A stretch of 64,000 nt of DNA from a virus, in UHGV virus genome UHGV-0294963, one strand, 5' to 3'. This document shows, in pieces, positions 1 through 64,000 of this stretch. Position 1 is the first letter of the stretch, and each line of letters starts with the position of its first letter. Position numbers and translations under genes: made by a program. Below the pieces are notes generated by a model. It saw nothing but the letters and a program-made list of their open reading frames with translations. It did not search any database and had not been told where the DNA came from.

Positions 1-529
1 GGAATCATATCCACCAGAAGCTTGTGCTAAATTAGAAGCTCTGCTTGACATCGTAGAAGAAACGATTGACTCAGGTCAGAAGCTTGTAATTTTCTGCTAT
101 CACGTATTCACGCTTGAATATCTGGACTGGGCATTGCGTAAGCACAAGTACAATCCAGCTCTGGTTTACGGTGCTATTGACACTCAAGTACGAGAAGCAA
201 ATGTTCAAGCTTTTCAGACAATACCAGAGTGCAACATAATCTTAGGTAACTATCAGACGCTCGGTACTGGTTTTAATCTTACGGCAAGCTCTACGATAGT
301 CGAGTATGAACTGCCGTGGACAGCAGCGGATGAGACGCAAGCCCAAGACAGATGCCACCGTATAGGTCAGCATCATCCGGTCAATGTAATCAGATTAGTA
401 ACTAATCACTCATATGATACGGTTAATGAAGAGATTGTTGATAGCAAGGAACTTCTTGCTGAGAGTATTATCAACGCTGATAAAAACTATCAGCAGCGGC
501 TGGTTCAGAAAATACTCAACATGGTTTAA
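1..529 (+). CDS. SNF2-family helicase, C-terminal helicase domain (5' partial)
   Basis: Motif VI QAQDRCHRIGQ and helicase-C block LGTGFNLTASSTIVEYELPW; ORF open at window start. Confidence 0.8.
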   Translation, partial: ESYPPEACAKLEALLDIVEETIDSGQKLVIFCYHVFTLEYLDWALRKHKYNPALVYGAIDTQVREANVQAFQTIPECNIILGNYQTLGTGFNLTASSTIVEYELPWTAADETQAQDRCHRIGQHHPVNVIRLVTNHSYDTVNEEIVDSKELLAESIINADKNYQQRLVQKILNMV

Positions 530-581
530 CTGCTACACAGCATCTGCTGTGTCAGAATATTAAGTAAAGGAGTAGAGGTTC

Positions 582-1106
582 ATGGTTAATCAGATTGATA
601 TCCGGACAAACCCAAATGAATTCACTACACTCGGATTCATGAAAATCAAGGAATGGGGTCATGATATTGACCTGAGATTCCTAATGCCGAAAGACTTTCG
701 CGGACGTCTAACAAAGGTGACTTGGAACGTGGAAGACAATGAAAAGCACGTTATCACCAGTGAGGACGAGTCCTGGGCATTGTTTCACCAGGTCGGAGAA
801 CGACCTGAGATAATCGTACCAAGCACTTGGTTAGATAGTCTTGAACTATCTGGTACTGTCAGAATGCGTATCATGTTCAGTTTCGATACCTTTAGGCAGA
901 ACCCTGATTGGTATGCTTATCTGTATCTCAAGACAGTCAATGGCGACCCGAATGCAGCTTATCTGGCAGGCTCTACTGTACGACCTGGTGGAGGTCCTGG
1001 TGGCGGATGTTGCCCTGAAGGTTGTGATGGTGATTGTTGCTGCTGTTGCTGCAAAAACCAGAACACTGACGATGATGAAACCGATGACAGTCTAGTTCAA
1101 AGCTAA
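582..1106 (+). CDS. hypothetical protein with Gly-rich/poly-Cys acidic C-terminal tail
   Basis: RBS-like aaggag upstream; C-terminus RPGGGPGGGCCPEGCDGDCCCCCCKNQNTDDDETDD. Confidence 0.5.
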   Translation: MVNQIDIRTNPNEFTTLGFMKIKEWGHDIDLRFLMPKDFRGRLTKVTWNVEDNEKHVITSEDESWALFHQVGERPEIIVPSTWLDSLELSGTVRMRIMFSFDTFRQNPDWYAYLYLKTVNGDPNAAYLAGSTVRPGGGPGGGCCPEGCDGDCCCCCCKNQNTDDDETDDSLVQS

Positions 1107-1117
1107 TGTATGGTGAT

Positions 1118-1175
1118 GCTTAAATGCAGTGATTTACACTATATAAATGGTGTTGCGTAGTTGCTGCATTTAAGC
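1118..1175. repeat. IR-bracketed intergenic cassette copy A (arms gcttaaatgcag / ctgcatttaagc, AT-rich core with TATATAAAT)
   Basis: perfect 12-bp inverted arms 1118-1129 and 1164-1175 flanking a 34-nt core; same family at 20739, 27704, 45189, 50108 and degenerate copy at 37754. Confidence 0.7.
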
Positions 1176-1205
1176 ATTTATTGTGTCAATCAAAGATAAG
1201 AGAGG

Positions 1206-1556
1206 ATGAATTCTATGTACAGACAGAATTGCGTAGTAAAGATTGAAGGTGTACCTAGAAATGAACCGGTCGACCTGTATATCATGAAAAGAGGTGCTGA
1301 CTTGATTGCTGCAGCAGTTACTTCCAATACCTATCAAGCTACCCATATCGCTGTAGAGAGTGGTATCAGAGATGTAGAGGATTTTACTAGACTATGCACC
1401 GAACATGAGTTTAATCTGGTAAAAGATTCCGAAACACCTAAAAAGTACAATCTTGAGTTTACTCTAGATATGATTGATAATCTATGTTCTATCGATGAAT
1501 ACCCATGTACGATAGCTGAGCTACCAGAGCAGTTGGTGGATTGCTTGGCTGGGTAG
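1206..1556 (+). CDS. hypothetical protein
   Basis: ORF with gaggatgaattctATG RBS context, directly after cassette A. Confidence 0.5.
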   Translation: MNSMYRQNCVVKIEGVPRNEPVDLYIMKRGADLIAAAVTSNTYQATHIAVESGIRDVEDFTRLCTEHEFNLVKDSETPKKYNLEFTLDMIDNLCSIDEYPCTIAELPEQLVDCLAG

Positions 1557-1590
1557 AACTTCGAAATACAATTAGAAATTGTGTTATAAT
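1557..1590 (+). promoter_or_regulatory. phage early/middle promoter, AACTTCGa-N17-TGTTATAAT
   Basis: matches recurrent motif (upstream 8-mer plus extended -10 TGnTATAAT); 65 nt upstream of FEN start. Confidence 0.6.
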
Positions 1591-1655
1591 TTAGATAACA
1601 TAAAATATACGACTTTTATACGACTTTTATGGGAATTTTTATAAGGAGGAATCTA

Positions 1656-2534
1656 ATGAAATATCTGGTAATTGATACCTACGCTTTATGTTTCAGAGCT
1701 CTATATGGTTATCCTGAATTGACTAATCGTAAGGGAGAACCTACGTCAGTAATTATCGGTTTCTTTAAGCAGTTTCTTAGTCGTGTCCACGCAGTAGAGG
1801 ATTACTATCCAATATTTGTCACTGACATGCCTGGTTCTGCAGACATTCGAAAAGAGCTGTATCCTGACTACAAAGCCAATCGGACAGCAGCTGACCCGTC
1901 GTTCTATGACCAGGTTGACTTTGTTCTTGAGCTTGGTGCGCTTATTGGTACAGTATATAAACAACCAGGCAGAGAGGCTGATGACCTAGCAGGTGCATTC
2001 GTAGAGCGTTACGCTGCTACGAATGACATAACACTACTTACGGTTGACGCTGACTGGTTGCAGCTTCTTGGTAAGAATGTCAAGGTACTTCAACTTAAAA
2101 CCAATGGTGTACACGTTCTTTGGGACGACGCTCTGTTCTTCGCAGAGAAGAAGATTACACCGAAACAATTGATTGACCTCAAGGCAATCGTTGGTGACGG
2201 CTCAGACAATATTCCTGGTGTTAAGGGACTCGGTGAAGCAACTGGTGTTGAGTTACTTCGCGAATTTGGTACGGTGGATGATATCTATGCAAATATCGTT
2301 AAGGTTACAACCAAGCGTAAGATTCAGCAGAAACTTATCGAGAACGAAGAGCTGGTCCGACGAAATATTAAGCTGGTATCATTGAACACCAGTGTAGATA
2401 CATGGACAGAGCCACAGACTGTAGTCACCGATGAAACTATCGACAAGTTCATAGATAGATTTTCTGAGAGAACAGATTCTCAAGAATTGACCAACCTACT
2501 TGGTGTATATCTACAACGTCGTAAACCAAGATAA
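1656..2534 (+). CDS. 5'-3' exonuclease / flap endonuclease (FEN, RNase H-like PIN + H3TH)
   Basis: H3TH motif GDGSDNIPGVKGLGEATGVELL; N-terminal PIN-like LVIDTYAL; start moved to ATG 1656 with aaggagg RBS. Confidence 0.8.
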   Translation: MKYLVIDTYALCFRALYGYPELTNRKGEPTSVIIGFFKQFLSRVHAVEDYYPIFVTDMPGSADIRKELYPDYKANRTAADPSFYDQVDFVLELGALIGTVYKQPGREADDLAGAFVERYAATNDITLLTVDADWLQLLGKNVKVLQLKTNGVHVLWDDALFFAEKKITPKQLIDLKAIVGDGSDNIPGVKGLGEATGVELLREFGTVDDIYANIVKVTTKRKIQQKLIENEELVRRNIKLVSLNTSVDTWTEPQTVVTDETIDKFIDRFSERTDSQELTNLLGVYLQRRKPR

Positions 2535-2548
2535 GGGGGTAAGTTGTC

Positions 2549-3070
2549 ATGTCGCCTATCGAGTATCAAGCAGCAAAAGTTCTAGGCGTAATCCATGCCA
2601 AACCTCATGATTATCAGGATGCTTTAGAGCTACCTAGGAACAAAGCTGCTCGGTATGGTGACCTGATGTCTTATGTTGGTATGTATGTTCAAGGTATATT
2701 GCTCATAAATGATTCCTTCGACCACATCACATCAGAGACGATGCCTGCTTATGAATCATGCTGCAATATAATACGAAAGCAGGATTTAGCATACGCAAGA
2801 CCAATCCCTCAGCAAGTCAGAATCAAATTCCAATTATACCTGCGTGCAAATCTTCCTGTAGAATGGCTTTCGAGTTTTCTACGAGAATACAGATTACATC
2901 TTTTCGGTAATGTAATGTGGGTAGACCAGAAGAAGCGAGAATACGTTACTGACTTTAACGATAAAAGGTTTTTGCATAAGGTTAAAGGTATCTGGGCTTT
3001 AGATTATGCACCACTTACCGATTACAGTCGTTACGAAGAAATAAAGAATATTTTAGACAACACCGCATAA
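2549..3070 (+). CDS. hypothetical protein
   Basis: ORF with gggggtaagttgtcATG RBS. Confidence 0.5.
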   Translation: MSPIEYQAAKVLGVIHAKPHDYQDALELPRNKAARYGDLMSYVGMYVQGILLINDSFDHITSETMPAYESCCNIIRKQDLAYARPIPQQVRIKFQLYLRANLPVEWLSSFLREYRLHLFGNVMWVDQKKREYVTDFNDKRFLHKVKGIWALDYAPLTDYSRYEEIKNILDNTA

Positions 3071-3102
3071 GTTCGTTATAAACTCATGTGGTGTTATATA
3101 AT
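3069..3102 (+). promoter_or_regulatory. promoter AAgTTCGT-N16-TGTTATATAAT
   Basis: recurrent motif family; precedes GT-like gene at 3142. Confidence 0.55.
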
Positions 3103-3141
3103 ATAATAGTAAATAAAACACCGTTATCAAGGAGGATTGTT

Positions 3142-4047
3142 ATGGGAAAAATTATGTACGGTACCATTTCATATATACCGCCAGATGCAACTCGAAAGTC
3201 GATGCGTATTGCAAATCACAGAAAGCAGCTAGACTGGCTGTCAACATTTCTTACATCTGATGATTTGTACCTCCGCGTCGAGAGTGCTTGGGGCGACGAT
3301 TCTGAGTATGATAAGCTGCATGACGTTCCTTTCGAGATTACCAGTATTCAAGTACCAGCAGCGTACCCAGGAGCAAATCGCAATTATCTTCTGAAAAAAC
3401 TCTATGCTTCAGATTATGATTGGCTTGTAATCATGGACGATGACCGCGCTTTGTACCCATATTTTAACGGTGAGGCATTCTTCACTAAAGAGCTCAAGGG
3501 ACCTGATGGAGATAGACTTGCCAGAGAAGGAACCCTCATTAAAGGTTTACACCCAATGGTAGAGCCGTTCAAGCGTCAGTGCATTGAGTTTCCTAAGAAA
3601 AAGGAAGCTTGGTTTATGACCAAGAGCTCACCACTCGGTTTTCTTCAGATTGCTTGCATTCCTAATCTGGTAAAATATGGCTATGAACCGATTTATATGA
3701 ACGGCGAAACCAGTTGTATGGAAGGAACAGCACCTGAGGATTTACAGTTCGAGCTCGATTGGGTTCTTGCAAAACACGGGATGGCTTGTAATAAAAACCT
3801 AATTATTAAAGAATTTGGTGGAGAGAACCAGAGCTCGTTATACCAGAATAAGGAGCATCGCCGTAGAGTCGAGGCATATCACAGACAGTGGGTATCTGAG
3901 TACCTCAAGCAGAAAAATCCTAGAAACAAAGCACTCTGGGAAAAGAAAACTTTGAATGCTCGTCGTAATACGTTTGACCCTACTCATCTGTTCTTAAGGC
4001 GTGAAGTTGCTTGGGACGACGCTTGGGATTCTATAATCGAGAAGTGA
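3142..4047 (+). CDS. putative GT-A-fold (GT2-like) glycosyltransferase, DxD motif
   Basis: YASDYDWLVIMDDDRALY resembles the GT2 x-G-x-Y-I-x-F-L-D-x-D-D block; N-terminal ISYIPPD beta-strand; start reset to ATG 3142 (aggagga RBS) because the promoter lies inside the longest ORF. Confidence 0.4.
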   Translation: MGKIMYGTISYIPPDATRKSMRIANHRKQLDWLSTFLTSDDLYLRVESAWGDDSEYDKLHDVPFEITSIQVPAAYPGANRNYLLKKLYASDYDWLVIMDDDRALYPYFNGEAFFTKELKGPDGDRLAREGTLIKGLHPMVEPFKRQCIEFPKKKEAWFMTKSSPLGFLQIACIPNLVKYGYEPIYMNGETSCMEGTAPEDLQFELDWVLAKHGMACNKNLIIKEFGGENQSSLYQNKEHRRRVEAYHRQWVSEYLKQKNPRNKALWEKKTLNARRNTFDPTHLFLRREVAWDDAWDSIIEK

Positions 4048-4056
4048 GGTGAGTCT

Positions 4057-4995
4057 ATGAAACCCGAAGGTAATTTTATGGTTGGTATTATATCATATAT
4101 GCCAGAAACAGATGCAGGTAAGCAGCGTATTCCACTACACAAGGAACAGTTACGCTGGCTAGAGTGGCTTGCAGAAAAAGTACAGCATTCCTTCCCGATT
4201 TACCGAGTTGAGAGTGCGTGGGGACCTACAGCAAAAGCAGAGCTCACGTCTACTATGCCCATTATACCTATCGAGGTAGAAAAGCATACCTGCGCTGTAA
4301 ATAGAAACTTTCTCCTTGAAAAGTTCTATGCTTCAGATTATGACTGGTTGTTCCTTCTTGATGATGACCGAGTATTCTACGACCATTATAGATATTGGGA
4401 GTGGTTTGATGACCTTGCCACTCCGAGGGTGCTTTGTATGTGTCAAGAAGGCTACATCGTGTCTTGCATACTTCCTATGTACGAGCCGTTCAAGAAAGTC
4501 AATTATGAATGGCCTAATCATGAAACACACTGGTACTTTAGCAAAGACCCCATCAAAGGCAGTCTGCAGTCGTGTTTTATCCCGAACATTAAGAAATATA
4601 AGAACACAGAAGTTTACTTCGACAAACATACGGCTGCTCAGCTTGGTGAGCCTCCTGAGGATACGATGTTTCAGTTGGATTGGATTAAGGCAGGAGGTAG
4701 GTGCGTTCGCAATCGTTATCTCATAGCCAAGGAAGTAGGTCAGTCAGCGGGTGAAAAGAGTTTAATCTACGCTTCCCTAGAAGACCGACGCAAGGTTGAG
4801 GAAGGACATAATCTTTGGTTCACTCAATACCTCAAGCAGCTCTTTCCTAGAAATCCTAGATGTTGGGAGCGTCGTGGCTTTAACGCCAGATTTAATCCTG
4901 AATTCAAAGAGTTAATTCCCAGAACAAATTCTTATGTATTTGAATTGCCTGATTTGCCGCGTAATATCGTGAAAGAGATGAAGCAGAATGAATGA
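4057..4995 (+). CDS. putative GT-A-fold glycosyltransferase, tandem paralog of 3142..4047
   Basis: Shares ISYMPE, SAWG, YASDYDWLFLLDDDRVFY, QLDW and FPRNPR blocks with the upstream gene. Confidence 0.4.
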   Translation: MKPEGNFMVGIISYMPETDAGKQRIPLHKEQLRWLEWLAEKVQHSFPIYRVESAWGPTAKAELTSTMPIIPIEVEKHTCAVNRNFLLEKFYASDYDWLFLLDDDRVFYDHYRYWEWFDDLATPRVLCMCQEGYIVSCILPMYEPFKKVNYEWPNHETHWYFSKDPIKGSLQSCFIPNIKKYKNTEVYFDKHTAAQLGEPPEDTMFQLDWIKAGGRCVRNRYLIAKEVGQSAGEKSLIYASLEDRRKVEEGHNLWFTQYLKQLFPRNPRCWERRGFNARFNPEFKELIPRTNSYVFELPDLPRNIVKEMKQNE

Positions 4996-5368
4996 GACAA
5001 TTCAATATCAGAATGAGGTTTATGATGCGACGCACATTAGAGCAGCATTCCGTCTGTATATGCAAGAAACACACCCCAAAGTAAATTCCAAGACTTTGAA
5101 GACCTACTGTACAGATGCTATATTTATCTGGGCTCAGCTACCAGACCGGTGGGTCTGGGACATAGTAGACGGCGGTGAGTATTCTGACGAAGACTGGAAA
5201 GTAAAGTTGCAGACGTACATCCGCAGAGATATAACAGCGGCAAGAACGTGTCCTGATAAGGATGCTCGTAGTTATACCAAGCATTTCTGGCAACTGATAT
5301 TGTTCTTAAGAATATTTCAGCATATCGTGAAGGGTCGATTGGCAGTACCAAGACACATAGGAGAGTGA
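4988..5368 (+). CDS. hypothetical protein
   Basis: ORF overlapping the previous stop by 8 nt (translational coupling). Confidence 0.45.
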   Translation: MNETIQYQNEVYDATHIRAAFRLYMQETHPKVNSKTLKTYCTDAIFIWAQLPDRWVWDIVDGGEYSDEDWKVKLQTYIRRDITAARTCPDKDARSYTKHFWQLILFLRIFQHIVKGRLAVPRHIGE

Positions 5369-5374
5369 TACAAT

Positions 5375-6037
5375 ATGGAAATTCCGAGCTTTTTCTATAT
5401 GCAAGATATCATTGAACGACGTAATCGACTTTTCGAAGTAGGAAATAAAATTCCTGAATATCGCGAGCTAAAGGAGATGGGCTGTAAGTTCTATGATGGA
5501 TTTCTGCTTCGGGACGACGAATCAGGTACCCAGTTAGAGCTTAACCATCTCTTTCTTCCTGACGATGTAGAAGACTGGGATAGAGGAACTAGAATACTGA
5601 ACAGGTATATCAAGGTTATTGAATCCTTGTATCTGCTTGAGAACACAGAGCATTGTATCGAGTCCGCTCGCCTTCTTACAATAGAGCGTGAGGAATTATA
5701 TAAGCAGATAATCCGTGAGCGGGTCTTTAGTGGTTTGAGGTTATACTATCACAATCAGGACGGTGATTGGGGTATCTACTTTATCGACGTAGAGGGTGCT
5801 CAGGTGAATCGTGCTATCCTCACCAAAACCACCGACAAGAACGTCCGTAAGAGAAATTGGAAAGGCAATCTGAACAGAATGCAGCTTTTTCTGCTTCGTG
5901 ATGATGTAGAAAATAGAACTCGTAGCATTATGCGAGTTGAAGAGATATTTGACCGCCATCGTGAGGAGATGATTATGGGTGGTGTCGCTGGTTATCATAC
6001 TGTAGATAAGGGGTGGTATAATGGCGAACTGGGATAG
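5375..6037 (+). CDS. hypothetical protein
   Basis: ORF with gagagtga RBS. Confidence 0.45.
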   Translation: MEIPSFFYMQDIIERRNRLFEVGNKIPEYRELKEMGCKFYDGFLLRDDESGTQLELNHLFLPDDVEDWDRGTRILNRYIKVIESLYLLENTEHCIESARLLTIEREELYKQIIRERVFSGLRLYYHNQDGDWGIYFIDVEGAQVNRAILTKTTDKNVRKRNWKGNLNRMQLFLLRDDVENRTRSIMRVEEIFDRHREEMIMGGVAGYHTVDKGWYNGELG

Positions 6038-7316
6038 TGCTCAGACAGCATTTCTAACAGCAGCCGCTAAGGTGTATGCAGCTTTGAAGATAGCTTATCC
6101 ATCAGGTATATATAGTTCAACAACTTCACCTACAATCAATGTCGACGGAGTTGAATATCAATGTAGATGTGACAGTACTGGAGTAATCCAGTGCATAATT
6201 CGTGTGATGGGTTATGACCCGAACTGGGGTGTATCTTCTGTATCCGGTCATACTGGTGACGGTTGGTATCTAACCGATGCTTCTGGTCCATTCATTAAAG
6301 ATAAGATTGGTAATGTATCATCAGACTGGGAAGTGCTTGATTTTAATGCTTCAGATGTAAAACCAGGTGATATCAGAGCTGCAAGTAATCATAGTCATTG
6401 TGACATATTTGTTGATTATCAGAATGGTAATGCGTACGGTCTTAATGCTGGTTCTACAGAAGCGATACAGAATTCGTGCAATGCTGGAACTCAATACTTA
6501 AATGACGGTAATCCCGATGACCTCGCTGTTACCCGGACAATTCAAGATAATGAGACAGCTAAGGTACTTCGCTATGTCAAGGGAGCAAATCAGACTCCCT
6601 CACAGATAGGTACGACAGATGTAAGTACAGGCGGACAATCGCTCGAATCACTCGATATCTATCTGAAGTTCATTCAAAGAATTGAATTTTATTATCAGAT
6701 ATTAGATAGCGCGGGAGATTATACGAAATACAGACCAGGATATATACCGAAAAATGCTAGAATGGTCAGAGTTACCCCTGACCGTGGTTCACCAGTATCT
6801 GACAGCTATGGAGATTCTTGGCTGGATTTTGTTGCTGGGTACACAAGACGCTGGATAGCAGGTGCAACCGAGGGTATAGATGCTGAACTTGAAGAAGGCT
6901 TGGTTATGATGTACACTCTTGATGATTCTGACCCACTGTTATTTGGAAAGACTGTAGTTAGAAACGAAGACGGTACTAATGATTATGAAGGCTCTAAAGG
7001 TTTAGTGCCGATTATTCACACGCAATGGCCTGTGCATTTTCGCTCGGTCCTCACTGATGTAGCCACGCATACAAAAGAATATGGTAGGTCATCTGCTTAT
7101 TTTACGAATGACACGTCGAATCCTCAGGGAGGTTCTGGTGAGACATCCCTTACAGACTTAATAAAAGCAGCTCGGAATTGTCAGTTTGTAACTGATGCTT
7201 CTGGTAATATTCCTGAGTGTGCAGATGCTCATGGATACCTATTCTTACATGATGAAGATGAGGCATATCAGAAGGATAACTATGAGCCTTGGGTACAGGG
7301 TATAAAGGAGGAATAA
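6021..7316 (+). CDS. hypothetical protein, possible NlpC/P60-like or CHAP-like cysteine peptidase N-terminal domain (tail-associated?)
   Basis: YQCRCDSTGVIQCII and KPGDIRAASNHSHCDIFVD loosely resemble the Cys/His motifs of NlpC/P60; weak. Confidence 0.3.
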   Translation: MANWDSAQTAFLTAAAKVYAALKIAYPSGIYSSTTSPTINVDGVEYQCRCDSTGVIQCIIRVMGYDPNWGVSSVSGHTGDGWYLTDASGPFIKDKIGNVSSDWEVLDFNASDVKPGDIRAASNHSHCDIFVDYQNGNAYGLNAGSTEAIQNSCNAGTQYLNDGNPDDLAVTRTIQDNETAKVLRYVKGANQTPSQIGTTDVSTGGQSLESLDIYLKFIQRIEFYYQILDSAGDYTKYRPGYIPKNARMVRVTPDRGSPVSDSYGDSWLDFVAGYTRRWIAGATEGIDAELEEGLVMMYTLDDSDPLLFGKTVVRNEDGTNDYEGSKGLVPIIHTQWPVHFRSVLTDVATHTKEYGRSSAYFTNDTSNPQGGSGETSLTDLIKAARNCQFVTDASGNIPECADAHGYLFLHDEDEAYQKDNYEPWVQGIKEE

Positions 7317-7319
7317 GAT

Positions 7320-9257
7320 ATGCCGAATGAATATAGTGCTGACGGTAAGATTATATTAAGAAGTACTAACGGTAATCAGATGAGTTTACCTAGATTTTTT
7401 CAGTTAGCCCTAGATGACGGTAATGGACATACTGCACATCCTATGAATGCACGGTCTGGGCACTACGCTTGGGATATGGGTACTAATAATTCTCTAACTG
7501 TACCGGTACGTACACCGTCATTTGGTACGGTAACTTCAGCCGGTGATGGTTGGAATGGCGGTATGGGTACTCATGTTATAGTTACAGATGATTCTGGTAA
7601 TGAACATAGATTTATGCACATGGTTGAAAATTCAGTGACAGTTTCAGTCGGTGATTCAGTTTCACAAGGTGATACCTTAGGATTAATCGGTAGCACGGGT
7701 GATTCTACTACTCCCCATCTGCATTATGATGTAATGAAGGATGGTTCTTTGTATACAGACCCGATAGAAGCGTATGATTGCTCGACCTTACCTTCAGGTT
7801 GGAACTTTGCAGACGCAGTTGCTGATAATCAGAATTGGGATTATATCAGATTAGACCAAGGTGCTTCAGATTACGGGCCTCCTGGCGGCTCGTCACCGAG
7901 TGAACCATATCTTCCAGACACACCTTGTTATGATATTTCCTGGGCTCAGTCTACAAGCGGTACCTTAAATGAATGTCTAGATGCAATAGCTGCCAGTAGC
8001 AGTGGTGGTGTAATTATCCAGGTAGGTGCTTTCAGAAATACTGGATTTGTACCGGAAGATAGATTTGACCCTGCACAGGCTTTAGCATATGCAATCAGTA
8101 AAAACCTAGCAGTTGGTGTGTATTTCTATAATTATGCTGATTATACTGAAAACCTAACTACAGCATTTCAAGCTGCGTTGGCTTATCTAGGTACTATCGG
8201 TGCTACCAAAGATAAATTAAAGCTAGGAGTCTGGATTGATACCGAATATAATTCTCAATTAGACTATGACCCAGTTCCTTCTTCGGACAAAGATGTCAAT
8301 TATGCGTATGTAGAGCGTTTCATGGATGTATTCGATGCAGCAGAATACCCCGTAGCGGGTGTATACAGCTCGGCTGCTTTCTTTGAGGACCATTACGGTA
8401 GTAGTCTAATTGGTAATAAACCGATATGGGCTGCTTACTGGGTTGATTCTTTCAGTGACGCTGATAGAAGTAGCTTAGATGCATATCTACCAGAAGCTGA
8501 TTACACAAAAGTCTACATAATGCAATATACAAGCAGTGCTACTGTATCAGGATGGTCAGGTAGACTTGATGGTAATAAAGTTCTAACAGCTTTACCTACT
8601 TCTGGTAGTGGTGGAGGTGGTGGCGGTGGTGAATATACAGAAGTCATCAACGTCACTGTTGATGTATCTCCTCCAAAGCGAATTTATTTTAATCCTACTC
8701 CGGGATTACTCGATGCAGCCACTGATTTGCTGAGCGACCGAAAAGCTACCATTACAGTTACTACGGATGCTGACAACGCAGACCTATACTATACCGTTGA
8801 TGGCTCTTCACCGTATCAATATACTTATGTGAACGGTAACCTCGCTTATACCGTAGCAAGCAACGCACAGCTGTATAGTTCAAGTATCACTATATATAAA
8901 GATTCACATATTCGTGTCGTAGCTGTCCCTTCTGGTACAGGTAGTTCCGGTTCATTCACAGAACCATTGGCAAAGGGCTCCGCTACATATTTGTTCAAGT
9001 ATCATAGTCTTGAACAGTCTTGGAAAGATGAGCAGAAATCTTATGCTACGTCTGACGGAGACATCTCCTTCTTTGAAGAAAACAAGCAAGCCTTTCTGCG
9101 ACTTCATGCAGAGCAGACTGAGGAGGAGATTTTATATGCAGCTGTTTATAAGCATGATACTCAGGTTGTCGAGGAAGACGCAGAAGATAGTGCAAGTGGT
9201 TCTGCTGGTACTATACCAGAAGATGAACGTGAGAACACAAGTTCGGTGGGTGATTGA
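7320..9257 (+). CDS. multidomain cell-wall hydrolase: M23 (LytM-type) metallopeptidase + GH25-like muramidase-like domain + Gly linker + C-terminal domain
   Basis: HYAWD (HxxxD) and HLH (HxH) with the Gly-rich M23 core about nt 7460-7730; DISWAQS...VIIQVGA...YFYNYAD...GVWIDTEYN resembles GH25 strands about nt 7920-8520; GSGGGGGGG linker at 8590-8630. Confidence 0.65.
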   Translation: MPNEYSADGKIILRSTNGNQMSLPRFFQLALDDGNGHTAHPMNARSGHYAWDMGTNNSLTVPVRTPSFGTVTSAGDGWNGGMGTHVIVTDDSGNEHRFMHMVENSVTVSVGDSVSQGDTLGLIGSTGDSTTPHLHYDVMKDGSLYTDPIEAYDCSTLPSGWNFADAVADNQNWDYIRLDQGASDYGPPGGSSPSEPYLPDTPCYDISWAQSTSGTLNECLDAIAASSSGGVIIQVGAFRNTGFVPEDRFDPAQALAYAISKNLAVGVYFYNYADYTENLTTAFQAALAYLGTIGATKDKLKLGVWIDTEYNSQLDYDPVPSSDKDVNYAYVERFMDVFDAAEYPVAGVYSSAAFFEDHYGSSLIGNKPIWAAYWVDSFSDADRSSLDAYLPEADYTKVYIMQYTSSATVSGWSGRLDGNKVLTALPTSGSGGGGGGGEYTEVINVTVDVSPPKRIYFNPTPGLLDAATDLLSDRKATITVTTDADNADLYYTVDGSSPYQYTYVNGNLAYTVASNAQLYSSSITIYKDSHIRVVAVPSGTGSSGSFTEPLAKGSATYLFKYHSLEQSWKDEQKSYATSDGDISFFEENKQAFLRLHAEQTEEEILYAAVYKHDTQVVEEDAEDSASGSAGTIPEDERENTSSVGD

Positions 9258-10483
9258 TTATGTATCTGGTTAATGAAATTAGTAATCGTGATTTGTCCTT
9301 GCTGCATTGTTATCGCATATTACGCAAGCCTTCTGAATTTCTTTCTGCTGTATATGACCAGGTTGAGCCGGTAGTCACAGAAATTCTGGAAGGAACGATT
9401 ACTGAGTTGCAGAGCGAAGATGGTTCACCACTGTACGCTTTCGACTTGGGCATCGAATCCATCGAAGGTTACATACCTTATCTAGAATTCGATGCGAATA
9501 ACGATGCAGATAGAAAACACCTAGAAACCCTTATTTATCTAGATAATCTAACGTTATACGGTAAATCTGCCGAGTTTCAAGAAGTGGTTCAGATAAAGGT
9601 GTACTGGGTAAACTCATTAGAGTCTATCAAGAAAGCAATTGAGCTGTATCTGAAAGCCATCGAGGAGTTAGACCCCGGTGAACTACGAAACAAGCTCAAT
9701 GATAAGAAAAACCAACCCAAAGGTATTCGTGCGATTACAGGTCGTGATGAGAATTTAGTTGAGTTTATGAATGGTGATGAAAGTCTAACTCTGCGAGATT
9801 CTGACTATATGATTACTTCAGCACTTGACGCTCAGATGTTAGTAAACCCCAGCCAAGAATTGCTTATGTCGTTACCAAGAAAACTAAAGCATAATATTAA
9901 CATAACTATAACAGACGGTGGTACTCGATATCTTTCTTCATTTTCTGGTTACACAATCAATATCAAAGGCAATGGTAATTGGGTTATTCGCGATGCACAA
10001 TGCGGTATAGATTTCGTATCAGGTAAAGGTAAGATTTATCTATGGAACTGTAAGCTGGTTCACTTCAGGCATACAATTTTAGAGAGTCATTCAGCTATGG
10101 GATATGACTGTGAATACTTATATGCACATAGGAGTCTGATAATCCTCAACCAAGGCGTTATCAGGGATGTGCATTTGGTAGGCGGTAGCACTATGGTTGA
10201 GGTTCCGACCTCGATGACCGGGGTGCAGTCTAGTTCTGATTTGCGGAATGTATCCTTAATTGGTCATGGCTGTTCCTTATATAGCTGGGTTAAACCAATT
10301 CCCGTAAAAGCGAAGAACATTCTGGGATTAGGTTGGTGGAGTACTTTTCTGGGTAGTGGTGATGCACTATATATAGGAGGACGTAGAATAGATGAGGTTA
10401 GCGGCGAGCACGATGAGGAGATGAAACCTAGTAGCATTCTTGGAATGACTATCGATAATATTCATATTCACCAGGAGGAGTGA
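9254..10483 (+). CDS. putative receptor-binding / tail-spike protein, paralog 1 of 3 (shared N-terminal ~250 aa)
   Basis: N-terminal SNRDLSLLHCYRILRKPSEFLSAVY and IPYLEF blocks shared with 10490 and 11761 genes; divergent C-terminus. Confidence 0.35.
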   Translation: MIMYLVNEISNRDLSLLHCYRILRKPSEFLSAVYDQVEPVVTEILEGTITELQSEDGSPLYAFDLGIESIEGYIPYLEFDANNDADRKHLETLIYLDNLTLYGKSAEFQEVVQIKVYWVNSLESIKKAIELYLKAIEELDPGELRNKLNDKKNQPKGIRAITGRDENLVEFMNGDESLTLRDSDYMITSALDAQMLVNPSQELLMSLPRKLKHNINITITDGGTRYLSSFSGYTINIKGNGNWVIRDAQCGIDFVSGKGKIYLWNCKLVHFRHTILESHSAMGYDCEYLYAHRSLIILNQGVIRDVHLVGGSTMVEVPTSMTGVQSSSDLRNVSLIGHGCSLYSWVKPIPVKAKNILGLGWWSTFLGSGDALYIGGRRIDEVSGEHDEEMKPSSILGMTIDNIHIHQEE

Positions 10484-10489
10484 TAGTAG

Positions 10490-11758
10490 ATGTTCTATGA
10501 TGTAGGTTCAATAACGAATAGGAACATTCAACTTCTGTATGAGTACAGGATACTGCGAGAACCTTCGGAAAACCTAACTGCGATATGTCGTGGTAGCACG
10601 CCACAGGCTGCGTATGATTTAGCGTGGTCTGTCAGTTCTCGAGTCGTCGACGGTTATGATACTGTCTATGAAGCTACGTTGTCTGGTGTAACGCCTGAAA
10701 AGAATTGTGTTCCTTTCATAGAATTTCATCCAGACGTAGGTGTGGACTGGAAATGGATAGCTGACTTTATCGATGTTGAAGTTGACGATGGTGCAGTCAA
10801 GCTCTACAGTACTACCAATTATCTAGATTCACTTTCTATGTCTGTGTATTGGTGCTATTCGTTGCGTCATATCGATAATATGTTATCAGATATTTTAAAG
10901 GATTTAGATAGACTAATTAAGGAATATGACCAGCTTGAAGATGAAATCAGGAATTTCAAAGATACAGGTCGTTATATGAAACGTCCTGAAGGTCTGATAC
11001 CAAATCTGGTTAAGATTAAGACTACTGCAGAAGGTTCTGACTTGGTTGATTCACTATATAAGATAATGACAGCAGAGAGTAATCGTCTGTTCGTCGATAT
11101 GACGCAAGATAATCTAAATCACATGGAGCATATCTTTAATGAGAAAGTAGAATTCAGATTTACCAATAAAGACCACTATGTCGTAGATGATATTATAGCA
11201 CCTATAATTCTTATTTCAGGGTACGGAGATTTAGTCCTGAAAAATATCAGAGGTCAAGTGTTGGTCACACGCTGGTCTGGTACCATAACGGTTATCGACT
11301 GTCCGGAGGTGCATCTTACCGCGGTGAATTCTGGTGATATCTGTAAGCTAACTAAGCTACAGATTAGCAAAGGTAGTACGGTTTATCTTGAAAATCAGGT
11401 TCATCGGATTAAAGAATTATCGATGTTCGCCGATAGTATCTGCAGACATTGGAGGGCAAATGTCAAATCTCTTGCTTATGTAGGTCCTGGCTGTACATAT
11501 TGGTGTTCAGCACAGGTAGCTGTACCTGGTAGGGTTCAGTTGACAGACTACGACGAGAATGACGCTTGTAATACAGTCTACGATTTCAATATGCACGATA
11601 TCATTGGGGCATTTATTTCTGACTTCAATGATATCATGATTGTGGGGTTCAAAAATCTAACTCCGAGGCTAGGTAACTCGGACGCTGAACCACAACCTGG
11701 TATGTATATATCACGCTGGCAAGCTAAGTATAGTTCAGATGTACTGAGAGGTGGTTAA
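10490..11758 (+). CDS. putative receptor-binding / tail-spike protein, paralog 2 of 3
   Basis: TNRNIQLLYEYRILREPSENLTAI, VPFIEF, VYW..SL blocks shared; divergent C-terminus. Confidence 0.35.
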   Translation: MFYDVGSITNRNIQLLYEYRILREPSENLTAICRGSTPQAAYDLAWSVSSRVVDGYDTVYEATLSGVTPEKNCVPFIEFHPDVGVDWKWIADFIDVEVDDGAVKLYSTTNYLDSLSMSVYWCYSLRHIDNMLSDILKDLDRLIKEYDQLEDEIRNFKDTGRYMKRPEGLIPNLVKIKTTAEGSDLVDSLYKIMTAESNRLFVDMTQDNLNHMEHIFNEKVEFRFTNKDHYVVDDIIAPIILISGYGDLVLKNIRGQVLVTRWSGTITVIDCPEVHLTAVNSGDICKLTKLQISKGSTVYLENQVHRIKELSMFADSICRHWRANVKSLAYVGPGCTYWCSAQVAVPGRVQLTDYDENDACNTVYDFNMHDIIGAFISDFNDIMIVGFKNLTPRLGNSDAEPQPGMYISRWQAKYSSDVLRGG

Positions 11759-11760
11759 AA

Positions 11761-14139
11761 ATGATTTATCAACTTAGTCAGGTTTCGAATAGAGATACTC
11801 AGGTTTTGTATTTCTACAGAATACTGCGGCATGCAAGTACAGACTTAGGCGCAATCTACAGGTATGATAATCCTGATGTGTATCAGCTTAGTCAGGTAGT
11901 GGAGGCTACTATAGACGACAGAACTTGGTTTGAATATCATCTGTCAGTCGACGAGAGACCAAATCGAATACCGTATCTTGAATTCAGCAGTATCGATGAA
12001 GTCGAGCTCAAGCATATCGAAGACTTGGTAGAAGTTGAAGTGAGAAGTAACGAATTGATACTTCGAGGTGATACAGACGAACTTTCTGGAAATACTTCTG
12101 TTGCTGTCTATTGGGTACCTTCTTTATCCTATATCGATAAACTACAGAAGCAGATTGAGTCCATCATTGAAGACCTTAAGAAGCGTGCCAAGGAAGATGC
12201 TGATTTAATCGACAGAATCTCGGTTAGTTCTGATTATGTGATGAACCTTGATGGTGTAATACCTAATCTGGTAAATATCGGTGAAGATGAAGAGGGTTTG
12301 ATATATGATGACTCACATTATATGCTATCAGGTCCTCTTGATGAACAGACTCTGATAAATCCTCCCCAGTCTACTGTATCTAGTCTTCTTAAATCGCATA
12401 AAGGAATGCTTATTATATCTGATAGATTAAGAGAGAATAAGGTATATCAGGGTTTCTACGGTGGCTGTATAAGGTTATCAGGGGTGTTCAAGACCTTGGT
12501 ATTGAAAGACATTACATCGATTATATTCTTGGATAACTTATCTGCGGATAGAGTAATTATCGAGAACTGCCCTGCTGTTATATTCAGAAAGACGATAAAA
12601 GACTCAGGTAAGTCTGGTAGGATTATTCGCCTAGAGCTTCGTAATTCATATCTAACGATTAATCAGTCGATAGAAATTAGAAACATCTGGTGCTACCGGA
12701 GAAGCACCGTAGTCATGAAAACAGGTAAAATTCATACCATCGGTTTTATAGAAGCTGGGTCAACTCTAGTCTATGACACACCGACTTCTAGAAATGAGAT
12801 TGAGAGAATTAACGGTACTCGGCTTCAAGGATTGTTCTACGCGAGTAATCCGCCAAACTCAATGCCGTATCTTGAAGAAATCTTCATGGCTCAAAAACCA
12901 ATTGCGTTTCAGCGTGGCACCGTCGAAGACCCAACTCCTATTTCAAAAGCCGAAGTGAGTATCTACCTAAAGCATTCTGGGACACCCGGCCCCGGCCCAT
13001 CACCAAGCGGTAAGATATATTCGCCATTCACAGATTGGTATTGGTCAGGGGATTCCCGAACTGTTCAGTTAATAGCTGAGACTGGAACTGACGGTAAAGG
13101 TTACGGAGGTGAGTCATTACCTAAGCTACAGCAGGTTCAATCTGAAATCGAAAGTCAAGGCGTTCAGCACAATATCATACTCTGGTGGGGCGTAAACGGT
13201 TTAGGATATGGTGCAGCTGCTTATGCGAGTGTGTATAAAGACATTGCAGATAATGTCGGCAGTACCGCTATGGTATTTGTCGCGACGGTGGGTCACTGCC
13301 CGAATGGTAGTGGTAGCGGGAAGTGTGACGGTGGTGCTGGGCAACCGCTTGGTCCTTTTAATGAGGAGATAGAGCAGTTTAACGAATCTTTAAAATCGGA
13401 ACTATCTAGTGCAGCTAATATTCATATTCTTGATGTAGCAAAATACATTAAAGATTTAGAAGAAGCTAACGGTGCAGCTTGGTTAACCAGTGATAATCTG
13501 CATTATAAACCTGAAGCGTCACAGATGATTTATGATTGGGTTTGTAGCCAGATAACAAATCAACAAGGTGGCGATTTCCCAGACGCTCCGGAGACCACCA
13601 ATGCTGGTAAGATTTGGAACTGGTTTAAACGTGCTGGTATAGCCAATGTGTCTACTCGACCTGAACTGATTGCTGGTATTATCGGTAACTGCCAAGCAGA
13701 GTCCTTCCCTGCTATCGACTTGCTAGGTTATGGCGGTGACCTTTATGGACCTTGGTGTGAATTGAATGCAGGATTCAGAACAACAGTGACTAATGCTGGG
13801 TATTCATTTCATAGTTATACTAGGTCACCGGGTGACGATTCTGCTGCTATACCAACAATCTTTACCTGGTTGACTCAGCAAAGTAGTAGCTGGGTAGATT
13901 GGTTAGCTGATGTAATTGACCAGGTTACTGACCAGACTGGAGAAGCTGGTGCTCGAGCTTATGCTGAGTTATTCTGTGTCTGCGTCGAACGCTGCGTTGG
14001 CGGTGAGGACTCAGTTAATGACCCAGGAGTGCATCAGATAATGACCGACTATTATGGCGGTACGGTCTATAGGTATCAAGACTTAGGAACCCGACGTGAT
14101 AATGCCGCTAATATCTATAGTCAATTTATGGGAGGTTAA
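11761..14139 (+). CDS. putative receptor-binding / tail-spike protein, paralog 3 of 3, with SGNH/GDSL-type hydrolase domain
   Basis: Shared N-terminus (SNRDTQVLYFYRILRHASTDLGAIY, IPYLEF); GDS motif WYWSGDSRTV and DNLHY (DxxH) about nt 13000-13500 suggest a carbohydrate esterase domain. Confidence 0.35.
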   Translation: MIYQLSQVSNRDTQVLYFYRILRHASTDLGAIYRYDNPDVYQLSQVVEATIDDRTWFEYHLSVDERPNRIPYLEFSSIDEVELKHIEDLVEVEVRSNELILRGDTDELSGNTSVAVYWVPSLSYIDKLQKQIESIIEDLKKRAKEDADLIDRISVSSDYVMNLDGVIPNLVNIGEDEEGLIYDDSHYMLSGPLDEQTLINPPQSTVSSLLKSHKGMLIISDRLRENKVYQGFYGGCIRLSGVFKTLVLKDITSIIFLDNLSADRVIIENCPAVIFRKTIKDSGKSGRIIRLELRNSYLTINQSIEIRNIWCYRRSTVVMKTGKIHTIGFIEAGSTLVYDTPTSRNEIERINGTRLQGLFYASNPPNSMPYLEEIFMAQKPIAFQRGTVEDPTPISKAEVSIYLKHSGTPGPGPSPSGKIYSPFTDWYWSGDSRTVQLIAETGTDGKGYGGESLPKLQQVQSEIESQGVQHNIILWWGVNGLGYGAAAYASVYKDIADNVGSTAMVFVATVGHCPNGSGSGKCDGGAGQPLGPFNEEIEQFNESLKSELSSAANIHILDVAKYIKDLEEANGAAWLTSDNLHYKPEASQMIYDWVCSQITNQQGGDFPDAPETTNAGKIWNWFKRAGIANVSTRPELIAGIIGNCQAESFPAIDLLGYGGDLYGPWCELNAGFRTTVTNAGYSFHSYTRSPGDDSAAIPTIFTWLTQQSSSWVDWLADVIDQVTDQTGEAGARAYAELFCVCVERCVGGEDSVNDPGVHQIMTDYYGGTVYRYQDLGTRRDNAANIYSQFMGG

Positions 14140-14142
14140 TCA

Positions 14143-14970
14143 ATGATTTTTAGTGCAGATTGGTATTCTACGGACGCTACGACAGGTTGGAAACTGGACG
14201 GAGCTGAAATTATATTAGATGAAGCTCTACTGAACAAAATTAGGGAGTTTAAGGAGAACACTGGTGTTTATCTAACATTACACTCGCCTATGTCAGTTGC
14301 TATCGGAAGTAAGAAGCCTGGTGTACGCTTTATGAGTACCGAGATTATATGCAATCATCTTTCATTGCTGAAGCAGATACAGCCAGGTGTAACTAATCGA
14401 ATTGTCGTTCACGCTGCTAACTTCTCAGAACGAACTCCAGAAGAAGTTTATGAGGTACAGCGTAAGACGCTCTGGTCACTCTGGTACAAGATGCGAGATA
14501 AAGGCTTGCTTGATAGCTGTTTAATCTGCATCGAGAACCTAGGTAAGATAAGTCAGGTAGGTGACGTTGCAGACATCATCAAGCTCTGCAATTTGACAGA
14601 TAATTTCATACCTTGCCTCGACTTCGGTCATCTGCATGGAAGAACACTTGGTAAGTTCCTGAACTGTAAAGAAGAATTTGAACAGGTATTTAACCAGCTA
14701 TATGCTGGATTACCCTCATGGAAGGTTAACTGTATGCACATTCATTTTTCTAAGCTAGAGTATACAGATAAAGGTGAGAAGAAGCACGTTCCGTTTTCGG
14801 TTCATAGCGCTAGACCTAAGCCCGCAACCTTCTTGCGTGCATTACCTGATAGACAAGATTTTAATCCGGTGATTGTCTGCGAGTCACCGAACTCTTATGT
14901 AGACGGTCGACGTCTTCAAAGAAATTATTATGCAAGGCGTAGAGCGCTAGAAGACGAAATACGCCTATAA
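14143..14970 (+). CDS. endonuclease IV-like / xylose-isomerase-like TIM-barrel protein (AP-endonuclease family 2-like)
   Basis: LICIENLGKISQVGD resembles the Nfo VIENTAGQG block, PCLDFGHLHGR resembles GVCIDTCHAFAAG, MHIHFSKLEY resembles MHLNDAK. Confidence 0.45.
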   Translation: MIFSADWYSTDATTGWKLDGAEIILDEALLNKIREFKENTGVYLTLHSPMSVAIGSKKPGVRFMSTEIICNHLSLLKQIQPGVTNRIVVHAANFSERTPEEVYEVQRKTLWSLWYKMRDKGLLDSCLICIENLGKISQVGDVADIIKLCNLTDNFIPCLDFGHLHGRTLGKFLNCKEEFEQVFNQLYAGLPSWKVNCMHIHFSKLEYTDKGEKKHVPFSVHSARPKPATFLRALPDRQDFNPVIVCESPNSYVDGRRLQRNYYARRRALEDEIRL

Positions 14971-14984
14971 AAGTACCTACAAAT

Positions 14985-15017
14985 AACTTCGTTTCTGTAC
15001 CTGTACTATGTTATAAT
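14985..15017 (+). promoter_or_regulatory. promoter AACTTCGT-N16-TGTTATAAT, with an 8-bp inverted repeat (ctgtacct / aggtacag) flanking the -10
   Basis: exact motif; IR ctgtacct(14996-15003)...aggtacag(15020-15027) suggests an operator. Confidence 0.6.
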
Positions 15018-15083
15018 ATAGGTACAGTAAAACACAACATGGGTTCAACAGAGCCCTAACCAAGAATTCAGGAGGTAAATGTT

Positions 15084-15980
15084 ATGGCAAGAACAACTAC
15101 TTGGGCTAGCGTAGGTACTGACGTTTCTCAGCAGACTTCTGTTGACGAAATTCTTCAGAAGGCAGGTCTCGACTATACGGTTACGAAAGAGCCGGTGTAT
15201 CTTAGAGACGGTATCCTCGTACCGAGTCGTATCGCAACTATCAAGTCTGAAACCAGAGAGCCAATCGGTCTCGTGTCCGACAGATATGAGATTTACCAGA
15301 ATGCGGATGCGTTCAAGTTCCTCGAGGAAATTCCGGATATCCAATTCGTACGAGCTGGTGAGACGTATAATGGTATGGTCTACATCGTTGGCAAGCTCCC
15401 GACACTCAACGTGCTCGACGATGCGTTTACACCATACGTCATTTTCCAGACAAGTCATAACGGTTGGTTCTCGCTCAGAGCTACAATCTGCCCGCTCAGA
15501 ATCGTCTGCCAGAATCAGTTCGCAATGTCCTTTAAGAACATGGCGAATACAATCTCAATCCAGCATTCTAAGAGACTGGAAGGCAGAATTATGGAAGCTC
15601 AGCAGCTCCTCAAGGATACAGCAATATATATGCAAGGTTTTACAAACACCGCAGAAGAGCTGGCATTGCTCAAGATTACAGATACAGACCGCAACAAGAT
15701 TTGTGACGCTTTCTTTGAGAGCACCAAAGCAATTACAGAAAGACAGCAAGCAGCTCTCATGGAGAAGAAGTCGCGCTTCAATCTGTGCTATAACGATGAC
15801 GATAATGGTAACTTCAGAGGTACCGCTTGGGGTCTCGTTAACGCACTCACCGATTACGAAACGCATAAGGAGCGTAAACAGACTGAGCATTCGGCAGACA
15901 CAGCATTTATGCAAGTCACATTTGACCCGGGTGTAATGTCAAGGATGCTCGGTATCATCAGAAATACAGTACACGCATAA
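15084..15980 (+). CDS. hypothetical protein
   Basis: 298-aa ORF with ggaggtaaatgttATG RBS directly after the promoter; no motif recognised. Confidence 0.55.
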   Translation: MARTTTWASVGTDVSQQTSVDEILQKAGLDYTVTKEPVYLRDGILVPSRIATIKSETREPIGLVSDRYEIYQNADAFKFLEEIPDIQFVRAGETYNGMVYIVGKLPTLNVLDDAFTPYVIFQTSHNGWFSLRATICPLRIVCQNQFAMSFKNMANTISIQHSKRLEGRIMEAQQLLKDTAIYMQGFTNTAEELALLKITDTDRNKICDAFFESTKAITERQQAALMEKKSRFNLCYNDDDNGNFRGTAWGLVNALTDYETHKERKQTEHSADTAFMQVTFDPGVMSRMLGIIRNTVHA

Positions 15981-16000
15981 GTAAACCATAAGTCACTTAT

Positions 16001-16037
16001 AAACCGTAGCGTACCGTGTGTATGCTACGGTTTTGCT
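16001..16037 (+). terminator. rho-independent terminator
   Basis: aaccgtagc-gtaccgtgtgtat-gctacggtt followed by tttt, 20 nt after the stop of 15084..15980. Confidence 0.6.
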
Positions 16038-16064
16038 GTATATCTCCTATGTAGTTATAAAGTT

Positions 16065-16107
16065 ATATAAGATTTACTACCGTGTGATATGCGTTAGCGT
16101 GCTACAT
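16065..16107 (+). promoter_or_regulatory. conserved 40-nt block gatttactaccgtgtgRtatgcKttagcgtgctacRtg, unknown role
   Basis: near-identical copy at 24848-24893; the TAGCGTGCTA core also appears at 37655 and 63505. Confidence 0.4.
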
Positions 16108-16124
16108 GGTTTATAACTTCGTGT

Positions 16125-16147
16125 GCGTGAACGAAATATGTTATAAT
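16125..16147 (+). promoter_or_regulatory. promoter AACTTCGT-N16-TGTTATAAT
   Basis: exact motif upstream of 16222 gene. Confidence 0.6.
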
Positions 16148-16221
16148 GTGTATACAATAAATCATTGTGTGTACTCTGGTTGTATTGATTGCAGATAGTG
16201 ACGACGTGATGAGAAAGTGAG

Positions 16222-16560
16222 GTGATACTGAGCATGAAGATAGGCTACATTAATCGATATGACTTGAAACTGAATCCGCATCTGACAGAGCGTTTCAGGT
16301 TTATTGAAGCCAGTGCGACAAGGACTATAAACAGCCAGGGTGATAAGGTACGCTCAAAGATATTGCTTGCTCCCGTTGATTACGAAGAAGTTGCGAGCAC
16401 TGCTAATATAATGAAGGAGAATCCGCAGTTGATTTTAGTTTGTGAGCCTTTTATTCTAGACGACGAGTTGCGTGAGAAGTGCAGGAAGTGGGTAGAATGG
16501 GCGAATAAAGCAGACCCGTCAGAGTATGACCCATTCATAGATGCAGAACAGGAGAGTTGA
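16222..16560 (+). CDS. hypothetical protein
   Basis: ORF with gagaaagtgaggtgatactgagcATG RBS. Confidence 0.5.
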   Translation: MILSMKIGYINRYDLKLNPHLTERFRFIEASATRTINSQGDKVRSKILLAPVDYEEVASTANIMKENPQLILVCEPFILDDELREKCRKWVEWANKADPSEYDPFIDAEQES

Positions 16561-16562
16561 TT

Positions 16563-16727
16563 ATGCTAAGAATTAAGTTCAGGTATAAAGACTGTTATAC
16601 CAAAGGGGAGACGTGGTCTGAGCAAGAATGTGTCATGAGTAGCGTTCATGAGTGCATAAAGTTCTATGGTTTAGACCAGCCTGATGTTGAGTATCAGATT
16701 GTTAGTGTAGAGGAGGTAGCGTAGTGG
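16563..16727 (+). CDS. small hypothetical protein (54 aa), below the ORF-track length cutoff
   Basis: ATG 3 nt after the previous stop; fills the gap to the next gene; ends with a ggaggtagcg RBS for the downstream gene. Confidence 0.3.
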
Positions 16728-16945
16728 GAAGAATGACGTCGGAAGCTATGAATGAGAAGTTTTATAACAATTATCGTGCTAGGTATGAAGATGACGAGTA
16801 TGAATACCATGCAGTTTCGGTTAGACAGGCTTGGTATCTTGCTTTCCAGCACTTCGGTGATGAATGTCTTGACTACCTGGCAGAAATAGACCAGGATGGT
16901 GATGAGGTTGCTATACTCTTAGACAAGGAGGAGGAAATATATTGA
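16724..16945 (+). CDS. hypothetical acidic protein
   Basis: GTG/ATG start after gaggagg RBS. Confidence 0.45.
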   Translation: MGRMTSEAMNEKFYNNYRARYEDDEYEYHAVSVRQAWYLAFQHFGDECLDYLAEIDQDGDEVAILLDKEEEIY

Positions 16946-18030
16946 AAGTTATTCACCTGGCTGACCTTCATATAGGTAAGCCATTTCACAAGAAAAGTCT
17001 GCTATTCGACCAGACCTATATGCTGAAAAATGTCCTGGATTTGATGGAATCTCAGAAAGCACATCTGGTTATTGCAGGCGATGTGTTCGATTCTGCAAAT
17101 CCATCAATCGACGCTCAGGAAGTGTTCGTATCCTTTATCAAGGAGGTCGTGAAACTCTGTGATGCGTATAATCTGACTACGATTATTATCGTTGGTAATC
17201 ACGATTCTAATAGACGTCTTGCTTTGTGGGAAGACTTTGTCGGTACTCGAGTTCATATCGTGAACGATACTGTTGAAATACTAATCGAGGGTATTCCGTT
17301 CTATGCAGTTTCTTTTGTAAAACCCACAATCGCACAGACGAAATTCAATCGCCCATTTGAGTCCTATAATGAGGCTTTTGAAGCATATCTGCCTGAAACA
17401 AATCGTGAGAATACAATTCTCATTGCGCATCAGACATTCGAAGGTTGCACTACCGGTTCGTCTGAAGCGATGTCGTTCTTTGATGATGCAGTTAGCAAGA
17501 GAATCGTTCAGGAATTCCCATTGGTAATGGCAGGTCACATTCATAAGAAGCAGAAGATAGGAAATATTTTCTATCCTGGTAGTCTTATGCCTTATGCTTT
17601 CGGTGATGAGTATGCAGGCGGTATTACAGTATGGGACATTAGTACAGGTACGGACGGTAAGCTCACAGCCGGTTCTTCTGTCTATCCTGTACATCTATAT
17701 CGTGAATTCCAGATTGTAAGAGGAGACCTTAAGCATTGTCTAGGTATCGCAGATACAGGAGCCTATATCAAGGTTGAGCTTGTCGATGAGAATGTACCAC
17801 TCGATGTGGCTTTACCTCAACTTCAGAATCATTTCAAGAATATGGTAACGGCTGTTTCTAAGATAACGGACGATTGGGAAGCCGACTTGAATAAACCAAT
17901 GGTTCAATTCGATTCAATAGAATCCGCTCTGGATAGCTTCTGTAATCAGATTGAAGTTCCAGTCCTGGAGTCTGAACAATTACGATTAGTGCAGGAGGTA
18001 GTTCATGAGATTACTGAAACTTCAAATTAA
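16942..18030 (+). CDS. sbcD: SbcD/Mre11-like nuclease (calcineurin-like phosphoesterase)
   Basis: MKVIHLADLHIGK, AGDVFDS, GNHDS, GHIH motifs; TTG start after aaggaggagg RBS. Confidence 0.8.
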   Translation: MKVIHLADLHIGKPFHKKSLLFDQTYMLKNVLDLMESQKAHLVIAGDVFDSANPSIDAQEVFVSFIKEVVKLCDAYNLTTIIIVGNHDSNRRLALWEDFVGTRVHIVNDTVEILIEGIPFYAVSFVKPTIAQTKFNRPFESYNEAFEAYLPETNRENTILIAHQTFEGCTTGSSEAMSFFDDAVSKRIVQEFPLVMAGHIHKKQKIGNIFYPGSLMPYAFGDEYAGGITVWDISTGTDGKLTAGSSVYPVHLYREFQIVRGDLKHCLGIADTGAYIKVELVDENVPLDVALPQLQNHFKNMVTAVSKITDDWEADLNKPMVQFDSIESALDSFCNQIEVPVLESEQLRLVQEVVHEITETSN

Positions 18031-20728
18031 GAACTTTATCAGTATCAAGCAAGCGTCTATCGACTTTGAGGAGCTGAATGACGGAGTATTTCTTATCTCA
18101 GGACCTACAGGTTCTGGTAAGTCATCGATGCTTGATGCAATCCACTGGGTACTGTTCGGCAAGACGCTGTCTTCCAACCGCGCAACGGTTACTAAAGAAA
18201 TCCGCAGTACATACGCACCAGCAAATGAGGATACCGTGGTTACTCTTACCTTCAATCAGGACAAGATTGATTATAAGGTAGTTCGCACACTCAAGAAAGA
18301 CGGCGGTACCGCTGTTCAGCTGTTCGCTCCTGGTATCATTTATGATAAGGTAAAGGAAGCGAATGAGCATCTGGAGAAGATTATCGGACTTACGGTTAAG
18401 CAGTTCGACCAGATGGTTATGCTAGAACAAGGTAACTTTTCTAAATTTCTACTTGCAGACTCTCGTACTCGTGCTGAGATTCTACGTGATATTTTTGATA
18501 CTCAACTATTCAAGGACATTGAATTAAGATTCAAAGATAGATGTGCTGATTTGAAGCAGACTATTCTTAATTCTACAGAGCTCGAGCAAAGTCTACTTCA
18601 AGGCGAGATGCTTGAAACTGTTCAGAGTCAGATTATGCTTACAGCTGAAACAATTCAAGAAGAGCAGGCTCGTCTTGATGAGCTGAAAGCAAGTCACAAA
18701 GCAGCCGAGGATATGCTACCAGACATGGTAGCATACGACCAGCAGTATGCTGTATATGCAAAAGCACAGAAGGAACTCGAACAGCTTGCAGCTCTCAAGT
18801 CAGAGGTTGAGGAGCTCTATAAAAAGCGAGACGTATATATGGCGTATGTCTCTGTTCTTGATTGGTATGCGTCTTACCATAAGACCAGGCAGGAGTATGA
18901 CAAGTGCGTAACTGATGAGGCTGATTATCAGAAGAGAATCGCCTCAGTGGTTGTCGATGAAGAACTTTCCGGTAAGGTTTCTGCATTACAAGCACGCCAA
19001 TCAGAACTGACAGCACAACTCGATGCGTTCGCTCAACTCGCTCGTCAGAAGGAGCAGCTTGATAGTTATTATCAGGAGATAGCTGGACTTGCTGATGAAA
19101 AGACCCACCTTGAAACCTGTCTGACCGCTGTTCAAGAAACCAAGGATAATCTTAAGATTAGGCTTGATACTCGACGTGACTTCGACCAGAAAAAGGCTGA
19201 GGTGATTGAGCGAGATAAAGCGAGAGCTCGTATGCAGCAAGACATTGAAGCTTTAGAAACGTTTATAGACAGTAATAAAGCAGTCTACTCAAAGCTACTA
19301 GCACGCAAACTTCTTGATATGAGTGAACCAGGTATTTGTCCCATCTGTGGTACTGTGTACACGGATGAGCACGTGTCGGTAGAAACCTCCGGTAGTAGCA
19401 TTGATTCTAAACAACGTGAATTGGAGACCAAGAAGAACCAGCTAGAAGGTCTCAGAGTTCAACTCGATAGTTTACCAGTGCTTCCGGAACCAGAGTGTAC
19501 TGAGGTAGCACCTTACAACGACCTTCTTACGCAGTGGAATACAACCGCAGCGAAATACAACGAAACACAATCTAAACTCTATGAGGTCGATAAGAAATTG
19601 GCAACATTAACCGGTGCCTCTGAAGCAGCTAAACGGGAGATTGCTAATATCGAATTGAAGGTAGCCAATCTAGTGGAAGTAGAACTTCAGCAAGAGCTTG
19701 ACCAGGTTAATGCTGAGTACAGCGAGCTCTGGGCTAAGGTTGATGATAACGAGATGGCTAAAAGAAGTCGCAACCTACTTGAAGGTTACCTCAGAAGTGT
19801 TCAAGATAAGATGAACACTCTTAAAGCTGAACTCGAGCGTCTGATGGCACTTCCTGAAGCTAAATCTGATGATGACGCAGAACTAAAAGCCGCTTTATCT
19901 TATGCAGACCGGGTAGACGATTATCGAGTTCATATCAATGATTATCTTTACAAAATTCAGCAATATGAAATGCTCAGAGATAATCTGCTATCTGTAGATG
20001 AACCTGTCAATCCACATCCTGGACATACTGCTGCGAGCGTCAGACAGCTAATCACAGATACAAATATCGGTATTGAAGAATCTGTCAGACGAATTGCAGA
20101 AGCACAGAATTCACTTGATGCCCGTAAAGAGTTGGTTAAGCGAGTATCTGATATCAGAGCTGAACGAGATAAAAATACCAAGGCTTATGACCAGCATATG
20201 TACCTTTATAACCTGTTATCTGGCAAGAACAGTTCTAAGATTTCATTCGAGACTTTTGTTCTGCACAGACAGCTTGAATGGATTCTGCAATCGAGTAATC
20301 AATATCTGCATACACTGTCGGCTGGTCAGTTCGAGCTTCAAGTTAAGTGGGAGTCATTGTCAGGTCGTACTCAAGGTGGTTTGGAAATTATGATTACAGA
20401 CCATTTCACAGGTAGCACTCGTCCCGCTCAGACATACTCAGGTGGTGAGCTATTTATGCTCAGCCTTAGTCTTAGCCTGGGATTGATGACTGCGATTGAC
20501 TCACTGTTCACTACAAGAGACTTGAACTTGCTGTTCGTAGATGAAGGATTCGGCACTCTTGATAGTGATTGCCTCAGTCGTACTCTTATGACACTTCGTG
20601 ACTTAAGAAATATCAAGAGTGTGGGAATAATATCACACGTTCAGGACCTCATCGACACGATACCGCAAGGATTCATAGTCGAGAAGACCGCAGCTGGTTC
20701 GAAGATAAAATTGTTCAAGAATATCTAG
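18005..20728 (+). CDS. sbcC: SbcC/Rad50-like ATPase
   Basis: Walker A GPTGSGKSS, long coiled coil, zinc-hook CPICG, signature YSGGE, Walker B LLFVDEGFGTLD. Confidence 0.85.
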   Translation: MRLLKLQIKNFISIKQASIDFEELNDGVFLISGPTGSGKSSMLDAIHWVLFGKTLSSNRATVTKEIRSTYAPANEDTVVTLTFNQDKIDYKVVRTLKKDGGTAVQLFAPGIIYDKVKEANEHLEKIIGLTVKQFDQMVMLEQGNFSKFLLADSRTRAEILRDIFDTQLFKDIELRFKDRCADLKQTILNSTELEQSLLQGEMLETVQSQIMLTAETIQEEQARLDELKASHKAAEDMLPDMVAYDQQYAVYAKAQKELEQLAALKSEVEELYKKRDVYMAYVSVLDWYASYHKTRQEYDKCVTDEADYQKRIASVVVDEELSGKVSALQARQSELTAQLDAFAQLARQKEQLDSYYQEIAGLADEKTHLETCLTAVQETKDNLKIRLDTRRDFDQKKAEVIERDKARARMQQDIEALETFIDSNKAVYSKLLARKLLDMSEPGICPICGTVYTDEHVSVETSGSSIDSKQRELETKKNQLEGLRVQLDSLPVLPEPECTEVAPYNDLLTQWNTTAAKYNETQSKLYEVDKKLATLTGASEAAKREIANIELKVANLVEVELQQELDQVNAEYSELWAKVDDNEMAKRSRNLLEGYLRSVQDKMNTLKAELERLMALPEAKSDDDAELKAALSYADRVDDYRVHINDYLYKIQQYEMLRDNLLSVDEPVNPHPGHTAASVRQLITDTNIGIEESVRRIAEAQNSLDARKELVKRVSDIRAERDKNTKAYDQHMYLYNLLSGKNSSKISFETFVLHRQLEWILQSSNQYLHTLSAGQFELQVKWESLSGRTQGGLEIMITDHFTGSTRPAQTYSGGELFMLSLSLSLGLMTAIDSLFTTRDLNLLFVDEGFGTLDSDCLSRTLMTLRDLRNIKSVGIISHVQDLIDTIPQGFIVEKTAAGSKIKLFKNI

Positions 20729-20738
20729 AAGAATAGCT

Positions 20739-20807
20739 GATACTGCTTAAATGCACGGGACTGCTTGTAAAGTTATACACGCAACTTCGTAGCATTTAAG
20801 CAGTATC
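20739..20807. repeat. IR-bracketed intergenic cassette copy B (16-bp arms gatactgcttaaatgc / gcatttaagcagtatc)
   Basis: perfect arms 20739-20754 and 20792-20807; core cttgtaaagttatacacgc. Confidence 0.7.
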
Positions 20808-20816
20808 GTGTATAAT
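20783..20816 (+). promoter_or_regulatory. promoter AACTTCGT-N18-TGTATAAT overlapping the right arm of cassette B
   Basis: motif family; upstream of the DNA polymerase gene. Confidence 0.55.
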
Positions 20817-20846
20817 ATGTATATAAAATAAGGAGGTAACCATTAG

Positions 20847-23150
20847 ATGCCAAGACGAAGAATTGGACTACCACAGCGAGATAATGCACCTGCCGCTCCT
20901 GTGGAAATTCCAAAATCATTACAAAAGAAATCCAAACCAGTTAAAGATATGGATTCTATCATCGCTCAAGCAAAAGCGATGTCCGAAAAATATGCAGGTC
21001 AATATGAATGCGTAACTGACAAGGATGTTCTTATCGACTATATCGACACCATCATCAAAGAAAGAAGAACAGGTCTTGATACCGAGACTACTGGACTGGA
21101 TATTTTCCATGATTCTGTAGTCGGTTTCTCACTCTATGCTCCGACAAAGAAAGCAATCTATGTACCGATGCTTCATCTGTCAAGATTCACAGGTAAGGTT
21201 GACCTTTCGCAGCTTTCAGTTGAATTCTGTAGTCAACAGTTAGCTCGTCTTAATGACGTTAAGGAGTTGACCATCGATTACTTTAACGCACCATTCGATA
21301 TGAATGTGATTTGGTATTCGATGGGTGTAAAGCTCTGGGATATCTGCTCGAACGATGCGTCGTTGATGATGCGTTTGCTGAACACCGAGCGTCACAGAAA
21401 CAACAACCTGAAGGACTTACACGCAGACTTCTGTTCACATACAACCAGAGGTCCTCGATTCAGTGAGTTGTTCCCTCCTGGAACATTCAATAGATGTCCT
21501 TATAAGTACACCAGCGCTTACGGTGCTCGAGATGCTGAGATGGCAAGTGAGCTTGTTGACTATGCTTACGGTGAACTAAGAAAGCCTGAGAATGCTGGTT
21601 TACTTAGAGTATGGGAAGATATTGAGCGCCCTCTCATCCCGGTACTTCTGCGTATGCGTGAGAAAGGTGTTCTTGTTGATGAGGCTAAGAGAGCTGAACT
21701 CATCGTCAAGTATCGCGAGAAGCTTGAGGAAGCAGAAAAAGATGTTATCCATGAGTATGAACCTTACATTCCCAAGATTAATCAGTGGAGAATGCGTTAC
21801 GGTAGAGCGAAGGGTAAGGTAATCGACATGCCAGTCAAAATAGGTTCTGAAGCTCAGCTGAAGATTCTTCTATTCGACATTATGGGATTGCCAAGACCTG
21901 AATCAGGTAAGGTTGATAAGAACGTTCTTAAAGACCTAGGAGTACCGATTGCTGGTGCAGTTCTGAGATACAGAGAAGCTAAGAAGCTACTGTCTACATA
22001 CCTTGAGGGTCTTGATAAGTTTATCCAGAAGGATGGTTGCGTTCACGGTGGTATTAAACAGCTTGGAGCTGATACAGGACGTACTTCAGCAGTAGACCCG
22101 AATATGCAGAACATCCCATCTCACAACAGAGAAATCAGAACGATGTACATTGCACGTCCCGGAAGGTATTTAATTTCATGTGACTATTCTGGTCAGGAAC
22201 CGCGTCTGACAGCTTCGTTGTCTAGGGACCCGAAAATGATTGAGACATATCAGAAGGGCCTTGACTTATATTCGATGATTGCTGCTGTTGCTTTCAACAC
22301 CACATATGAAGAGTGCCTTGAAAAGAGACCGAACGGTGAGCTGTACTTAGAAGGTAAGGAGCGTAGAGGACAAGCGAAGACGATAGTGTTGGGAATTTGT
22401 TATGGTCGACAAATTCCGTCTATCGCAGAGCAGCTGAAGTGTAGTGTAGACGAAGCTCAGCTTATCTACGATAAAGTTACCAAGAGTTTTCCGGGTCTTC
22501 TTCGAGCTCAAGATGAATCTGCTGAAATGGCTCATACCAAGGGTTATGTTGAAACACTCTGGGGCAGACGAAGACACTTGTCGGTTATGATGCACGACCC
22601 CTATGAATTCAGATATAAGGACGGGTGTAATCCGGATTTTGACCCGTTCGATTTAGATAACTGTAATGACACGAACGAGTTATCAGAAGCGACTAAGAAA
22701 AAGTATATCAAGGACCTGCTGGGGTTCAAGTACCGTCGTGACAAGAATGAGTATATCGAAGGGTTGAAAGCTCAAGGAATTGAGGTGTCTGACTATTCAT
22801 ATCAGATAAGTGAGCAGAGTAGAAAGTGCTTGAATGCCAGAATTCAAGGGTCGGCTGCTGATATGAGTAAGCTCGCAATGATTGCGATTGATAAAGATGA
22901 GCGGCTAAAGAAGCTCGACTGTTATCTACTTCTGATGATTCATGATGAGGTTATATGTGAATGCCCTATCGAAAACCACAAAGAAGCAATCACCTATATT
23001 AAAGAAGATATGGAAAAGGTAGCATCACATCTTCCGGTACCGTTTAAGTCAGACCCTGAAACAGCGGTGTGCTGGTATGGAGCTGAGGTTGATATAGATG
23101 AAGACGGTGAGCTTGAGGACGGAGGCGATGATGGTGAAGAGAGTGCATAA
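20847..23150 (+). CDS. family A DNA polymerase with 3'-5' exonuclease domain
   Basis: Exo I LDTETTGL; polymerase motifs RRGQAKTIVLGICYG and LLMIHDEVICE; aaggaggtaacc RBS. Confidence 0.85.
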   Translation: MPRRRIGLPQRDNAPAAPVEIPKSLQKKSKPVKDMDSIIAQAKAMSEKYAGQYECVTDKDVLIDYIDTIIKERRTGLDTETTGLDIFHDSVVGFSLYAPTKKAIYVPMLHLSRFTGKVDLSQLSVEFCSQQLARLNDVKELTIDYFNAPFDMNVIWYSMGVKLWDICSNDASLMMRLLNTERHRNNNLKDLHADFCSHTTRGPRFSELFPPGTFNRCPYKYTSAYGARDAEMASELVDYAYGELRKPENAGLLRVWEDIERPLIPVLLRMREKGVLVDEAKRAELIVKYREKLEEAEKDVIHEYEPYIPKINQWRMRYGRAKGKVIDMPVKIGSEAQLKILLFDIMGLPRPESGKVDKNVLKDLGVPIAGAVLRYREAKKLLSTYLEGLDKFIQKDGCVHGGIKQLGADTGRTSAVDPNMQNIPSHNREIRTMYIARPGRYLISCDYSGQEPRLTASLSRDPKMIETYQKGLDLYSMIAAVAFNTTYEECLEKRPNGELYLEGKERRGQAKTIVLGICYGRQIPSIAEQLKCSVDEAQLIYDKVTKSFPGLLRAQDESAEMAHTKGYVETLWGRRRHLSVMMHDPYEFRYKDGCNPDFDPFDLDNCNDTNELSEATKKKYIKDLLGFKYRRDKNEYIEGLKAQGIEVSDYSYQISEQSRKCLNARIQGSAADMSKLAMIAIDKDERLKKLDCYLLLMIHDEVICECPIENHKEAITYIKEDMEKVASHLPVPFKSDPETAVCWYGAEVDIDEDGELEDGGDDGEESA

Positions 23151-23751
23151 GGTGGATATCAGTAGCAATAGTGGTATAAACTCTGTATCCTTAACATTGA
23201 ATATGACATATTCAGATTTCAAGGCTTGGATGTTGGGTTTAGCAGCTATGGGTGATTTATCTAGATTAGCTACCAAGGAGGTTGAGGACGTGCTTATTCA
23301 CGTCCTCGCCACTATGGAAACCACACCTTGGTATCTGAAACACAAGGTGTGGAGAAGGATAAACGATGATGGGGTTCTGAAAGGATACGTAGCGGCTATA
23401 GATAACCTTAGGCTTAAGCAAAAACCAGAACTTATAGAAGCTTCGGTACAAATTGCACACCGAAGTGAGTGGTTAGCTAAGCTAGGTAAAGAGCGTGAAG
23501 AGAAATATAAAGCTAATCTAGAAAAGCAGATAGAAAATCTATGGCGGATAGGTATAGTCGAGGTGTGGTCTGAAGATTGGTTTGAAGATATCGAGGATTA
23601 TCTAGAGCACATTCAGCGTTTGGGATACCACGTTTTCTGGAGCCAAGCTCGCAGAAATAATCAAGGTATGACTCAGCAGGTCTATTACATAACACTCAAC
23701 CCACAGTTTCGGCATATGAGCGAATGGAAAAGGAGGAAAGATAATGGCTGA
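23128..23751 (+). CDS. hypothetical protein, paralog of 23744..24106
   Basis: WRIGIVEVWSEDWFEDIEDYLEHIQRLGYHVFW and RRNNQG blocks shared with the next gene; start reset to the internal ATG after a ggaggcg RBS. Confidence 0.45.
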   Translation: MMVKRVHKVDISSNSGINSVSLTLNMTYSDFKAWMLGLAAMGDLSRLATKEVEDVLIHVLATMETTPWYLKHKVWRRINDDGVLKGYVAAIDNLRLKQKPELIEASVQIAHRSEWLAKLGKEREEKYKANLEKQIENLWRIGIVEVWSEDWFEDIEDYLEHIQRLGYHVFWSQARRNNQGMTQQVYYITLNPQFRHMSEWKRRKDNG

Positions 23752-24106
23752 CTTTTATCAGAAAGGAGATTGTTTTCCTGAGCTAAAGACGGCGAGCGAA
23801 CAACGAGCTAACGGTGATGCGTGGCGAGAACAGTTACAAATTCAGATTTGGTGCCAGAAGCGTGACGAGATATACCTAGCCATCAATGAGCTATGGAAGA
23901 TTAAAGGTCTTGCTTGGGTAAATATCTGGGAAGAGCAGTGGTTTTCTGGTATTGAACAGTTCTTAAGTGACCTTCAGGAGATGGGTTATCATGTCTACAT
24001 TGGCGATTCAGGTCGCCCTAATAATCAAGGTAAGGTTCAGAAAAGATACTGCGTGTACCTAGAAGCCTTACCGGACACAGAGGAGTGGAGTATAGATGGA
24101 CAGTAG
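23744..24106 (+). CDS. hypothetical protein, paralog of 23128..23751
   Basis: WKIKGLAWVNIWEEQWFSGIEQFLSDLQEMGYHVYIG, RPNNQG. Confidence 0.45.
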   Translation: MADFYQKGDCFPELKTASEQRANGDAWREQLQIQIWCQKRDEIYLAINELWKIKGLAWVNIWEEQWFSGIEQFLSDLQEMGYHVYIGDSGRPNNQGKVQKRYCVYLEALPDTEEWSIDGQ

Positions 24107-24431
24107 AAACAATATAATGAATCGAGACTGGTCAAAAGAGTTCATTACCAAGATGGAAAAGGCTATCGAGACTTCTCACTATAAGTACGGTTGGATGTCT
24201 GATACCTATCCTGAGCTTGCTCAAGCAGCAAGGTGCATACAGGAGCGATTAGACCTCTATAACAAGACGCACAACCTAGATTATCTGGTAGATATCGCCA
24301 ATTTCGCAATGATTGAATACAAACACCCTTCTTATTCGGACGCAGCTTATACGCCACAGGACAGTGACAAATCACCAGGTCTTGCGGGAGGAATTTCACA
24401 TAAGGAGTTGATGGAGCAGTATGACCGTTGA
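24096..24431 (+). CDS. hypothetical protein
   Basis: ORF overlapping neighbours by 11 nt. Confidence 0.45.
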   Translation: MDSRNNIMNRDWSKEFITKMEKAIETSHYKYGWMSDTYPELAQAARCIQERLDLYNKTHNLDYLVDIANFAMIEYKHPSYSDAAYTPQDSDKSPGLAGGISHKELMEQYDR

Positions 24432-24714
24432 CGACAGACTAGCTAAGATTGGATTTAGTAAGGTGTATGAAGATGTTCGGCGTGTTCACTATGAGAGGTA
24501 TGACAAAGAGTATAGATATTATCACACGGTAGTGATAGAACGTCGAAGTGTCTGGAATGAATTCCGACTGCAGTCTTATGATGAGAACCTCATCGATAAT
24601 AAAAGCATTGGTAATACTAACGTGGCATTATCTACTGCCGAACTAAAGCTATTTCTTAAAAAGATGAAGCAGAAAGAGTACGAATATGTGAAACACAGAA
24701 TGATACGGATTTAA
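24421..24714 (+). CDS. hypothetical protein
   Basis: last gene of the + strand block. Confidence 0.45.
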   Translation: MTVDDRLAKIGFSKVYEDVRRVHYERYDKEYRYYHTVVIERRSVWNEFRLQSYDENLIDNKSIGNTNVALSTAELKLFLKKMKQKEYEYVKHRMIRI

Positions 24715-24728
24715 GCCACCAGAGAGAA

Positions 24729-24766
24729 ACACGGTAGTGTCGTTGTCGACACTACCGTGTTTTTAT
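24729..24766. terminator. bidirectional rho-independent terminator at the convergence point
   Basis: 14-bp stem acacggtagtgtcg / cgacactaccgtgt, followed by ttttatttg (+ strand) and preceded by aaa/tct (- strand). Confidence 0.65.
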
Positions 24767-24847
24767 TTGTAGTTATATGATACATAAATCACGTTGCTAC
24801 ACAACGCACGCTAATGATTTGCGTGTGGTTCACACGAATCACATAAA

Positions 24848-24893
24848 CTTATACATGATTTACTACCGTGTGGTATGCTTTAGCGTGCTACGT
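24848..24893 (+). promoter_or_regulatory. second copy of the conserved 40-nt block (gatttactaccgtgtggtatgctttagcgtgctacgtg)
   Basis: near-identical to 16065-16107; abuts the stop of the - strand gene 24897..27104. Confidence 0.4.
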
Positions 24894-24896
24894 GAT

Positions 24897-27104
24897 TTAA
24901 TTGAGCACTAAGAAGTGACCTGCACTGTTCTCAGCTTTGAATGCCTGAATATCAGCTACAGGCTTCCAGTCGATGAACGTACCGTCGTTTGCTAGAAGCA
25001 TTTGCATTAGAGTTTCCTTAGCGATGTCTTCAGAGTCTCCAGGAACGACAATCCCGTCAAAATTGTCTTCTGGGAGCATACACTCAGCGACAAAACCAGG
25101 GCCTTGTGCTTGAGTGTCTCTTAGGTCTTCATAACCGAGTCCATATGCAGCGAAGTCACCTTCCTCAAAAACTCGATTTGTGCCTGTATCTGCAGCTGCA
25201 GGTTCACCGACTATACCTACGCCGCCGAGTGCATTGCTGTTAAAGCTGAGTGATGAGTTAAGACCAGCAGCATCTTCTGATTTCTTCATATGTTCCTGTC
25301 TTTTCTTAAATGCTGCTTTGAGCTTGTCTAGAGCAGATGCTCCTTTGTTTGCGTCACAGCTGGTATCTGAATTAGCATGCTTAGATGCGTCTAGATTGTC
25401 TTCGTCACCGTGAAGCATATCGTAAGAAGCCGCTGCCTGCTTGATATAGTTGACAGCATCGCTGCCCTTCATTCTCTTATCCAAGCTGCCTGATTCGGTA
25501 CGGATAATGCTGTAATCCTTGAATAAGGTTACATAGACAGTTGCGTTTGCCAAGTCACCTGAGGCAATCATTTCATTATCATTGTATCCCGCAGGTGCTA
25601 CGAAAGCACCGATATCGCCGACTTTGACTTCAACGCTGGTAGTATCAGGATTCTTCTCAATTGCACGAGTAAGAGCAGCTTGGAGCGACTCGTCGGTGAG
25701 CTCATCGGTAAGCACTTCTGTAGTGTTTTCGTCAAGTGAGGCATCAAGGTCCTCCCAGTTGACATCTTTGTACTTTCTTGCGATGTACTTCTGGATGTCA
25801 GGTTTAACCTTCATCGCTTCTTTTCTTCCGATGTACTTATTGAGAAGCAGCCAGGTTACGATAGACGCATCCAGCTTATATGCTTCTTGAGGAGTGATGA
25901 GCTTCTGCTCGACCATAGGCTGAAGAAGTTTCGCATTTTTTCTGTAAGCATCGATAGGCTTAATTGTTCCTGCCTTGACGCCTTCCAGAATTGCGGCAGG
26001 GTCATCAGGAATATTCTCTGCAACGGAGTACAATCCTTTCTTAATTAGCTTATCCTTTAGTGCTGGGTCAACCTTAACAGCATAGTCAGGTGAAATATAA
26101 CCCTGTTGTACCAGCCAAAGAATCCTATCAGGAGCTCTACGTGCAACGATTTCTGGTGCAATCAAGCCCTTGGTGACAAGGTCTTTAGCAAGTGTCGGCT
26201 TAGCTTTGAGAACCTTTTCTGCATCGACATAACCCTTCGTGACCAAACGCATAACACCAGGTGTGCTCATACGGTCGAGGTCAGACTTTTTAAGTTCTGC
26301 GATGCCGTCTGCGAGGAAGTACTCATAGCAGCGAGCTGGAGGATTCTGCAGCATACTATCGACCATATCAGACAAAAGACCTGCAAGCCAGTAAGCTGTA
26401 TGCTGGTCTCTCTTGTTCGCATTGTCACCGTTTGCTGTATATCCATACATACCCTGCTCAACATCGATGAATCTTCCCGACCTATGGTAGATTAGATGAG
26501 CCTCAGAGTTAGGATTGTAGTTAGGTTCGAATGACCAATCATCTACACCGCTCTCATCAGTCTCAGCACCCACCTCAACCGTGAGTGAAGACTTGGCTAC
26601 CCACTGGGTAGTGCCGAGTTTTTGAGAAGTGTACATCAAGGTTGACAGAATTAGGTCATCACCTTTGTTCTCACGGAAGGCGGTATAACGGAATCCGGGA
26701 GGAAGGTCAACAGCTTCTTGTGCAGCTCTGAATACGTTCTTGACACGCACTGCTACACCAGGGTCAAGTGCAGAATTAAGCCCAGTGCTCTGACCTTTGA
26801 GTGAATTATAGAAAGCATCGATGCGTCTGCAGCACTCAAGATTGGTATCAAGCCAATCACCGAGGTCTTCTGCACACATATCAGGGCTTTCGATGTCATA
26901 CTGCGGAACATATGCAAATCCTTCTTCGGTAGCTTCACTATTCTCTGTCGGAGTATAAATCTCGACAGCAGTACCGTCAGGAAGATTGATTGTAAAGCCT
27001 ACCTTTGAGTCATCAATGATAGTACCTTCTGTTCTGCAGCAGTTGAGTGTTCGGGCATTTGCAATGCCCATCGTTTTGCACATTTCTGAAATAAATACGT
27101 TCAT
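24897..27104 (-). CDS. structural(?) protein with 7 tandem ~21-22-aa repeats (LVxKGxIxPxxAxKxxP)
   Basis: repeats VTKGYVDAEKVLKAKPT / LVTKGLIAPEIVARRAPDR / LVQQGYISPDYAVKVDPA / LIKKGLYSVAENIPDDPAA / VKAGTIKPIDAYRKNAKL / VEQKLITPQEAYKLDAS / LLNKYIGRKEAMKVKPD; aaggagg RBS. Confidence 0.5.
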   Translation of the reverse strand: MNVFISEMCKTMGIANARTLNCCRTEGTIIDDSKVGFTINLPDGTAVEIYTPTENSEATEEGFAYVPQYDIESPDMCAEDLGDWLDTNLECCRRIDAFYNSLKGQSTGLNSALDPGVAVRVKNVFRAAQEAVDLPPGFRYTAFRENKGDDLILSTLMYTSQKLGTTQWVAKSSLTVEVGAETDESGVDDWSFEPNYNPNSEAHLIYHRSGRFIDVEQGMYGYTANGDNANKRDQHTAYWLAGLLSDMVDSMLQNPPARCYEYFLADGIAELKKSDLDRMSTPGVMRLVTKGYVDAEKVLKAKPTLAKDLVTKGLIAPEIVARRAPDRILWLVQQGYISPDYAVKVDPALKDKLIKKGLYSVAENIPDDPAAILEGVKAGTIKPIDAYRKNAKLLQPMVEQKLITPQEAYKLDASIVTWLLLNKYIGRKEAMKVKPDIQKYIARKYKDVNWEDLDASLDENTTEVLTDELTDESLQAALTRAIEKNPDTTSVEVKVGDIGAFVAPAGYNDNEMIASGDLANATVYVTLFKDYSIIRTESGSLDKRMKGSDAVNYIKQAAASYDMLHGDEDNLDASKHANSDTSCDANKGASALDKLKAAFKKRQEHMKKSEDAAGLNSSLSFNSNALGGVGIVGEPAAADTGTNRVFEEGDFAAYGLGYEDLRDTQAQGPGFVAECMLPEDNFDGIVVPGDSEDIAKETLMQMLLANDGTFIDWKPVADIQAFKAENSAGHFLVLN

Positions 27105-27119
27105 GCTACTCTACCTCCT

Positions 27120-27668
27120 TTAAGACATAGGTCCCAGGTAAATTGCACGAGAAACTTCAAGTGTGCAGTTGAACTTGACAATGTCCGAAGACTTGTAGTC
27201 AGCATCGCCGAAACCTAGCGATGAAATCCAGACGCCTCTCCACTTCCAGATACGAGAGAAGTTAGGGTCTCCATCACCAGAATCACGAAGAACATAAGCG
27301 TCCTTCATATAGCGGCTTGGTCTTCCCACCTTTTCTGTAGCAGCGTCGAATACCTGCTGGTCAAGGTCAACCAAAGCCTGCTGGCTGTCCAATCCAACGT
27401 ATCCCTTGATAGTCCAAGATACGTTCTGGTATGTAGGCTTACCTGCAAACTTCAAGCTGTCATTGCCGTAGAAGTCTTCGATTACGCCGTAACCTTTCTT
27501 GAACTCACCCAGGGAGTCTGTAGATAGCGTCAAGATATCCGAAAATGAAGCAAGCTCAGAAGAGTTGACATTGTATAGTCTAATCTCGAACTTGTCTTTC
27601 AGATATGGCATATAGTCGTCCTGACCAATCATGTGGTCAGTGCCATAATACATTCTGTCCATCCACAT
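27120..27668 (-). CDS. putative tail tube protein
   Basis: 182-aa gene immediately downstream of the sheath candidate (apart from the HU insertion); size and position only. Confidence 0.4.
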   Translation of the reverse strand: MWMDRMYYGTDHMIGQDDYMPYLKDKFEIRLYNVNSSELASFSDILTLSTDSLGEFKKGYGVIEDFYGNDSLKFAGKPTYQNVSWTIKGYVGLDSQQALVDLDQQVFDAATEKVGRPSRYMKDAYVLRDSGDGDPNFSRIWKWRGVWISSLGFGDADYKSSDIVKFNCTLEVSRAIYLGPMS

Positions 27669-27703
27669 AGACTCGTCCTCCTTTTTAATTGATTTTAACT
27701 GTT

Positions 27704-27766
27704 CTGCTTAAATGCACGAAGGTACAGTGTATAAATTTACAGCCTAACCGACGCAGCATTTAAGCA
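27704..27766. repeat. IR-bracketed intergenic cassette copy C (arms tgcttaaatgc / gcatttaagca; core acagtgtataaatttacag)
   Basis: arms 27705-27715 and 27756-27766; right flank gcatttaagcaaaaccg identical to cassette F. Confidence 0.7.
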
Positions 27767-27778
27767 AAACCGCTGTGC

Positions 27779-28054
27779 TTACTTGTTCACACGCTCTTTG
27801 AGCTTGTAGCTTACCTTGAGCGCCGGTGCCTTGCTAGCATTGATGTCGATAGGCTGCTTTGTCTGAGGATTGATGCCCTTACGAGCTGCTCTCTCACGGA
27901 CTTCGAATGTACCGAAGGACTGAATGGTAACACTGTCACCCTGCTCAAGTGCTTCTGTGATTACATCGAACACACCGTCGATTGCTTTGTATGCCTGCTC
28001 ATTAGTGAAGCCTGCCTTTTCTTTGAGTTTGGAAACGAATTCCTGCTTATTCAT
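27779..28054 (-). CDS. HU/IHF-family histone-like DNA-binding protein
   Basis: FGTFEVRERAARKGINPQTKQPI..ASKAPA matches the HU beta-arm consensus ([22 protein letters not shown]), close to Bacillus HBsu; 91 aa. Confidence 0.85.
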   Translation of the reverse strand: MNKQEFVSKLKEKAGFTNEQAYKAIDGVFDVITEALEQGDSVTIQSFGTFEVRERAARKGINPQTKQPIDINASKAPALKVSYKLKERVNK

Positions 28055-28080
28055 AATATCTAACTCCTTTGTAATAGATT

Positions 28081-28135
28081 AGTGATGTGCGTCTGTAACG
28101 AACGCCCCACGTTCTAATATACAGACGCACATCAG
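28081..28135. repeat. perfect 15-bp inverted repeat (tgatgtgcgtctgta / tacagacgcacatca) with 25-nt loop
   Basis: seen directly between the sheath stop and the HU start; possible RNA stem-loop (processing or attenuation). Confidence 0.55.
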
Positions 28136-28145
28136 TATCACGGTA

Positions 28146-30803
28146 TTAGTCGTATGTCTCCTGGAAACCTGTAGGAGGAAGCAGGAACAAGTCGACATCG
28201 ACTGTGTCAATAACACCAGTAACAGCAAGCTCAACCCTACCAATAACGGTGTTAGCATTGATGCGGTCAAGGTTAATGATATCGGGGTTCATGATAATAC
28301 GATAGCCCCATGGATTGTACTCATTACCTGTAAGAGCACCGACAGCTCTCATTTCATCAAGCAGAGGACTGAGTCCTGCATAGAAGTGTGAATATGCGTC
28401 TTCATTGTTGTATCTAAACAGAATCTGAAGTGCTGTGTCCCAGATACGCTGCTTAACTCTGTTGGTAAGGAATCTGGTAGACAGATTCTGAAGTGCGTTG
28501 TAGGAACCAAGCGGCTTATCCCAGAGTGTGCTATTACCAAAGCAAGTGAATCCCTTACCAGGAACCTCCATCAATGGATTTAAGCACACACCTTCGTCAT
28601 GGTCTTGAATGAGGTCAAGATAATGCCTCTTGATTTTATATTCAGGTGTATGAACGACACCAGTACCGAGCATGCCCGCAGGTACCATCCACCACTTATT
28701 CTGCCCACCAACTCCCTTAGCATTGATGATAAGAAGTAGGTGTGCGATTTCAGGTGCAATCCAGGAATTAGCACCTGAAAGTGCTAGTGTAGTCTTACAC
28801 CAAGGACCTACGACTTCACCAAATGTCGAGTAGGTAGGACCTACGGCCTGGGAGACAGAATCCTTATACTTAAGAGCACCTGTCTTGACTGCAGAAGACC
28901 CTGTGCCTGTCTGAATACCTCTAGGCATGCCGAAAGGTGTGCCAATGAGTGCAGCTCCGCACTTAGAATTAGCGGCAACTTCAATCATCTTGGTTACAAG
29001 CGTTGATACCTCATACTCCATGTAGAACGGATTAGCAGATGTATCACCATTTGCTTCAAGGAAGGACTGCGGTACATATTGGTCATCTGCGATACCCTGA
29101 ACAAGGGCATCCCAATCATAGACGATAGGGTCTGTAAGTTCATCGACTGTCTTATAGAAACGGCTATACATTATCTGCTGATTATATAGACGAACTAGAG
29201 CGTCAGGTTCATCAGTTGCGTATTTGGTTGCAATTCGATTAATATAATCGTAGAACTGACTATCAGTCGGAAAACGTTCTGCGACGATTGCTTTAACATC
29301 GTCGACTGTAATCTCTTCACCGTCAGGTAATGTAGTTGCGTAGTCGGTACCATATATGAGTGAGGTAACCTGAACTCCGGTCGGATACTCTGAAGGAGAA
29401 ATATTAGCTCCAGAACTGTAGACAATGAATGAAGGAGAGTCTAGGTTACTGAACGTAGCTTCTGTGATTAAAGGTCGATTGTCAGTAGCTGCGTCCTCAT
29501 CAAATGCTACAGAAACGATTTCTAGAAGCTGGTCGGTAGGAACAATCTCATTCGGGTTATTGTTATAACCGTTGTTGTCGAACACCTCGACTGTACCGAT
29601 TTTGAAACCATCACTATTTAGGCCGCACTTAATGCGAACCTTCAGGTTGTTGCCGAACGAACCAGGGAATTTGGCTTGGAATCGAATGAGCTGAGTAGTT
29701 GATGGGATACTGGCAGCAACACCTTCCGCGTAGAGTATGTCATGATTGCCAGAAGGTCGGTCTGTCCATGCGGAACCTAGTCGAACAGTGAACAATCCCA
29801 AATCAGAGTCATCTGAAGTGCTAGAGTAGATGTTCGATATACTGTTGTCAGATACAGCCTTGAGGCTCAGAAGTGCAGGTATGCTTTCAAGTTGAATGTA
29901 CGTGAAGTCAGGTGCAAGAACGCTGTCGACAGTAATTGTACCATTCATTGCAGCAACACTAGGAACGTAAGTCGAGGTCTCTGTAATTGTGATATTACGT
30001 CTTTCAAGTACCGTACCGTCGGATGCGAATACAGATACCTGAACTGTGCCAGAAACAGTAACCTTCTTACCACGCTCTGACTTGTTGCCGACGATGACCG
30101 TTGAGTTTGTTGGCTTAATCTGAGTAGTAAGAACTTCAGGCTTGCCGAACGCAACAATCAATGGCTTTTTCGTGTCGATTGCAGTTGCAGACTTAGCAGA
30201 AATCTTGAACTGGTTAGGAATAGAACCATGCACCGTCTTGTATCTATTGGTAACCGGGTCATAGACAGCCGAGAATACCTTGTATCTCAGAGTAGAATCT
30301 GGGTCAGGCATACCCCAATCCCACACGATTCTACCGCCGACAAGTGTGTCGCGAGGAATATAAAATCTATACGGGATATTCTTATATGAAGCTGCTGTAG
30401 GTGTAGTCACCATATCAGGATAAAGCATAAGCGTATCGGCTGCAGGAGTAGGCTCTGTACCTCCGATAGGAACCACATATAGACTGTTGTGGCTTTTCTC
30501 ACCCAGACCATCGACTCTCTTGACAAGAATATCATAGCCAGAAGCGAGAAGTTTGAGTGCGTAGTCGTACGATTTCTCGCGAGCACCAAGATACTTGTTC
30601 GCACCTCTGAAGGTCGATACAAAGTCTGTAGTGCCCCGGAAGCCTGCACTGAAATGTACCCAGTCCGGGTTGGCGTCCTCGTCACCCTCTACGAAGGTAG
30701 GACCCCAGATTGCAGCAATCGGGAAAGCAACCGTTGCGTAAGAATTATTCTTAGTCTGGAAGCTGTAAGTCTCCGAATGCTCATAGATGTTAATTCTTGG
30801 CAT
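28146..30803 (-). CDS. putative tail sheath protein
   Basis: 885-aa protein upstream of the tube candidate in the head-to-tail gene order; start reset to the ATG with aggagga RBS at 8 nt (the ORF track used an upstream TTG); assignment by position and size. Confidence 0.45.
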   Translation of the reverse strand: MPRINIYEHSETYSFQTKNNSYATVAFPIAAIWGPTFVEGDEDANPDWVHFSAGFRGTTDFVSTFRGANKYLGAREKSYDYALKLLASGYDILVKRVDGLGEKSHNSLYVVPIGGTEPTPAADTLMLYPDMVTTPTAASYKNIPYRFYIPRDTLVGGRIVWDWGMPDPDSTLRYKVFSAVYDPVTNRYKTVHGSIPNQFKISAKSATAIDTKKPLIVAFGKPEVLTTQIKPTNSTVIVGNKSERGKKVTVSGTVQVSVFASDGTVLERRNITITETSTYVPSVAAMNGTITVDSVLAPDFTYIQLESIPALLSLKAVSDNSISNIYSSTSDDSDLGLFTVRLGSAWTDRPSGNHDILYAEGVAASIPSTTQLIRFQAKFPGSFGNNLKVRIKCGLNSDGFKIGTVEVFDNNGYNNNPNEIVPTDQLLEIVSVAFDEDAATDNRPLITEATFSNLDSPSFIVYSSGANISPSEYPTGVQVTSLIYGTDYATTLPDGEEITVDDVKAIVAERFPTDSQFYDYINRIATKYATDEPDALVRLYNQQIMYSRFYKTVDELTDPIVYDWDALVQGIADDQYVPQSFLEANGDTSANPFYMEYEVSTLVTKMIEVAANSKCGAALIGTPFGMPRGIQTGTGSSAVKTGALKYKDSVSQAVGPTYSTFGEVVGPWCKTTLALSGANSWIAPEIAHLLLIINAKGVGGQNKWWMVPAGMLGTGVVHTPEYKIKRHYLDLIQDHDEGVCLNPLMEVPGKGFTCFGNSTLWDKPLGSYNALQNLSTRFLTNRVKQRIWDTALQILFRYNNEDAYSHFYAGLSPLLDEMRAVGALTGNEYNPWGYRIIMNPDIINLDRINANTVIGRVELAVTGVIDTVDVDLFLLPPTGFQETYD

Positions 30804-31407
30804 CTTCAATCTCCTCCTTTACGTTATTATATAACTCAGAATCTATGTACCAATCCAGATAACGTAGATTTTTTCTCCTGATGTCGATGATGTTAGCGCC
30901 TAACACACGAATCGGAATTATCTGTTGATATAGGATTCCGGATACCGAGAATTGGTCAACTCCAGAACTGCTCTGAAAGTCACCATTTATTAAAATTTGA
31001 CCGTGAATTGAGCGGTCAGAGCCATAAGGTAGATTTACCGTAAGCCTAGGTTTATTTAAGAACAAGAATGATATCTCGCTTGTCAGCTCGTCGATATCGT
31101 CTTGTGTATATGCAAGTAGAGTAACTGTATAATCCGCTTGTATCGGTACAGCCTGCTCATTTATTTTCTTGTGTTCTTGAACTCTGTCGACCCTGCCCTT
31201 ACGAGCTATCGGCCAGGACTGTAATTGCCTTTCAGGAGTCCAGTTAGTTCTGAAAAGCACAACAGCTGGTAGTTGAAGTCGATTTTCCTTGTGCATTGCG
31301 ATAACATTCCAGTAATCTTTTACTGGAACTATCGCAACCTCACCCTTGAAATTTTCTTTGAAATACTCGTAGAGTGCGGTATCATATAGGTGTATCATTA
31401 GCTTCAC
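30790..31407 (-). CDS. hypothetical structural protein (head-tail joining region)
   Basis: ORF with ggagtaggtga RBS, translationally coupled to neighbours. Confidence 0.45.
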   Translation of the reverse strand: MKLMIHLYDTALYEYFKENFKGEVAIVPVKDYWNVIAMHKENRLQLPAVVLFRTNWTPERQLQSWPIARKGRVDRVQEHKKINEQAVPIQADYTVTLLAYTQDDIDELTSEISFLFLNKPRLTVNLPYGSDRSIHGQILINGDFQSSSGVDQFSVSGILYQQIIPIRVLGANIIDIRRKNLRYLDWYIDSELYNNVKEEIEDAKN

Positions 31408-31729
31408 CTACTCCCGTATCTGAAGAGGATGTGCTAGACGTCTGAGTAGATGAAGAACTAATGCCTTCGTCGAAACCACCACCGGTGTCTATATCGATAT
31501 TGGTTCCGCCCTGGGCAGTAACCTCAGCACCGAAGTCTGCATCATCCAGCGAATCTTCCTCAATTCTGTAAAGGAGTCCCTCAGGAATATTGAACAGACC
31601 CCCGCATAATGGACACTGACACGCATAAGGCAGATTCTCAGAATCGACTTCGATAAGTGTCTTTGGTGTCGAATCGGGCATAGCTAATCCTGAGTCTTTC
31701 AGGTTATCAGGTAATTGCATTTTAATCAT
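31382..31729 (-). CDS. hypothetical protein with CxxC pair and acidic Ser/Thr-rich tail
   Basis: CQCPLCGG; SSSTQTSSTSSSDTG. Confidence 0.45.
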   Translation of the reverse strand: MIKMQLPDNLKDSGLAMPDSTPKTLIEVDSENLPYACQCPLCGGLFNIPEGLLYRIEEDSLDDADFGAEVTAQGGTNIDIDTGGGFDEGISSSSTQTSSTSSSDTGVGEANDTPI

Positions 31730-31737
31730 ATTCTCAC

Positions 31738-32229
31738 CTACTCTTTTAAGAACCGTCTGGGTTCAGAATTTTTCTTAGCGATGTCTCTTTCAGTCTGTTC
31801 GGTTAGGGGTCTATGATTACCCACAAGCGGAACTATCTGACATATGATATGGTCAGGACATACCAGTCCTGTAGTCAGCTGTGTTACTTGGAACAGCCTG
31901 GTTTCGATTGCGGTTACCTGACCGTCGATTTCGAAGAGACAACCTCGTTGGATATGAGGTACATCAAATGGGACATGAATAAGGAAGGGTAGATTGTCAG
32001 ATTTTTCGACAACCCACCCTAGATTCCTATATGTCGTTAGTTTGGGTTCTCCTTCGAAAATACCGAATACCGGTATACGTTCGGAATACCCATCAGGAGC
32101 AGGTTGATTGAAGAAATCGATATTGTTGTTGAGTGGGTATCTGTACTGAAACTCCACGCCTACCTCATATACAGTGTGCTTGAATTGTTCCCTCAGATAC
32201 CTGATTTCCTCAGGGACGATTAGACTCAT
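31738..32229 (-). CDS. hypothetical structural protein
   Basis: gggaggag RBS. Confidence 0.45.
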   Translation of the reverse strand: MSLIVPEEIRYLREQFKHTVYEVGVEFQYRYPLNNNIDFFNQPAPDGYSERIPVFGIFEGEPKLTTYRNLGWVVEKSDNLPFLIHVPFDVPHIQRGCLFEIDGQVTAIETRLFQVTQLTTGLVCPDHIICQIVPLVGNHRPLTEQTERDIAKKNSEPRRFLKE

Positions 32230-32252
32230 AGCTGCTCCTCCCTTACTGTAGA

Positions 32253-32576
32253 TTACTCTACTTCAGGCTCGCCGCCTTCAGCAGCGCCGTCCTCAGCCAG
32301 AGTTTCGGTGTTGAGGTCGACGTCAACGGTATACTCATCACCGGACTCAGGCACGCAGTTTAGAACGATACCTGTGTCAGAAGGTGCGAGAGACACGCCG
32401 ATTGTTGGGTCAGAAGAAAGCTCTGCAAGAACAGCCTGAATAACAACTTCCATGTCTTCAATGCTGTAATATACAGTACCCTCAACCTCCTTAGAAGAAT
32501 TAAGATTAGCACCCTTACCTTTCTTGGAACTATTCAGGTCGAGTCTAAGAATTCGTCTTTTAGCATTTCTAGCCAT
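32253..32576 (-). CDS. hypothetical head protein with two LNSS motifs
   Basis: start reset to the ATG with ggaggtta RBS; LDLNSSKKGKGANLNSSKEVEG. Confidence 0.45.
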   Translation of the reverse strand: MARNAKRRILRLDLNSSKKGKGANLNSSKEVEGTVYYSIEDMEVVIQAVLAELSSDPTIGVSLAPSDTGIVLNCVPESGDEYTVDVDLNTETLAEDGAAEGGEPEVE

Positions 32577-32601
32577 AATAGATAACCTCCTATCAGTTAT
32601 A

Positions 32602-33306
32602 TTACAACACGGTTTGCGGTGTGTTGTTCTGTACCAAATATTCACGCTCTGCTCTAAGCTCTTCTAATCCCTCTGCGAGAAGTTGTTCTCCGTCGAGCTG
32701 AACAGGGCTATTCGGTAACTTGACCTTGCGTCGTTTACTACCTACATATATCTTCATGTACGCTATAGCAAGTTTGCGTAGTTGACTTTGAGCGAAACTT
32801 GTCTTTAACTCTGAAGGGTCATCATATTCAGGAATGTATGTAATAGTAACATACACCGGTTTCGGAACGTTCGCTGCTACATATAGGTATTGATTCTGCT
32901 GGTCATAGTGATATTGTAAGTCTTCCGACACTGTGTTCTTAATCTGTTGAACAAGCATCAGTTGAACGTATCTGTCGAAATATGCGTGATAAGCACCTGA
33001 GTTCGGTACGGCTGCCATTCCCGCAAGCGACGTAAAGACATTACCGACACTGGTGTTGTCTACATTCAAGCCTGCAGGAACTTCAGCACGCCGAATTGAA
33101 ATGAAATCTTTAACTTTTAGGTTACCAACCCAAATTCGCTCTTTATAAGGTACGGTTAAATCGGCGTACTCATGAAGCTTCTCTTTCAGCTCTCTAAAAG
33201 CTTTCATGAGAATCTTCATGTCGTCGCCGTCATTAACCTCTTGAGCAGTCCAAGGCACTTCAAGGTGCATATCATCCAGATATTCTTGAATTGTGGGGTT
33301 CAGCAT
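32602..33306 (-). CDS. hypothetical structural protein
   Basis: aaggagggg RBS. Confidence 0.45.
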   Translation of the reverse strand: MLNPTIQEYLDDMHLEVPWTAQEVNDGDDMKILMKAFRELKEKLHEYADLTVPYKERIWVGNLKVKDFISIRRAEVPAGLNVDNTSVGNVFTSLAGMAAVPNSGAYHAYFDRYVQLMLVQQIKNTVSEDLQYHYDQQNQYLYVAANVPKPVYVTITYIPEYDDPSELKTSFAQSQLRKLAIAYMKIYVGSKRRKVKLPNSPVQLDGEQLLAEGLEELRAEREYLVQNNTPQTVL

Positions 33307-33330
33307 TTAACCACCCCTCCTTATCTGGAA

Positions 33331-33846
33331 TTAGCCTTCTCCGCCGTCTCCGCCGTCAGCGGCTGCAGAAGTAACTGTAAAGCCGAAGTCTTTGAGGGCT
33401 GCACCTGCCTGAACGTAGAAGGAAGCTTCTGCGTAGGTATCACACGCGAATGTGTTCGTAGTGCCGTCGAGCTCTGCAGTCATTTTGAAGGTCTGCCATG
33501 CTCTGTAGATAGAAATCTGAGGAATGAGGTATGCCTCAAGAATATTCATGAGGTCCATTGCCACAGACTGCGGCCATCTCTTCTGGGCAGAAGTGAGTAA
33601 GCTGAGGTTTGCGATTGCAGTAACAGCACCGTTTGAGTTGGTGAAGAGATTCTCCTTGTTGTACTCAGGTGCAGTTGCGCCGTCAGCTGCATAGATGTAA
33701 GGCTTAGAAGCACCAGGCCACTTACCAGGCATTGTGCTGGAAGAAAGACCAGGGATTGGTGCAACAGTCTTCACGTTTGGCTCCTGATTCTGCATATTGT
33801 AGATATCATTGGCAGCCGTATAGGTGATTGTAACATTGTAACTCAT
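33331..33846 (-). CDS. hypothetical head protein (minor capsid/decoration?)
   Basis: 171-aa ORF directly after the capsid candidate. Confidence 0.4.
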   Translation of the reverse strand: MSYNVTITYTAANDIYNMQNQEPNVKTVAPIPGLSSSTMPGKWPGASKPYIYAADGATAPEYNKENLFTNSNGAVTAIANLSLLTSAQKRWPQSVAMDLMNILEAYLIPQISIYRAWQTFKMTAELDGTTNTFACDTYAEASFYVQAGAALKDFGFTVTSAAADGGDGGEG

Positions 33847-33867
33847 AGCGTTAATCCTCCTTTAGAA

Positions 33868-35238
33868 TTAGTAAACCAGGTTGGTAACAACGCCACGGAT
33901 GAATGCCTTCGGGTTCACCATCTTCAGTGCGTTAGATGTTGCGAAGCCCTGCTGACCTGTGAATGTAGCATCCATAAGAGCAGCTGTAGCAGTAACCGGC
34001 ATATATGTACCGAATACATAAGAAGGCTCAACATCGTTAGCTGAGACGTGACCGAGGACGTACTGGTCGTGAGGAATACCACCACGGAAGCAGTAAACCT
34101 TCTTATCGCCGAGTTCGCCGGCATAGTAAGAACCAGTTGTCTTCTGAGTGTTAGCGGGTTTGAACATAGACATACCCTGGATAACAGTCATGACGCTGGA
34201 ACCAACGAGCATGAAGTTAGGACGAATACGACCTGTTGCGTCGTAGATTCTCTGAGAACCTGCGTTGATAGCTCTGATGAAGGAGTTATCATGTGCAAGG
34301 TCGCCTGCCTGTCCCTGGCCGATAGGAGGAGTAGCGCTCCAAACAACAGGTTGACCTGCTGCTGCCTTCTGCCACATATCGTGAGCAACCTTGGTGTTGA
34401 GCTCATTTACGATAGTAGACGTTGCCTGCTCCTCGAGCATCTTAGGACCATCGAGACCGTACTGCTGTTCCATATCGTAAGCAGCTGCCATGGACCAACG
34501 TGCTGCGAGAGTGTTGTCCTCTGCAACAAGGTCGAGCCATTCAAGAGTGCTGTAGATAGGGGGTGTGTTCGCAGAAGCGGAAATGTTATCAACTCTGTAA
34601 GAAGCAAGTGTAGTAGCAGCTGCTGTTACACCTGTGATAACACCGGTTGCATAGTCGATTGTACCTGCATCAACAACAGTCGAGCCATTGAGGTACTGAA
34701 TCTTACCCTCGCCGTCGTCGAAGTAGCTGTGACCAGCCTGCTCAACGATTCTAACCGTTGTAGGAACAACAGGAGCGCGGAGGAAGAGGTCAGTGAGTGG
34801 CTCGTTATTGACATCACTACCAGAGTAGTTCTCAGTGCCTCTTGCGAGCTCGAAGGGGCTTGCAGAAACCTGACCTGCCTTTACAACACCCTTATCTTCA
34901 CCGAAGTGGAAAAGAGTGTAGGGAATTGCAGTATGTCTGCTAGACATAGGCTGCATGGTGCAGAACTCAGGAATGAGCCAGTCGACAAGTGTTGCACGAA
35001 GCACGTTCATGTAGGTTGTCTTCTGGAGCACATCACCGGGCTGAGTAGCGCTCGGGATAATAGAAGTAGGAAGGAGACTCGAGTTGAGCGCTCTCTTCTG
35101 CAGGGCGTATGCGTTATTGAGAATCTTCTGAGCTTTAGAAAGCCCAATAGCGTCATACCCACGTAGTCCTTTTGCAGTACGGCTGGAATTCAGGCTCTGA
35201 ATTCCTGCCTTGCCTGCGTTTGTGTACGGCTTAAGCAT
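33868..35238 (-). CDS. putative major capsid protein (N-terminal propeptide with two LNSS motifs)
   Basis: 456-aa protein following portal and protease-position genes; Gly/Ala/Thr-rich; LNSS at residues about 16-19 and 52-55. Confidence 0.5.
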   Translation of the reverse strand: MLKPYTNAGKAGIQSLNSSRTAKGLRGYDAIGLSKAQKILNNAYALQKRALNSSLLPTSIIPSATQPGDVLQKTTYMNVLRATLVDWLIPEFCTMQPMSSRHTAIPYTLFHFGEDKGVVKAGQVSASPFELARGTENYSGSDVNNEPLTDLFLRAPVVPTTVRIVEQAGHSYFDDGEGKIQYLNGSTVVDAGTIDYATGVITGVTAAATTLASYRVDNISASANTPPIYSTLEWLDLVAEDNTLAARWSMAAAYDMEQQYGLDGPKMLEEQATSTIVNELNTKVAHDMWQKAAAGQPVVWSATPPIGQGQAGDLAHDNSFIRAINAGSQRIYDATGRIRPNFMLVGSSVMTVIQGMSMFKPANTQKTTGSYYAGELGDKKVYCFRGGIPHDQYVLGHVSANDVEPSYVFGTYMPVTATAALMDATFTGQQGFATSNALKMVNPKAFIRGVVTNLVY

Positions 35239-35252
35239 AAGTAATCTCTCCT

Positions 35253-35855
35253 TTAGCTAAAGTTTTTGAAGTGCGAATTGTATAACATCTCACACAAAGC
35301 ATTCTTACGCAACTCTGCCAGTTGACGGCTGGTATTCGTTAACCTGAGAGTGCCTTGTGGGAGGTTTCGCCTTGAGGCTGCGAGCTGAACTGGAACAGCA
35401 TATTTGAAAGCTGGTAGCGCTACAAAGTCAAACCCAAAGAAGTCAATTGGACCGGTTGTTCTACCAGGTACGGTACCTGTATCGGTACATCCATCAGCAC
35501 GAATGCTGACACCAGGCTTAATACCGTGCATATACAAGTCTTTGATATATCTGCCTTCTTCGGTTGAGTCCAGAAGCTCAATTTTGCCTTTCAGCTTGTT
35601 CCCTTCTCTGTAACAGTCGATTAGGAAACCAGCTTCAGTCTTGCGGAACCCCGGTGTGTTATCCGTAGGGTGCTCGATGTATGCAGGATAGACCCTGCGT
35701 GCGAGACAATCCTTGAAGGTTTCATTATTCAAGAGCCAATCGATTGTTGCTCCCGAAAAAGTCAAACCATCCTGATTGGGAATGTCAATGTCGAGAAAGT
35801 CACCACCTACGACAAACCTTCCGGTGCTTCTGTCTTGGGTCATTTCTGTAACCAT
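35253..35855 (-). CDS. putative prohead protease or scaffold/core protein
   Basis: only gene between portal and capsid; no clear catalytic motif seen. Confidence 0.3.
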   Translation of the reverse strand: MVTEMTQDRSTGRFVVGGDFLDIDIPNQDGLTFSGATIDWLLNNETFKDCLARRVYPAYIEHPTDNTPGFRKTEAGFLIDCYREGNKLKGKIELLDSTEEGRYIKDLYMHGIKPGVSIRADGCTDTGTVPGRTTGPIDFFGFDFVALPAFKYAVPVQLAASRRNLPQGTLRLTNTSRQLAELRKNALCEMLYNSHFKNFS

Positions 35856-35942
35856 CTGTAATCACCTCGCTTAAATAGACGTCAAATTGTTGTCTATTCA
35901 ATCTACATTATATGAACAATTGTCAGGATTGTCTGCTACTGA

Positions 35943-37529
35943 CTAGATAAAGGGATTTTCCTCAGTCTCAGCTTCACCTTCTGCCGGTTCGGCAATGTCA
36001 GTCTTGTTCAGCATGCTATAGATTGCAGGGTCGATAACATCAAGCTGCCCTTTGATAGACTTAATCTTAACCTGAGAGTCTGTAACACCGAGATTTTCAA
36101 GCAATGCGATGATATCGTTAGCTCTAGTAACAGCGTTAGACTGCAGTTCAGACTTTGTTTCGTCTTCAGGGCCTACCGGCGGTTGCATCTTAACCTCAAA
36201 CCTGTCTCTGTATTGTGGTAGGTCGTTCTTAATGAAGTATGTATTCAATGCTTCACGAATGCCCTCACTATACGCATGCTGCAAGCTGATGATTTTACGA
36301 TACAACCTGATGTTATTCTGCGTTAGGATTGTAGCACCTCCGGTACCTTCCTCGTCGGTAGACTGTCCTAGATTACCGGGTGATACATCAGTGATGGAAG
36401 TGATTTTCTGTTTGTACCAATCTAGGTCGACGATGTCTCGTATATTCACGTCGCCGCCGAGTGTTTCTAGATTGATAACACCTTTACCGTCACGAGTAAC
36501 CGTGTAGACAATTTTCTCCAACGGACCTGGGTCTGCGTAAGAAGAAGCTGAACCAGTATTCGTGTTCGCTGCCAGCTTATGCTCCATCTGTCTTTTGAGC
36601 TGGTCAAGAAGACGACGTTCCTCTTCGGGTGAGCAGTCACCAACCTCAAGCTGAAGAATTCGCAACAGAGCAGACTTGGTAACCCGATTAGCAACAATCG
36701 CGTCTTCAAGAAGTGACAGTATCTGTGCAGGTACATAAGCATCGATGAACAACGGGTCACCTTGATAGATGGTATAAGGTGTTATGCCGTCTGCATCTTC
36801 AACCTCGATTTCTGACGGATACAAAGACAGATTGTAGACAATATGGATTACGGAGTCACTTGATTGAACAGACCAAGGTTTGTTCTTGATTCTGCACCAT
36901 TTGTCATATGATGTCTCGCTGATGTTATCTTGAAGTGAGAAGTCTACACAGAACGCAGACGGCTCATCATCATGTCTAAGTTCATAGATAATCGCTGGGC
37001 TAATCGCGACGTCTGTACGAACGTCCCAATGCTGATTCGGATTTCTCTGATTTAGACTAAGAACACCTTGGCTGTCATCTTTTGCTCTAGGCGTTACGAA
37101 TTCGGTAGTTTTGAGGTAAAGGTTAGAATACGTAACCAACTCAATCATATGGCTATAGGCACGCCAATTCAACTTCCATGCCTTCATTCGCTCATTTGCT
37201 GCTTTCGCAGCCATTATCGAAACTTCATCATCGTTGATGGGTACAGCCCAGATTACATCGCCATCGGCGTTAGCACCTGTAGCATTCGTAGCATAGATTT
37301 CGATTGCTGGTCCTATGATTGCATCGGACTTCAATTGAGTCATGCAATTATACATCGTAGCTCTATCTTTCAGTGCAGTTGCAGATTGTTTAATCTGGTC
37401 CAGGTCAGTTAGTGCGCCAGTCAGCACACGATAGTCGATGTCATATAAGTCAGTTTTTCTTTTGACTTGGTTAGCAGGGACTGCGTTGTTATCTATAATC
37501 TGCTTTCTCCTTCGTTTAAAAAGCCCCAA
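35943..37529 (-). CDS. putative portal protein
   Basis: 528-aa protein immediately downstream of terminase large subunit; TTG start with aagggggt RBS. Confidence 0.5.
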   Translation of the reverse strand: MGLFKRRRKQIIDNNAVPANQVKRKTDLYDIDYRVLTGALTDLDQIKQSATALKDRATMYNCMTQLKSDAIIGPAIEIYATNATGANADGDVIWAVPINDDEVSIMAAKAANERMKAWKLNWRAYSHMIELVTYSNLYLKTTEFVTPRAKDDSQGVLSLNQRNPNQHWDVRTDVAISPAIIYELRHDDEPSAFCVDFSLQDNISETSYDKWCRIKNKPWSVQSSDSVIHIVYNLSLYPSEIEVEDADGITPYTIYQGDPLFIDAYVPAQILSLLEDAIVANRVTKSALLRILQLEVGDCSPEEERRLLDQLKRQMEHKLAANTNTGSASSYADPGPLEKIVYTVTRDGKGVINLETLGGDVNIRDIVDLDWYKQKITSITDVSPGNLGQSTDEEGTGGATILTQNNIRLYRKIISLQHAYSEGIREALNTYFIKNDLPQYRDRFEVKMQPPVGPEDETKSELQSNAVTRANDIIALLENLGVTDSQVKIKSIKGQLDVIDPAIYSMLNKTDIAEPAEGEAETEENPFI

Positions 37530-37697
37530 TGTCGTTTACCCCCTTACTGTAATAATGTAATACAACACCACATATCTGCTGTAGCTTGCTTATGTTTTGC
37601 GTGGTTTTGTTAACCATGTAATACAGTTATACACATTTACAGTCACACACGCATGCTGTAGCGTGCTATGTAGTTCGTATATCATATAATACACCGG

Positions 37698-37746
37698 TAA
37701 ATCAAGATAAAGAAGCACGTCGCAGCGAAATACTGTGACGTGCTTC
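37698..37746 (-). terminator. rho-independent terminator after the terminase gene
   Basis: stem gaagcacgtc / gacgtgcttc with a T-rich tail on the - strand (ttctttatcttgattt). Confidence 0.5.
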
Positions 37747-37753
37747 TGATTTT

Positions 37754-37777
37754 GCTTAAATGCAGTGATACTGCATT
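37754..37777. repeat. degenerate/truncated copy D of the IR cassette (gcttaaatgcag-tgata-ctgcatt)
   Basis: left arm intact, core deleted; downstream region 37620-37680 carries gttatacacatttacag and tagcgtgcta motifs. Confidence 0.5.
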
Positions 37778-37796
37778 ACTGTTTAGTTATTAAGAA

Positions 37797-39749
37797 TCAG
37801 TGCATTTGTGTTAATCGGTCGAAAAATGACCAATCGTCTGGATTTCTTTCGAACGCAGTTCTGTCGTAGGCTTGCAGCCCACCGAATAGGCCGTTCTTGA
37901 ACGACGAAGGCATTTTATCTTCTTTTTCGTGTGAATACATCGTAAAATCATGTAAAACCGGAGTATAAGGTAACAGACTCAAATCCCATACAGCGCCTGC
38001 CAAGCTATCCGAAATATCTTTTGAACCATTAGCAGGATGGTCTAGCTTACCTGTATGGGTATCGTATTGAAGATAAATCAATTCATTTTCTAATCTAGCG
38101 TAATGAATTAGACTAATTCTACGCTCCATCATCGATTCACGCAGAGTCTTATAACCTTCTGGTGTACGGTCGAGTGAGCGTATAGCCGTGGTGAATCCTT
38201 TATCTCGCAATATCTGATGAGACTCAGCTGTCTGGTAGGTATCGGTACTGATTATAGCAATATTAAATCCCACACTTCGTAGCCAGTACAGGAACCTTCG
38301 GTTCTTTGCCATGCTAATTTCGGTACCAGGTGGAGCCTTGATACCGACAGAGAATACCTGAGCATAAACTCGTTTTTCTATTGTTCCATCATCGGTATCT
38401 GCCAGAACATTATCTACATAGCAAGCACCCGATATACCAGTAATATCATTCTTCAATGACGTATCAAGATGTATAGCCATCGGTCTTGATTTATATTCCT
38501 TAGGTACCTTTTCTAGGTCGAAAAATTCTTGATACTCCATATGGTCGTTGCATCCTATCTCAAGTACCTCCGCTGAGAACGGATTTGGTCTATCTGTGTA
38601 GCACGAGCTGATAATCTTATAACTGAAGTAGCTGGTTGTACCCGGTAGTGCTTTACCAGCAAGGTCCTGTAATGCAGTTATGATGTTGAACCGAAAATCT
38701 GACTCTAGTTCAACCGGGACATCCAGTATCTCATATCCAAGCTGTCGTATGGCATCAAGGTCTTCTCCTTCTTCAATCACTCTAGGAGTTAGCTGTTTCG
38801 CACCGTAAGCAACCTTAAACATTTTACCAGAATATGTATCAGAGGGTTTTACAACCCACAGCGGCTCGTCGACAATGAACAGTTTATCAGCGTCGTTCTC
38901 TTTTCGGCGTTTATCTAGATACACCTCTAAGAAGTCGTCTTCTGCTTTCTTAGAAGAAACCAGGAACATCTTACCCAAGAGTTTTCCGTTCCTGATGAAA
39001 CGTGATTTAATTCTGGCTTTAACCGAAGAGTAAGTCTGCATAATCTTAGACTTCTCCATGGTTGTATTCGAACCCGGTGCGAAGTTAACCTCATCAAGGA
39101 AACCACAGAATATTTGCTGACCTAAACCGTGACTTGCTTTAGAACCAGCTTTAATAGCAATATGTTTTCCTGGTACATAATAAGGGTTAGATGCGGAACC
39201 TGCAACGGTACCATGAGACAGAAACCAAGGAGATTCCATAAGACACGCATGAAGTCGTCCGTAACCAACGCTTTGTGCCAGTGCAACCGTAGCGTTGAAG
39301 AAGAATATAGCAATTTCGTCGGTATCTGCGAATCCGAAATATCTTTGAGGGAATTTCAGACATAATAGTCGATATGTTAGGTAAGCAATGGCATAGACTG
39401 CAATCGCGGTCTTACCAATACCGATAGCCCCTGTAAACGCAATTTCTTCGTATTCGGTATCTCCACCGGCAAATATCTTGCGTAGTTGTTCTCTCCAGAA
39501 AGGGTATATCTGATTACCTAGATTAGTGGCTTTACCTAGATATTCAGGGTCTTCTAGAAACGTGTCTATATCTACCGGAATCTCTTCATAGTCTTCTAGC
39601 CAGACTTTTTCATAGGTTTCACTCTCACCTGTTTCACTGAGCTCTCTGAGTATCTGCTGCATAGTCTCTTGCTCAGAAGGAGACAATGAATTATAGATAC
39701 TTTGAAATCGTTCAGGAGCTAGCATAGTGAGATTTAGCGTACTACTCAT
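37797..39749 (-). CDS. terL: terminase large subunit
   Basis: Walker A FTGAIGIGKTAIAVYAIAY near the N-terminus; 650 aa; C-terminal nuclease-like Asp-rich region. Confidence 0.75.
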   Translation of the reverse strand: MSSTLNLTMLAPERFQSIYNSLSPSEQETMQQILRELSETGESETYEKVWLEDYEEIPVDIDTFLEDPEYLGKATNLGNQIYPFWREQLRKIFAGGDTEYEEIAFTGAIGIGKTAIAVYAIAYLTYRLLCLKFPQRYFGFADTDEIAIFFFNATVALAQSVGYGRLHACLMESPWFLSHGTVAGSASNPYYVPGKHIAIKAGSKASHGLGQQIFCGFLDEVNFAPGSNTTMEKSKIMQTYSSVKARIKSRFIRNGKLLGKMFLVSSKKAEDDFLEVYLDKRRKENDADKLFIVDEPLWVVKPSDTYSGKMFKVAYGAKQLTPRVIEEGEDLDAIRQLGYEILDVPVELESDFRFNIITALQDLAGKALPGTTSYFSYKIISSCYTDRPNPFSAEVLEIGCNDHMEYQEFFDLEKVPKEYKSRPMAIHLDTSLKNDITGISGACYVDNVLADTDDGTIEKRVYAQVFSVGIKAPPGTEISMAKNRRFLYWLRSVGFNIAIISTDTYQTAESHQILRDKGFTTAIRSLDRTPEGYKTLRESMMERRISLIHYARLENELIYLQYDTHTGKLDHPANGSKDISDSLAGAVWDLSLLPYTPVLHDFTMYSHEKEDKMPSSFKNGLFGGLQAYDRTAFERNPDDWSFFDRLTQMH

Positions 39750-39752
39750 AGC

Positions 39753-39956
39753 CTACTCTCCCTTCTTACAGCGAAACGTCTTGATTTCAGAAGTTTCGCG
39801 GTCGATGCGTACTGTAGGCATCTTCCTGCCGCGAGTGATAGTAAGGAGCAAGGAGGACTCGTTTTCAGGGTCCTCCTTAACATCCACGGTGAGCACATCC
39901 TGATAGAGAGAACGAGCAGCTTTTTCAGCTTCTTTTCGTTCTTTCTTTGAAATCAT
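39753..39956 (-). CDS. hypothetical small basic protein
   Basis: 67-aa ORF coupled to terL. Confidence 0.4.
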   Translation of the reverse strand: MISKKERKEAEKAARSLYQDVLTVDVKEDPENESSLLLTITRGRKMPTVRIDRETSEIKTFRCKKGE

Positions 39957-40240
39957 TTTGTTTCCACCTCAGGGTTCAGATAAGCATTGATATCCGCACC
40001 GATTGCGTACAAGTCAGCAACCCAGTCAAGAAGCTGCTTGGTATTGTCTTGGGACTCGCCTGATGTTTCGCTAAGCGGTGTTTCTAGTCTTGCTTCAACA
40101 GACGCAGCGAGCTGCTGAGCCTGGTCAGTAAGATTTTGGGAGATTGTGAGCAAGAGCTCACGGTCGACTCCCACCGAGCTGTTCAATTTAGTAGAAGCTG
40201 TGGGTTTCGACGTCTGTGTCTTGGGATTGTAGCGAACCAT
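39953..40240 (-). CDS. hypothetical protein (LNSS-containing)
   Basis: start reset to the ATG with aggagg RBS at 40240. Confidence 0.45.
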   Translation of the reverse strand: MVRYNPKTQTSKPTASTKLNSSVGVDRELLLTISQNLTDQAQQLAASVEARLETPLSETSGESQDNTKQLLDWVADLYAIGADINAYLNPEVETK

Positions 40241-40553
40241 AATTCTTAACCTCCTGTTCAAGTTTAGGCTGACTCTGTTCAACAGAGTCATCTTTGACAT
40301 TATCGATGTATTGGTGCATAAAGTTTTCCAACGGCTCACAGATTTTCTTGTTACCGCGGAATGTGTGGTACAAATCTTCTAGCTTGTATGTAATATTCTC
40401 ACCGGCTGCTAATGCTTTCAGACACTGACCAATCTGAACAGTTTGTGTCTGTGTTAGCAGAGTATCTACGCAAGAAAAGATACGATACAGCTCATTGTAC
40501 CAGTCTTTCGGCTTATACCGCTCCTGCGAGCAGTCCTTTGGCTCTGAGTTCAT
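40188..40553 (-). CDS. hypothetical protein; 3' end overlaps the next gene by 53 nt
   Basis: ggagg RBS at the start; unusual long out-of-frame overlap. Confidence 0.4.
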   Translation of the reverse strand: MNSEPKDCSQERYKPKDWYNELYRIFSCVDTLLTQTQTVQIGQCLKALAAGENITYKLEDLYHTFRGNKKICEPLENFMHQYIDNVKDDSVEQSQPKLEQEVKNYGSLQSQDTDVETHSFY

Positions 40554-40848
40554 CTAACCACCTCCGCTTTAGGTCATCTGGTGTCATTCCTGCTGGTATT
40601 TCCTGAACAGCAAAATGATTAGACCACAGTACCTTTCTGGGATATGCTTTACAGCAGCCCCAGTATCCCATAAGCTGTTTCAGAGCGGTGTATGACATAT
40701 TTCGATAATATACCTTGTCTTCATATACCCATTCTTCATCAGGGGAATTAACAGTGACGACAAGTTTATCGACATACTTGAAATATTCATTTAGGACGTT
40801 TATTGGTAATTGCCCTATCCAGTCGATTGTGGATATTCCTATAATCAT
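40513..40848 (-). CDS. hypothetical protein
   Basis: aaggaggg RBS. Confidence 0.45.
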   Translation of the reverse strand: MIIGISTIDWIGQLPINVLNEYFKYVDKLVVTVNSPDEEWVYEDKVYYRNMSYTALKQLMGYWGCCKAYPRKVLWSNHFAVQEIPAGMTPDDLKRRWLDELRAKGLLAGAV

Positions 40849-40916
40849 CCTTTGACCCTCCTTCAGGACGAGTACTCAGGAATTTGGAGCACTCTGTGAT
40901 GTAGTCCTCGGTAGCG

Positions 40917-41285
40917 TCAACTCTCGTCCTGCTTAGTTGCAGAAGTGTTCTCAGAAGAGCATAGTCTGTCGACAAGTCTGTCCACCTCCTTGAGTTGAAG
41001 CGTACCTAGAACTTCTTTGGTTGCGTCTTTTCTTGACATTGTTTTCATCTTAATAACGATTTCTTTTGCTGCGAATACAGCAAGGAGCTCGAACAGTGAC
41101 GGGAATTTCACTGGTTGATTAGGAAACACAGCACATAGGTGTGTGAAACCTTGTACGCCCACACAAGCAATTACCGGTGCCCAAGCCGACACATCGAGTT
41201 TATATTCATCTGGGAGCGAACCTAATATTTCTATCAGGTCGTCTGAGCTCCAGTTTTCTGTGAATCGGTCGAGGTACTGGTACAT
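40917..41285 (-). CDS. hypothetical protein
   Basis: ORF in a tight array. Confidence 0.4.
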   Translation of the reverse strand: MYQYLDRFTENWSSDDLIEILGSLPDEYKLDVSAWAPVIACVGVQGFTHLCAVFPNQPVKFPSLFELLAVFAAKEIVIKMKTMSRKDATKEVLGTLQLKEVDRLVDRLCSSENTSATKQDES

Positions 41286-41815
41286 AGTTTTGCCAACTCC
41301 TTTGCAGCATCACGAATGTTCTGACGCTCTTTAGATGTAAGTTCTGTTTGCTGAGCGTCTTCAATCGTGTCGAATATGATGGCGTCTTGAACATCAATCG
41401 GTATATCGATATTCTTAGTCGCCTGCTGTAGAGACATTAGCAGCTGCGTGTACATCGGAATGTACTGAGCGTCATGTTCTACATCAGACCGCATAAGAGC
41501 ATCGATAGCATATTCCAGCTTGTTGGTGAGTTTGTCAGTAATCCGGTTAAAGCGTAGCAGACGTAGTTCCTTATTCCGCTCTTTAAGCTGCTGGATTAGC
41601 TTCAGCCTTGTACCAGGCTGAATAGCTCTAATTGCTTCAGTGTCACTGATAAGCAAATGATATATAAGCTGATTGTTTCTTTCAACCCAAGCCTGTAGTC
41701 CTTGATAGGATTCATCTGACTTAGGTAACTCAATCGGTTGACCGGTTCCATAGTTAAAGACGTCAGCATAGTTCTTTACGGTTGCTTCGTATTTCGGATT
41801 ATTCATCGACACCAC
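41234..41815 (-). CDS. hypothetical protein
   Basis: ORF. Confidence 0.4.
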   Translation of the reverse strand: MVSMNNPKYEATVKNYADVFNYGTGQPIELPKSDESYQGLQAWVERNNQLIYHLLISDTEAIRAIQPGTRLKLIQQLKERNKELRLLRFNRITDKLTNKLEYAIDALMRSDVEHDAQYIPMYTQLLMSLQQATKNIDIPIDVQDAIIFDTIEDAQQTELTSKERQNIRDAAKELAKLCTSTSTDSQKTGAQTT

Positions 41816-42281
41816 CTACATTACCTGGATCGCACTCTGGTTCTGTATAAGAATCGGTTACGATGTCGAAACCGACACGCTTACCAGAGATTTCTGGGTT
41901 TGTGAATTCGACGTGACCGAGGCTTTTTAGTAGCTCTTCGAGTCTTTCTGCTGTCTCTTTCTTGACTGACTCTTCGAATTCGAACACAACAGACTGGTCT
42001 TTGTTGATGAATACACGAGTCATCTTGGGGATATCGCCGTGAATTCTAATGTTGTAGTACAGTGTGCGGAGCATGGTAGCGTCGAAATACGACGGATATA
42101 AAGCCTGGTGAACAGGCATAGACTCATGAAAGTTCGGGCACATACTCGAATTCAGCGAAGGTGCTTTCCCATCGAGTTGTCTAATAGTGCTTTGTGCTTT
42201 CTCGCTAAATAGCTGAATAAAAGCACCAGGGTCTACCTTGTTCTGTCTTGCACAATCAAGTCTCATAATTTTACCGAACAT
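41799..42281 (-). CDS. hypothetical protein
   Basis: ORF. Confidence 0.4.
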   Translation of the reverse strand: MFGKIMRLDCARQNKVDPGAFIQLFSEKAQSTIRQLDGKAPSLNSSMCPNFHESMPVHQALYPSYFDATMLRTLYYNIRIHGDIPKMTRVFINKDQSVVFEFEESVKKETAERLEELLKSLGHVEFTNPEISGKRVGFDIVTDSYTEPECDPGNVGGVDE

Positions 42282-42283
42282 GA

Positions 42284-42934
42284 TTAGTCCTCCCTTCTAT
42301 TGGTTTGAGCATCAAGTATACTCTGAATATTCATTGGCAAACTAAGCCACGAAAAGTCTAAAGCGGTATTCTTGGCTAAATCCACTTCCATAATATCACC
42401 GCCGAAATTCTTTATCGGTGGTGGGTATTGCCTAAGCAGCTCGGGCGTTCTGTTCTCGTCGAACAACACAACCACATGAGTGTGGCGTTCCATACAACCA
42501 CGAATTCGACAGTTTCCAGTCAAGACTGTCGAGTTAGACTGAACCTTGTGCTTCTTGATACACCAACGAACTGTGGTATATCCAAGAGTTATAGCCGATT
42601 GTAGATACTCACGAGTTGCTTGGTTTATAATCGGATTGACTTTAAATCTGATGTCGAAACCCCATTGACGTAAACCTTTCAAGATTTCGTTGGTTCGTAG
42701 GAATGCGTCATCATCATAGTCAACGATTGTACCTGAAGCAGACGTAAAAGCCGCAAATACTACACCGAAAGCGGGATGAACCACCTGAATTCTTGCACCC
42801 TCAAGAACGTGCGAATTCACGAACTGAGTGTATCTAATTTTCAGTGACTTATCAATATTGCTAACGCAATTTGTTGCTTGTCTCCAATTATCGATAGCAT
42901 AGTATCTTGGCTTGAAGTCGTCCATGGTTATCAC
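42284..42934 (-). CDS. hypothetical protein
   Basis: ORF. Confidence 0.4.
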   Translation of the reverse strand: MITMDDFKPRYYAIDNWRQATNCVSNIDKSLKIRYTQFVNSHVLEGARIQVVHPAFGVVFAAFTSASGTIVDYDDDAFLRTNEILKGLRQWGFDIRFKVNPIINQATREYLQSAITLGYTTVRWCIKKHKVQSNSTVLTGNCRIRGCMERHTHVVVLFDENRTPELLRQYPPPIKNFGGDIMEVDLAKNTALDFSWLSLPMNIQSILDAQTNRRED

Positions 42935-43209
42935 TCCTTGGGAGCGTAGGAACCATCAATCTGAAGATTATGGAATCCTCCTGTAGTTTTGATAGGCACA
43001 CCAACCCAGGTACCCTGATTTTCATCCCAGAATACCAAGAGAGTGCCATTCGGTGCGAGTACAGTAAATGCAGTACCGAGTTTACGAACCTGTTTATAGT
43101 CAGGATTGTCTTTGAGAATTTTCTCAATTTCAACCTCTGATTTGCCGGAAAGGTCTTTGGTCTGAATTGTACCATCGCAATTCAGGTTGTTCAGCTTGAC
43201 GTTAATCAT
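42931..43209 (-). CDS. hypothetical protein
   Basis: ORF. Confidence 0.4.
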   Translation of the reverse strand: MINVKLNNLNCDGTIQTKDLSGKSEVEIEKILKDNPDYKQVRKLGTAFTVLAPNGTLLVFWDENQGTWVGVPIKTTGGFHNLQIDGSYAPKE

Positions 43210-43624
43210 TGTCAGTTTCCTCCTCTGTGAATGTCGTTGGTAGTGTAAACTCTGTCTTAGGAGTTACAAAGGTCAAGGAATTGAAGTCTTTGAGGAATAG
43301 ACTCCTAACCTTACCCGCTGGGATAGATTCTAGATACCAGCCATTTATAGGCGGGTTATCGTCGACTGAATACCAACCCTTGCATACCCGCCAACGCTGA
43401 ATAGTTTGATTGTCTAGATAAATTTCATCACCAACCGTGAGTGACTGGTCGAGGTCAGGCACATACAGAAAATCTCTGTCGGTTATCAGCGTAATCTGGT
43501 CACCTGGATAATCATTACCGTCGACATCAGATACCTGAGCCACAACGGTATTCAGGACAGATACGCTGGTTATGTCAATCTGAGTACCAGTGTTCTCGTC
43601 GACACCATATAGAACATTCTTCAT
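43202..43624 (-). CDS. hypothetical protein
   Basis: ORF. Confidence 0.4.
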   Translation of the reverse strand: MKNVLYGVDENTGTQIDITSVSVLNTVVAQVSDVDGNDYPGDQITLITDRDFLYVPDLDQSLTVGDEIYLDNQTIQRWRVCKGWYSVDDNPPINGWYLESIPAGKVRSLFLKDFNSLTFVTPKTEFTLPTTFTEEETDND

Positions 43625-43653
43625 GGTATCCTCCTTTCAGAGTTATTTCTGAC

Positions 43654-43863
43654 CTAGTCTTGTGCTCTGAACGGATTAGCAAACTCAGAACCATTCAGCG
43701 AGATTGTATTATCAGGATTTAACCTGTCTGCTGCAAATGTCAAGCGTCTGTAGTCTTTGAGCAGTCGAGCAGTTTGCTCTAGGTCGTCTTTAGATACAAT
43801 AGCATAATCGTCTTGGTTCGCTTTCACCTCGAATGAGGAAATCAACTGATTAAGATTCTTCAT
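43654..43863 (-). CDS. hypothetical protein
   Basis: ORF. Confidence 0.35.
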   Translation of the reverse strand: MKNLNQLISSFEVKANQDDYAIVSKDDLEQTARLLKDYRRLTFAADRLNPDNTISLNGSEFANPFRAQD

Positions 43864-43956
43864 CGATTATCACTTCCTTTCGGTATATTCATATTATACA
43901 CGAAAGTGCCTAGAGACATCGAAGATATGCTATTTAATCTAATATACAGAAATAAA

Positions 43957-45156
43957 TCAATTATAGGTAATGCCGGTTAAGTTCGGGTACTTCGCGTGAA
44001 CCGCTTCATACTGAGCTTGACCACCTACCCAGATGGTGCAAGCGTTCGGCACACCTGTAAATATATCAGGTTGGTCGATTATCGGTGTGTCATTAACCAC
44101 CTTGGTGAAGTCGATTGATGATACATCGATGTAGTTAAGACTGGTGCAATTCTTGAATAAACCTTCCGCGGTATCTATCTTATCTAGACAGCAAGAGCCT
44201 AAATCAATTCGCTCTAGGACTGAATCATCTGCGAACATATAGCTGATATCAGTTGCGCTATGCGTATCAAGTAACGGTAGTCCTGTAATATCTTGTAGCA
44301 AGCTGTTAGCAGCTAACGCATAACTAAAGGTTGTCACGTTACCCGTATAAACGTGTTCAAGATTTAACCTCGTAGCACGCTGTTGATAAAACAGGTGTGA
44401 CGCGGTGGTAAAATCAGTAGCATCAGTTACCGTCCAAATCTCACAATCTTTATACCAGGTATCAGCAGGAACTGCTCGAACTGAACCGATATCTGCATAG
44501 TAGGTTGTCTGTGGGGTAACAGCACTGGCTGAGGAATATCCTGCAATACGATATGGTTGAGGAAAATCAGAGTTATAAGCTGACTCTAATTTCTTCAACC
44601 TAGCCAGTACACCACCAGGTACTACCCCTGCTTGGTATTCTTGTGCTATCGGAATTAAGCCCGTCATAGTTATCCTAGCATTGGTAACCGGATTAACAGC
44701 AGTCATCTGTGTGACTACCTCGTCGTAATTAGCTTGATATCCGATACCTATGCCATAATACCGATTAAGTGGAATAGCTAAATCTATCTTATTTAGAATT
44801 CTGTAACGAATTCTAAAGGTAGACGAAGGTCGAGTAGCAGTATACAGATATAACTTCCCGTTTACCGTTTCGACAGCGGTGATACTCTCGAATGCTTGAT
44901 ATTGAGCTTGACGCTCAGCTTGTGTAGCATTATATGAGTAAATCAGTTGAATTACTGGAACTGTATCTTCCTTGATATTATAGTAGGGCGTTTCCCATCT
45001 ATATTGCGTACCATAGATATACCAATCTGAATTTACGACATTGGCATATATAGGGTCTCCTGTCTGATGATATGAAGGGTAAACGTTGATAAAATCATCT
45101 ACATCAGTGAATACCAACTCTACTGTAGGTGATACCTGACTAACCTTAAATAGCAT
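43957..45156 (-). CDS. BspA-like leucine-rich-repeat / DUF285-like repeat protein
   Basis: C-terminal repeats LDTHSATDISYMFADDSVLERIDLGS / FKNCTSLNYIDVSSIDFTKV resemble DUF285 WDvSnVTdMSYMF and BspA LRR units (Firmicutes/Mollicutes-typical). Confidence 0.35.
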   Translation of the reverse strand: MLFKVSQVSPTVELVFTDVDDFINVYPSYHQTGDPIYANVVNSDWYIYGTQYRWETPYYNIKEDTVPVIQLIYSYNATQAERQAQYQAFESITAVETVNGKLYLYTATRPSSTFRIRYRILNKIDLAIPLNRYYGIGIGYQANYDEVVTQMTAVNPVTNARITMTGLIPIAQEYQAGVVPGGVLARLKKLESAYNSDFPQPYRIAGYSSASAVTPQTTYYADIGSVRAVPADTWYKDCEIWTVTDATDFTTASHLFYQQRATRLNLEHVYTGNVTTFSYALAANSLLQDITGLPLLDTHSATDISYMFADDSVLERIDLGSCCLDKIDTAEGLFKNCTSLNYIDVSSIDFTKVVNDTPIIDQPDIFTGVPNACTIWVGGQAQYEAVHAKYPNLTGITYN

Positions 45157-45188
45157 ACTATCTGACCTCCTTATTAGGTTTGATTTTT

Positions 45189-45246
45189 GCGTAAATGCAG
45201 GGTAGTGCGGTGTACATTATATTATATTAAACCACTGCATTTAAGT
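45189..45246. repeat. IR-bracketed intergenic cassette copy E (gcgtaaatgcag / ctgcatttaagt)
   Basis: arms with 1 mismatch; core ggtgtacattatattatattaaacc; lies upstream of the 43957..45156 start. Confidence 0.6.
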
Positions 45247-45261
45247 GGCATCGGTTATAAA

Positions 45262-45292
45262 ATAGGGCGGTTCAACCGAACCGCCCTACCTT
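45262..45292 (-). terminator. rho-independent terminator
   Basis: GC-rich stem agggcggttc / gaaccgccct, then ttttataacc on the - strand, after the stop of 45350..45748. Confidence 0.55.
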
Positions 45293-45349
45293 CAATCGAG
45301 TTTGAAATATTTGCTAAGAATTTTCCGCTTAGCCGGAGTTACCACGTGA

Positions 45350-45748
45350 TTACTGGAAGAAGTCACCAGAATCTTCACCAGCTGCAGTTTCACCCATGTC
45401 GTCGTCCCCGGATTCAGTTTCGCCGGTTCCTTCACTTTCTGATTCTTCTGCAGTTTCTTCTGTCGGTTCTTCGAATTGCTCATCGCCAATCACTTCAGGT
45501 TTTTGAGAAGTGACATCCAGCACTGCAACCTGGACAAAATCTGCAGGATACATATCAGAATCTGTAAGCTGGATTTTCTTGGATTTCGGATTATAAAGTA
45601 GAACAGCTTTCTTAAGGTCAAGCGAACTTCCGTCTTCCAATGCGATGATAGAACCTACATCTTGCATGAACTGCTCATCAACCTCACTATCATATTGACT
45701 GGGGCTAACGTTAGCAGAAGCATTAACCTTGATGCGCCTCAAAGTCAC
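45350..45748 (-). CDS. hypothetical protein with acidic C-terminal tail
   Basis: EEPTEETAEESESEGTGETESGDDDMGE. Confidence 0.45.
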   Translation of the reverse strand: MTLRRIKVNASANVSPSQYDSEVDEQFMQDVGSIIALEDGSSLDLKKAVLLYNPKSKKIQLTDSDMYPADFVQVAVLDVTSQKPEVIGDEQFEEPTEETAEESESEGTGETESGDDDMGETAAGEDSGDFFQ

Positions 45749-46101
45749 TCACCTCCTAGGTCACGAAGACCCGAATAATTATCAAGTTTATGAATTAAAG
45801 AAGCAGTCAACCTTTGATATTGATATCTACGGTTGTTTCTTATCTTTCTCCAGAAGTACTTACCTTTAGAGCCAGCTTTATATAAGCCTTTGGCTACATT
45901 CAGCGGTACGTCAAAGTAGGTATAGACAGAACCGTCTTTGAACCGAATCCAGAGCTGCTCCTTCTCAACCTTATAGACCATCCCGTCGATATTAGACGAT
46001 TGAAAGTCGGTATACATCTTTTCTTGTTCACGCTCAGCACCGGGATGATTCTTGGTGAATGGGTTAGCCTGTGATTTAACCCTGCAGTTTAGTCTTAGCA
46101 C
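45745..46101 (-). CDS. hypothetical protein
   Basis: ATGA overlap with the downstream gene. Confidence 0.45.
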   Translation of the reverse strand: MLRLNCRVKSQANPFTKNHPGAEREQEKMYTDFQSSNIDGMVYKVEKEQLWIRFKDGSVYTYFDVPLNVAKGLYKAGSKGKYFWRKIRNNRRYQYQRLTASLIHKLDNYSGLRDLGGE

Positions 46102-46774
46102 CGTTACCCCTACTTCCTGTATAATCTAGTGACTCTAGGTCACCGTAGTGTATTGTCGTTGCTTCCTCGAATGTCAGATACTTCCAGACAAAATCATACG
46201 GACGAGCTACCGACGGTATATTGCCCATATTATATATCTCGTCTTCCCAGAAGTAATCAAATGCGAATTGGTCATCTGGCGCTACATCCATCCAATGTAA
46301 GCAGCACTGTCTGATGCGTCGTTCTATCCGTTCCTTACTCTTTGGAGGTCTGGCACCTTGTACATCCGAAATGTGGTCTTGAAAATACCAAAGTACCCAT
46401 TCTGCAGCAGCTTCAAAGGTAGGATATATCTGACGTAGATTACCCCACGGTGTGTACCTACCTATAGGGCGATTTGTAATACGTCGCATCGCTTCTTTAT
46501 CTGCGTCTTTGTATATCTTCCAATGTTCATTCTTTAAGCCGAGTCTATCAGGAATAGCTGGTTCATTGCTGAAATCCCACTTCGTAACGTCGTACCTGTG
46601 AGTAAGGTCAGTTATACCTAAGAATTTCTGGCGATATACCTCATTACGAACACTGATAATGTGTCTGCGATATTTCTGATACGGAGTTAGATTAGAGAAT
46701 CTCTCTCGACTCATCCATCTAAGTTTCCACCGTATCTTATCCTTCTGAAGTGAATTCTGCATTAAGGGTTGCAT
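46076..46774 (-). CDS. hypothetical protein
   Basis: TAATG overlap with the upstream gene. Confidence 0.45.
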   Translation of the reverse strand: MQPLMQNSLQKDKIRWKLRWMSRERFSNLTPYQKYRRHIISVRNEVYRQKFLGITDLTHRYDVTKWDFSNEPAIPDRLGLKNEHWKIYKDADKEAMRRITNRPIGRYTPWGNLRQIYPTFEAAAEWVLWYFQDHISDVQGARPPKSKERIERRIRQCCLHWMDVAPDDQFAFDYFWEDEIYNMGNIPSVARPYDFVWKYLTFEEATTIHYGDLESLDYTGSRGNGAKTKLQG

Positions 46775-47097
46775 TAGCCTTCCTCCTTAAGGTCCTTACC
46801 AGGAATATGGTTGAGCTTCCGTCTATAACCATAAGCAGATTTGGTATCATCACAACCGTAGACTGCAAATTGAATTCTCTTGTATATGCTTTCGTCCTTC
46901 GCCTTTGTCTTTGTGTGGGATTTTACCCACTCGACAGCGTCCCACATATCGTGATATGTCTGCTTGACAACGCCGTCTTCTAGACGTTGAACGTGATACT
47001 CTAGAGTACCTTCAGAAATACGCTCTTTAGCGTCTTCTGTGTGTTCATGATGGGCGAAGGTGGAGTTGAGAGAATTCTTAATAGGAATCCTTATCAT
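46774..47097 (-). CDS. hypothetical protein
   Basis: start reset to the ATG with aggtggag RBS (the longest ORF ran into the upstream gene). Confidence 0.4.
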   Translation of the reverse strand: MIRIPIKNSLNSTFAHHEHTEDAKERISEGTLEYHVQRLEDGVVKQTYHDMWDAVEWVKSHTKTKAKDESIYKRIQFAVYGCDDTKSAYGYRRKLNHIPGKDLKEEG

Positions 47098-47116
47098 ACA
47101 GCTCCACCTGCCTTTC

Positions 47117-49471
47117 TTATTGTTCCGGGAATCTGAATTTGATATCCTTGTCGATTGCCGCTTTGCATTCATCAATTGTCTTGTAGATGTGTGGTGAGAA
47201 CTTACCATAAGGACTTACTGCAATATACCCTCCTGACTTCTCACCGCCGGTGATGAGATAATCCTTGTATCTCATAGCACCATCGTCGACGATACTATCA
47301 TCCAGGTCTACCTCAGAACTGTTCAGAGAATCATTATCAACTACAACAGCGAAGCCGTCTTCGAGAGGCTTTATACCAGAAAGCTGGATGCCGAACTCTG
47401 CAGCAATTGGCTCGATTTCGGTTGGCTCCATTCCACGAATGATAATCTTATAGCCTGAGCCTTCACCTTCCGTAGTAGGCACGGTGCTTACCTGCTTTGC
47501 TCCTTCTTTGATTTTCTCGACGAACAATTTTAATGCAGGATTGTCGTGTACCGAGCTATTCAGTTCAGACTTTCTAGAAGAATCCATCTTGACTTCGTCG
47601 TTCATGTCGCAGACGGTAGTCCAGATGCAACCAGGATACTCGACTTCAAATTGTTCTTGAATTGCTTCGTATAAATCCATGCCCTCAAGATTGTCACTGA
47701 CTGTAATTACTGCCGGCTTCTCAATTTCATTGCCGTTCTCGTCCTCGTAGTACACCTGAAATTGTTTCTTAGGCTTGTTCACGTCAGCAGTACTCGGTTC
47801 GATTGAGCTATCTACACTCTGCTTTGTTGGAGTAACGTCACCTTCATGAGCGTCGAAAGAATCCCAGCCGTTCTGTACCAGTGTGGTCACGACGTGCTCT
47901 ATGATATCATCTGCTTCTGATGCTTGCTCGTCAGAGCCGTCAAAGCCAATGCGAATCGTAGTCGAATCTGGTCGAGCAACCTGCTGAATAGTGATATCCA
48001 GATTTTTATCTCTCAATTCGTTCTCGATAATATTCTTAAGGTCGGACACTCTTTCCTGAGTGCGAGCGAAGTCCTGGGGAACCGTTACCTCACTGATAGC
48101 ACAATTAAGAGAGCTGTCGATATCATCGAAATCCTCGGAGTCGAGAGGGTCATCATCTCCGAGGATAACGCGCATAATTTCGTCAACAATTAGCAAGTCT
48201 TCAGCGGCCTGTATAATGTCTACAAGAGCTTCATGCTCATCGACGCTTGCCAATAGCTCCTTTAGTGAACCTTCTACGTCGCCGAACATCTTTTCCTTGA
48301 TTTGGTCATCGTAGTTAAGGTCTTCGATAGCCTCTACAATACCAACCAACATTTCATGTTCATCGACCTCTGCCGCAGCTTCCTTCAGCGAATTGGCGGA
48401 TTCACAGTTCAGTTCATTCTTTTTTTTAGATGAGTCGAGGCTTTCATCACCTTCGCATACGCAGGGTTCCTGGCCGCACTCGGGGCAGACAGCATCAGTC
48501 GGAAGAGCTGCTTGAGCAGCATCAGCAATTACGACAAAACCTTCAGGAATTTCGTCGTCCTCTGTTTCCTTGACGAAGAGTGCGAGCTCATTGGTATCAG
48601 GATTCTGAACAATCTTGATATCGTCGAGTGCAACCTCATTGCCAGACTCAGTGGTAATCATTGCAACTTCCTCAGAACCTTCACCGACAACATCTCCGCC
48701 ATCAGTGTTTCCTTCAGGTTCTTCTGAAGAGTTCAGCGTAGTACTTCCTGTGGTCTTGTTAGTCCCTTTAGCAGAGTCGAGCTCCTCGGTTGCAGATTCC
48801 CAGTCGACAGATTTGGTTACATCTGATGATTCTACTGCCTGGCGTGCCTTCTCTGCGTCTGCATCCGGGCAGTCGATTTTTACCTTAACGTCGGTATTGT
48901 TAACCTTCTCGAAGTCAACCTTAGCACCAGGAACAGCTTTCTCGATTCTGCTTCTGAGCAGACGCTCTGTAGTATCATTATCAAGGTCGGCAAAATCATT
49001 ATAGATAGTCACTGTGCCTAAAACCTTGGTGGAACCAACTTCGCAGTTAAGACTAGAATCAGCATTTGTCTTGTCGCAGGAGCCATTCATGTCATCCTTT
49101 GTGTACCACTTACCGTCTGTACGATACCAGAGCTGTTCTTTACCGTCCTTGACAGCCCAGAAATCACCGTCCAAACCTGCCTCTTCAGGAGATGCAAGAC
49201 GAACAACCTGAGCGCCAGTCTCATTCTCGAAAGCTTCGAGATATTTCTTTGCTTCTTCTTCGCTAAGCCAATGACAGAGCTCCTGAAGTACAGATTCTCT
49301 TGAGCAGTTGAGCTTACGAATAGTTGCTAGACTTACGCTTGCGATAGCAGAAGTTCTACTCCTCGAACTATTTAGCTCTGTGTTGCGAGGGCGACGCTGC
49401 TTTGTCGTAGACTGAGTCTGAGTCTGAGTCTGAGCATTTGTCTTTGCAACCGGTTTAGTTACATTTACCAT
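47117..49471 (-). CDS. large acidic protein with internal duplications and 8 LN[SC]x motifs: candidate processed internal head/scaffold-like protein
   Basis: 784 aa; duplicated segment EAAAEVDEHEMLVGIVEAIEDL / ELLASVDEHEALVDIIQAAEDL; TELNSS, KLNCS, SSLNCE, TTLNSS, NELNCE, SSLNCA, SELNSS, DSLNSS; aaaggag RBS. Confidence 0.5.
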   Translation of the reverse strand: MVNVTKPVAKTNAQTQTQTQSTTKQRRPRNTELNSSRSRTSAIASVSLATIRKLNCSRESVLQELCHWLSEEEAKKYLEAFENETGAQVVRLASPEEAGLDGDFWAVKDGKEQLWYRTDGKWYTKDDMNGSCDKTNADSSLNCEVGSTKVLGTVTIYNDFADLDNDTTERLLRSRIEKAVPGAKVDFEKVNNTDVKVKIDCPDADAEKARQAVESSDVTKSVDWESATEELDSAKGTNKTTGSTTLNSSEEPEGNTDGGDVVGEGSEEVAMITTESGNEVALDDIKIVQNPDTNELALFVKETEDDEIPEGFVVIADAAQAALPTDAVCPECGQEPCVCEGDESLDSSKKKNELNCESANSLKEAAAEVDEHEMLVGIVEAIEDLNYDDQIKEKMFGDVEGSLKELLASVDEHEALVDIIQAAEDLLIVDEIMRVILGDDDPLDSEDFDDIDSSLNCAISEVTVPQDFARTQERVSDLKNIIENELRDKNLDITIQQVARPDSTTIRIGFDGSDEQASEADDIIEHVVTTLVQNGWDSFDAHEGDVTPTKQSVDSSIEPSTADVNKPKKQFQVYYEDENGNEIEKPAVITVSDNLEGMDLYEAIQEQFEVEYPGCIWTTVCDMNDEVKMDSSRKSELNSSVHDNPALKLFVEKIKEGAKQVSTVPTTEGEGSGYKIIIRGMEPTEIEPIAAEFGIQLSGIKPLEDGFAVVVDNDSLNSSEVDLDDSIVDDGAMRYKDYLITGGEKSGGYIAVSPYGKFSPHIYKTIDECKAAIDKDIKFRFPEQ

Positions 49472-49573
49472 AGTGATTACTCCTTTCGGTTATTGAAGTA
49501 ATAGTCTATCTCGAGATATACTATTTCCAGAAGCATTTCGATGCTTCTGTATGTTCTATTATACATAGGACTA

Positions 49574-50032
49574 TCAGGTTGTCTGTTTATATCCCGGATT
49601 CCATCCTTTCTGGATGTAAGTAGCGAACTGACACTCTGGTATGTGCTTGATTACTCCGTCTTTATTAACAACACGTCTATTCCTTCGAGCTTCTGCAAGT
49701 TTCGCATAGCTTCTCGGTGAATCTCGTTTGAATCGATTGAAACCGAAACGAATATTTGTAGTCTGATATTCTCTAATATATTGAGCTTCTAAATCACAAG
49801 CTAACTGAGCTGCGTTGGTCTGAGACTTAGGTACTGTAGCTAATATTTCGTACCTGAAGGAATCCCAACCAAATCTATTGATGGCTTTCCAGAAGCAGCT
49901 ACAGTGCTTATACCCAGCACCTCCGTTTCCTGCACGCTCAGCTTGCTGTGAACCGGTTTTACCGATATAACGCCTACCGTCTGGTGCGATATACGCATAA
50001 ATCGTATAGCAGTCACCCTTAAGATATGCCAT
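49574..50032 (-). CDS. GIY-YIG homing endonuclease (free-standing)
   Basis: N-terminal TIYAYIAPDGRRYIGKTG (GIY..YIG) plus basic C-terminal DNA-binding-like region; own promoter and RBS. Confidence 0.7.
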   Translation of the reverse strand: MAYLKGDCYTIYAYIAPDGRRYIGKTGSQQAERAGNGGAGYKHCSCFWKAINRFGWDSFRYEILATVPKSQTNAAQLACDLEAQYIREYQTTNIRFGFNRFKRDSPRSYAKLAEARRNRRVVNKDGVIKHIPECQFATYIQKGWNPGYKQTT

Positions 50033-50065
50033 ATATGTAACCTCCTTTGTTGTTATCGTATCTAT

Positions 50066-50098
50066 ATTATAACATATTTCTGTTAACTCTACGAAGTT
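50066..50098 (-). promoter_or_regulatory. promoter AACTTCGT-N16-TGTTATAAT (- strand)
   Basis: reverse complement of acgaagtt (50091-98) and attataaca (50066-74). Confidence 0.6.
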
Positions 50099-50107
50099 AT
50101 AATAAAA

Positions 50108-50179
50108 ACGGTTTTGCTTAAATGCTGTGACACTGCGTTATACTTTACACATACGCATATCGTGCATTTAAGCAAAACC
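50108..50179. repeat. IR-bracketed intergenic cassette copy F (17-bp perfect arms cggttttgcttaaatgc / gcatttaagcaaaaccg)
   Basis: arms 50108-50124 and 50163-50179; core tgtgacactgcgttatactttacacatacgcatatcgt. Confidence 0.75.
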
Positions 50180-50205
50180 GTAGTAGTTACGGACTTTTCG
50201 TAGTT

Positions 50206-50646
50206 TTATACGCCGGTAGACCCAAAACCACCATCACCCCTGTCGGTGTCAGAGAGTTCATCCACTTCCTCAAAGTCGGCTCGAGTAATACCGAGAACGA
50301 CGAGTTGAGCAATACGGTCTCCGTCCTTAATGTGCGCAGGGAACTGACCATGATTGATAAGCGGTACGATAATCTCGCCTCGATAGTCAGAATCAACCAG
50401 ACCGATTGAGTTGATTAGAGTCACACCTTGCTTGGTTGCAAGACCAGAACGAGGAAATAGACAGAGAGCTACATCATTGTCCTCGGGTGCAGCACTGATT
50501 CCTGTAGATACTTTCTGAATCTGACCTGGATTGATTACAAGCTCTCCTGCTGGAATATCTGCGTAGATATCATACCCAGCGGCTTGGGTAGAACCTTGAG
50601 TCGGGAGCGTAGCAGTTTCACTGAGTTTCTTGATACGAATTTTCAT
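50206..50646 (-). CDS. dut: dUTP diphosphatase (dUTPase)
   Basis: AGYDIYA, PRSGLA, GLVDSDYRGE, RGDGGFGSTG motifs; taaggagg RBS. Confidence 0.9.
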   Translation of the reverse strand: MKIRIKKLSETATLPTQGSTQAAGYDIYADIPAGELVINPGQIQKVSTGISAAPEDNDVALCLFPRSGLATKQGVTLINSIGLVDSDYRGEIIVPLINHGQFPAHIKDGDRIAQLVVLGITRADFEEVDELSDTDRGDGGFGSTGV

Positions 50647-50660
50647 GTTAATAGTCCTCC

Positions 50661-50939
50661 TTAGATGTGTCTTTCAGAACGATACTTCTGCTTGATGTTC
50701 GGGTATTTTTCATGGTCTACCTCAGACATGAACATATCGAGAGGACGGGCTGCAACGTCGACACCTTCGAGACAGGGAGGATTGTACAGCGGCTTATACA
50801 GCACCAGGATTTCACCAGTCTCTGTGTGCTTAGCAGTACCGATAAGTACGAACAGGTACTCGGTACTATTCTGGTCTTCCACGGTTTCACGTTTGAAATG
50901 GCGAATGACATCGCCAACCTTAAATCTGTCTTTGAACAT
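50661..50939 (-). CDS. hypothetical protein
   Basis: start reset to the ATG with aaggag RBS. Confidence 0.45.
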   Translation of the reverse strand: MFKDRFKVGDVIRHFKRETVEDQNSTEYLFVLIGTAKHTETGEILVLYKPLYNPPCLEGVDVAARPLDMFMSEVDHEKYPNIKQKYRSERHI

Positions 50940-51204
50940 AATTCTTAAGCTCCTTTTGTTTAGTTTCAAGATATTCTGAACGGGTTTTTGTCAAGTCCAT
51001 CAATTCATTGAATAACAAGAACGTATCTAACTGGTCTCCGTCGAATTTAATGCTATATGGCTGACTGGTTATATCAGTAATCACGACTTCGATTGACTTA
51101 ACCCGATTCGCACGTACATCGAGCTCGCTTACTAGATTTACGAGCTTGTCCCATCCATCTTTATGCTCGGTTAGAACACCTAACATCCACTCCTCGTTCG
51201 TCAT
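50920..51204 (-). CDS. hypothetical protein
   Basis: ORF. Confidence 0.45.
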   Translation of the reverse strand: MTNEEWMLGVLTEHKDGWDKLVNLVSELDVRANRVKSIEVVITDITSQPYSIKFDGDQLDTFLLFNELMDLTKTRSEYLETKQKELKNYVQRQI

Positions 51205-51271
51205 TCTAGACTCTTTTCTAAGGAAATAGAAGCGTGCTTGAACACGCTTCTATCTATTATAAATACCGGTA

Positions 51272-52996
51272 TCAAAGTGTTCTATCAGCAAAGACTTCAC
51301 CAACACCCTTGATTACTTCTTGAATAAATGGGACCCGAATTTGGTCGTATACTGTAGCACCCTTAGCATTGCCGATAAGATGCTGAATCTGTGATTTAGG
51401 TAGTGCCATAAAACCAGCAAGGGCATTCTGGAACGATTGACCTGCATAATGAGAACGGAGGTATGCCTCGATTTCACCAGCACCAGCTTTCGCAAGACCG
51501 TTAATACCCAGACCAACCAGAATCTGTGCTAACGTCATCGACTTCTTAGACGCATCAACTCTTTGCATATAGGTATTCATCTTCGCCCTGCCACTACCTG
51601 GAATTGTGAGTATGTCGATAGGCTTGATTTTATAGAAGTCAGCCGGAGTCTGAAGTTTACCTTTATCAAAGAGTGCAGTTACCAAGCTGCTTGCGACACC
51701 CTTGAAATTACCGACTTTCTTGTCAGTCCAACCGTTCAGACGAGCCAGCAGCTTCTCCTTGCACTTAACATTCGCACAAACACCTAGTGCTGAAATACCG
51801 GTAAGTACCGAACCACAAGCCGGGCAAACCGTAGGCTTAGGAATTGGAATAGACTCGGGTGTGTGCCTTGCAGATTTAATTGCAGGAATAATATCACCTG
51901 CTTTATACACAACAACCATATCGTTAATTTGAACATCGAGTTCCTGGATTCGTCCCCAGTTATGCAGCGTAGCTTTGGTAATGGTACTACCCATGACATT
52001 AACCGGCTCCAGAATAGCTACAGGATTGAGCTTACCGGTTGCGCCTACCTGCCACTCAACACCTTTAAGGAGAGTCTCCTTTTCTTGTGCAGGAAATTTA
52101 TAAGCAATAGCCCATCTCGGTACTACACCATTATCTCCAAGCTGTTCTCTAAGTTCGAGATTATCAACCTTGAGAACCATACCATCAATCGGAATATCCT
52201 CAGCTTCACGCTTTGCCTGAACCTCGGAGATAATGGCTGCTACATTTTCACCGGTGCTCACTTCCCAATGAGCTACGGGACTAAAGCCCCACAATGCTAA
52301 TGCCTGCAAGCACTTGCTATGAGTATCGAGGGTGCCTACAGCCGAAGGAATGTCGTTGATAGTCTTCGGATTTTCAAGATTGAACACTCTGCAAGAGAGG
52401 TAAGCAGCTCTTTCAGGTTCGCTGTCTCTCTTGAATATACCCACAGCGGTATTTCGAGGATTTGCTTGTTTTCCGTATCTCTTGCAGTAGTCTGCAAAGC
52501 GAGACTTTAGCATAAACACCTCACCGCGGACGATTATTTCATCTTTACAGTCGATTGTCTTAGGAATATCGGCAATATACTGAGCAGCGGAGATACGCTC
52601 TACACCCTTTTTACCGTCACCTCGGGTTGATGCCGAAACGAGCTCACCATTTCTGTAGATAAGCTGAACAGACAAACCGTCGAGTTTATATTCTTGGAAT
52701 ACCTTTGACACGTTCTTGTGCTTATTCAGGAACTCTTTAGCATCGTCGACCGTGAATACATCGAGAAGACTGAGCATCGCGACGGGATGTATGACATCGC
52801 CATCACCCATATCGGGATTTACCGACTGCGTCGGGCTGTTCTCTGCAGCTCGATGATACTTCTCATAATCGTAGATGTCTGCCATATAGCTGTCATACAG
52901 TTCATCAGAAATACCAGTTAAAGCTCCTTGAATGTAGAGCAGTCGTGCATTGTTCACGACTTTGATAAGTTCATGATATCTTTCTTCTGTTATCAT
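51272..52996 (-). CDS. ligA: NAD-dependent DNA ligase (LigA-type, short form)
   Basis: adenylation motif EYKLDGLSV; OB-fold; Zn finger CPACGS..C..C; HhH region; ctaggaggtta RBS. Confidence 0.85.
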   Translation of the reverse strand: MITEERYHELIKVVNNARLLYIQGALTGISDELYDSYMADIYDYEKYHRAAENSPTQSVNPDMGDGDVIHPVAMLSLLDVFTVDDAKEFLNKHKNVSKVFQEYKLDGLSVQLIYRNGELVSASTRGDGKKGVERISAAQYIADIPKTIDCKDEIIVRGEVFMLKSRFADYCKRYGKQANPRNTAVGIFKRDSEPERAAYLSCRVFNLENPKTINDIPSAVGTLDTHSKCLQALALWGFSPVAHWEVSTGENVAAIISEVQAKREAEDIPIDGMVLKVDNLELREQLGDNGVVPRWAIAYKFPAQEKETLLKGVEWQVGATGKLNPVAILEPVNVMGSTITKATLHNWGRIQELDVQINDMVVVYKAGDIIPAIKSARHTPESIPIPKPTVCPACGSVLTGISALGVCANVKCKEKLLARLNGWTDKKVGNFKGVASSLVTALFDKGKLQTPADFYKIKPIDILTIPGSGRAKMNTYMQRVDASKKSMTLAQILVGLGINGLAKAGAGEIEAYLRSHYAGQSFQNALAGFMALPKSQIQHLIGNAKGATVYDQIRVPFIQEVIKGVGEVFADRTL

Positions 52997-52998
52997 TC

Positions 52999-53193
52999 TT
53001 AACCTCCTAGAATTAGAGCTTCACGCTCTTTTACTTTTTCAACGATGCTAGACCAAGACAGTTCTTTATCTGGGTAACTGTCTATATAGAATTCAACATC
53101 GTTATAGACATAGTAGATGTGATATATGCGAGACTGGGTAGCCTTATCCCATAGCGTCTTGCATCGCCAAGGACCTAAGCAATTATCCTTCAT
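52999..53193 (-). CDS. hypothetical small protein
   Basis: start reset to the ATG preceded by gagg, overlapping the upstream stop (ATGA-type coupling). Confidence 0.35.
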   Translation of the reverse strand: MKDNCLGPWRCKTLWDKATQSRIYHIYYVYNDVEFYIDSYPDKELSWSSIVEKVKEREALILGG

Positions 53194-53363
53194 CTGTAAC
53201 CTCTCTGACTTCCACGTCATCGTAGTCGGTATGAGCTATCGGTCGCCGCATAGCGCGGTCGAATTCAGGCAATGCCTTATCGACAGCTTCTTCTTCATCT
53301 TCTGCTTCTACTTCGATAGAAGTACATTGATAGAACGTAACGCAGTAGGTTTTCATCAGAACA
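53190..53363 (-). CDS. small acidic protein (57 aa), below the ORF-track cutoff
   Basis: ATG with ideal aaaggag RBS 7 nt upstream, located just downstream of the promoter at 53399-53432. Confidence 0.4.
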
Positions 53364-53398
53364 CTCCTTTCTTCCCCCTATGTGCTATTACATTCAAT

Positions 53399-53432
53399 AT
53401 TATAACACATAGGAGGTGTGGCATACGAAGTT
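53399..53432 (-). promoter_or_regulatory. promoter AACTTCGT-N17-TGTTATAAT (- strand)
   Basis: reverse complement of acgaagtt (53425-32) and attataaca (53399-407). Confidence 0.6.
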
Positions 53433-53435
53433 TCA

Positions 53436-54197
53436 TTACAGAAATTGCTTATAGATAGGGTCTAAGCTATTATTGATAAAATCGCATTGATGGCACTTAA
53501 AGTCGATAATTTTTCGAATTATTTCTACTTCAGAATCATAGATAGATGCTACTTTAGGACAGTGGTCAGACTCACCTAAGCTGATACCGCCATCAATTCG
53601 GATAGCAGGTGTGCAATAGAAGTGAGACACAAAAAGATGTTCAACAATCAAACCAATTGACGGGTTCTTCAACTGCTTGGTAACCGCTCGCACATTAAGA
53701 CACTTAGACGCTTTCGCTTTCCATGGTAGCTTATTAGCGAGAGCTCTGCCTTGTGGGTATATCTGAGTAACACATCGGTCGCATAGAATAAATCCTGACT
53801 CACGCCAAAGTCTCTTGTGTAAGGGTAAGGCTTTCGGGTAGTATCTAGAGTCTGTAGATACCTGCCAAAATACTTTCGTGCACGGTGTTCCCGCTGCAAT
53901 TCTTTTAGCAGCATCGGGATGTTCTAGGCACCAGAATCCGTTCGTCGTAATCGTAATCACAGATTGGTGTCTCTCTTCAGAAAACCTGGTTAGTATTCTG
54001 TTCATAATCAATTCAAAATCAGGGTGTTCGGTAGGCTCACCACCTGACACGACGACATGCTCATAAGCTTCGTTTCTGATTAGAAACTCTAGAACATCGT
54101 TGAGCGTGTCTAAAGTCATATGTTCTCCTTCAGGTGTTGCACTGTTCATACAATGAGTACAACCCATCGAACATTTTTCAGTCAATTTCAGCAGCAT
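53436..54197 (-). CDS. radical SAM protein, glycyl-radical-enzyme activase-like (NrdG/PflA family)
   Basis: CSMGCTHCMN (CxxxCxxCxN), SGGEP and TNGF blocks as in PflA/NrdG. Confidence 0.5.
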   Translation of the reverse strand: MLLKLTEKCSMGCTHCMNSATPEGEHMTLDTLNDVLEFLIRNEAYEHVVVSGGEPTEHPDFELIMNRILTRFSEERHQSVITITTNGFWCLEHPDAAKRIAAGTPCTKVFWQVSTDSRYYPKALPLHKRLWRESGFILCDRCVTQIYPQGRALANKLPWKAKASKCLNVRAVTKQLKNPSIGLIVEHLFVSHFYCTPAIRIDGGISLGESDHCPKVASIYDSEVEIIRKIIDFKCHQCDFINNSLDPIYKQFL

Positions 54198-54672
54198 CTG
54201 GAGCTCCTTTCGGCTTTACACAAGGCTGCCATCCAAGAACATCGACAAGGTCGACATAATAGGAATCGCAGTCGAAATCCTGGTCTTCAGTTCGGTACCA
54301 ACCGACGTGGTATTCACCACTGTTATCGTAGAAGAATACGGTCTGTTCATTATCAGGTGTCTTTACAGCAGGGTCAATCCACGCATCAACCAAACCTTTC
54401 GCATAACCAGCGGTCCAACCAGCTTTGAATGGGTAGTCTTCTCGACAAGATTTAACTGGTAGATTTTCGTACCTATTCTTCAGGCGAGAAACCTGTCGCT
54501 TAAGGTTAGCAATTTCTTTCTTGCAGTTCTTCACCTTAGCTGTTTCTTTAAGAAGTATCGGCTGTAATGCTTCAGTCATCGCATCGCATCCTGCATTTCG
54601 AGCAAGCTGTCTCTGCTCATCGATATAAGATTGAATCCGTTGTTCAGGAACTTCTTTATTGTCTATCCACAT
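54178..54672 (-). CDS. hypothetical protein
   Basis: start reset to the ATG with ggaggtga RBS. Confidence 0.45.
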   Translation of the reverse strand: MWIDNKEVPEQRIQSYIDEQRQLARNAGCDAMTEALQPILLKETAKVKNCKKEIANLKRQVSRLKNRYENLPVKSCREDYPFKAGWTAGYAKGLVDAWIDPAVKTPDNEQTVFFYDNSGEYHVGWYRTEDQDFDCDSYYVDLVDVLGWQPCVKPKGAPDAAEID

Positions 54673-54677
54673 CGCAT

Positions 54678-55061
54678 TCACCTCCGTGCAGGATGATTAT
54701 CTCGCGCTACAAATCTGATATCAAGCTGTTCACCAGTCTTGGTGTTAACCAGACCGTTAAAATTCTTACTAACATCGACATGGCAATTCTTAAGGATATA
54801 CCTGATTATTTCAGCACCAGACATATAATGCTGTTTGTAGACAGTACCACCAAGTGAGAGCTGATATACGCCGAACCTGTCGATACCCAGAACAAGCTGA
54901 ATAAATGTAATCTCTTCAAGAACTGTGCGGTTAGCACGAGTTTCGTATCCTGACTTACCAATCGCCCGATAGTACCAAGATGTATCACCTTCAAGCGAGC
55001 CTCTGGTTGCTGACAGGTATAGATAATTAAGAGCCGCTTGAATTTGAGTTGATGGTTGCAT
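54678..55061 (-). CDS. hypothetical protein
   Basis: aaggaggaagc RBS; downstream of the promoter at 55094-55126. Confidence 0.45.
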   Translation of the reverse strand: MQPSTQIQAALNYLYLSATRGSLEGDTSWYYRAIGKSGYETRANRTVLEEITFIQLVLGIDRFGVYQLSLGGTVYKQHYMSGAEIIRYILKNCHVDVSKNFNGLVNTKTGEQLDIRFVARDNHPARR

Positions 55062-55093
55062 TGTTTGCTTCCTCCTTTATTTATTGTATCTAT

Positions 55094-55126
55094 ATTATAA
55101 CACATTCCTGCGTGTGTTACGAAGTT
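55094..55126 (-). promoter_or_regulatory. promoter AACTTCGT-N16-TGTTATAAT (- strand)
   Basis: exact motif. Confidence 0.6.
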
Positions 55127-55164
55127 ACAGAAAACGCCGACGCTCAGGACGCCGACGTTCTGGA

Positions 55165-55641
55165 TTAATCTGTATCATATGGCATAGGGAGTGGCAGCCA
55201 AGCAATTGGATATATCGGTTCACGTCCACCGTGAGGTATGAACTTTCCGTCCCTGAACATACATTGGATAACTGTCTTTATACCGCAATGCTTATACGTT
55301 ACCAGCACATTACACAAACCGTGACCGGGAGGTTTGTCGGTATCATCAGGTAATCGCTCACTGACTGGTATCCAGTCTTTAGTACCGTGTGCAAGAATTT
55401 CTTCGCACTCGGCGAATTTCGGACATCCCCTGCACTCCTGCTGCTTGCGACAGTACTCCCTTATATTCACAAAAGGTTCTGCTTTGATTTTGCAGTACTC
55501 TTCTTCTAGCTTTATAAGATGACTTAATTGGTTCAACAAGCTCAGCGTGAGGCGTTTACCGCCCGCACGCGGGGCGACAAGCGGTACGCCTGCTTGTAGC
55601 GCACTAATCAACTCTTGAGGTGTCAGTGTTTCCATAGACAT
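55165..55641 (-). CDS. hypothetical Cys-rich protein
   Basis: CRKQQECRGCPKFAEC. Confidence 0.45.
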   Translation of the reverse strand: MSMETLTPQELISALQAGVPLVAPRAGGKRLTLSLLNQLSHLIKLEEEYCKIKAEPFVNIREYCRKQQECRGCPKFAECEEILAHGTKDWIPVSERLPDDTDKPPGHGLCNVLVTYKHCGIKTVIQCMFRDGKFIPHGGREPIYPIAWLPLPMPYDTD

Positions 55642-55644
55642 TAC

Positions 55645-55866
55645 CTACACCTCCTCTACACCGTTTTTCGGCTCAGTCTGTGAGTCGTCATACTCTTCTA
55701 GATAAGCATCGATATCGTCGAGCAAGCAGTAACCGTCACAGTCTGCATCATCATAGCGCGCAGTTACGCACATCGCATCGAAATTACCGCCAGCTCGAAC
55801 ATTCGCCAGAAACTCCTTAGTCGCCTTCAAAAGTGTCAGCGCTCTCAGTTCTTCCACCATCATCAT
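55645..55866 (-). CDS. hypothetical acidic protein
   Basis: ORF. Confidence 0.4.
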   Translation of the reverse strand: MMMVEELRALTLLKATKEFLANVRAGGNFDAMCVTARYDDADCDGYCLLDDIDAYLEEYDDSQTEPKNGVEEV

Positions 55867-55910
55867 CTCCTTCTGTAATCAATTCACCTGCAACCACATG
55901 AATATCCTCC

Positions 55911-56111
55911 TTATCCTAATAAGTCCCAGAACTCTTTAGAAGTAATCTGGTATATCTTAGTCGAGTCATAGGCATCGGTGATGACTACCTCTCCATTCTG
56001 CTCATACATGGAAATGAGCAATCCAGTACTGTCTTTCGGGTTACCACCGACTTTGCTGTCCTGGATGCGGTTTTCTTCTTTTAGCTCACGTCGTATAGGT
56101 AAATCCTTCAT
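55911..56111 (-). CDS. hypothetical protein
   Basis: aaggaggggg RBS. Confidence 0.4.
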   Translation of the reverse strand: MKDLPIRRELKEENRIQDSKVGGNPKDSTGLLISMYEQNGEVVITDAYDSTKIYQITSKEFWDLLG

Positions 56112-56973
56112 GATAAACCCCCTCCTTGATGGGCAAGACTACAATGTCGTGATTGCAAGCAGAAGCATGGTTGTTCGCCATATCAATAAATACAGATATT
56201 TCGCTAAATTCAACCGAACTGTTACTTATCAGCTTTAAGCCTACAGTATCTCCCCAAACGAACAAAGTACCCGCCGGTAAAGTCGAAAAGGTCTGCTTGG
56301 TACGTTCTTTGTCAGAAATAACCTTAACCTTGATATTAGAAGAAACCGTTCTGAGCTTATAGTAATCCATATCTACAATATTAGATTCATACGCTGCAGG
56401 GTGCTTTACCCAATCACCGTCTACCCGGTTGTCTTTTATCTTAATGCCTATCAGATTATACCAGCGGAATACAGCACCTACCGGTAATTCTGAGAACGAA
56501 ATATCACCCTCCCAGTCTTCCTTCAGCTTCTCGATTTCAGATTGACTCAACGGCTTCACCCACAAGTCGGTTCGAGAGGTAATTCGATGTCCGTTGTCTA
56601 AACGAATAATATTTCCTTGATGCTTGGGCGACTTATCAGTGATAATCTCATTCGTGAGTTTTCTGAACAGCTTACCACCGAAGTTAAAGATAGTGCCTAC
56701 AGGGACTTTCTCGAGAGGAAGCATACCACGCATCGCCTGATATCTCTTCTTATCGATTTTGCAGCCAGGGTATGCTTTTTCGATAGCAGCTACAATTTCG
56801 GTATTTATCTGTTCGGTGTTGGTGCAACCAGAAGCAGAATACCAGTCGTCGCCTAGGAAGTAATGACATAGTTCATCAAGAGCAACCTGAGCTTTCATTG
56901 GTGGTGCAAATATACCATAATCACCAGGTTCGCATAAACTCAAAATACGGTCTCTGTCAAATTTCTTGTGCAT
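56086..56973 (-). CDS. hypothetical protein
   Basis: aaggagg RBS. Confidence 0.45.
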   Translation of the reverse strand: MHKKFDRDRILSLCEPGDYGIFAPPMKAQVALDELCHYFLGDDWYSASGCTNTEQINTEIVAAIEKAYPGCKIDKKRYQAMRGMLPLEKVPVGTIFNFGGKLFRKLTNEIITDKSPKHQGNIIRLDNGHRITSRTDLWVKPLSQSEIEKLKEDWEGDISFSELPVGAVFRWYNLIGIKIKDNRVDGDWVKHPAAYESNIVDMDYYKLRTVSSNIKVKVISDKERTKQTFSTLPAGTLFVWGDTVGLKLISNSSVEFSEISVFIDMANNHASACNHDIVVLPIKEGVYHEGFTYTT

Positions 56974-56983
56974 ACAAACCTCC

Positions 56984-57421
56984 TTAGAACATCATCGGTT
57001 TACTCTTACCTGCTATCTCCTGCAGCTCTGAGTAAGAAATTCTGAACCCTAGCTGCTCCTCTTTGCAGTGCTCAATGAGCTCTTCATAAGTCATTTCGCC
57101 ACTTGCAACCTTCAACGCAAGTCTGAGTTTTTCGATAGCAGCTTCGCCAGCACCCTCACCGTTATCGCGGTCATACAGACGAGTGTCGATTACATCAGGA
57201 GCGATGTCGATTTTCATTACCTTACCGTTCAGGTAATCGAAATAGATTTCCTCCTCGCCGTTCCTGCCTGTATGACGAGCTTGCTTGATGAGCTCACCTG
57301 CTCTCCGAATATTCAACTTACCAGTATAGCCCAGAAAACTCATACCCTGCATTCTAGAATCGTTCCAGAGGGCTACAAGTACCTGAGCCTTATCCAAACC
57401 CCTGATATCCACCTTTGCCAT
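56984..57421 (-). CDS. hypothetical protein
   Basis: start reset to the ATG with aaggagg RBS (promoter lies inside the longest ORF). Confidence 0.45.
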   Translation of the reverse strand: MAKVDIRGLDKAQVLVALWNDSRMQGMSFLGYTGKLNIRRAGELIKQARHTGRNGEEEIYFDYLNGKVMKIDIAPDVIDTRLYDRDNGEGAGEAAIEKLRLALKVASGEMTYEELIEHCKEEQLGFRISYSELQEIAGKSKPMMF

Positions 57422-57454
57422 AATGTATACCTCCTTGTGTGTTATTGTATCTAT

Positions 57455-57487
57455 ATTATAACACAGAATAACCGTGATTGCGAAGTT
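57455..57487 (-). promoter_or_regulatory. promoter AACTTCGc-N16-TGTTATAAT (- strand)
   Basis: motif family. Confidence 0.55.
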
Positions 57488-57695
57488 AATCTCCGTAATA
57501 GCCAACCTCAGTCATGTTTCGCTGTCTAATCAGATGTAACTCTTCATCGCAGTCTTCTACCACCCAGATGTTGTCATCATCGAAAGTTTCACGAACAGTT
57601 TTGACTTGAACGACTATCATGACATATCCATATTTTTCGGTAGTAGCGACGTCACCCACTTCTGGTTCGCCAGTTCTAGAATAGAAACTACTCAT
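57486..57695 (-). CDS. hypothetical protein
   Basis: ORF. Confidence 0.4.
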   Translation of the reverse strand: MSSFYSRTGEPEVGDVATTEKYGYVMIVVQVKTVRETFDDDNIWVVEDCDEELHLIRQRNMTEVGYYGD

Positions 57696-58068
57696 CAGAC
57701 TTTTCCTCCTCTACTCTTGATTTCTGAGGTATGCTAGAAAATGGTGTATATACCTTGTTACCTGCAATCGACGAAATAATGCGACAATACAGTTCAATCC
57801 GACTATCGCCAAACCAGCATAGGGCGTGTTCAGGCAAGCGGGCTTGATAACGTTTCTTCTTAGCTGGGCAGTAATTTTTCAGGCTATCCTTGCAAGACGG
57901 ATAGACATCATAACCGCCGCGCTCATGTGTTATCTCAAGTTCTTTATCACCGATTAGGGCGTAGACCATTACCAGCAGGTCTTCCTCAATCTTGGGTATT
58001 ATTGCCTTATCGATATAATTCTTGGCGCGATATCTCATGTCATCCTTGGTGTCTTTTCTCATTGACAA
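57688..58068 (-). CDS. hypothetical protein
   Basis: ORF. Confidence 0.4.
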   Translation of the reverse strand: MSMRKDTKDDMRYRAKNYIDKAIIPKIEEDLLVMVYALIGDKELEITHERGGYDVYPSCKDSLKNYCPAKKKRYQARLPEHALCWFGDSRIELYCRIISSIAGNKVYTPFSSIPQKSRVEEEKSDE

Positions 58069-58074
58069 CTCACC

Positions 58075-58326
58075 TCATTTCTGTACCCAATAGTACCACT
58101 TGCTAATTGTGCCGATTATACCTACCACCAGCATAAATACTATACCTAATGGCCAGAGCATTACCTCGACGCTTTCTGGTATGTCAACTTTCTGTTCGGA
58201 CGGTCGGTCTTTCTCGACACAGCACATGAAGATTACACCGATGACTGTGTAGACAAGGCCCAATACAATCGCAAGCAAGACTATTCCTGCATTCTGATAC
58301 ATGGAAATCACCTCACTCTGACGCAT
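58075..58326 (-). CDS. small membrane protein (2 predicted TM helices)
   Basis: GIVLLAIVLGLVYTVIGVIFMCCV and WPLGIVFMLVVGIIGTI hydrophobic segments. Confidence 0.45.
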   Translation of the reverse strand: MRQSEVISMYQNAGIVLLAIVLGLVYTVIGVIFMCCVEKDRPSEQKVDIPESVEVMLWPLGIVFMLVVGIIGTISKWYYWVQK

Positions 58327-58585
58327 ACTCTAGGGCATCTGAAACTTCTTGCAAACTCTGAAGTGCATCGTCTATTGAATTGGCTGCGGTATCTAGATTG
58401 TCGCAAGCCGCATCGCATTTTTCATAACGCTCGGTTGCTTGCAAACGCTCTGGAATATTATCACGAGCCATCTGCTCATTGAAGGATACGCAGTCGATGT
58501 CTGACTGAATATCTTCCAGAAGTTCCTGAGCCTTGATAATTTTATCCAGAGTCACACTTATGGCTTTTCTTCTCGTTTCATTCAT
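58313..58585 (-). CDS. hypothetical protein
   Basis: ORF. Confidence 0.4.
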   Translation of the reverse strand: MNETRRKAISVTLDKIIKAQELLEDIQSDIDCVSFNEQMARDNIPERLQATERYEKCDAACDNLDTAANSIDDALQSLQEVSDALEYASE

Positions 58586-59058
58586 TTCCTTTTCCTCCGT
58601 TTCTGTACTCCTTCATATACCTGATTCCAGCACGTAGTGCAGGTATCTTGGCTACGATTTTCATAGAGAGTATGGTTTGGAGTGCAATCATACTCTCTGG
58701 AGAACAATGTGTAATCGCTGGGACATCCCGACACACCACCTTGTGCTAAATCAGTAATAGCTGAGGGCAAGCTGTCGGTTACTATCTGTCGTAAGGTCTT
58801 ACCCAAGAGCTCGGGATGCGGTTCCTCGATTTTTTCCTTTACGGTGGGAACCCATCTTTTGTCGTAAAGAATGGTATTGACTTTCTGGTCACCGTCGTAG
58901 ACGTCAACCCAGGCTTCCGTCAGATTGTAATGATAATGGTTTTCCCAGAGCTCGAGCTGTTCCTCAGCTTTACACATCAGTTCCATATTCTCCTGAACGA
59001 ACAAGGTATAACCCTCCGTGGTTTTCGCCCAAGGCGCATAGGTATAATGTTTACTCAT
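58582..59058 (-). CDS. hypothetical protein
   Basis: aaggaggg RBS. Confidence 0.45.
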   Translation of the reverse strand: MSKHYTYAPWAKTTEGYTLFVQENMELMCKAEEQLELWENHYHYNLTEAWVDVYDGDQKVNTILYDKRWVPTVKEKIEEPHPELLGKTLRQIVTDSLPSAITDLAQGGVSGCPSDYTLFSREYDCTPNHTLYENRSQDTCTTCWNQVYEGVQKRRKRK

Positions 59059-59069
59059 GATAACCCTCC

Positions 59070-59372
59070 TTAATCAAGCAGAACGTTCGAATTAGCAGCA
59101 AGATAATCCTTCACCTTTTCAGTATAGAACATATGACCGAGATTTAAGAATGCGAACGCATTTACACCGCTATCCGGAAAACCGTTAACCTGCAGCCAAT
59201 GCTGGTAGTGCTTCTGCAGCTGTTCTCGGTCGTTGAAGTTTATATGGTCTGTGGGAGTCTTTTCGATGTATTTCTGGCAAACCTGAGCGTCGTTCAGTCT
59301 TATCAGATTACAGTCGCAAGTTCCGTCGGTATTATATTCGCAGTCCAGAGCGTTACATACGATTTTTGGCAT
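59070..59372 (-). CDS. hypothetical protein
   Basis: gaggaggtagc RBS. Confidence 0.45.
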   Translation of the reverse strand: MPKIVCNALDCEYNTDGTCDCNLIRLNDAQVCQKYIEKTPTDHINFNDREQLQKHYQHWLQVNGFPDSGVNAFAFLNLGHMFYTEKVKDYLAANSNVLLD

Positions 59373-59458
59373 AAAGCTACCTCCTCAAGCAATTTTAACT
59401 CTAACAGGTGTAACCGAATAAAGAATCACAATGTTTGCAATTAGCACGATACTCACGA

Positions 59459-59791
59459 TTACACATTATCATCTTCCTCTGCATACCGAAACATCGGTTC
59501 GAATCCGCATTCATGCGCATCCGGCTTAGGGTCGAGTGATACCAGGAATCTGGCATATTCGGTAGGCCCAGGGTGGTAGTAGACAGAATAGCCTTTGGCA
59601 AAGAGTTTCTTTAAGGACTGCTCGATTCCTGAATACTCTTCATTCACGTTAATCATAAATTCGCCAACCACATCAAGCGTCTTGACACGGTTAAATAGCT
59701 TCTTTTGACCTTCCTTGTCTATGTGCAGCTTCTGAGTTGAACGTTTAGTCTTTTCTCGTCTGCGTCTAAGTATTTTTGCAGAAAATAGCAT
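59459..59791 (-). CDS. hypothetical protein
   Basis: aggaggag RBS; promoter upstream. Confidence 0.45.
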   Translation of the reverse strand: MLFSAKILRRRREKTKRSTQKLHIDKEGQKKLFNRVKTLDVVGEFMINVNEEYSGIEQSLKKLFAKGYSVYYHPGPTEYARFLVSLDPKPDAHECGFEPMFRYAEEDDNV

Positions 59792-59877
59792 ATTACTCCT
59801 CCTCTTTCTGTTTGAGTAAACCCATAAGACGACTTCACTCTAAAATCCTGATTGTGTTCTACACTTATCGTATCCAC

Positions 59878-59910
59878 ATTATAACATATTACAATGCGCA
59901 GTACGAAGTT
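59878..59910 (-). promoter_or_regulatory. promoter AACTTCGT-N16-TGTTATAAT (- strand)
   Basis: exact motif. Confidence 0.6.
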
Positions 59911-59960
59911 ATTCCCACATAGAACGCTTGTTCACAGTTTCAAGAACATTCTTGTATAGC

Positions 59961-60185
59961 TTAAAGTACGTCATCTCCTAACTGGTCTTTTCTTTTAGTA
60001 GTTTCTTCAGAGCTTGTCTGAGCACATGCTGCAAAAAGACGTTGAAGTGCATCGCATCGCCCTGCTTGAATTTCCCTCGAACAGATGTTGCAATTTCCAG
60101 AGCAAATGTCGGTACCGTGGAATGGCTGACGCCACTTGCATGATTTAATAGCTTCATTGATTTCTTCCTGAGTAGGGTGTTCCAT
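59961..60185 (-). CDS. small Cys-rich protein
   Basis: CKWRQ..CSGNCNICS..C; aggagg RBS. Confidence 0.45.
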   Translation of the reverse strand: MEHPTQEEINEAIKSCKWRQPFHGTDICSGNCNICSREIQAGRCDALQRLFAACAQTSSEETTKRKDQLGDDVL

Positions 60186-60259
60186 CTGTAATTCCTCCTA
60201 TAGCTTGCGAAATTCTTCAGCGTCTGTCAGCTATCGCAAAAGAACGTGTTTCACTTCAT

Positions 60260-60559
60260 TTATGACCAACCTCTGTTATATTCAGCCTTCCTCTTGATGT
60301 AGCAGCTTGGACAGATGCATTTGCCATTCAGCCAAATCATGTCGTCATAGGCGACTGACTGCTGACAGTCTGGACATAGACGATAGTCTTCCTTAGGTTC
60401 TGAAGCTAAATCAACTCCAATAATATAAGGCTGTTCTGACTGGGCTTCATAAGATGCACAGCTGATTGAATACGGGTCGGCAATCGGAAGTCTTCCGAGA
60501 GTGCAGAGGGTCACGTCTGCCCTCTCACAGAATCTACAAGTTATGCAATAATTATCCAC
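60260..60559 (-). CDS. small zinc-finger-like protein
   Basis: CITCRFCE..C..CPDCQQ..CICPSC; GTG start after aaggagg. Confidence 0.45.
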   Translation of the reverse strand: MDNYCITCRFCERADVTLCTLGRLPIADPYSISCASYEAQSEQPYIIGVDLASEPKEDYRLCPDCQQSVAYDDMIWLNGKCICPSCYIKRKAEYNRGWS

Positions 60560-60832
60560 GATTAGTCCTCCTTATCTACTGATATGACAAAGCACATCAG
60601 GTTTAATCTGAACGATACGGTGTGACCGGACGTCAATTGCTTCTGTCGAGGTTGTCTTCCTCCAGAGCAAGCTGAGTTTTCTCAGCTCTATCGCCACACT
60701 CTCGCTTGGTTCTAAAAGTCCTGATTGCTTTTGCCATATTCTATCCTCCATAATTCGTTGTTCTCAGCAATGAGCCTGTCGAGCTCAGTACCGAGAACCT
60801 TCTGTAGTTCTAGCCTGGTCACACGGTTCTTC

Positions 60833-61030
60833 CTACTCACTGAAAATCTGGGCAGCTTTCTCAGCAATTCGCGTTGCGGTTGATAAACCCACTTCCCAGC
60901 CGATATACTTTCTGTGACAGTCTTCGCACCCCTCGAACTCCTTCATGTCGTTACCGCGACAGTTGTCGCAGTAAGCGTAGCATAGCTCATTCTGAATGAA
61001 TTTAATCAGTTCTACTTTCTTCTCACCCAT
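60833..61030 (-). CDS. small Cys-rich protein
   Basis: CYAYCDNC..CEDCH; gagaggag RBS. Confidence 0.45.
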   Translation of the reverse strand: MGEKKVELIKFIQNELCYAYCDNCRGNDMKEFEGCEDCHRKYIGWEVGLSTATRIAEKAAQIFSE

Positions 61031-61059
61031 GGTTATTCTCCTCTCGTCTTTTTACCTAC

Positions 61060-61494
61060 CTAGATATCCTCCGGATTGCCTGGACATATCGAACACCAGT
61101 AATCAGAACCCTCAAGATATTGAAACTTACAATCTAAGCAATTACCGTCTGGTTTGTTCATTTTGGTGCTTTGTTTAGCTACATTTCCCTCAGCATCACC
61201 GTCCATTCTTGCGCCGCAATGTGGACAGAATTCGTAACCTTCGGATACCTTGACATATCTATTAGTGGACTCTTGTTCGCAGACAGAGCAATCCGCTTGA
61301 TATACGTCAGATACATCATTATAAAACTCAGATATCCACCTTCCATGCTTCACAAGCTGTACGTCTGCGGCGGAAACTTTCTGAACTTCTTTATCTATAC
61401 CATCAAGCATTAGAATAGCACCCATATTTTGTAAACCCTGTCGATGCTTATAGATAATATCAGATACGCACTCACTACTTATATATTTAGCCAT
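61060..61494 (-). CDS. zinc-ribbon protein, paralog of 61487..61813
   Basis: shared MAKYIS / RWI / CxxC...CPHCGARMDGD blocks; start reset to the internal ATG. Confidence 0.4.
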   Translation of the reverse strand: MAKYISSECVSDIIYKHRQGLQNMGAILMLDGIDKEVQKVSAADVQLVKHGRWISEFYNDVSDVYQADCSVCEQESTNRYVKVSEGYEFCPHCGARMDGDAEGNVAKQSTKMNKPDGNCLDCKFQYLEGSDYWCSICPGNPEDI

Positions 61495-61813
61495 CTGTAT
61501 CACCGTCCATTTTTGCACCACAGCCGAAGCAGTATCTGAAGTCATTCCTGTTCCATGACTTGCTACCTCTTTCCTGTCCACAGTTCTCGCAATATGCGTT
61601 GTACGTCCCGTCACCCATGGGAATCCATCTTGAATGAATCATAGACTGTGCGTCTGCGGCTGGGGTATCTTTGGGAATAACTATAAAATCATTTAGCAGT
61701 TCATCGATATGCTCATCTGTCCATACTGGAGATTCATTGCTCACACTGGATATATACCAATCAGACAGATAGCCATTACCCACAGCAGCTTCTTTGTTTA
61801 TATACTCAGCCAT
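61487..61813 (-). CDS. zinc-ribbon protein, paralog of 61060..61494
   Basis: MAEYIN / RWI / CENCG...CFGCGAKMDGD; aaggagg RBS at the reset start. Confidence 0.4.
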   Translation of the reverse strand: MAEYINKEAAVGNGYLSDWYISSVSNESPVWTDEHIDELLNDFIVIPKDTPAADAQSMIHSRWIPMGDGTYNAYCENCGQERGSKSWNRNDFRYCFGCGAKMDGDTDG

Positions 61814-61826
61814 TTTCACTACCTCC

Positions 61827-62126
61827 TTACTTATCTTCGTCATCGTAGCAGTAATGTCTTTCATCCGGGTCTGCTAATACCAATTTTGAACAGCTCTGTG
61901 CAGAGGCTTGTTCTGGTGTAAGGTCGCCGTAGAGGTCGTGATAATAGTTAGGGTGATATACCTTGAGGTACGCAGTGTCATTTATGCAGTCCGTGTAGCC
62001 TCTTGGGCAGGTAGGTACATAAGCTTGAAATAATGAGTGTGTTGGAACATCTGCATAGACAGGGTTCTCGCGGCATTCTATACATCTTGACTTGTCGGTT
62101 GCACATACATCGCATCTAGATAACAT
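61827..62126 (-). CDS. small Cys-rich protein
   Basis: CDVC..CIEC..C..C. Confidence 0.4.
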   Translation of the reverse strand: MLSRCDVCATDKSRCIECRENPVYADVPTHSLFQAYVPTCPRGYTDCINDTAYLKVYHPNYYHDLYGDLTPEQASAQSCSKLVLADPDERHYCYDDEDK

Positions 62127-62160
62127 AATCAGTCCTCCTCTTGATAAGACAAATCTCTAG

Positions 62161-62601
62161 CTATACCTCATCATAGAAATCATCGTGATAGACAGAGTCG
62201 TCGAAATAATCACGAGCTTCGCTACAGGTGTACCAGCAGTATTCGACAAGCCTCAGTTCGTCTGGTTTAATTTCTCTGCCGCTAAGAAGCTTGCTGAACT
62301 TATTGCTGTACTTCGCATACTCTGCAAAGCTTAACCGTCTCGCTCTACCCCAGTCACCCTCAACATCGTCCTTAGAAGACAGAACATAATCAAGGAAGAA
62401 ATTGGTAGTAGGTGCAATTTCAAAATTTGTACCTGCAAGACAACTTTCTATATCCCAGTCTCCTTCAGCATTGAATATTCTACAGGCTTCCTCAACAGAT
62501 ATCTGCATTCTTATAACTTTTCTGTGACAATAATCACTCATTTTCATTCTCCTTTCTGAACAATGGAACCATGTCGTCACCACTCTAGTGACAGTATGCA
62601 A
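62161..62601 (-). CDS. hypothetical protein
   Basis: ORF. Confidence 0.4.
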   Translation of the reverse strand: MHTVTRVVTTWFHCSERRMKMSDYCHRKVIRMQISVEEACRIFNAEGDWDIESCLAGTNFEIAPTTNFFLDYVLSSKDDVEGDWGRARRLSFAEYAKYSNKFSKLLSGREIKPDELRLVEYCWYTCSEARDYFDDSVYHDDFYDEV

Positions 62602-62688
62602 TAAGCTGTAACGATAATACAGGATAAGGTACCTACCGTGAAGATAATATAGATTAGGTATTCTAACAGATTAAATATCGCTTTCATA

Positions 62689-62913
62689 TTACTCGACCTC
62701 TTTCGTATCGAACACATCTGGTATGATTACGATAGCATCATCAGGCAATCCGCGTTGTCTTAGAACACTATGCCACCCATCCGGGTCACTTTCATACTGT
62801 CTACGAGTCAGATATAGATATTCCTCTTCTGGCTGACCTGAATCATGGAACAGACGCTCAGCTGCCTGTTCGATTGCTTTCTTGAGCTTTTCCTTGTAAT
62901 ATTTGCTAGACAC
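62689..62913 (-). CDS. hypothetical protein
   Basis: GTG start after aaggag; promoter directly upstream. Confidence 0.4.
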   Translation of the reverse strand: MSSKYYKEKLKKAIEQAAERLFHDSGQPEEEYLYLTRRQYESDPDGWHSVLRQRGLPDDAIVIIPDVFDTKEVE

Positions 62914-62939
62914 AGTATCAACTCCTTTACTGTACCTAT

Positions 62940-62972
62940 ATTATAACATATTGCGGTGTGGGTAACGAAGTT
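62940..62972 (-). promoter_or_regulatory. promoter AACTTCGT-N16-TGTTATAAT (- strand)
   Basis: exact motif. Confidence 0.6.
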
Positions 62973-62999
62973 GCGAAGCACCGCATAAGCACTCTAAAA

Positions 63000-63560
63000 T
63001 TCCAGAATTGTCAACCGCAAGCTAGGAGTCGGGACTTCTGATATAGAAACTTTTTGCGAGAAATCGTGCTAGCAGAAAACGGTATCTAGGATTCTGGGGG
63101 TGTGGATTACCTGACACGAGAAGCTGGGCTTTCGAAATCAAGGGAGTCAAGAACCAGGGCTGGGAGACCGAGGAGTAGGGTTCGTAACCGGGAGCTGGGA
63201 GGTAGGGGTAGGGGGTAAAGGGTAGGGGATAGGGGGTTTGGATATGGAGACTTTTTGCGAAATCAGTGTCGGAGAAAAAACGTAAAAAGCGGGTCCGTAG
63301 TATCGGAATACCGTTGAAAGGTATTTCAGGACCGGTATTTTCGGGCGATTATTTTAAGGTATCTACAGCAGAACTTCGGTATTTTCCTGGTTTTGTGTTA
63401 TATAACACATCTAGCAGAACGACTCGAAGCTCCTTGCTACCAGCCTGAACCTAGCACGCTAACGCACGCTAAGGGCTTGCTGCTAGACATATGTTATACA
63501 TCGTAGCTATGTTACCCTTAGCGTGCGTTGTGCTGCTATGTGCTGCTTTAGCGCTCACGA
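63000..63560. repeat. 560-bp non-coding region: GCTGGG iterons, (TAGGGG)n G-tract array, ~40-bp direct repeats, long imperfect palindrome
   Basis: no ORF of 60 aa or more on the - strand; G-runs at 63190-63240 in an otherwise AT-rich genome; direct repeats gaaactttttgcgagaaatc (63043) and gagactttttgcgaaatc (63247). Confidence 0.6.
63373..63440. promoter_or_regulatory. divergent promoter pair sharing the palindromic -10 TGTTATATAACA (AACTTCGg on +, AgCTTCGa on -)
   Basis: both strands give 8-mer-N16/17-TGTTATATAA; the - transcript would cross the G-tract region, the + transcript the long palindrome. Confidence 0.4.
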
Positions 63561-63569
63561 GCTCGTTGC

Positions 63570-63962
63570 TTAAATGAGTGGCATTCTCCACCAAGCACTG
63601 TCTTCTTTGAGCTCTTCTGGGACTGCTCCGTTCGAATCCAAGATATAGAATGCCAGCTGTGCTGCTTGCTGCATTACCGTGGGGTGCATCGAACCCCTGA
63701 CCACTCTCAGACTTACTTCCTTAAGAATTCCTTCCTGTCCCTCTTCGAGCCCTAAGCCAGAAGCGATAAGCTTCTTTGCTAACTCGATACTTCTCTCATC
63801 TCGACCGTCGGGGTAACGCTGTGCCATTGCCAGCACAAAAGCTACGCTGAAGTTATAGGCTTCCTCACCTACCTGAGCGTCTTCGATTGCCTGTGCGATT
63901 TCTGGAACACGCTTTGCGAACCCAAAGCTATTTGCTTCACTATCGAGCTCTTTGGTTGCCAA
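63570..63962 (-). CDS. hypothetical protein
   Basis: 130-aa ORF at the window edge. Confidence 0.4.
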   Translation of the reverse strand: MATKELDSEANSFGFAKRVPEIAQAIEDAQVGEEAYNFSVAFVLAMAQRYPDGRDERSIELAKKLIASGLGLEEGQEGILKEVSLRVVRGSMHPTVMQQAAQLAFYILDSNGAVPEELKEDSAWWRMPLI

Positions 63963-64000
63963 GGCATAAGCTCTTGCTTTAAGACATTCGATGAACTTAT

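Follow-up and report, generated by a model that had tools for sequence, protein, structure and literature searches.

In the 64,000-nucleotide stretch of the virus genome UHGV-0294963 analysed here (the window), we identified a family of phage promoters in which an extended -10 element is paired with a conserved upstream box, AACTTCG. The promoter family is real and its motif is under selection. Promoters that combine a host-type -10 with a phage-specific -35 substitute are a known kind; the AACTTCG version is undescribed, and a look through the literature for AACTTCG or TGTTATAAT in connection with phages, promoters or sigma factors returned only primers and unrelated uses. Our account of the family as a whole is that these are promoters of early and DNA-metabolism genes, used by the host sigma-A polymerase together with an auxiliary factor at the box, with a phage sigma factor following later, and we give this account an even chance of being right.

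The window derives from a source scaffold of 150,573 bp, which encodes its capsid and other proteins and was assembled twice with different start points in ENA metagenomes (ZELL14-1_SAMEA2467055 scaffold_36 and ERZ1689763 NODE_3); the sample label ZELL14-1 we take to denote a human faecal cohort. Our promoter searches covered 103 kb of this genome of ~150.6 kb (82 kb plus 20.6 kb). The phage is an uncultured myovirus with a T4-type capsid and portal fold, and it encodes PolA, an NAD-dependent ligase, SbcCD, a clamp loader, anti-Thoeris genes and an HU-like protein (the HU/TF1-like gene at 27779-28054). Its nearest isolates are Firmicute myoviruses with 25-30% protein identity, and a megablast search with 8 kb against isolated phages gave no match. 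Bacillus phage vB_BceM-HSE3, which has the closest capsid protein, was considered and rejected, as its first 50 kb contain no such promoter array; its annotated 'sigma' proteins have no match in the clade. The host is probably an anaerobic Firmicute of the human gut, because the genes are preceded by strong AAGGAGG ribosome sites and the relatives encode clostridial-type QueE and NrdD/NrdG. These relatives also carry a full set of genes for 7-deazaguanine DNA modification (DpdA-like, FolE, QueD, QueE, QueC and QueF, with QueA in some). No Rfam match was obtained in the window or in the early region past it, and no tRNA genes were found.

Counts in the window far exceed those expected of shuffled sequence. 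The exact 8-mer AACTTCGT occurs eight times against 2.05 +/- 1.34 expected, a number reached in 0 of 100 shuffles, and the composite AACTTCG-N17/18-TGTTATAAT occurs nine times against 0.00 expected (100 shuffles). All nine occurrences of TGTTATAAT are intergenic, have the orientation of the next gene and carry the heptamer 17 or 18 nt upstream; they lie 35-95 nt from the start codon of that gene, where strong Shine-Dalgarno sequences are found. A position weight matrix trained on relatives only, with the window excluded, was applied with the best score of 30 null sequences (12.4) as its threshold, and 11 window sites exceeded it: 1557, 3069, 14985, 16115 and 20783 on the plus strand, and 50098, 53432, 55126, 57487, 59910 and 62972 on the minus strand. 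A copy at 43893-43926(-) and a palindromic pair at 63372-63431 are degenerate yet recognisable members. The head and tail block (24.9-43 kb) contains no strong family copy; a candidate at 27723(-) was discarded, its 'box' being the variable loop of a hairpin cassette that is not kept in relatives. The members of the family in the window are as follows.

1557-1590, plus strand: family promoter, AACTTCGA-N17-TGTTATAAT, upstream of the 5'-3' exonuclease gene 1656-2534
3069-3102, plus strand: variant copy, AAGTTCGT ... TGTTATATAAT, matrix score 20.9, upstream of the block 3142-14139
14985-15017, plus strand: family promoter, matrix score 60.2, upstream of the DUF932 gene 15084-15980
16115-16147, plus strand: family promoter, upstream of small genes and SbcD/SbcC (16234-20728)
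20783-20816, plus strand: variant copy, AACTTCGT-N17-GTGTATAAT, matrix score 20.3, upstream of the DNA polymerase gene 20847-23150
43893-43926, minus strand: variant copy, ATCTTCGA-N17-GTGTATAAT, upstream of 43654-43863
50066-50098, minus strand: family promoter, upstream of 49574-50032 and the 784-aa gene 47117-49471
53399-53432, minus strand: family promoter (spacer 17 nt), in front of two small genes and the gene for the NAD-dependent DNA ligase, 51272-52996
55094-55126, minus strand: family promoter, AACTTCGT at 55126-55119, a 16-nt spacer and TGTTATAAT at 55102-55094, matrix score 58.4; TGTTATAAT is followed by ATAGATACAATAAATAAAGGAGG and then an ATG at 55061 (minus strand)
55080-55093, minus strand: start-site/initial-transcribed block ATAGATACAATAAA of the 55094-55126 copy, from the logo
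57455-57487, minus strand: family promoter (AACTTCGC), upstream of 56984-57421 and the Tad8-like gene 56086-56973
59878-59910, minus strand: family promoter, upstream of 59459-59791 and six more small genes
62940-62972, minus strand: family promoter, upstream of 62689-62913 and about nine small genes
63372-63431, both strands: palindromic double-box site, AACTTCGG-N16-TGTGTTATATAACACA-N16-rc(AGCTTCGA)

This census agrees in substance with an earlier note on the same DNA, which had proposed a phage promoter family on both strands and suggested a weight-matrix scan. Its figure of at least 14 copies fits less well, as the note lists 13 and overlooked the copy at 43893-43926(-). Among its positions, 16125 should read 16115, and the copy given as 63412 spans 63397-63431. 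The copy at 55094-55126 is predicted to drive the genes 54678-55061, 54178-54672 and 53436-54197, with a start at ~55087 predicted from its sequence.

Several copies have features of their own. The 1557 copy has an orthologue in two relatives (L033 and L035). The block behind the 3069 copy, whose function is not assigned, includes a cell-wall hydrolase and may be structural, in which case 'early' may misfit some copies. Relatives carry AAGTTCGA-N17-TGTTATAAT, which is assumed rather than mapped to be the counterpart of the 3069 copy. A AGCGTGCTA motif stands just before the 16115 copy, at 16096-16104. The matrix requires TGTTATAAT, and the 43893-43926 copy therefore scores under its threshold. 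Cassette hairpins adjoin just two or three copies: the 20783 copy holds the right arm of one in its spacer, the overlap that had been pointed out previously, and another (50116-50173) lies immediately upstream of the 50066-50098 copy. At 63372-63431, two family-like promoters on opposite strands have a common -10 core (63394-63409), and a second palindromic double-box site of like design is located ~4.2 kb past the window end.

The family continues beyond the window. The 8.5 kb to its right add 13 copies (~9 kb), nearly one per small gene without known domains, the 9.4 kb to its left add three, and the further 20.6-kb segment adds seven. The earlier description of one copy for every one to three genes suits this adjoining region, with its 13 copies in ~9 kb; units in the window comprise 3-10 genes. 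Of 34 heptamers in the 82 kb, 27 have a -10 at the correct distance, and the seven orphans, set against ~9.6 heptamers in total expected by chance, are neither enriched nor depleted. Genes behind the copies encode the ligase, the 5'-3' exonuclease, SbcCD, the DNA polymerase, the clamp loader and anti-defence proteins.

The related loci that we fetched contain 277 distinct TGTTATAAT sites. The 8-mer accompanies 229 of them with no more than one mismatch, and all but two of these 229 are spaced by 16 nt (171 sites, 75%) or 17 nt (56 sites, 25%). The logo of these 227 copies resolves three blocks: the box, at ~2 bits per position; an uninformative spacer (~0 bits) of 16 or 17 nt and then T-R-TGTTATAAT; and a start-site/initial-transcribed region. 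The third block, ATAGATACAATAAA(ACA) directly after TATAAT, carries 0.7-1.5 bits per position across the 227 copies and is absent from the first note, as are the spread of the family over its clade and the phage sigma-factor gene behind a family promoter. The 8-mer had been called invariant, which does not hold: position 8 is variable (T > G > A = C), and AAGTTCG at 3069, ATCTTCG at 43926 and AGCTTCG at 63431 deviate. The invariant core is AACTTCG, of which TTC(G) is the most rigid part.

The downstream half agrees at all 10 positions with the Firmicute sigma-A extended -10, TRTGnTATAAT, and an extended -10 had been proposed; the match is to the general Gram-positive consensus, and the sigma-A specificity of the host is assumed. 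This -16 region consensus was reportedly given as TRTGnTATAAT by Voskuil and Chambliss in 1998. Ahead of the TG, the T carries 1.3 bits and the R 0.7 bits. TG was fixed in the main search and is present in 14 of 18 copies from a relaxed pattern. TATAAT is perfect in all nine core window copies; the claim of a perfect or near-perfect TGnTATAAT in every copy needs qualifying for four that are without a perfect one (3069, 20783 and 63372/63431). Inverted repeats of at least 7 bp around the -10 occur in 3.5% of the 229 copies against 1.0% of shuffles. The 8-bp repeat noted before at the 14985 copy does exist, formed by its spacer and start region (14995-15002/15020-15027), but the operator-like arrangement is not a family property, and we rejected an inverted repeat around the -10 as a general operator because it is a minority feature.

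The position of the box could be fixed against an internal standard. The 103 kb of source genome contain one canonical promoter, TTGACT-N17-TATAAT, also kept in two relatives, which drives a C-rich non-coding unit of ~120 nt with its own terminator and marks the true -35 position relative to the same TGTTATAAT. The end of the 8-mer is 19-20 bp from TATAAT, versus 17 bp for the canonical promoter, placing the box 2-3 bp farther out, which agrees with its earlier placement a little beyond the canonical -35 window. The heptamer is 20-21 bp upstream of TATAAT, with its centre at ~-36 and its extent at about -39 to -33; the -39 to -32 previously given for the 8-mer fits when the start is taken 7 nt after the -10. 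The box thus overlaps the upstream edge of the -35 window, out of register with the -35, and the 17-bp register of family copies reads TCGTaa or CGTaat, which is not TTGACA-like. No position upstream of the box carries more than 0.3 bits, and three of its seven positions are G/C; the argument that it is no generic UP element is upheld, there being no information upstream and the box not being A/T-rich. The sole conserved feature upstream is the AGCGTGCTA motif, in a subset of copies.

Searches of IMG/VR with the exact pattern returned 95 stretches, mostly in ~10 contigs of 111-167 kb that have 66-88% nucleotide identity to the window and ~20-38 copies each in the parts covered. Orthologous promoters of the DUF932 gene, the gene 49574-50032 and the exonuclease gene keep box and -10 while the spacer has diverged, and among these orthologues, including those of the 50066-50098 copy, spacer length toggles between 16 and 17 nt. 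Conservation of box and -10 beside a spacer that diverges and changes length indicates selection on two protein-contact blocks rather than recent duplication. Early-gene content varies strongly among the relatives and the promoters remain alike. A ligase-profile search for remoter relatives recovered the same clade only. Unrelated viral contigs have the composite as single hits only, and in 596 Gb of bacterial and archaeal genomes there were 79 scattered single hits, chance-like and none of them phage-related; that scan revealed no genome using the composite as its own promoter type and identified no host. As hits elsewhere are at chance level, the composite is a signature of this phage clade.

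The family promoters are most likely read by the host sigma-A RNA polymerase, as the sequence of their -10 half suggests. Canonical -35/-10 matches in the early region are at chance level (38 vs 33.8 +/- 6.6). The phage encodes a sigma factor of its own, P0002 (198 aa; Sigma70_r2 at 4e-13 to 4e-14, phrog_351 at 2e-30), a sigma-70-family protein. Its gene is conserved in the clade, the source genome included, and among isolated phages its nearest homologues come from Geobacillus virus E2 and SPO1-like Bacillus phages (26-33% identity). In its operon PemK-HTH comes first and sigma second, and a family promoter immediately precedes this operon in the source genome as well as in eight related contigs. 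Since the 103 kb contain no other promoter class for the early genes and the sigma operon is itself behind a family promoter, the family should fire before the phage sigma is made. P0002 presumably serves a later promoter class; late intergenic regions contain conserved TATAAT(G/A)TAGA-like -10 elements without the box.

In the mechanism that we propose, host sigma-A polymerase would bind the extended -10 TRTGnTATAAT and initiate ~7 nt downstream of it, within the conserved A-rich block ATAGATACAATAAA, and AACTTCG at about -39 to -33 would replace the -35 hexamer. The box would be a positive element whose effect depends on orientation and distance. One DNA-binding domain would read it, most likely that of an auxiliary factor touching polymerase in the manner of T4 MotA or a host class-II activator; sigma region 4 in its normal register is an unlikely reader. 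The phage sigma, transcribed from a family promoter, would then act later in the cascade. That a specific factor reads the box had been suggested before, and the suggestion fits the invariance, the asymmetry and the fixed 16/17-nt distance in ~10 diverged genomes; to judge by these features, such a factor probably helps the host polymerase to recognise the promoters. An asymmetric 7-bp site at a rigid distance (+/-1) points to a single domain tethered to polymerase, and our best guess, by analogy, is a monomeric auxiliary factor that would substitute for the -35 contact as T4 MotA does. Boxes remain perfect beside weakened -10s (TGTTACAAT, TGTTATACT and CGTATAAT before the sigma operon), as if a positive element made up for the loss.

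Searches for MotA, AsiA and other known activator domains found none in the 103 kb and yielded no candidate box-binding protein; for MotA and AsiA there was no Pfam or PHROG match in the window or in the precomputed domains of L177, L178 and L199, by a search blind to remote homologues. An early 144-aa protein (63570-64003), conserved in six related loci and with no Pfam, PHROG or PDB sequence match, is a conceivable box factor. A phage-made activator would have to be expressed from the same promoter class, which calls for basal activity of the extended -10 or for a protein carried in the virion. We put forward only tentatively the further idea that the family represents a new way to redirect a Firmicute polymerase, in which a factor at AACTTCG, a conserved one from the phage (early or virion) or one from the host, substitutes for the region-4 contact. 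In that case the family would be functionally analogous to sigma appropriation in T4, although its box is unrelated, its geometry differs and no MotA/AsiA homologue takes part. More speculatively, modified guanines in the major groove may explain why a canonical -35 is unusable.

The closest known mechanism is indeed sigma appropriation, although the family is not a member of the T4 MotA/AsiA system. In T4, MotA binds as a monomer to a box, (a/t)(a/t)(a/t)TGCTTtA, located 12 +/- 1 bp from a stringent -10 and centred at -30, and AsiA takes sigma region 4 off the -35 (PMC2988021). T4 middle promoters resemble the family in their stringent host-type -10, often with TGn, in the short asymmetric phage box that replaces the -35 at a fixed distance (+/-1), and in their dozens of copies before prereplicative and DNA-metabolism genes. 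The box here differs from that of MotA in sequence (AACTTCG), in its distance of 20-21 bp from the -10 and in its centre at ~-36; there is no separate canonical early class to express activators (one promoter in 103 kb), and the host is Firmicute-like instead of E. coli. T4 early promoters likewise comprise many near-identical strong promoters for immediate use by host polymerase, with extra consensus including TGn (PMC2988021). These early ('uber') promoters have a good -35 and UP elements, and the family is without both. Resemblances to SPO1 are the dense promoters before small early genes (here 13 in ~9 kb), the HU/TF1-like gene and the early transcription of a phage sigma gene. SPO1 has a host-takeover module, a sigma cascade of gp28 and then gp33/34, and early promoters with canonical TTGACT-type -35 elements; in the family the -35 is replaced by AACTTCG. 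Gram-positive -16 region promoters match the downstream half of the family at every position, yet promoters of that class are not known to share an element at -39 to -33. An ECF-type promoter (AAC -35, 16-17 bp, CGT-type -10) does not fit, as AAC and CGT are adjacent in the box and the -10 is TATAAT with TRTG. The PeSL cassettes of T4-type phages place a promoter and stem-loop at variable-gene borders; here hairpins stand beside two or three copies.

Other readings of the box, namely direct recognition by region 4, a shut-off operator and the phage sigma, are less likely than an auxiliary factor. Host sigma-A region 4 might read the box directly as a deviant -35, its odd sequence tuning strength or escape with no extra factor involved. 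This would be the simplest route for ~35-40 promoters firing together at infection with no other class present, and T4 early promoters also have a phage-specific consensus beyond host elements (PMC2988021); TTCGTA at an 18/19-bp spacer has T, T and A in common with TTGACA, and the +/-1 spacing tolerance is sigma-like. Even so, that match is 3/6 only with a spacer 1-2 bp too long, the invariant AAC at -39 to -37 is beyond the usual reach of region 4, and an extended -10 needs no -35, which leaves the near-total invariance of a poor -35 unexplained. The true TTGACT at 17 bp demonstrates that a canonical reading exists in this genome and was not chosen for the family, and we consider direct reading by region 4 unlikely; the host sigma-A region-4 variant raised in the earlier note is unlikely too, given that the genome and two relatives keep TTGACT-N17-TATAAT. 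A distinctly smaller chance goes to the box being a negative site at which a middle or late phage protein or a host repressor binds, perhaps along with the conserved start block, and shuts off the early class as one, the extended -10 alone supplying basal activity. An extended -10 suffices for initiation, so the box need not activate, and the start region is conserved too; the phage has its HU/TF1-like protein (27779-28054) and a conserved PemK-HTH protein. The TF1 of SPO1 is a selective inhibitor of early transcription. Repressor sites, however, are usually dyads, whereas the heptamer is single, asymmetric and at a fixed helical distance. Few copies have an inverted repeat around the -10, and those with weakened -10s keep perfect boxes.

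It is very unlikely that P0002 itself reads the family, with region 4 on AACTTCG, region 2 on TATAAT and its own operon under positive autoregulation. Autoregulation is common among sigma operons, the gene is present and conserved as described, and P0002 keeps a TIRIP..E segment that, by our reading, contacts the extended -10 in sigma-70. The only other promoter in the 103 kb, however, drives a small RNA, so that this sigma would face a bootstrap problem and would have to come in the virion. Its region 2.4 (FATYAVPCIQGAMQRF) is without the WW and Q/T residues of sigma-A, yet the family -10 is the sigma-A consensus; we take this region to look like the sigF/G/B type. The ~27 bp between box centre and -10 centre is longer than for known sigma factors, and the nearest isolate relatives of P0002 include annotated sigma genes of Bacillus SPO1-like phages. 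The SPO1 sigma factors gp28 and gp34 use quite different promoters, active after the early class of the host polymerase. Least credible, and close to negligible in our estimate, is that the shared sequence is kept mainly by PeSL-like recombination between promoter cassettes, the heptamer having no separate function. Such exchange would accord with promoters that stay alike while early-gene content differs among relatives and with the several copies that adjoin conserved hairpin cassettes, but homogenisation would preserve the spacer too, and the spacer holds ~0 bits and changes length between orthologues. Conservation is instead in discrete blocks, as protein contacts predict, and in the logo paralogous spacers are less alike than the blocks flanking them.

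If a dedicated factor reads AACTTCG, as we favour, these phages would have a second, independent solution to the problem that T4 solves with MotA and AsiA, in the setting of gut-Firmicute phages, where there has been essentially no study of transcription programmes. As a sharp annotation tool, the motif also flags early genes across a clade of ~150-kb gut phages; those so marked include small takeover-gene clusters and the anti-defence genes Tad8, Tad2-like and Tad3. The promoters would further offer compact, strong parts for Gram-positive anaerobes.

Across the clade (relatives L004, L016, L018, L031, L060 and L070), we found a conserved operon in which the gene for a PemK/MazF-like protein (PemK_toxin, 1.7e-15), carrying an HTH at its C-terminus, precedes that for P0002, a sigma-70-family factor of ~198 aa. 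A family promoter always precedes this operon, and the motif AGCGTGCTA lies immediately upstream of that promoter. In the source genome the operon is located in L199, a segment beyond the window, and the motif recurs as AGCGTGCTA(C) within the window.

L199:9103-10597 (scaffold_36 130540-132034), PemK-HTH/sigma operon
16096-16104 (+), recurrent motif
24882-24890 (+), recurrent motif
37660-37668 (+), recurrent motif
44373-44381 (-), recurrent motif
63452-63460 (-), recurrent motif

The copy at 16096 is positioned 10 nt upstream of the box at 16115, and AGCGTGCTA(C) is similarly close upstream of the sigma-operon box in the source genome and eight relatives. The motif may be an extra operator.

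Further features were identified in the window and in L177, another segment of the source genome.

63372-63431, double-box site
L177 near 4939, ~4.2 kb past the window end, second double-box site
62973-63569, non-coding stretch of 656 nt with C-rich repeats, especially at 63162-63250 (-)
63570-64000 (-), 144-aa early protein gene, running 3 nt past the window end
L177:587-740, window minus strand, ~7.9 kb past the right window end, canonical TTGACT-N17-TATAAT promoter
35902-35912 (-), box-less TATAAT(G/A)TAGA-like element
49555-49563 (-), box-less element of the same kind
51253-51261 (-), box-less element of the same kind

In the double-box design, the palindrome TGTGTTATATAACACA is situated between two inverted AACTTCG-like boxes, 16/17 nt to either side, an arrangement that yields two opposed promoters with one common -10 core. 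The minus-strand half would transcribe leftward through the non-coding stretch, whose run of C-rich repeats (CCCCTA, CCTCC) is similar to anti-Shine-Dalgarno sequences. Transcription from the plus-strand promoter would run antisense to the gene for the conserved 144-aa early protein. The product of this gene is acidic, apparently all-helical and without a sequence match in Pfam, PHROG or PDB; it is kept in six related loci, the surrounding early region being otherwise hypervariable.

The TTGACT-N17-TATAAT promoter is the only canonical one in the 103 kb of the source genome examined, and is also kept in the related loci L039 and L061. It drives a C-rich unit of ~120 nt (CCCCCAACC) that ends in an intrinsic terminator and has no match in Rfam; a second, similar unit is found ~300 nt downstream. 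The box-less elements, one of which is kept in relatives upstream of the 200-aa gene beside the capsid gene, may constitute another class of promoter, with the -10 and start region in common with the family but devoid of the box and TRTG.

Hairpin cassettes with the layout GCTTAAATGC-N37-40-GCATTTAAGC recur in the window, and some of them adjoin or overlap family promoters. Genes for anti-defence proteins are also found behind family promoters.

1118-1175, hairpin cassette
20745-20801, hairpin cassette
27706-27765, hairpin cassette
50116-50173, hairpin cassette
45190-45245, hairpin cassette variant
near 37753, single cassette arm
27779-28054 (-), HU-family DNA-binding protein gene
56086-56973 (-), anti-defence gene
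L199:5717-6181, anti-defence gene
L199:17508-18263, anti-defence gene
L199:11489-11926, anti-defence gene

Compared with relatives, the cassette arms are conserved and the loop is freely variable; the cassettes may represent an RNA processing site or other structural signal. The anti-defence genes comprise Tad8, Tad2-like, Tad3 and a NADAR-domain protein. The HU-family gene, flanked by the tail sheath gene on one side and the next downstream gene (27120-27668) on the other, is reminiscent of SPO1 TF1.

A full 7-deazaguanine gene set was found in related IMG/VR contigs (L048, L006, L051, L029 and others), with a DpdA-like transglycosylase (phrog_887, 2e-40), FolE, QueD, QueE of the clostridial type, QueC and QueF each present in 4-9 contigs, and QueA in three. 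The genes were seen in relatives, none having been located in the source genome; judging from them, guanine modification of the phage DNA is probable, and it could affect promoter recognition.

Follow-up and report, generated by a model that had tools for sequence, protein, structure and literature searches.

The gene-free gap at positions 62914-63569 of the window (the whole 64,000-nucleotide stretch analyzed, from viral genome UHGV-0294963) is a real and conserved composite non-coding module, novel as a variant rather than as a category. Each of the five features listed in the original prediction was found, and conservation of four extends to as many as 16 contigs of related phages. The region had been treated as one feature, but comparison of the relatives shows what reads, from its sequence, as a mosaic of at least four separable control elements, on the - strand like the flanking genes, with a hairpin unlinked to the rest. 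We tentatively favor, as a possible rather than a probable reading, an untranslated transcript from a leftward promoter, P(-), with a leader that would bind protein and a C-rich tail of Rho-loading type; the anatomy of this unit, its conservation, the membership of its promoter in a phage class and its absence of ORF and structure are observed. The module provides a promoter class of the phage's own, together with a two-way promoter, a 130-nt element constrained more than the surrounding genes and a C-tract/G-quadruplex signal that outlasts sequence turnover.

Phage context and absence of a coding sequence

The source is an uncultivated tailed gut phage of ∼150 kb, and the window carries a T4-type portal and major capsid protein and also encodes an NAD-dependent ligase, a sheath protein and a weak terminase match. 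The nearest cultured phages are myoviruses of Bacillus, Listeria and Streptococcus, with a capsid identity of only ∼30%, and BLAST searches for cultured relatives of the region and of 24 kb in 50,697 phage records gave no match. The exact 74-amino-acid neighbor protein is also found on ENA scaffold ZELL14-1_SAMEA2467055_METAG-scaffold_36 (150,573 bp), where the region lies ∼6 kb from one contig end. Large uncultivated gut and rumen phages are almost wholly unannotated, and here the DNA polymerase candidate, too, is without a family match.

From 24.9 to 64 kb, the genes are on the - strand. The gap (∼650 bases) lies in the early region and separates two small early genes of that strand: upstream, a gene whose 3′ part occupies 63570 to 64000 (full length, 144 to 157 aa), and downstream, a 74-aa gene (62689-62913) with its own promoter. 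None of the neighboring proteins has a Pfam or PHROG function. G+C content is 41 to 50% per kb across the window, so the genome is not markedly AT rich, contrary to an earlier remark, and the usual bias of its sense strand is G>C.

The claim that the gap holds no credible ORF stands: the only ORFs within 62914-63569 are of ≤60 aa, all without a ribosome-binding site, and the 60-aa frame on the + strand was rejected as a gene, since 5 of 15 relatives interrupt it by a stop or frameshift and its start is not conserved. A conserved coding frame revealed by comparative genomics had been named among the findings that would overturn the prediction, and comparison of the relatives gave no conserved ORF. 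Frame openness is uninformative for the conserved block described below, which is short and in which all frames are often open.

Elsewhere in the window, a 295-aa protein (56086-56973, - strand) has an N-terminal Tad8 domain (Type II Thoeris inhibitor, E = 2.9e-12), which suggests an anti-defense gene of the early region. A GIY-YIG-type homing-endonuclease-like ORF (49574-50032, - strand) lies between a 784-aa protein without a family match (47117-49471) and the NAD-dependent DNA ligase (51272-52996). A 372-aa ORF (34048-35166, + strand) antisense to the major capsid gene almost certainly results from composition rather than being a gene. Where the + and - gene blocks converge, a GC-rich palindrome at 24741-24775 (cacggtagtgtcg..cgacactaccgtg), with T runs on both sides, resembles an intrinsic terminator that acts in both directions.

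Related versions of the region

Sixteen distinct related versions of the region were obtained by three routes, namely, flanking proteins, an invariant 21-mer and a two-part DNA pattern in metagenomes. Loci L013 to L024 were chosen for exact TGTTATATAACA and CAACGGTATTCC, and the invariance of both words in them is by construction; the six genomes from the other routes also carry TGTTATATAACA and CAACGGTATTCC. The relatives are phylogenetically non-independent.

Flanking genes differ on both sides among relatives, and the module persists. An extra small gene with its own promoter stands between the hairpin and the module in L001 (6463-6916), L003 (6460-6771) and, at the equivalent place, L012 and L006; one version encodes an 83-aa CxxC...CxxC protein. 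Downstream genes also vary, with a different gene and promoter in L002, L016 and L022. These extra and different flanking genes indicate that the module behaves as an autonomous unit among shuffled small genes.

A phage promoter class and a two-way promoter

The original prediction of a divergent promoter pair sharing a palindromic -10 is well founded: TGTTATATAACA occupies 63396-63407, and each strand has, at a distance of exactly 17 nt upstream, an (A/G)CTTCG box. The predicted leftward promoter, P(-) (63399 to 63431, - strand), consists of an AGCTTCG box, 17 nt and TGTTATATA, and the predicted rightward promoter, P(+) (63372 to 63404, + strand), of an AACTTCG box, 17 nt and TGTTATATA, the palindromic -10 being common to both. 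Start sites are predicted at ∼63392 (-) and ∼63411 (+), ∼19 bp apart. The arrangement, a common near-palindromic -10 with boxes on both strands at promoter spacing, is that of a symmetric bidirectional promoter; the shared hexamer TATATA is without the canonical T at -7, which weighs against transcription from P(-).

AACTTCG-N17-TGNTATA has nine matches in the window, compared to 0.14 expected, and the two arms of the palindrome are among them; the P(+) arm is an exact match and the P(-) arm has one mismatch. The P(-) box, GGAGCTTCGAGT, is near-invariant among 15 variants, and the P(+) box is AAATTCG in five relatives. The next early promoter (62926 to 62975, - strand), of the AACTTCG-N17-TGTTATAAT-ATAGGTACAGTAAA family, serves the 74-aa gene. 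The family, as AACTTCG-N17/18-TGTTATAAT-ATAGRTACARTAA, precedes many small genes in the window (14985-15031, 16115-16160, 50045-50098, 53380-53430, 55075-55126, 57440-57487, 59860-59910 and 62926-62975). Its upstream box is unlike TTGACA and, by analogy, may be a phage activator site, as is the MotA box in T4.

A symmetric cassette, GAGCTTCGAGTTC-N-TGTGTTATATAACA-N-GAACTCGAA, is found at several other intergenic sites of related genomes (L027, 1614-1670; L030, 6672-6728; L031, 4663-4719; L032, 1242-1297; L033, 5084-5139; L012, 4647-4702; and L029, 2372-2427). These sites often adjoin a terminator hairpin, and the neighboring sequence looks like an opposite-strand gene.

In L003 and L006, an intrinsic terminator lies 25 to 30 nt upstream of P(-), and sequences read directly show a stem-loop and T run at the same upstream position in most other relatives. 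No terminator-like site was found between the block and the next promoter in L003 and L006. A + strand promoter that would make a G-rich RNA was considered and rejected: the match TTGCGA-18-TAAAAT to the left of the tract is at chance level and is not kept in L013 or other relatives, and no conserved + strand promoter lies left of the tract.

A conserved ORF-less block

The conserved ORF-less block (63265 to 63392, - strand) would form the leader of the predicted P(-) transcript and aligns in all relatives. Within it are a near-invariant 27-mer, CCTTTCAACGGTATTCCGATACTAYGG (63295-63321), a T run on the - strand (a 16-nt A/T run, 63274-63289), ATACC(G) repeats, the sites of which vary among relatives, and an inverted repeat, GAAATACC-N7-GGTATTCC. 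Mean pairwise identity is 86% in the block and 61% at third and 81% at first plus second codon positions in the adjacent gene, and block identity exceeds third-position identity in 54 of 55 pairs. The block is single copy in each of the six related viral contigs matched by the 21-mer scan.

A structured-RNA reading of the block was rejected: the alignment of relatives gave no covariation (18 weak pairs, -11 kcal/mol, covariation term of -0.07), and single-sequence fold z-scores are unremarkable. No Rfam match at the gathering score was found in the window, and permissive searches gave chance-level matches only (E up to 10 for 62800-63700 and up to 5 for L013 and L023), leaving the block with neither the covariance-model match nor the covariation-supported structure by which a known structured RNA family is recognized; ARAGORN found no tRNA or tmRNA. 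An intrinsic terminator at the T run was likewise discarded, with no stable hairpin beside it and a CGGUA/UACCG stem that is not maintained across variants. That the 27-mer mimics a CRISPR repeat or derives from a prophage was rejected on one scan of 185,579 species genomes, which gave a single chance match, in a gene of a Saprospirales MAG, and a search for trans-antisense targets of the block in the 64 kb gave chance 12-mers only.

The absence of coding, of covariation and of an Rfam match indicates that the constraint on the block is at the sequence level. This suggests a protein-binding platform, for which RNA and DNA are equally fitting candidates; the constraint, the ATACC repeats and the inverted repeat would suit DNA-binding sites just as well, which counts against an RNA reading.

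A hypervariable C-tract array between direct repeats

The array (63083 to 63231, - strand) carries CTCCCRG motifs and one ACCTCC, and its complement is G rich. Three GCTGGGA repeats had been reported; two are exact (63159 and 63194), and the third, at 63123, is GCTGGGC. Across the window GCTGGGA is at chance frequency (6 found and 5.1 expected); in the homologous region of the relatives, however, no word is more enriched than its complement, TCCCAG(C) (37 versus 1.6 expected, in 12 of 13 relatives). A Chi-site or restriction-decoy role for GCTGGGA was rejected, the word differing among relatives and not being overrepresented genome-wide.

The predicted run of G tracts is present at 63190-63236 on the + strand, with G3-5 runs and loops of 2 to 5 nt, and is the sole G3+N1-7 ×4 motif on either strand of the 64 kb. 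It has the sequence properties expected of a G-quadruplex motif (at least four G3+ runs, loops of 1 to 7 nt and a score of >1.5), with a G4Hunter score of 2.44. Of 13 variants, 10 have a motif on that strand, compared to ∼2.4 expected from composition, and the maximum G4Hunter score is 1.36 to 2.44 across all 13 relatives. One further motif only, within a gene, occurs in 130 kb of related DNA; it is the second motif of L001, where the coding sequence is proline rich, and it has no bearing on the array.

On the sense strand, 63170-63249 (80 nt) holds 43 C and 4 G (z = 7.1; the C/G ratio of the next best segment is 2.6). In 13 variants, the stretch from the block to the next promoter is 169 to 405 nt long, with 27 to 54% C and 9 to 22% G on the sense strand and with 6 to 17 C3+ runs versus 0 to 1 G3+ runs per variant; C3+ runs total 166, versus 129.6 ± 7.6 in composition-matched shuffles. 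The array sequence is not alignable between relatives, with tandem units that differ by lineage [(TAGGGG)n in the window, (TGCGGGG)n in L007 and (AGCTGGG)/(AGTCGGG)n in L001]; strand bias and TCCCAG/GCTGGGA are kept. ACCTCC occurs in 8 of 13 variants, mostly 48 to 97 nt into the tail, and TCCC and CTCCC occur 5 to 13 and 1 to 7 times per variant, respectively. The minimum-energy fold leaves the main C-tract stretch of the tail unpaired (fold z = -0.06). The strand asymmetry opposes the G>C bias of the genome's sense strand and points to a function at the RNA or single-stranded DNA level. In the variable region of L003 (7135-7215), a perfect tandem (GTCAGCTGTCAGTT) is repeated ∼6 times; it is not C rich, and C tracts come after it.

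The flanking direct repeats that had been described were found at 63031-63059 and 63232-63260 (79% identity), extend to ∼50 nt and are also present in relatives. DR1 (63232 to 63283, - strand) is of type B, GCAAAAAGTCTCCATATC, and DR2 (63031 to 63082, - strand) lies upstream of the next promoter. The repeats are of two sequence types, A and B, both copies in one genome usually being of the same type, and three copies are present in L015 and L023. Helical phasing of the repeats was rejected, as their spacings (147 to 282 bp) are out of phase. Relative to the next promoter, DR2 is at ∼-45 to -95; DR1 precedes a degenerate version of the ACCGCAACTTCG box. Duplication of sequence upstream of a promoter is therefore the probable source of the module. 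All relatives retain the array although ∼50-nt flanking direct repeats should delete it by recombination, and this retention argues that it is under selection.

A conserved hairpin in the upstream 3′ untranslated region

A 29-pair RNA hairpin (63454 to 63536, - strand), with stem arms AACGCACGCTAA / TTAGCGTGCGTT, lies in the 3′ untranslated region of the upstream gene. The long imperfect hairpin of the original prediction was recovered with arms at 63449-63475 and 63515-63541, reaching slightly beyond the coordinates first given, together with its recurrent 9-mer, GCACGCTAA (6 copies versus 0.46 expected). In the alignment of relatives, the consensus has an energy of -39 kcal/mol, with 97.8% of cells paired (slid controls, ≤46%) and compensatory changes at three pairs, a number matched by 16 of 500 shuffles. 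There are nine G·U cells on the - strand versus three would-be wobble pairs on the + strand, and the evidence thus leans to RNA on the gene strand. In L006, L012, L016 and L023, the hairpin is 0.5 to 0.9 kb farther upstream, with an extra gene between it and the module, and because of this displacement it is regarded as an independent 3′ untranslated region element. The form of an RNase III-type hairpin, at least ∼20 bp of imperfect double-stranded RNA after a cistron and selectively maintained, is found here, and the likeness would suggest a processing or stability element of the RNase III-site type.

The stem sequence recurs at other 3′ ends (24806/24880), where a long hairpin built from the GCACGCTAA 9-mers follows the last - strand gene, and a single GCACGCTAA arm lies at 16094, ∼20 nt upstream of a promoter box. 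A repeated element of ∼40 nt, GATTTACTACCGTGTGRTATGCKTTAGCGTGCTAC, is found at 16073-16112 and 24860-24900 (+ strand), and motifs similar to it adjoin the symmetric promoter cassettes in L027, L030 and L012.

A candidate non-coding transcription unit on the - strand

The region had been proposed to specify a structured non-coding RNA of ∼400 nt, C rich and from the - strand. The C-rich, - strand part of this proposal is the best supported, by a phage-class promoter, an upstream terminator in most relatives, the lack of an ORF and the conserved asymmetry; the RNA does not appear to be structured (fold z = -0.06 and a covariation term of ∼0). Because the only supported promoter through the tract is the - arm, the RNA would be C rich and G poor.

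For the reading that we tentatively favor, we infer that the unit is transcribed, that it depends on Rho and that a protein binds the leader. Upstream early transcripts would end at the conserved hairpin and, in most relatives, also at the intrinsic terminator, and RNA polymerase would restart at the leftward arm of the symmetric promoter, at ∼63392. The product would be an untranslated RNA, the first ∼125 nt of which would be a sequence-constrained protein platform, and the next 150 to 300 nt, very C rich, G poor and unstructured, would have a rut-like composition. Rho would end the RNA ahead of the next early promoter (62948), giving either the 3′ end of a non-coding RNA or a factor-controlled checkpoint or insulator between early units, as at lambda nutR-tR1. 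The + strand G-quadruplex motif would be the mirror image of a compositional constraint on the C tracts.

Rho-loading (rut) sites are C rich, G poor and unstructured. The 60 to 80 or more nt of C-rich, G-poor RNA that a rut site would have are present (43 C and 4 G in 80 nt, with the bias in 13 variants), with little structure and no conserved ORF to bring translation. Several findings count against the Rho-loading transcript: the C-rich tract is unique in the 64 kb, so that Rho loading is no general strategy of the phage; the excess of C3+ runs, the G-quadruplex motifs and the recurrent TCCCAG are none of them needed for a rut site; and the genes downstream, having a promoter of their own, give no obvious need for a read-through checkpoint. 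Should the tract prove to load Rho, factor-dependent timing would be documented in a Firmicutes-type phage.

Replication, DNA-level control and other roles

An origin of replication or a site at which recombination is initiated, in either case working at the DNA level, is an unlikely alternative with several points of contact with the data. The block would be the initiator platform, the AT-rich palindromic promoter would provide transcriptional activation and easy melting, and the unwound G-tract strand would fold as a quadruplex that keeps the duplex open or stalls forks. The single-copy block, constrained in sequence without RNA covariation and holding ATACC(G) repeats and an inverted repeat, is compatible with such a platform, as are the persistence of the module between differing genes, the clustering of G tracts above composition and the independent rise of quadruplex microsatellites in the window and L007. 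The defining features of an origin appear, however, to be missing. Where an iteron origin has at least three conserved direct repeats of one 12- to 22-bp site in roughly helical phase, the supposed iterons are irregularly spaced 7-mers of variable number, in places in 7-nt tandem, and the spacing of the direct repeats is out of phase. No long AT-rich unwinding element is evident, the A/T-rich candidates near the array being only the 16-nt run at 63274-63289 and the TATATA core of the palindrome; DnaA boxes were sought by eye and rejected, with a single one-mismatch site that is not conserved. No recognizable initiator, helicase or primase gene lies within several kb, genes have the same direction on both sides, and no GC-skew inflection is seen besides the tract itself. 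Moreover, the G-rich strand is the template of the sole supported promoter, and a pyrimidine-rich RNA is unfavorable for a priming R-loop.

Control of transcription purely at the DNA level is also doubtful. According to this explanation, the palindrome and the block would serve the two-way and next promoters as operators or activator sites, and the direct repeats and C-tract modules would be leftovers of tandem duplication, expanded by slippage and with little function of their own. The position of DR2 ahead of the next promoter, the decayed ACCGCAACTTCG box after DR1, the third repeat copy in L015 and L023 and the slippage-prone heptamer tandems agree with it, and the cassette CTTCGAGTTC..TGTGTTATATAACA..GAACTCGAA recurs in related genomes like repeated regulatory cassettes. 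It accounts poorly for a strand bias of 7 SD, opposite to the sense G>C of the genome and kept in 13 of 13 variants despite sequence turnover, for an array retained between recombinogenic repeats and for repeats that are usually of the same type in one genome, which implies coupling between them.

The G/C-tract microsatellite, conserved in position but hypervariable in sequence, kept on the same strand and with co-evolving direct repeats, might conceivably be a functional phage cis-element in its own right, although we rate this as rather improbable: either a quadruplex-assisted, transcription-linked start of replication or recombination, comparable in logic to mitochondrial CSB2 or herpesvirus oriLyt, or an RNA decoy that soaks up Rho. 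To our knowledge, neither a quadruplex-assisted origin nor a Rho-decoy RNA is known for phages, and an origin or quadruplex element here would be a cis-element of a kind new to phages.

Little probability attaches to a trans-acting C-rich RNA, in which single-stranded CUCCC/UCCC and ACCUCC (anti-Shine-Dalgarno-like) motifs would pair with ribosome-binding sites. The motif counts given above, the predicted unpaired tail and the AAGGAGG-type binding sites of the phage genes are in keeping with it, and the motif class is described: sRNAs of Firmicutes with UCCC motifs and C-rich regions (RsaE/RoxS type) target Shine-Dalgarno sequences (PMC2790875 and PMC5419742). However, known members are short, structured and terminator ended, with the motif in loops, whereas the phage RNA would be a long one with neither structure nor terminator; such a motif would fail to tell host from phage messages, and its counts largely follow from the TCCCAG repeat.

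A pac site or terminal-repeat boundary, also named in the original prediction, is most improbable: short repeats, G/C tracts and palindromes do adjoin strong early promoters here, as short-repeat arrays adjoin the T7 terminal repeat, the herpesvirus "a" sequence and the T5 injection-stop region, and the region is near one end of the ENA scaffold, while the short metagenome contigs L019 and L020 end 21 and 42 nt past the block core, but the terminase-like gene (37797-39749) is ∼23.5 kb away, the region takes very different positions in four related contigs (147 to 167 kb), L019 and L020 end at different bases, and a conserved block followed by a hypervariable tract would break assembly graphs anyway, so that neither adjacency to terminase genes nor a reproducible genome end is found.

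Comparison with known systems

In T7 and in Bacillus phage SP82, early genes are separated by RNase III processing hairpins, and the hairpin of this phage resembles them in being long, imperfect and placed after an early cistron; here it could alternatively be a stabilizing 3′ hairpin or a protein-binding site.

The T4 origins ori(uvsY) and ori(34) are R-loop origins. The module shares with them a phage-specific promoter, made of an activator box and a -10, with a non-coding element downstream of it, and its phage has a capsid of T4 type; unlike the T4 elements, which use an AT-rich unwinding element of ∼50 bp, the module has a C/G-tract array and is predicted to make no purine-rich RNA that would favor an R-loop. 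In a known promoter-adjacent G-tract system, the tract is likewise conserved in position, variable in length and quadruplex prone, and there it is tied to termination and primer formation; in that system, the RNA and non-template strand are G rich, whereas here the RNA would be C rich, with the G tracts on the template.

The RsaE/RoxS-type sRNAs share with the putative phage RNA multiple unpaired UCCC motifs complementary to Shine-Dalgarno sequences; they differ in being short, structured and terminator ended, while the phage RNA would be at least 350 nt, unstructured and hypervariable.

Lambda nutR-tR1 is a leader signal followed by a Rho-dependent terminator. The module has the same succession of a promoter, a short constrained untranslated leader and then a C-rich, G-poor, unstructured tract, without an intrinsic terminator and between early transcription units. 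In contrast to lambda, it has no boxA/boxB match and no known antiterminator gene, its tract is far more C rich (∼54% C and 5% G in 80 nt) and made of tandem heptamers, and the genes downstream have their own promoter.

For the two-way promoter, PMC10268837, summarizing Warman et al. (2021), describes symmetric bidirectional promoters in bacteria. The phage pair agrees with the bacterial class in its divergent arms, its one near-palindromic -10, the predicted distance of ∼19 bp between starts and the putative non-coding or antisense nature of one product. The differences are that both phage arms have an (A/G)CTTCG box at 17 nt rather than a TTGACA -35 and that the phage TATATA is without the T at -7, and the spacing reported there as commonest in the bacterial class is 18 bp (PMC10268837).
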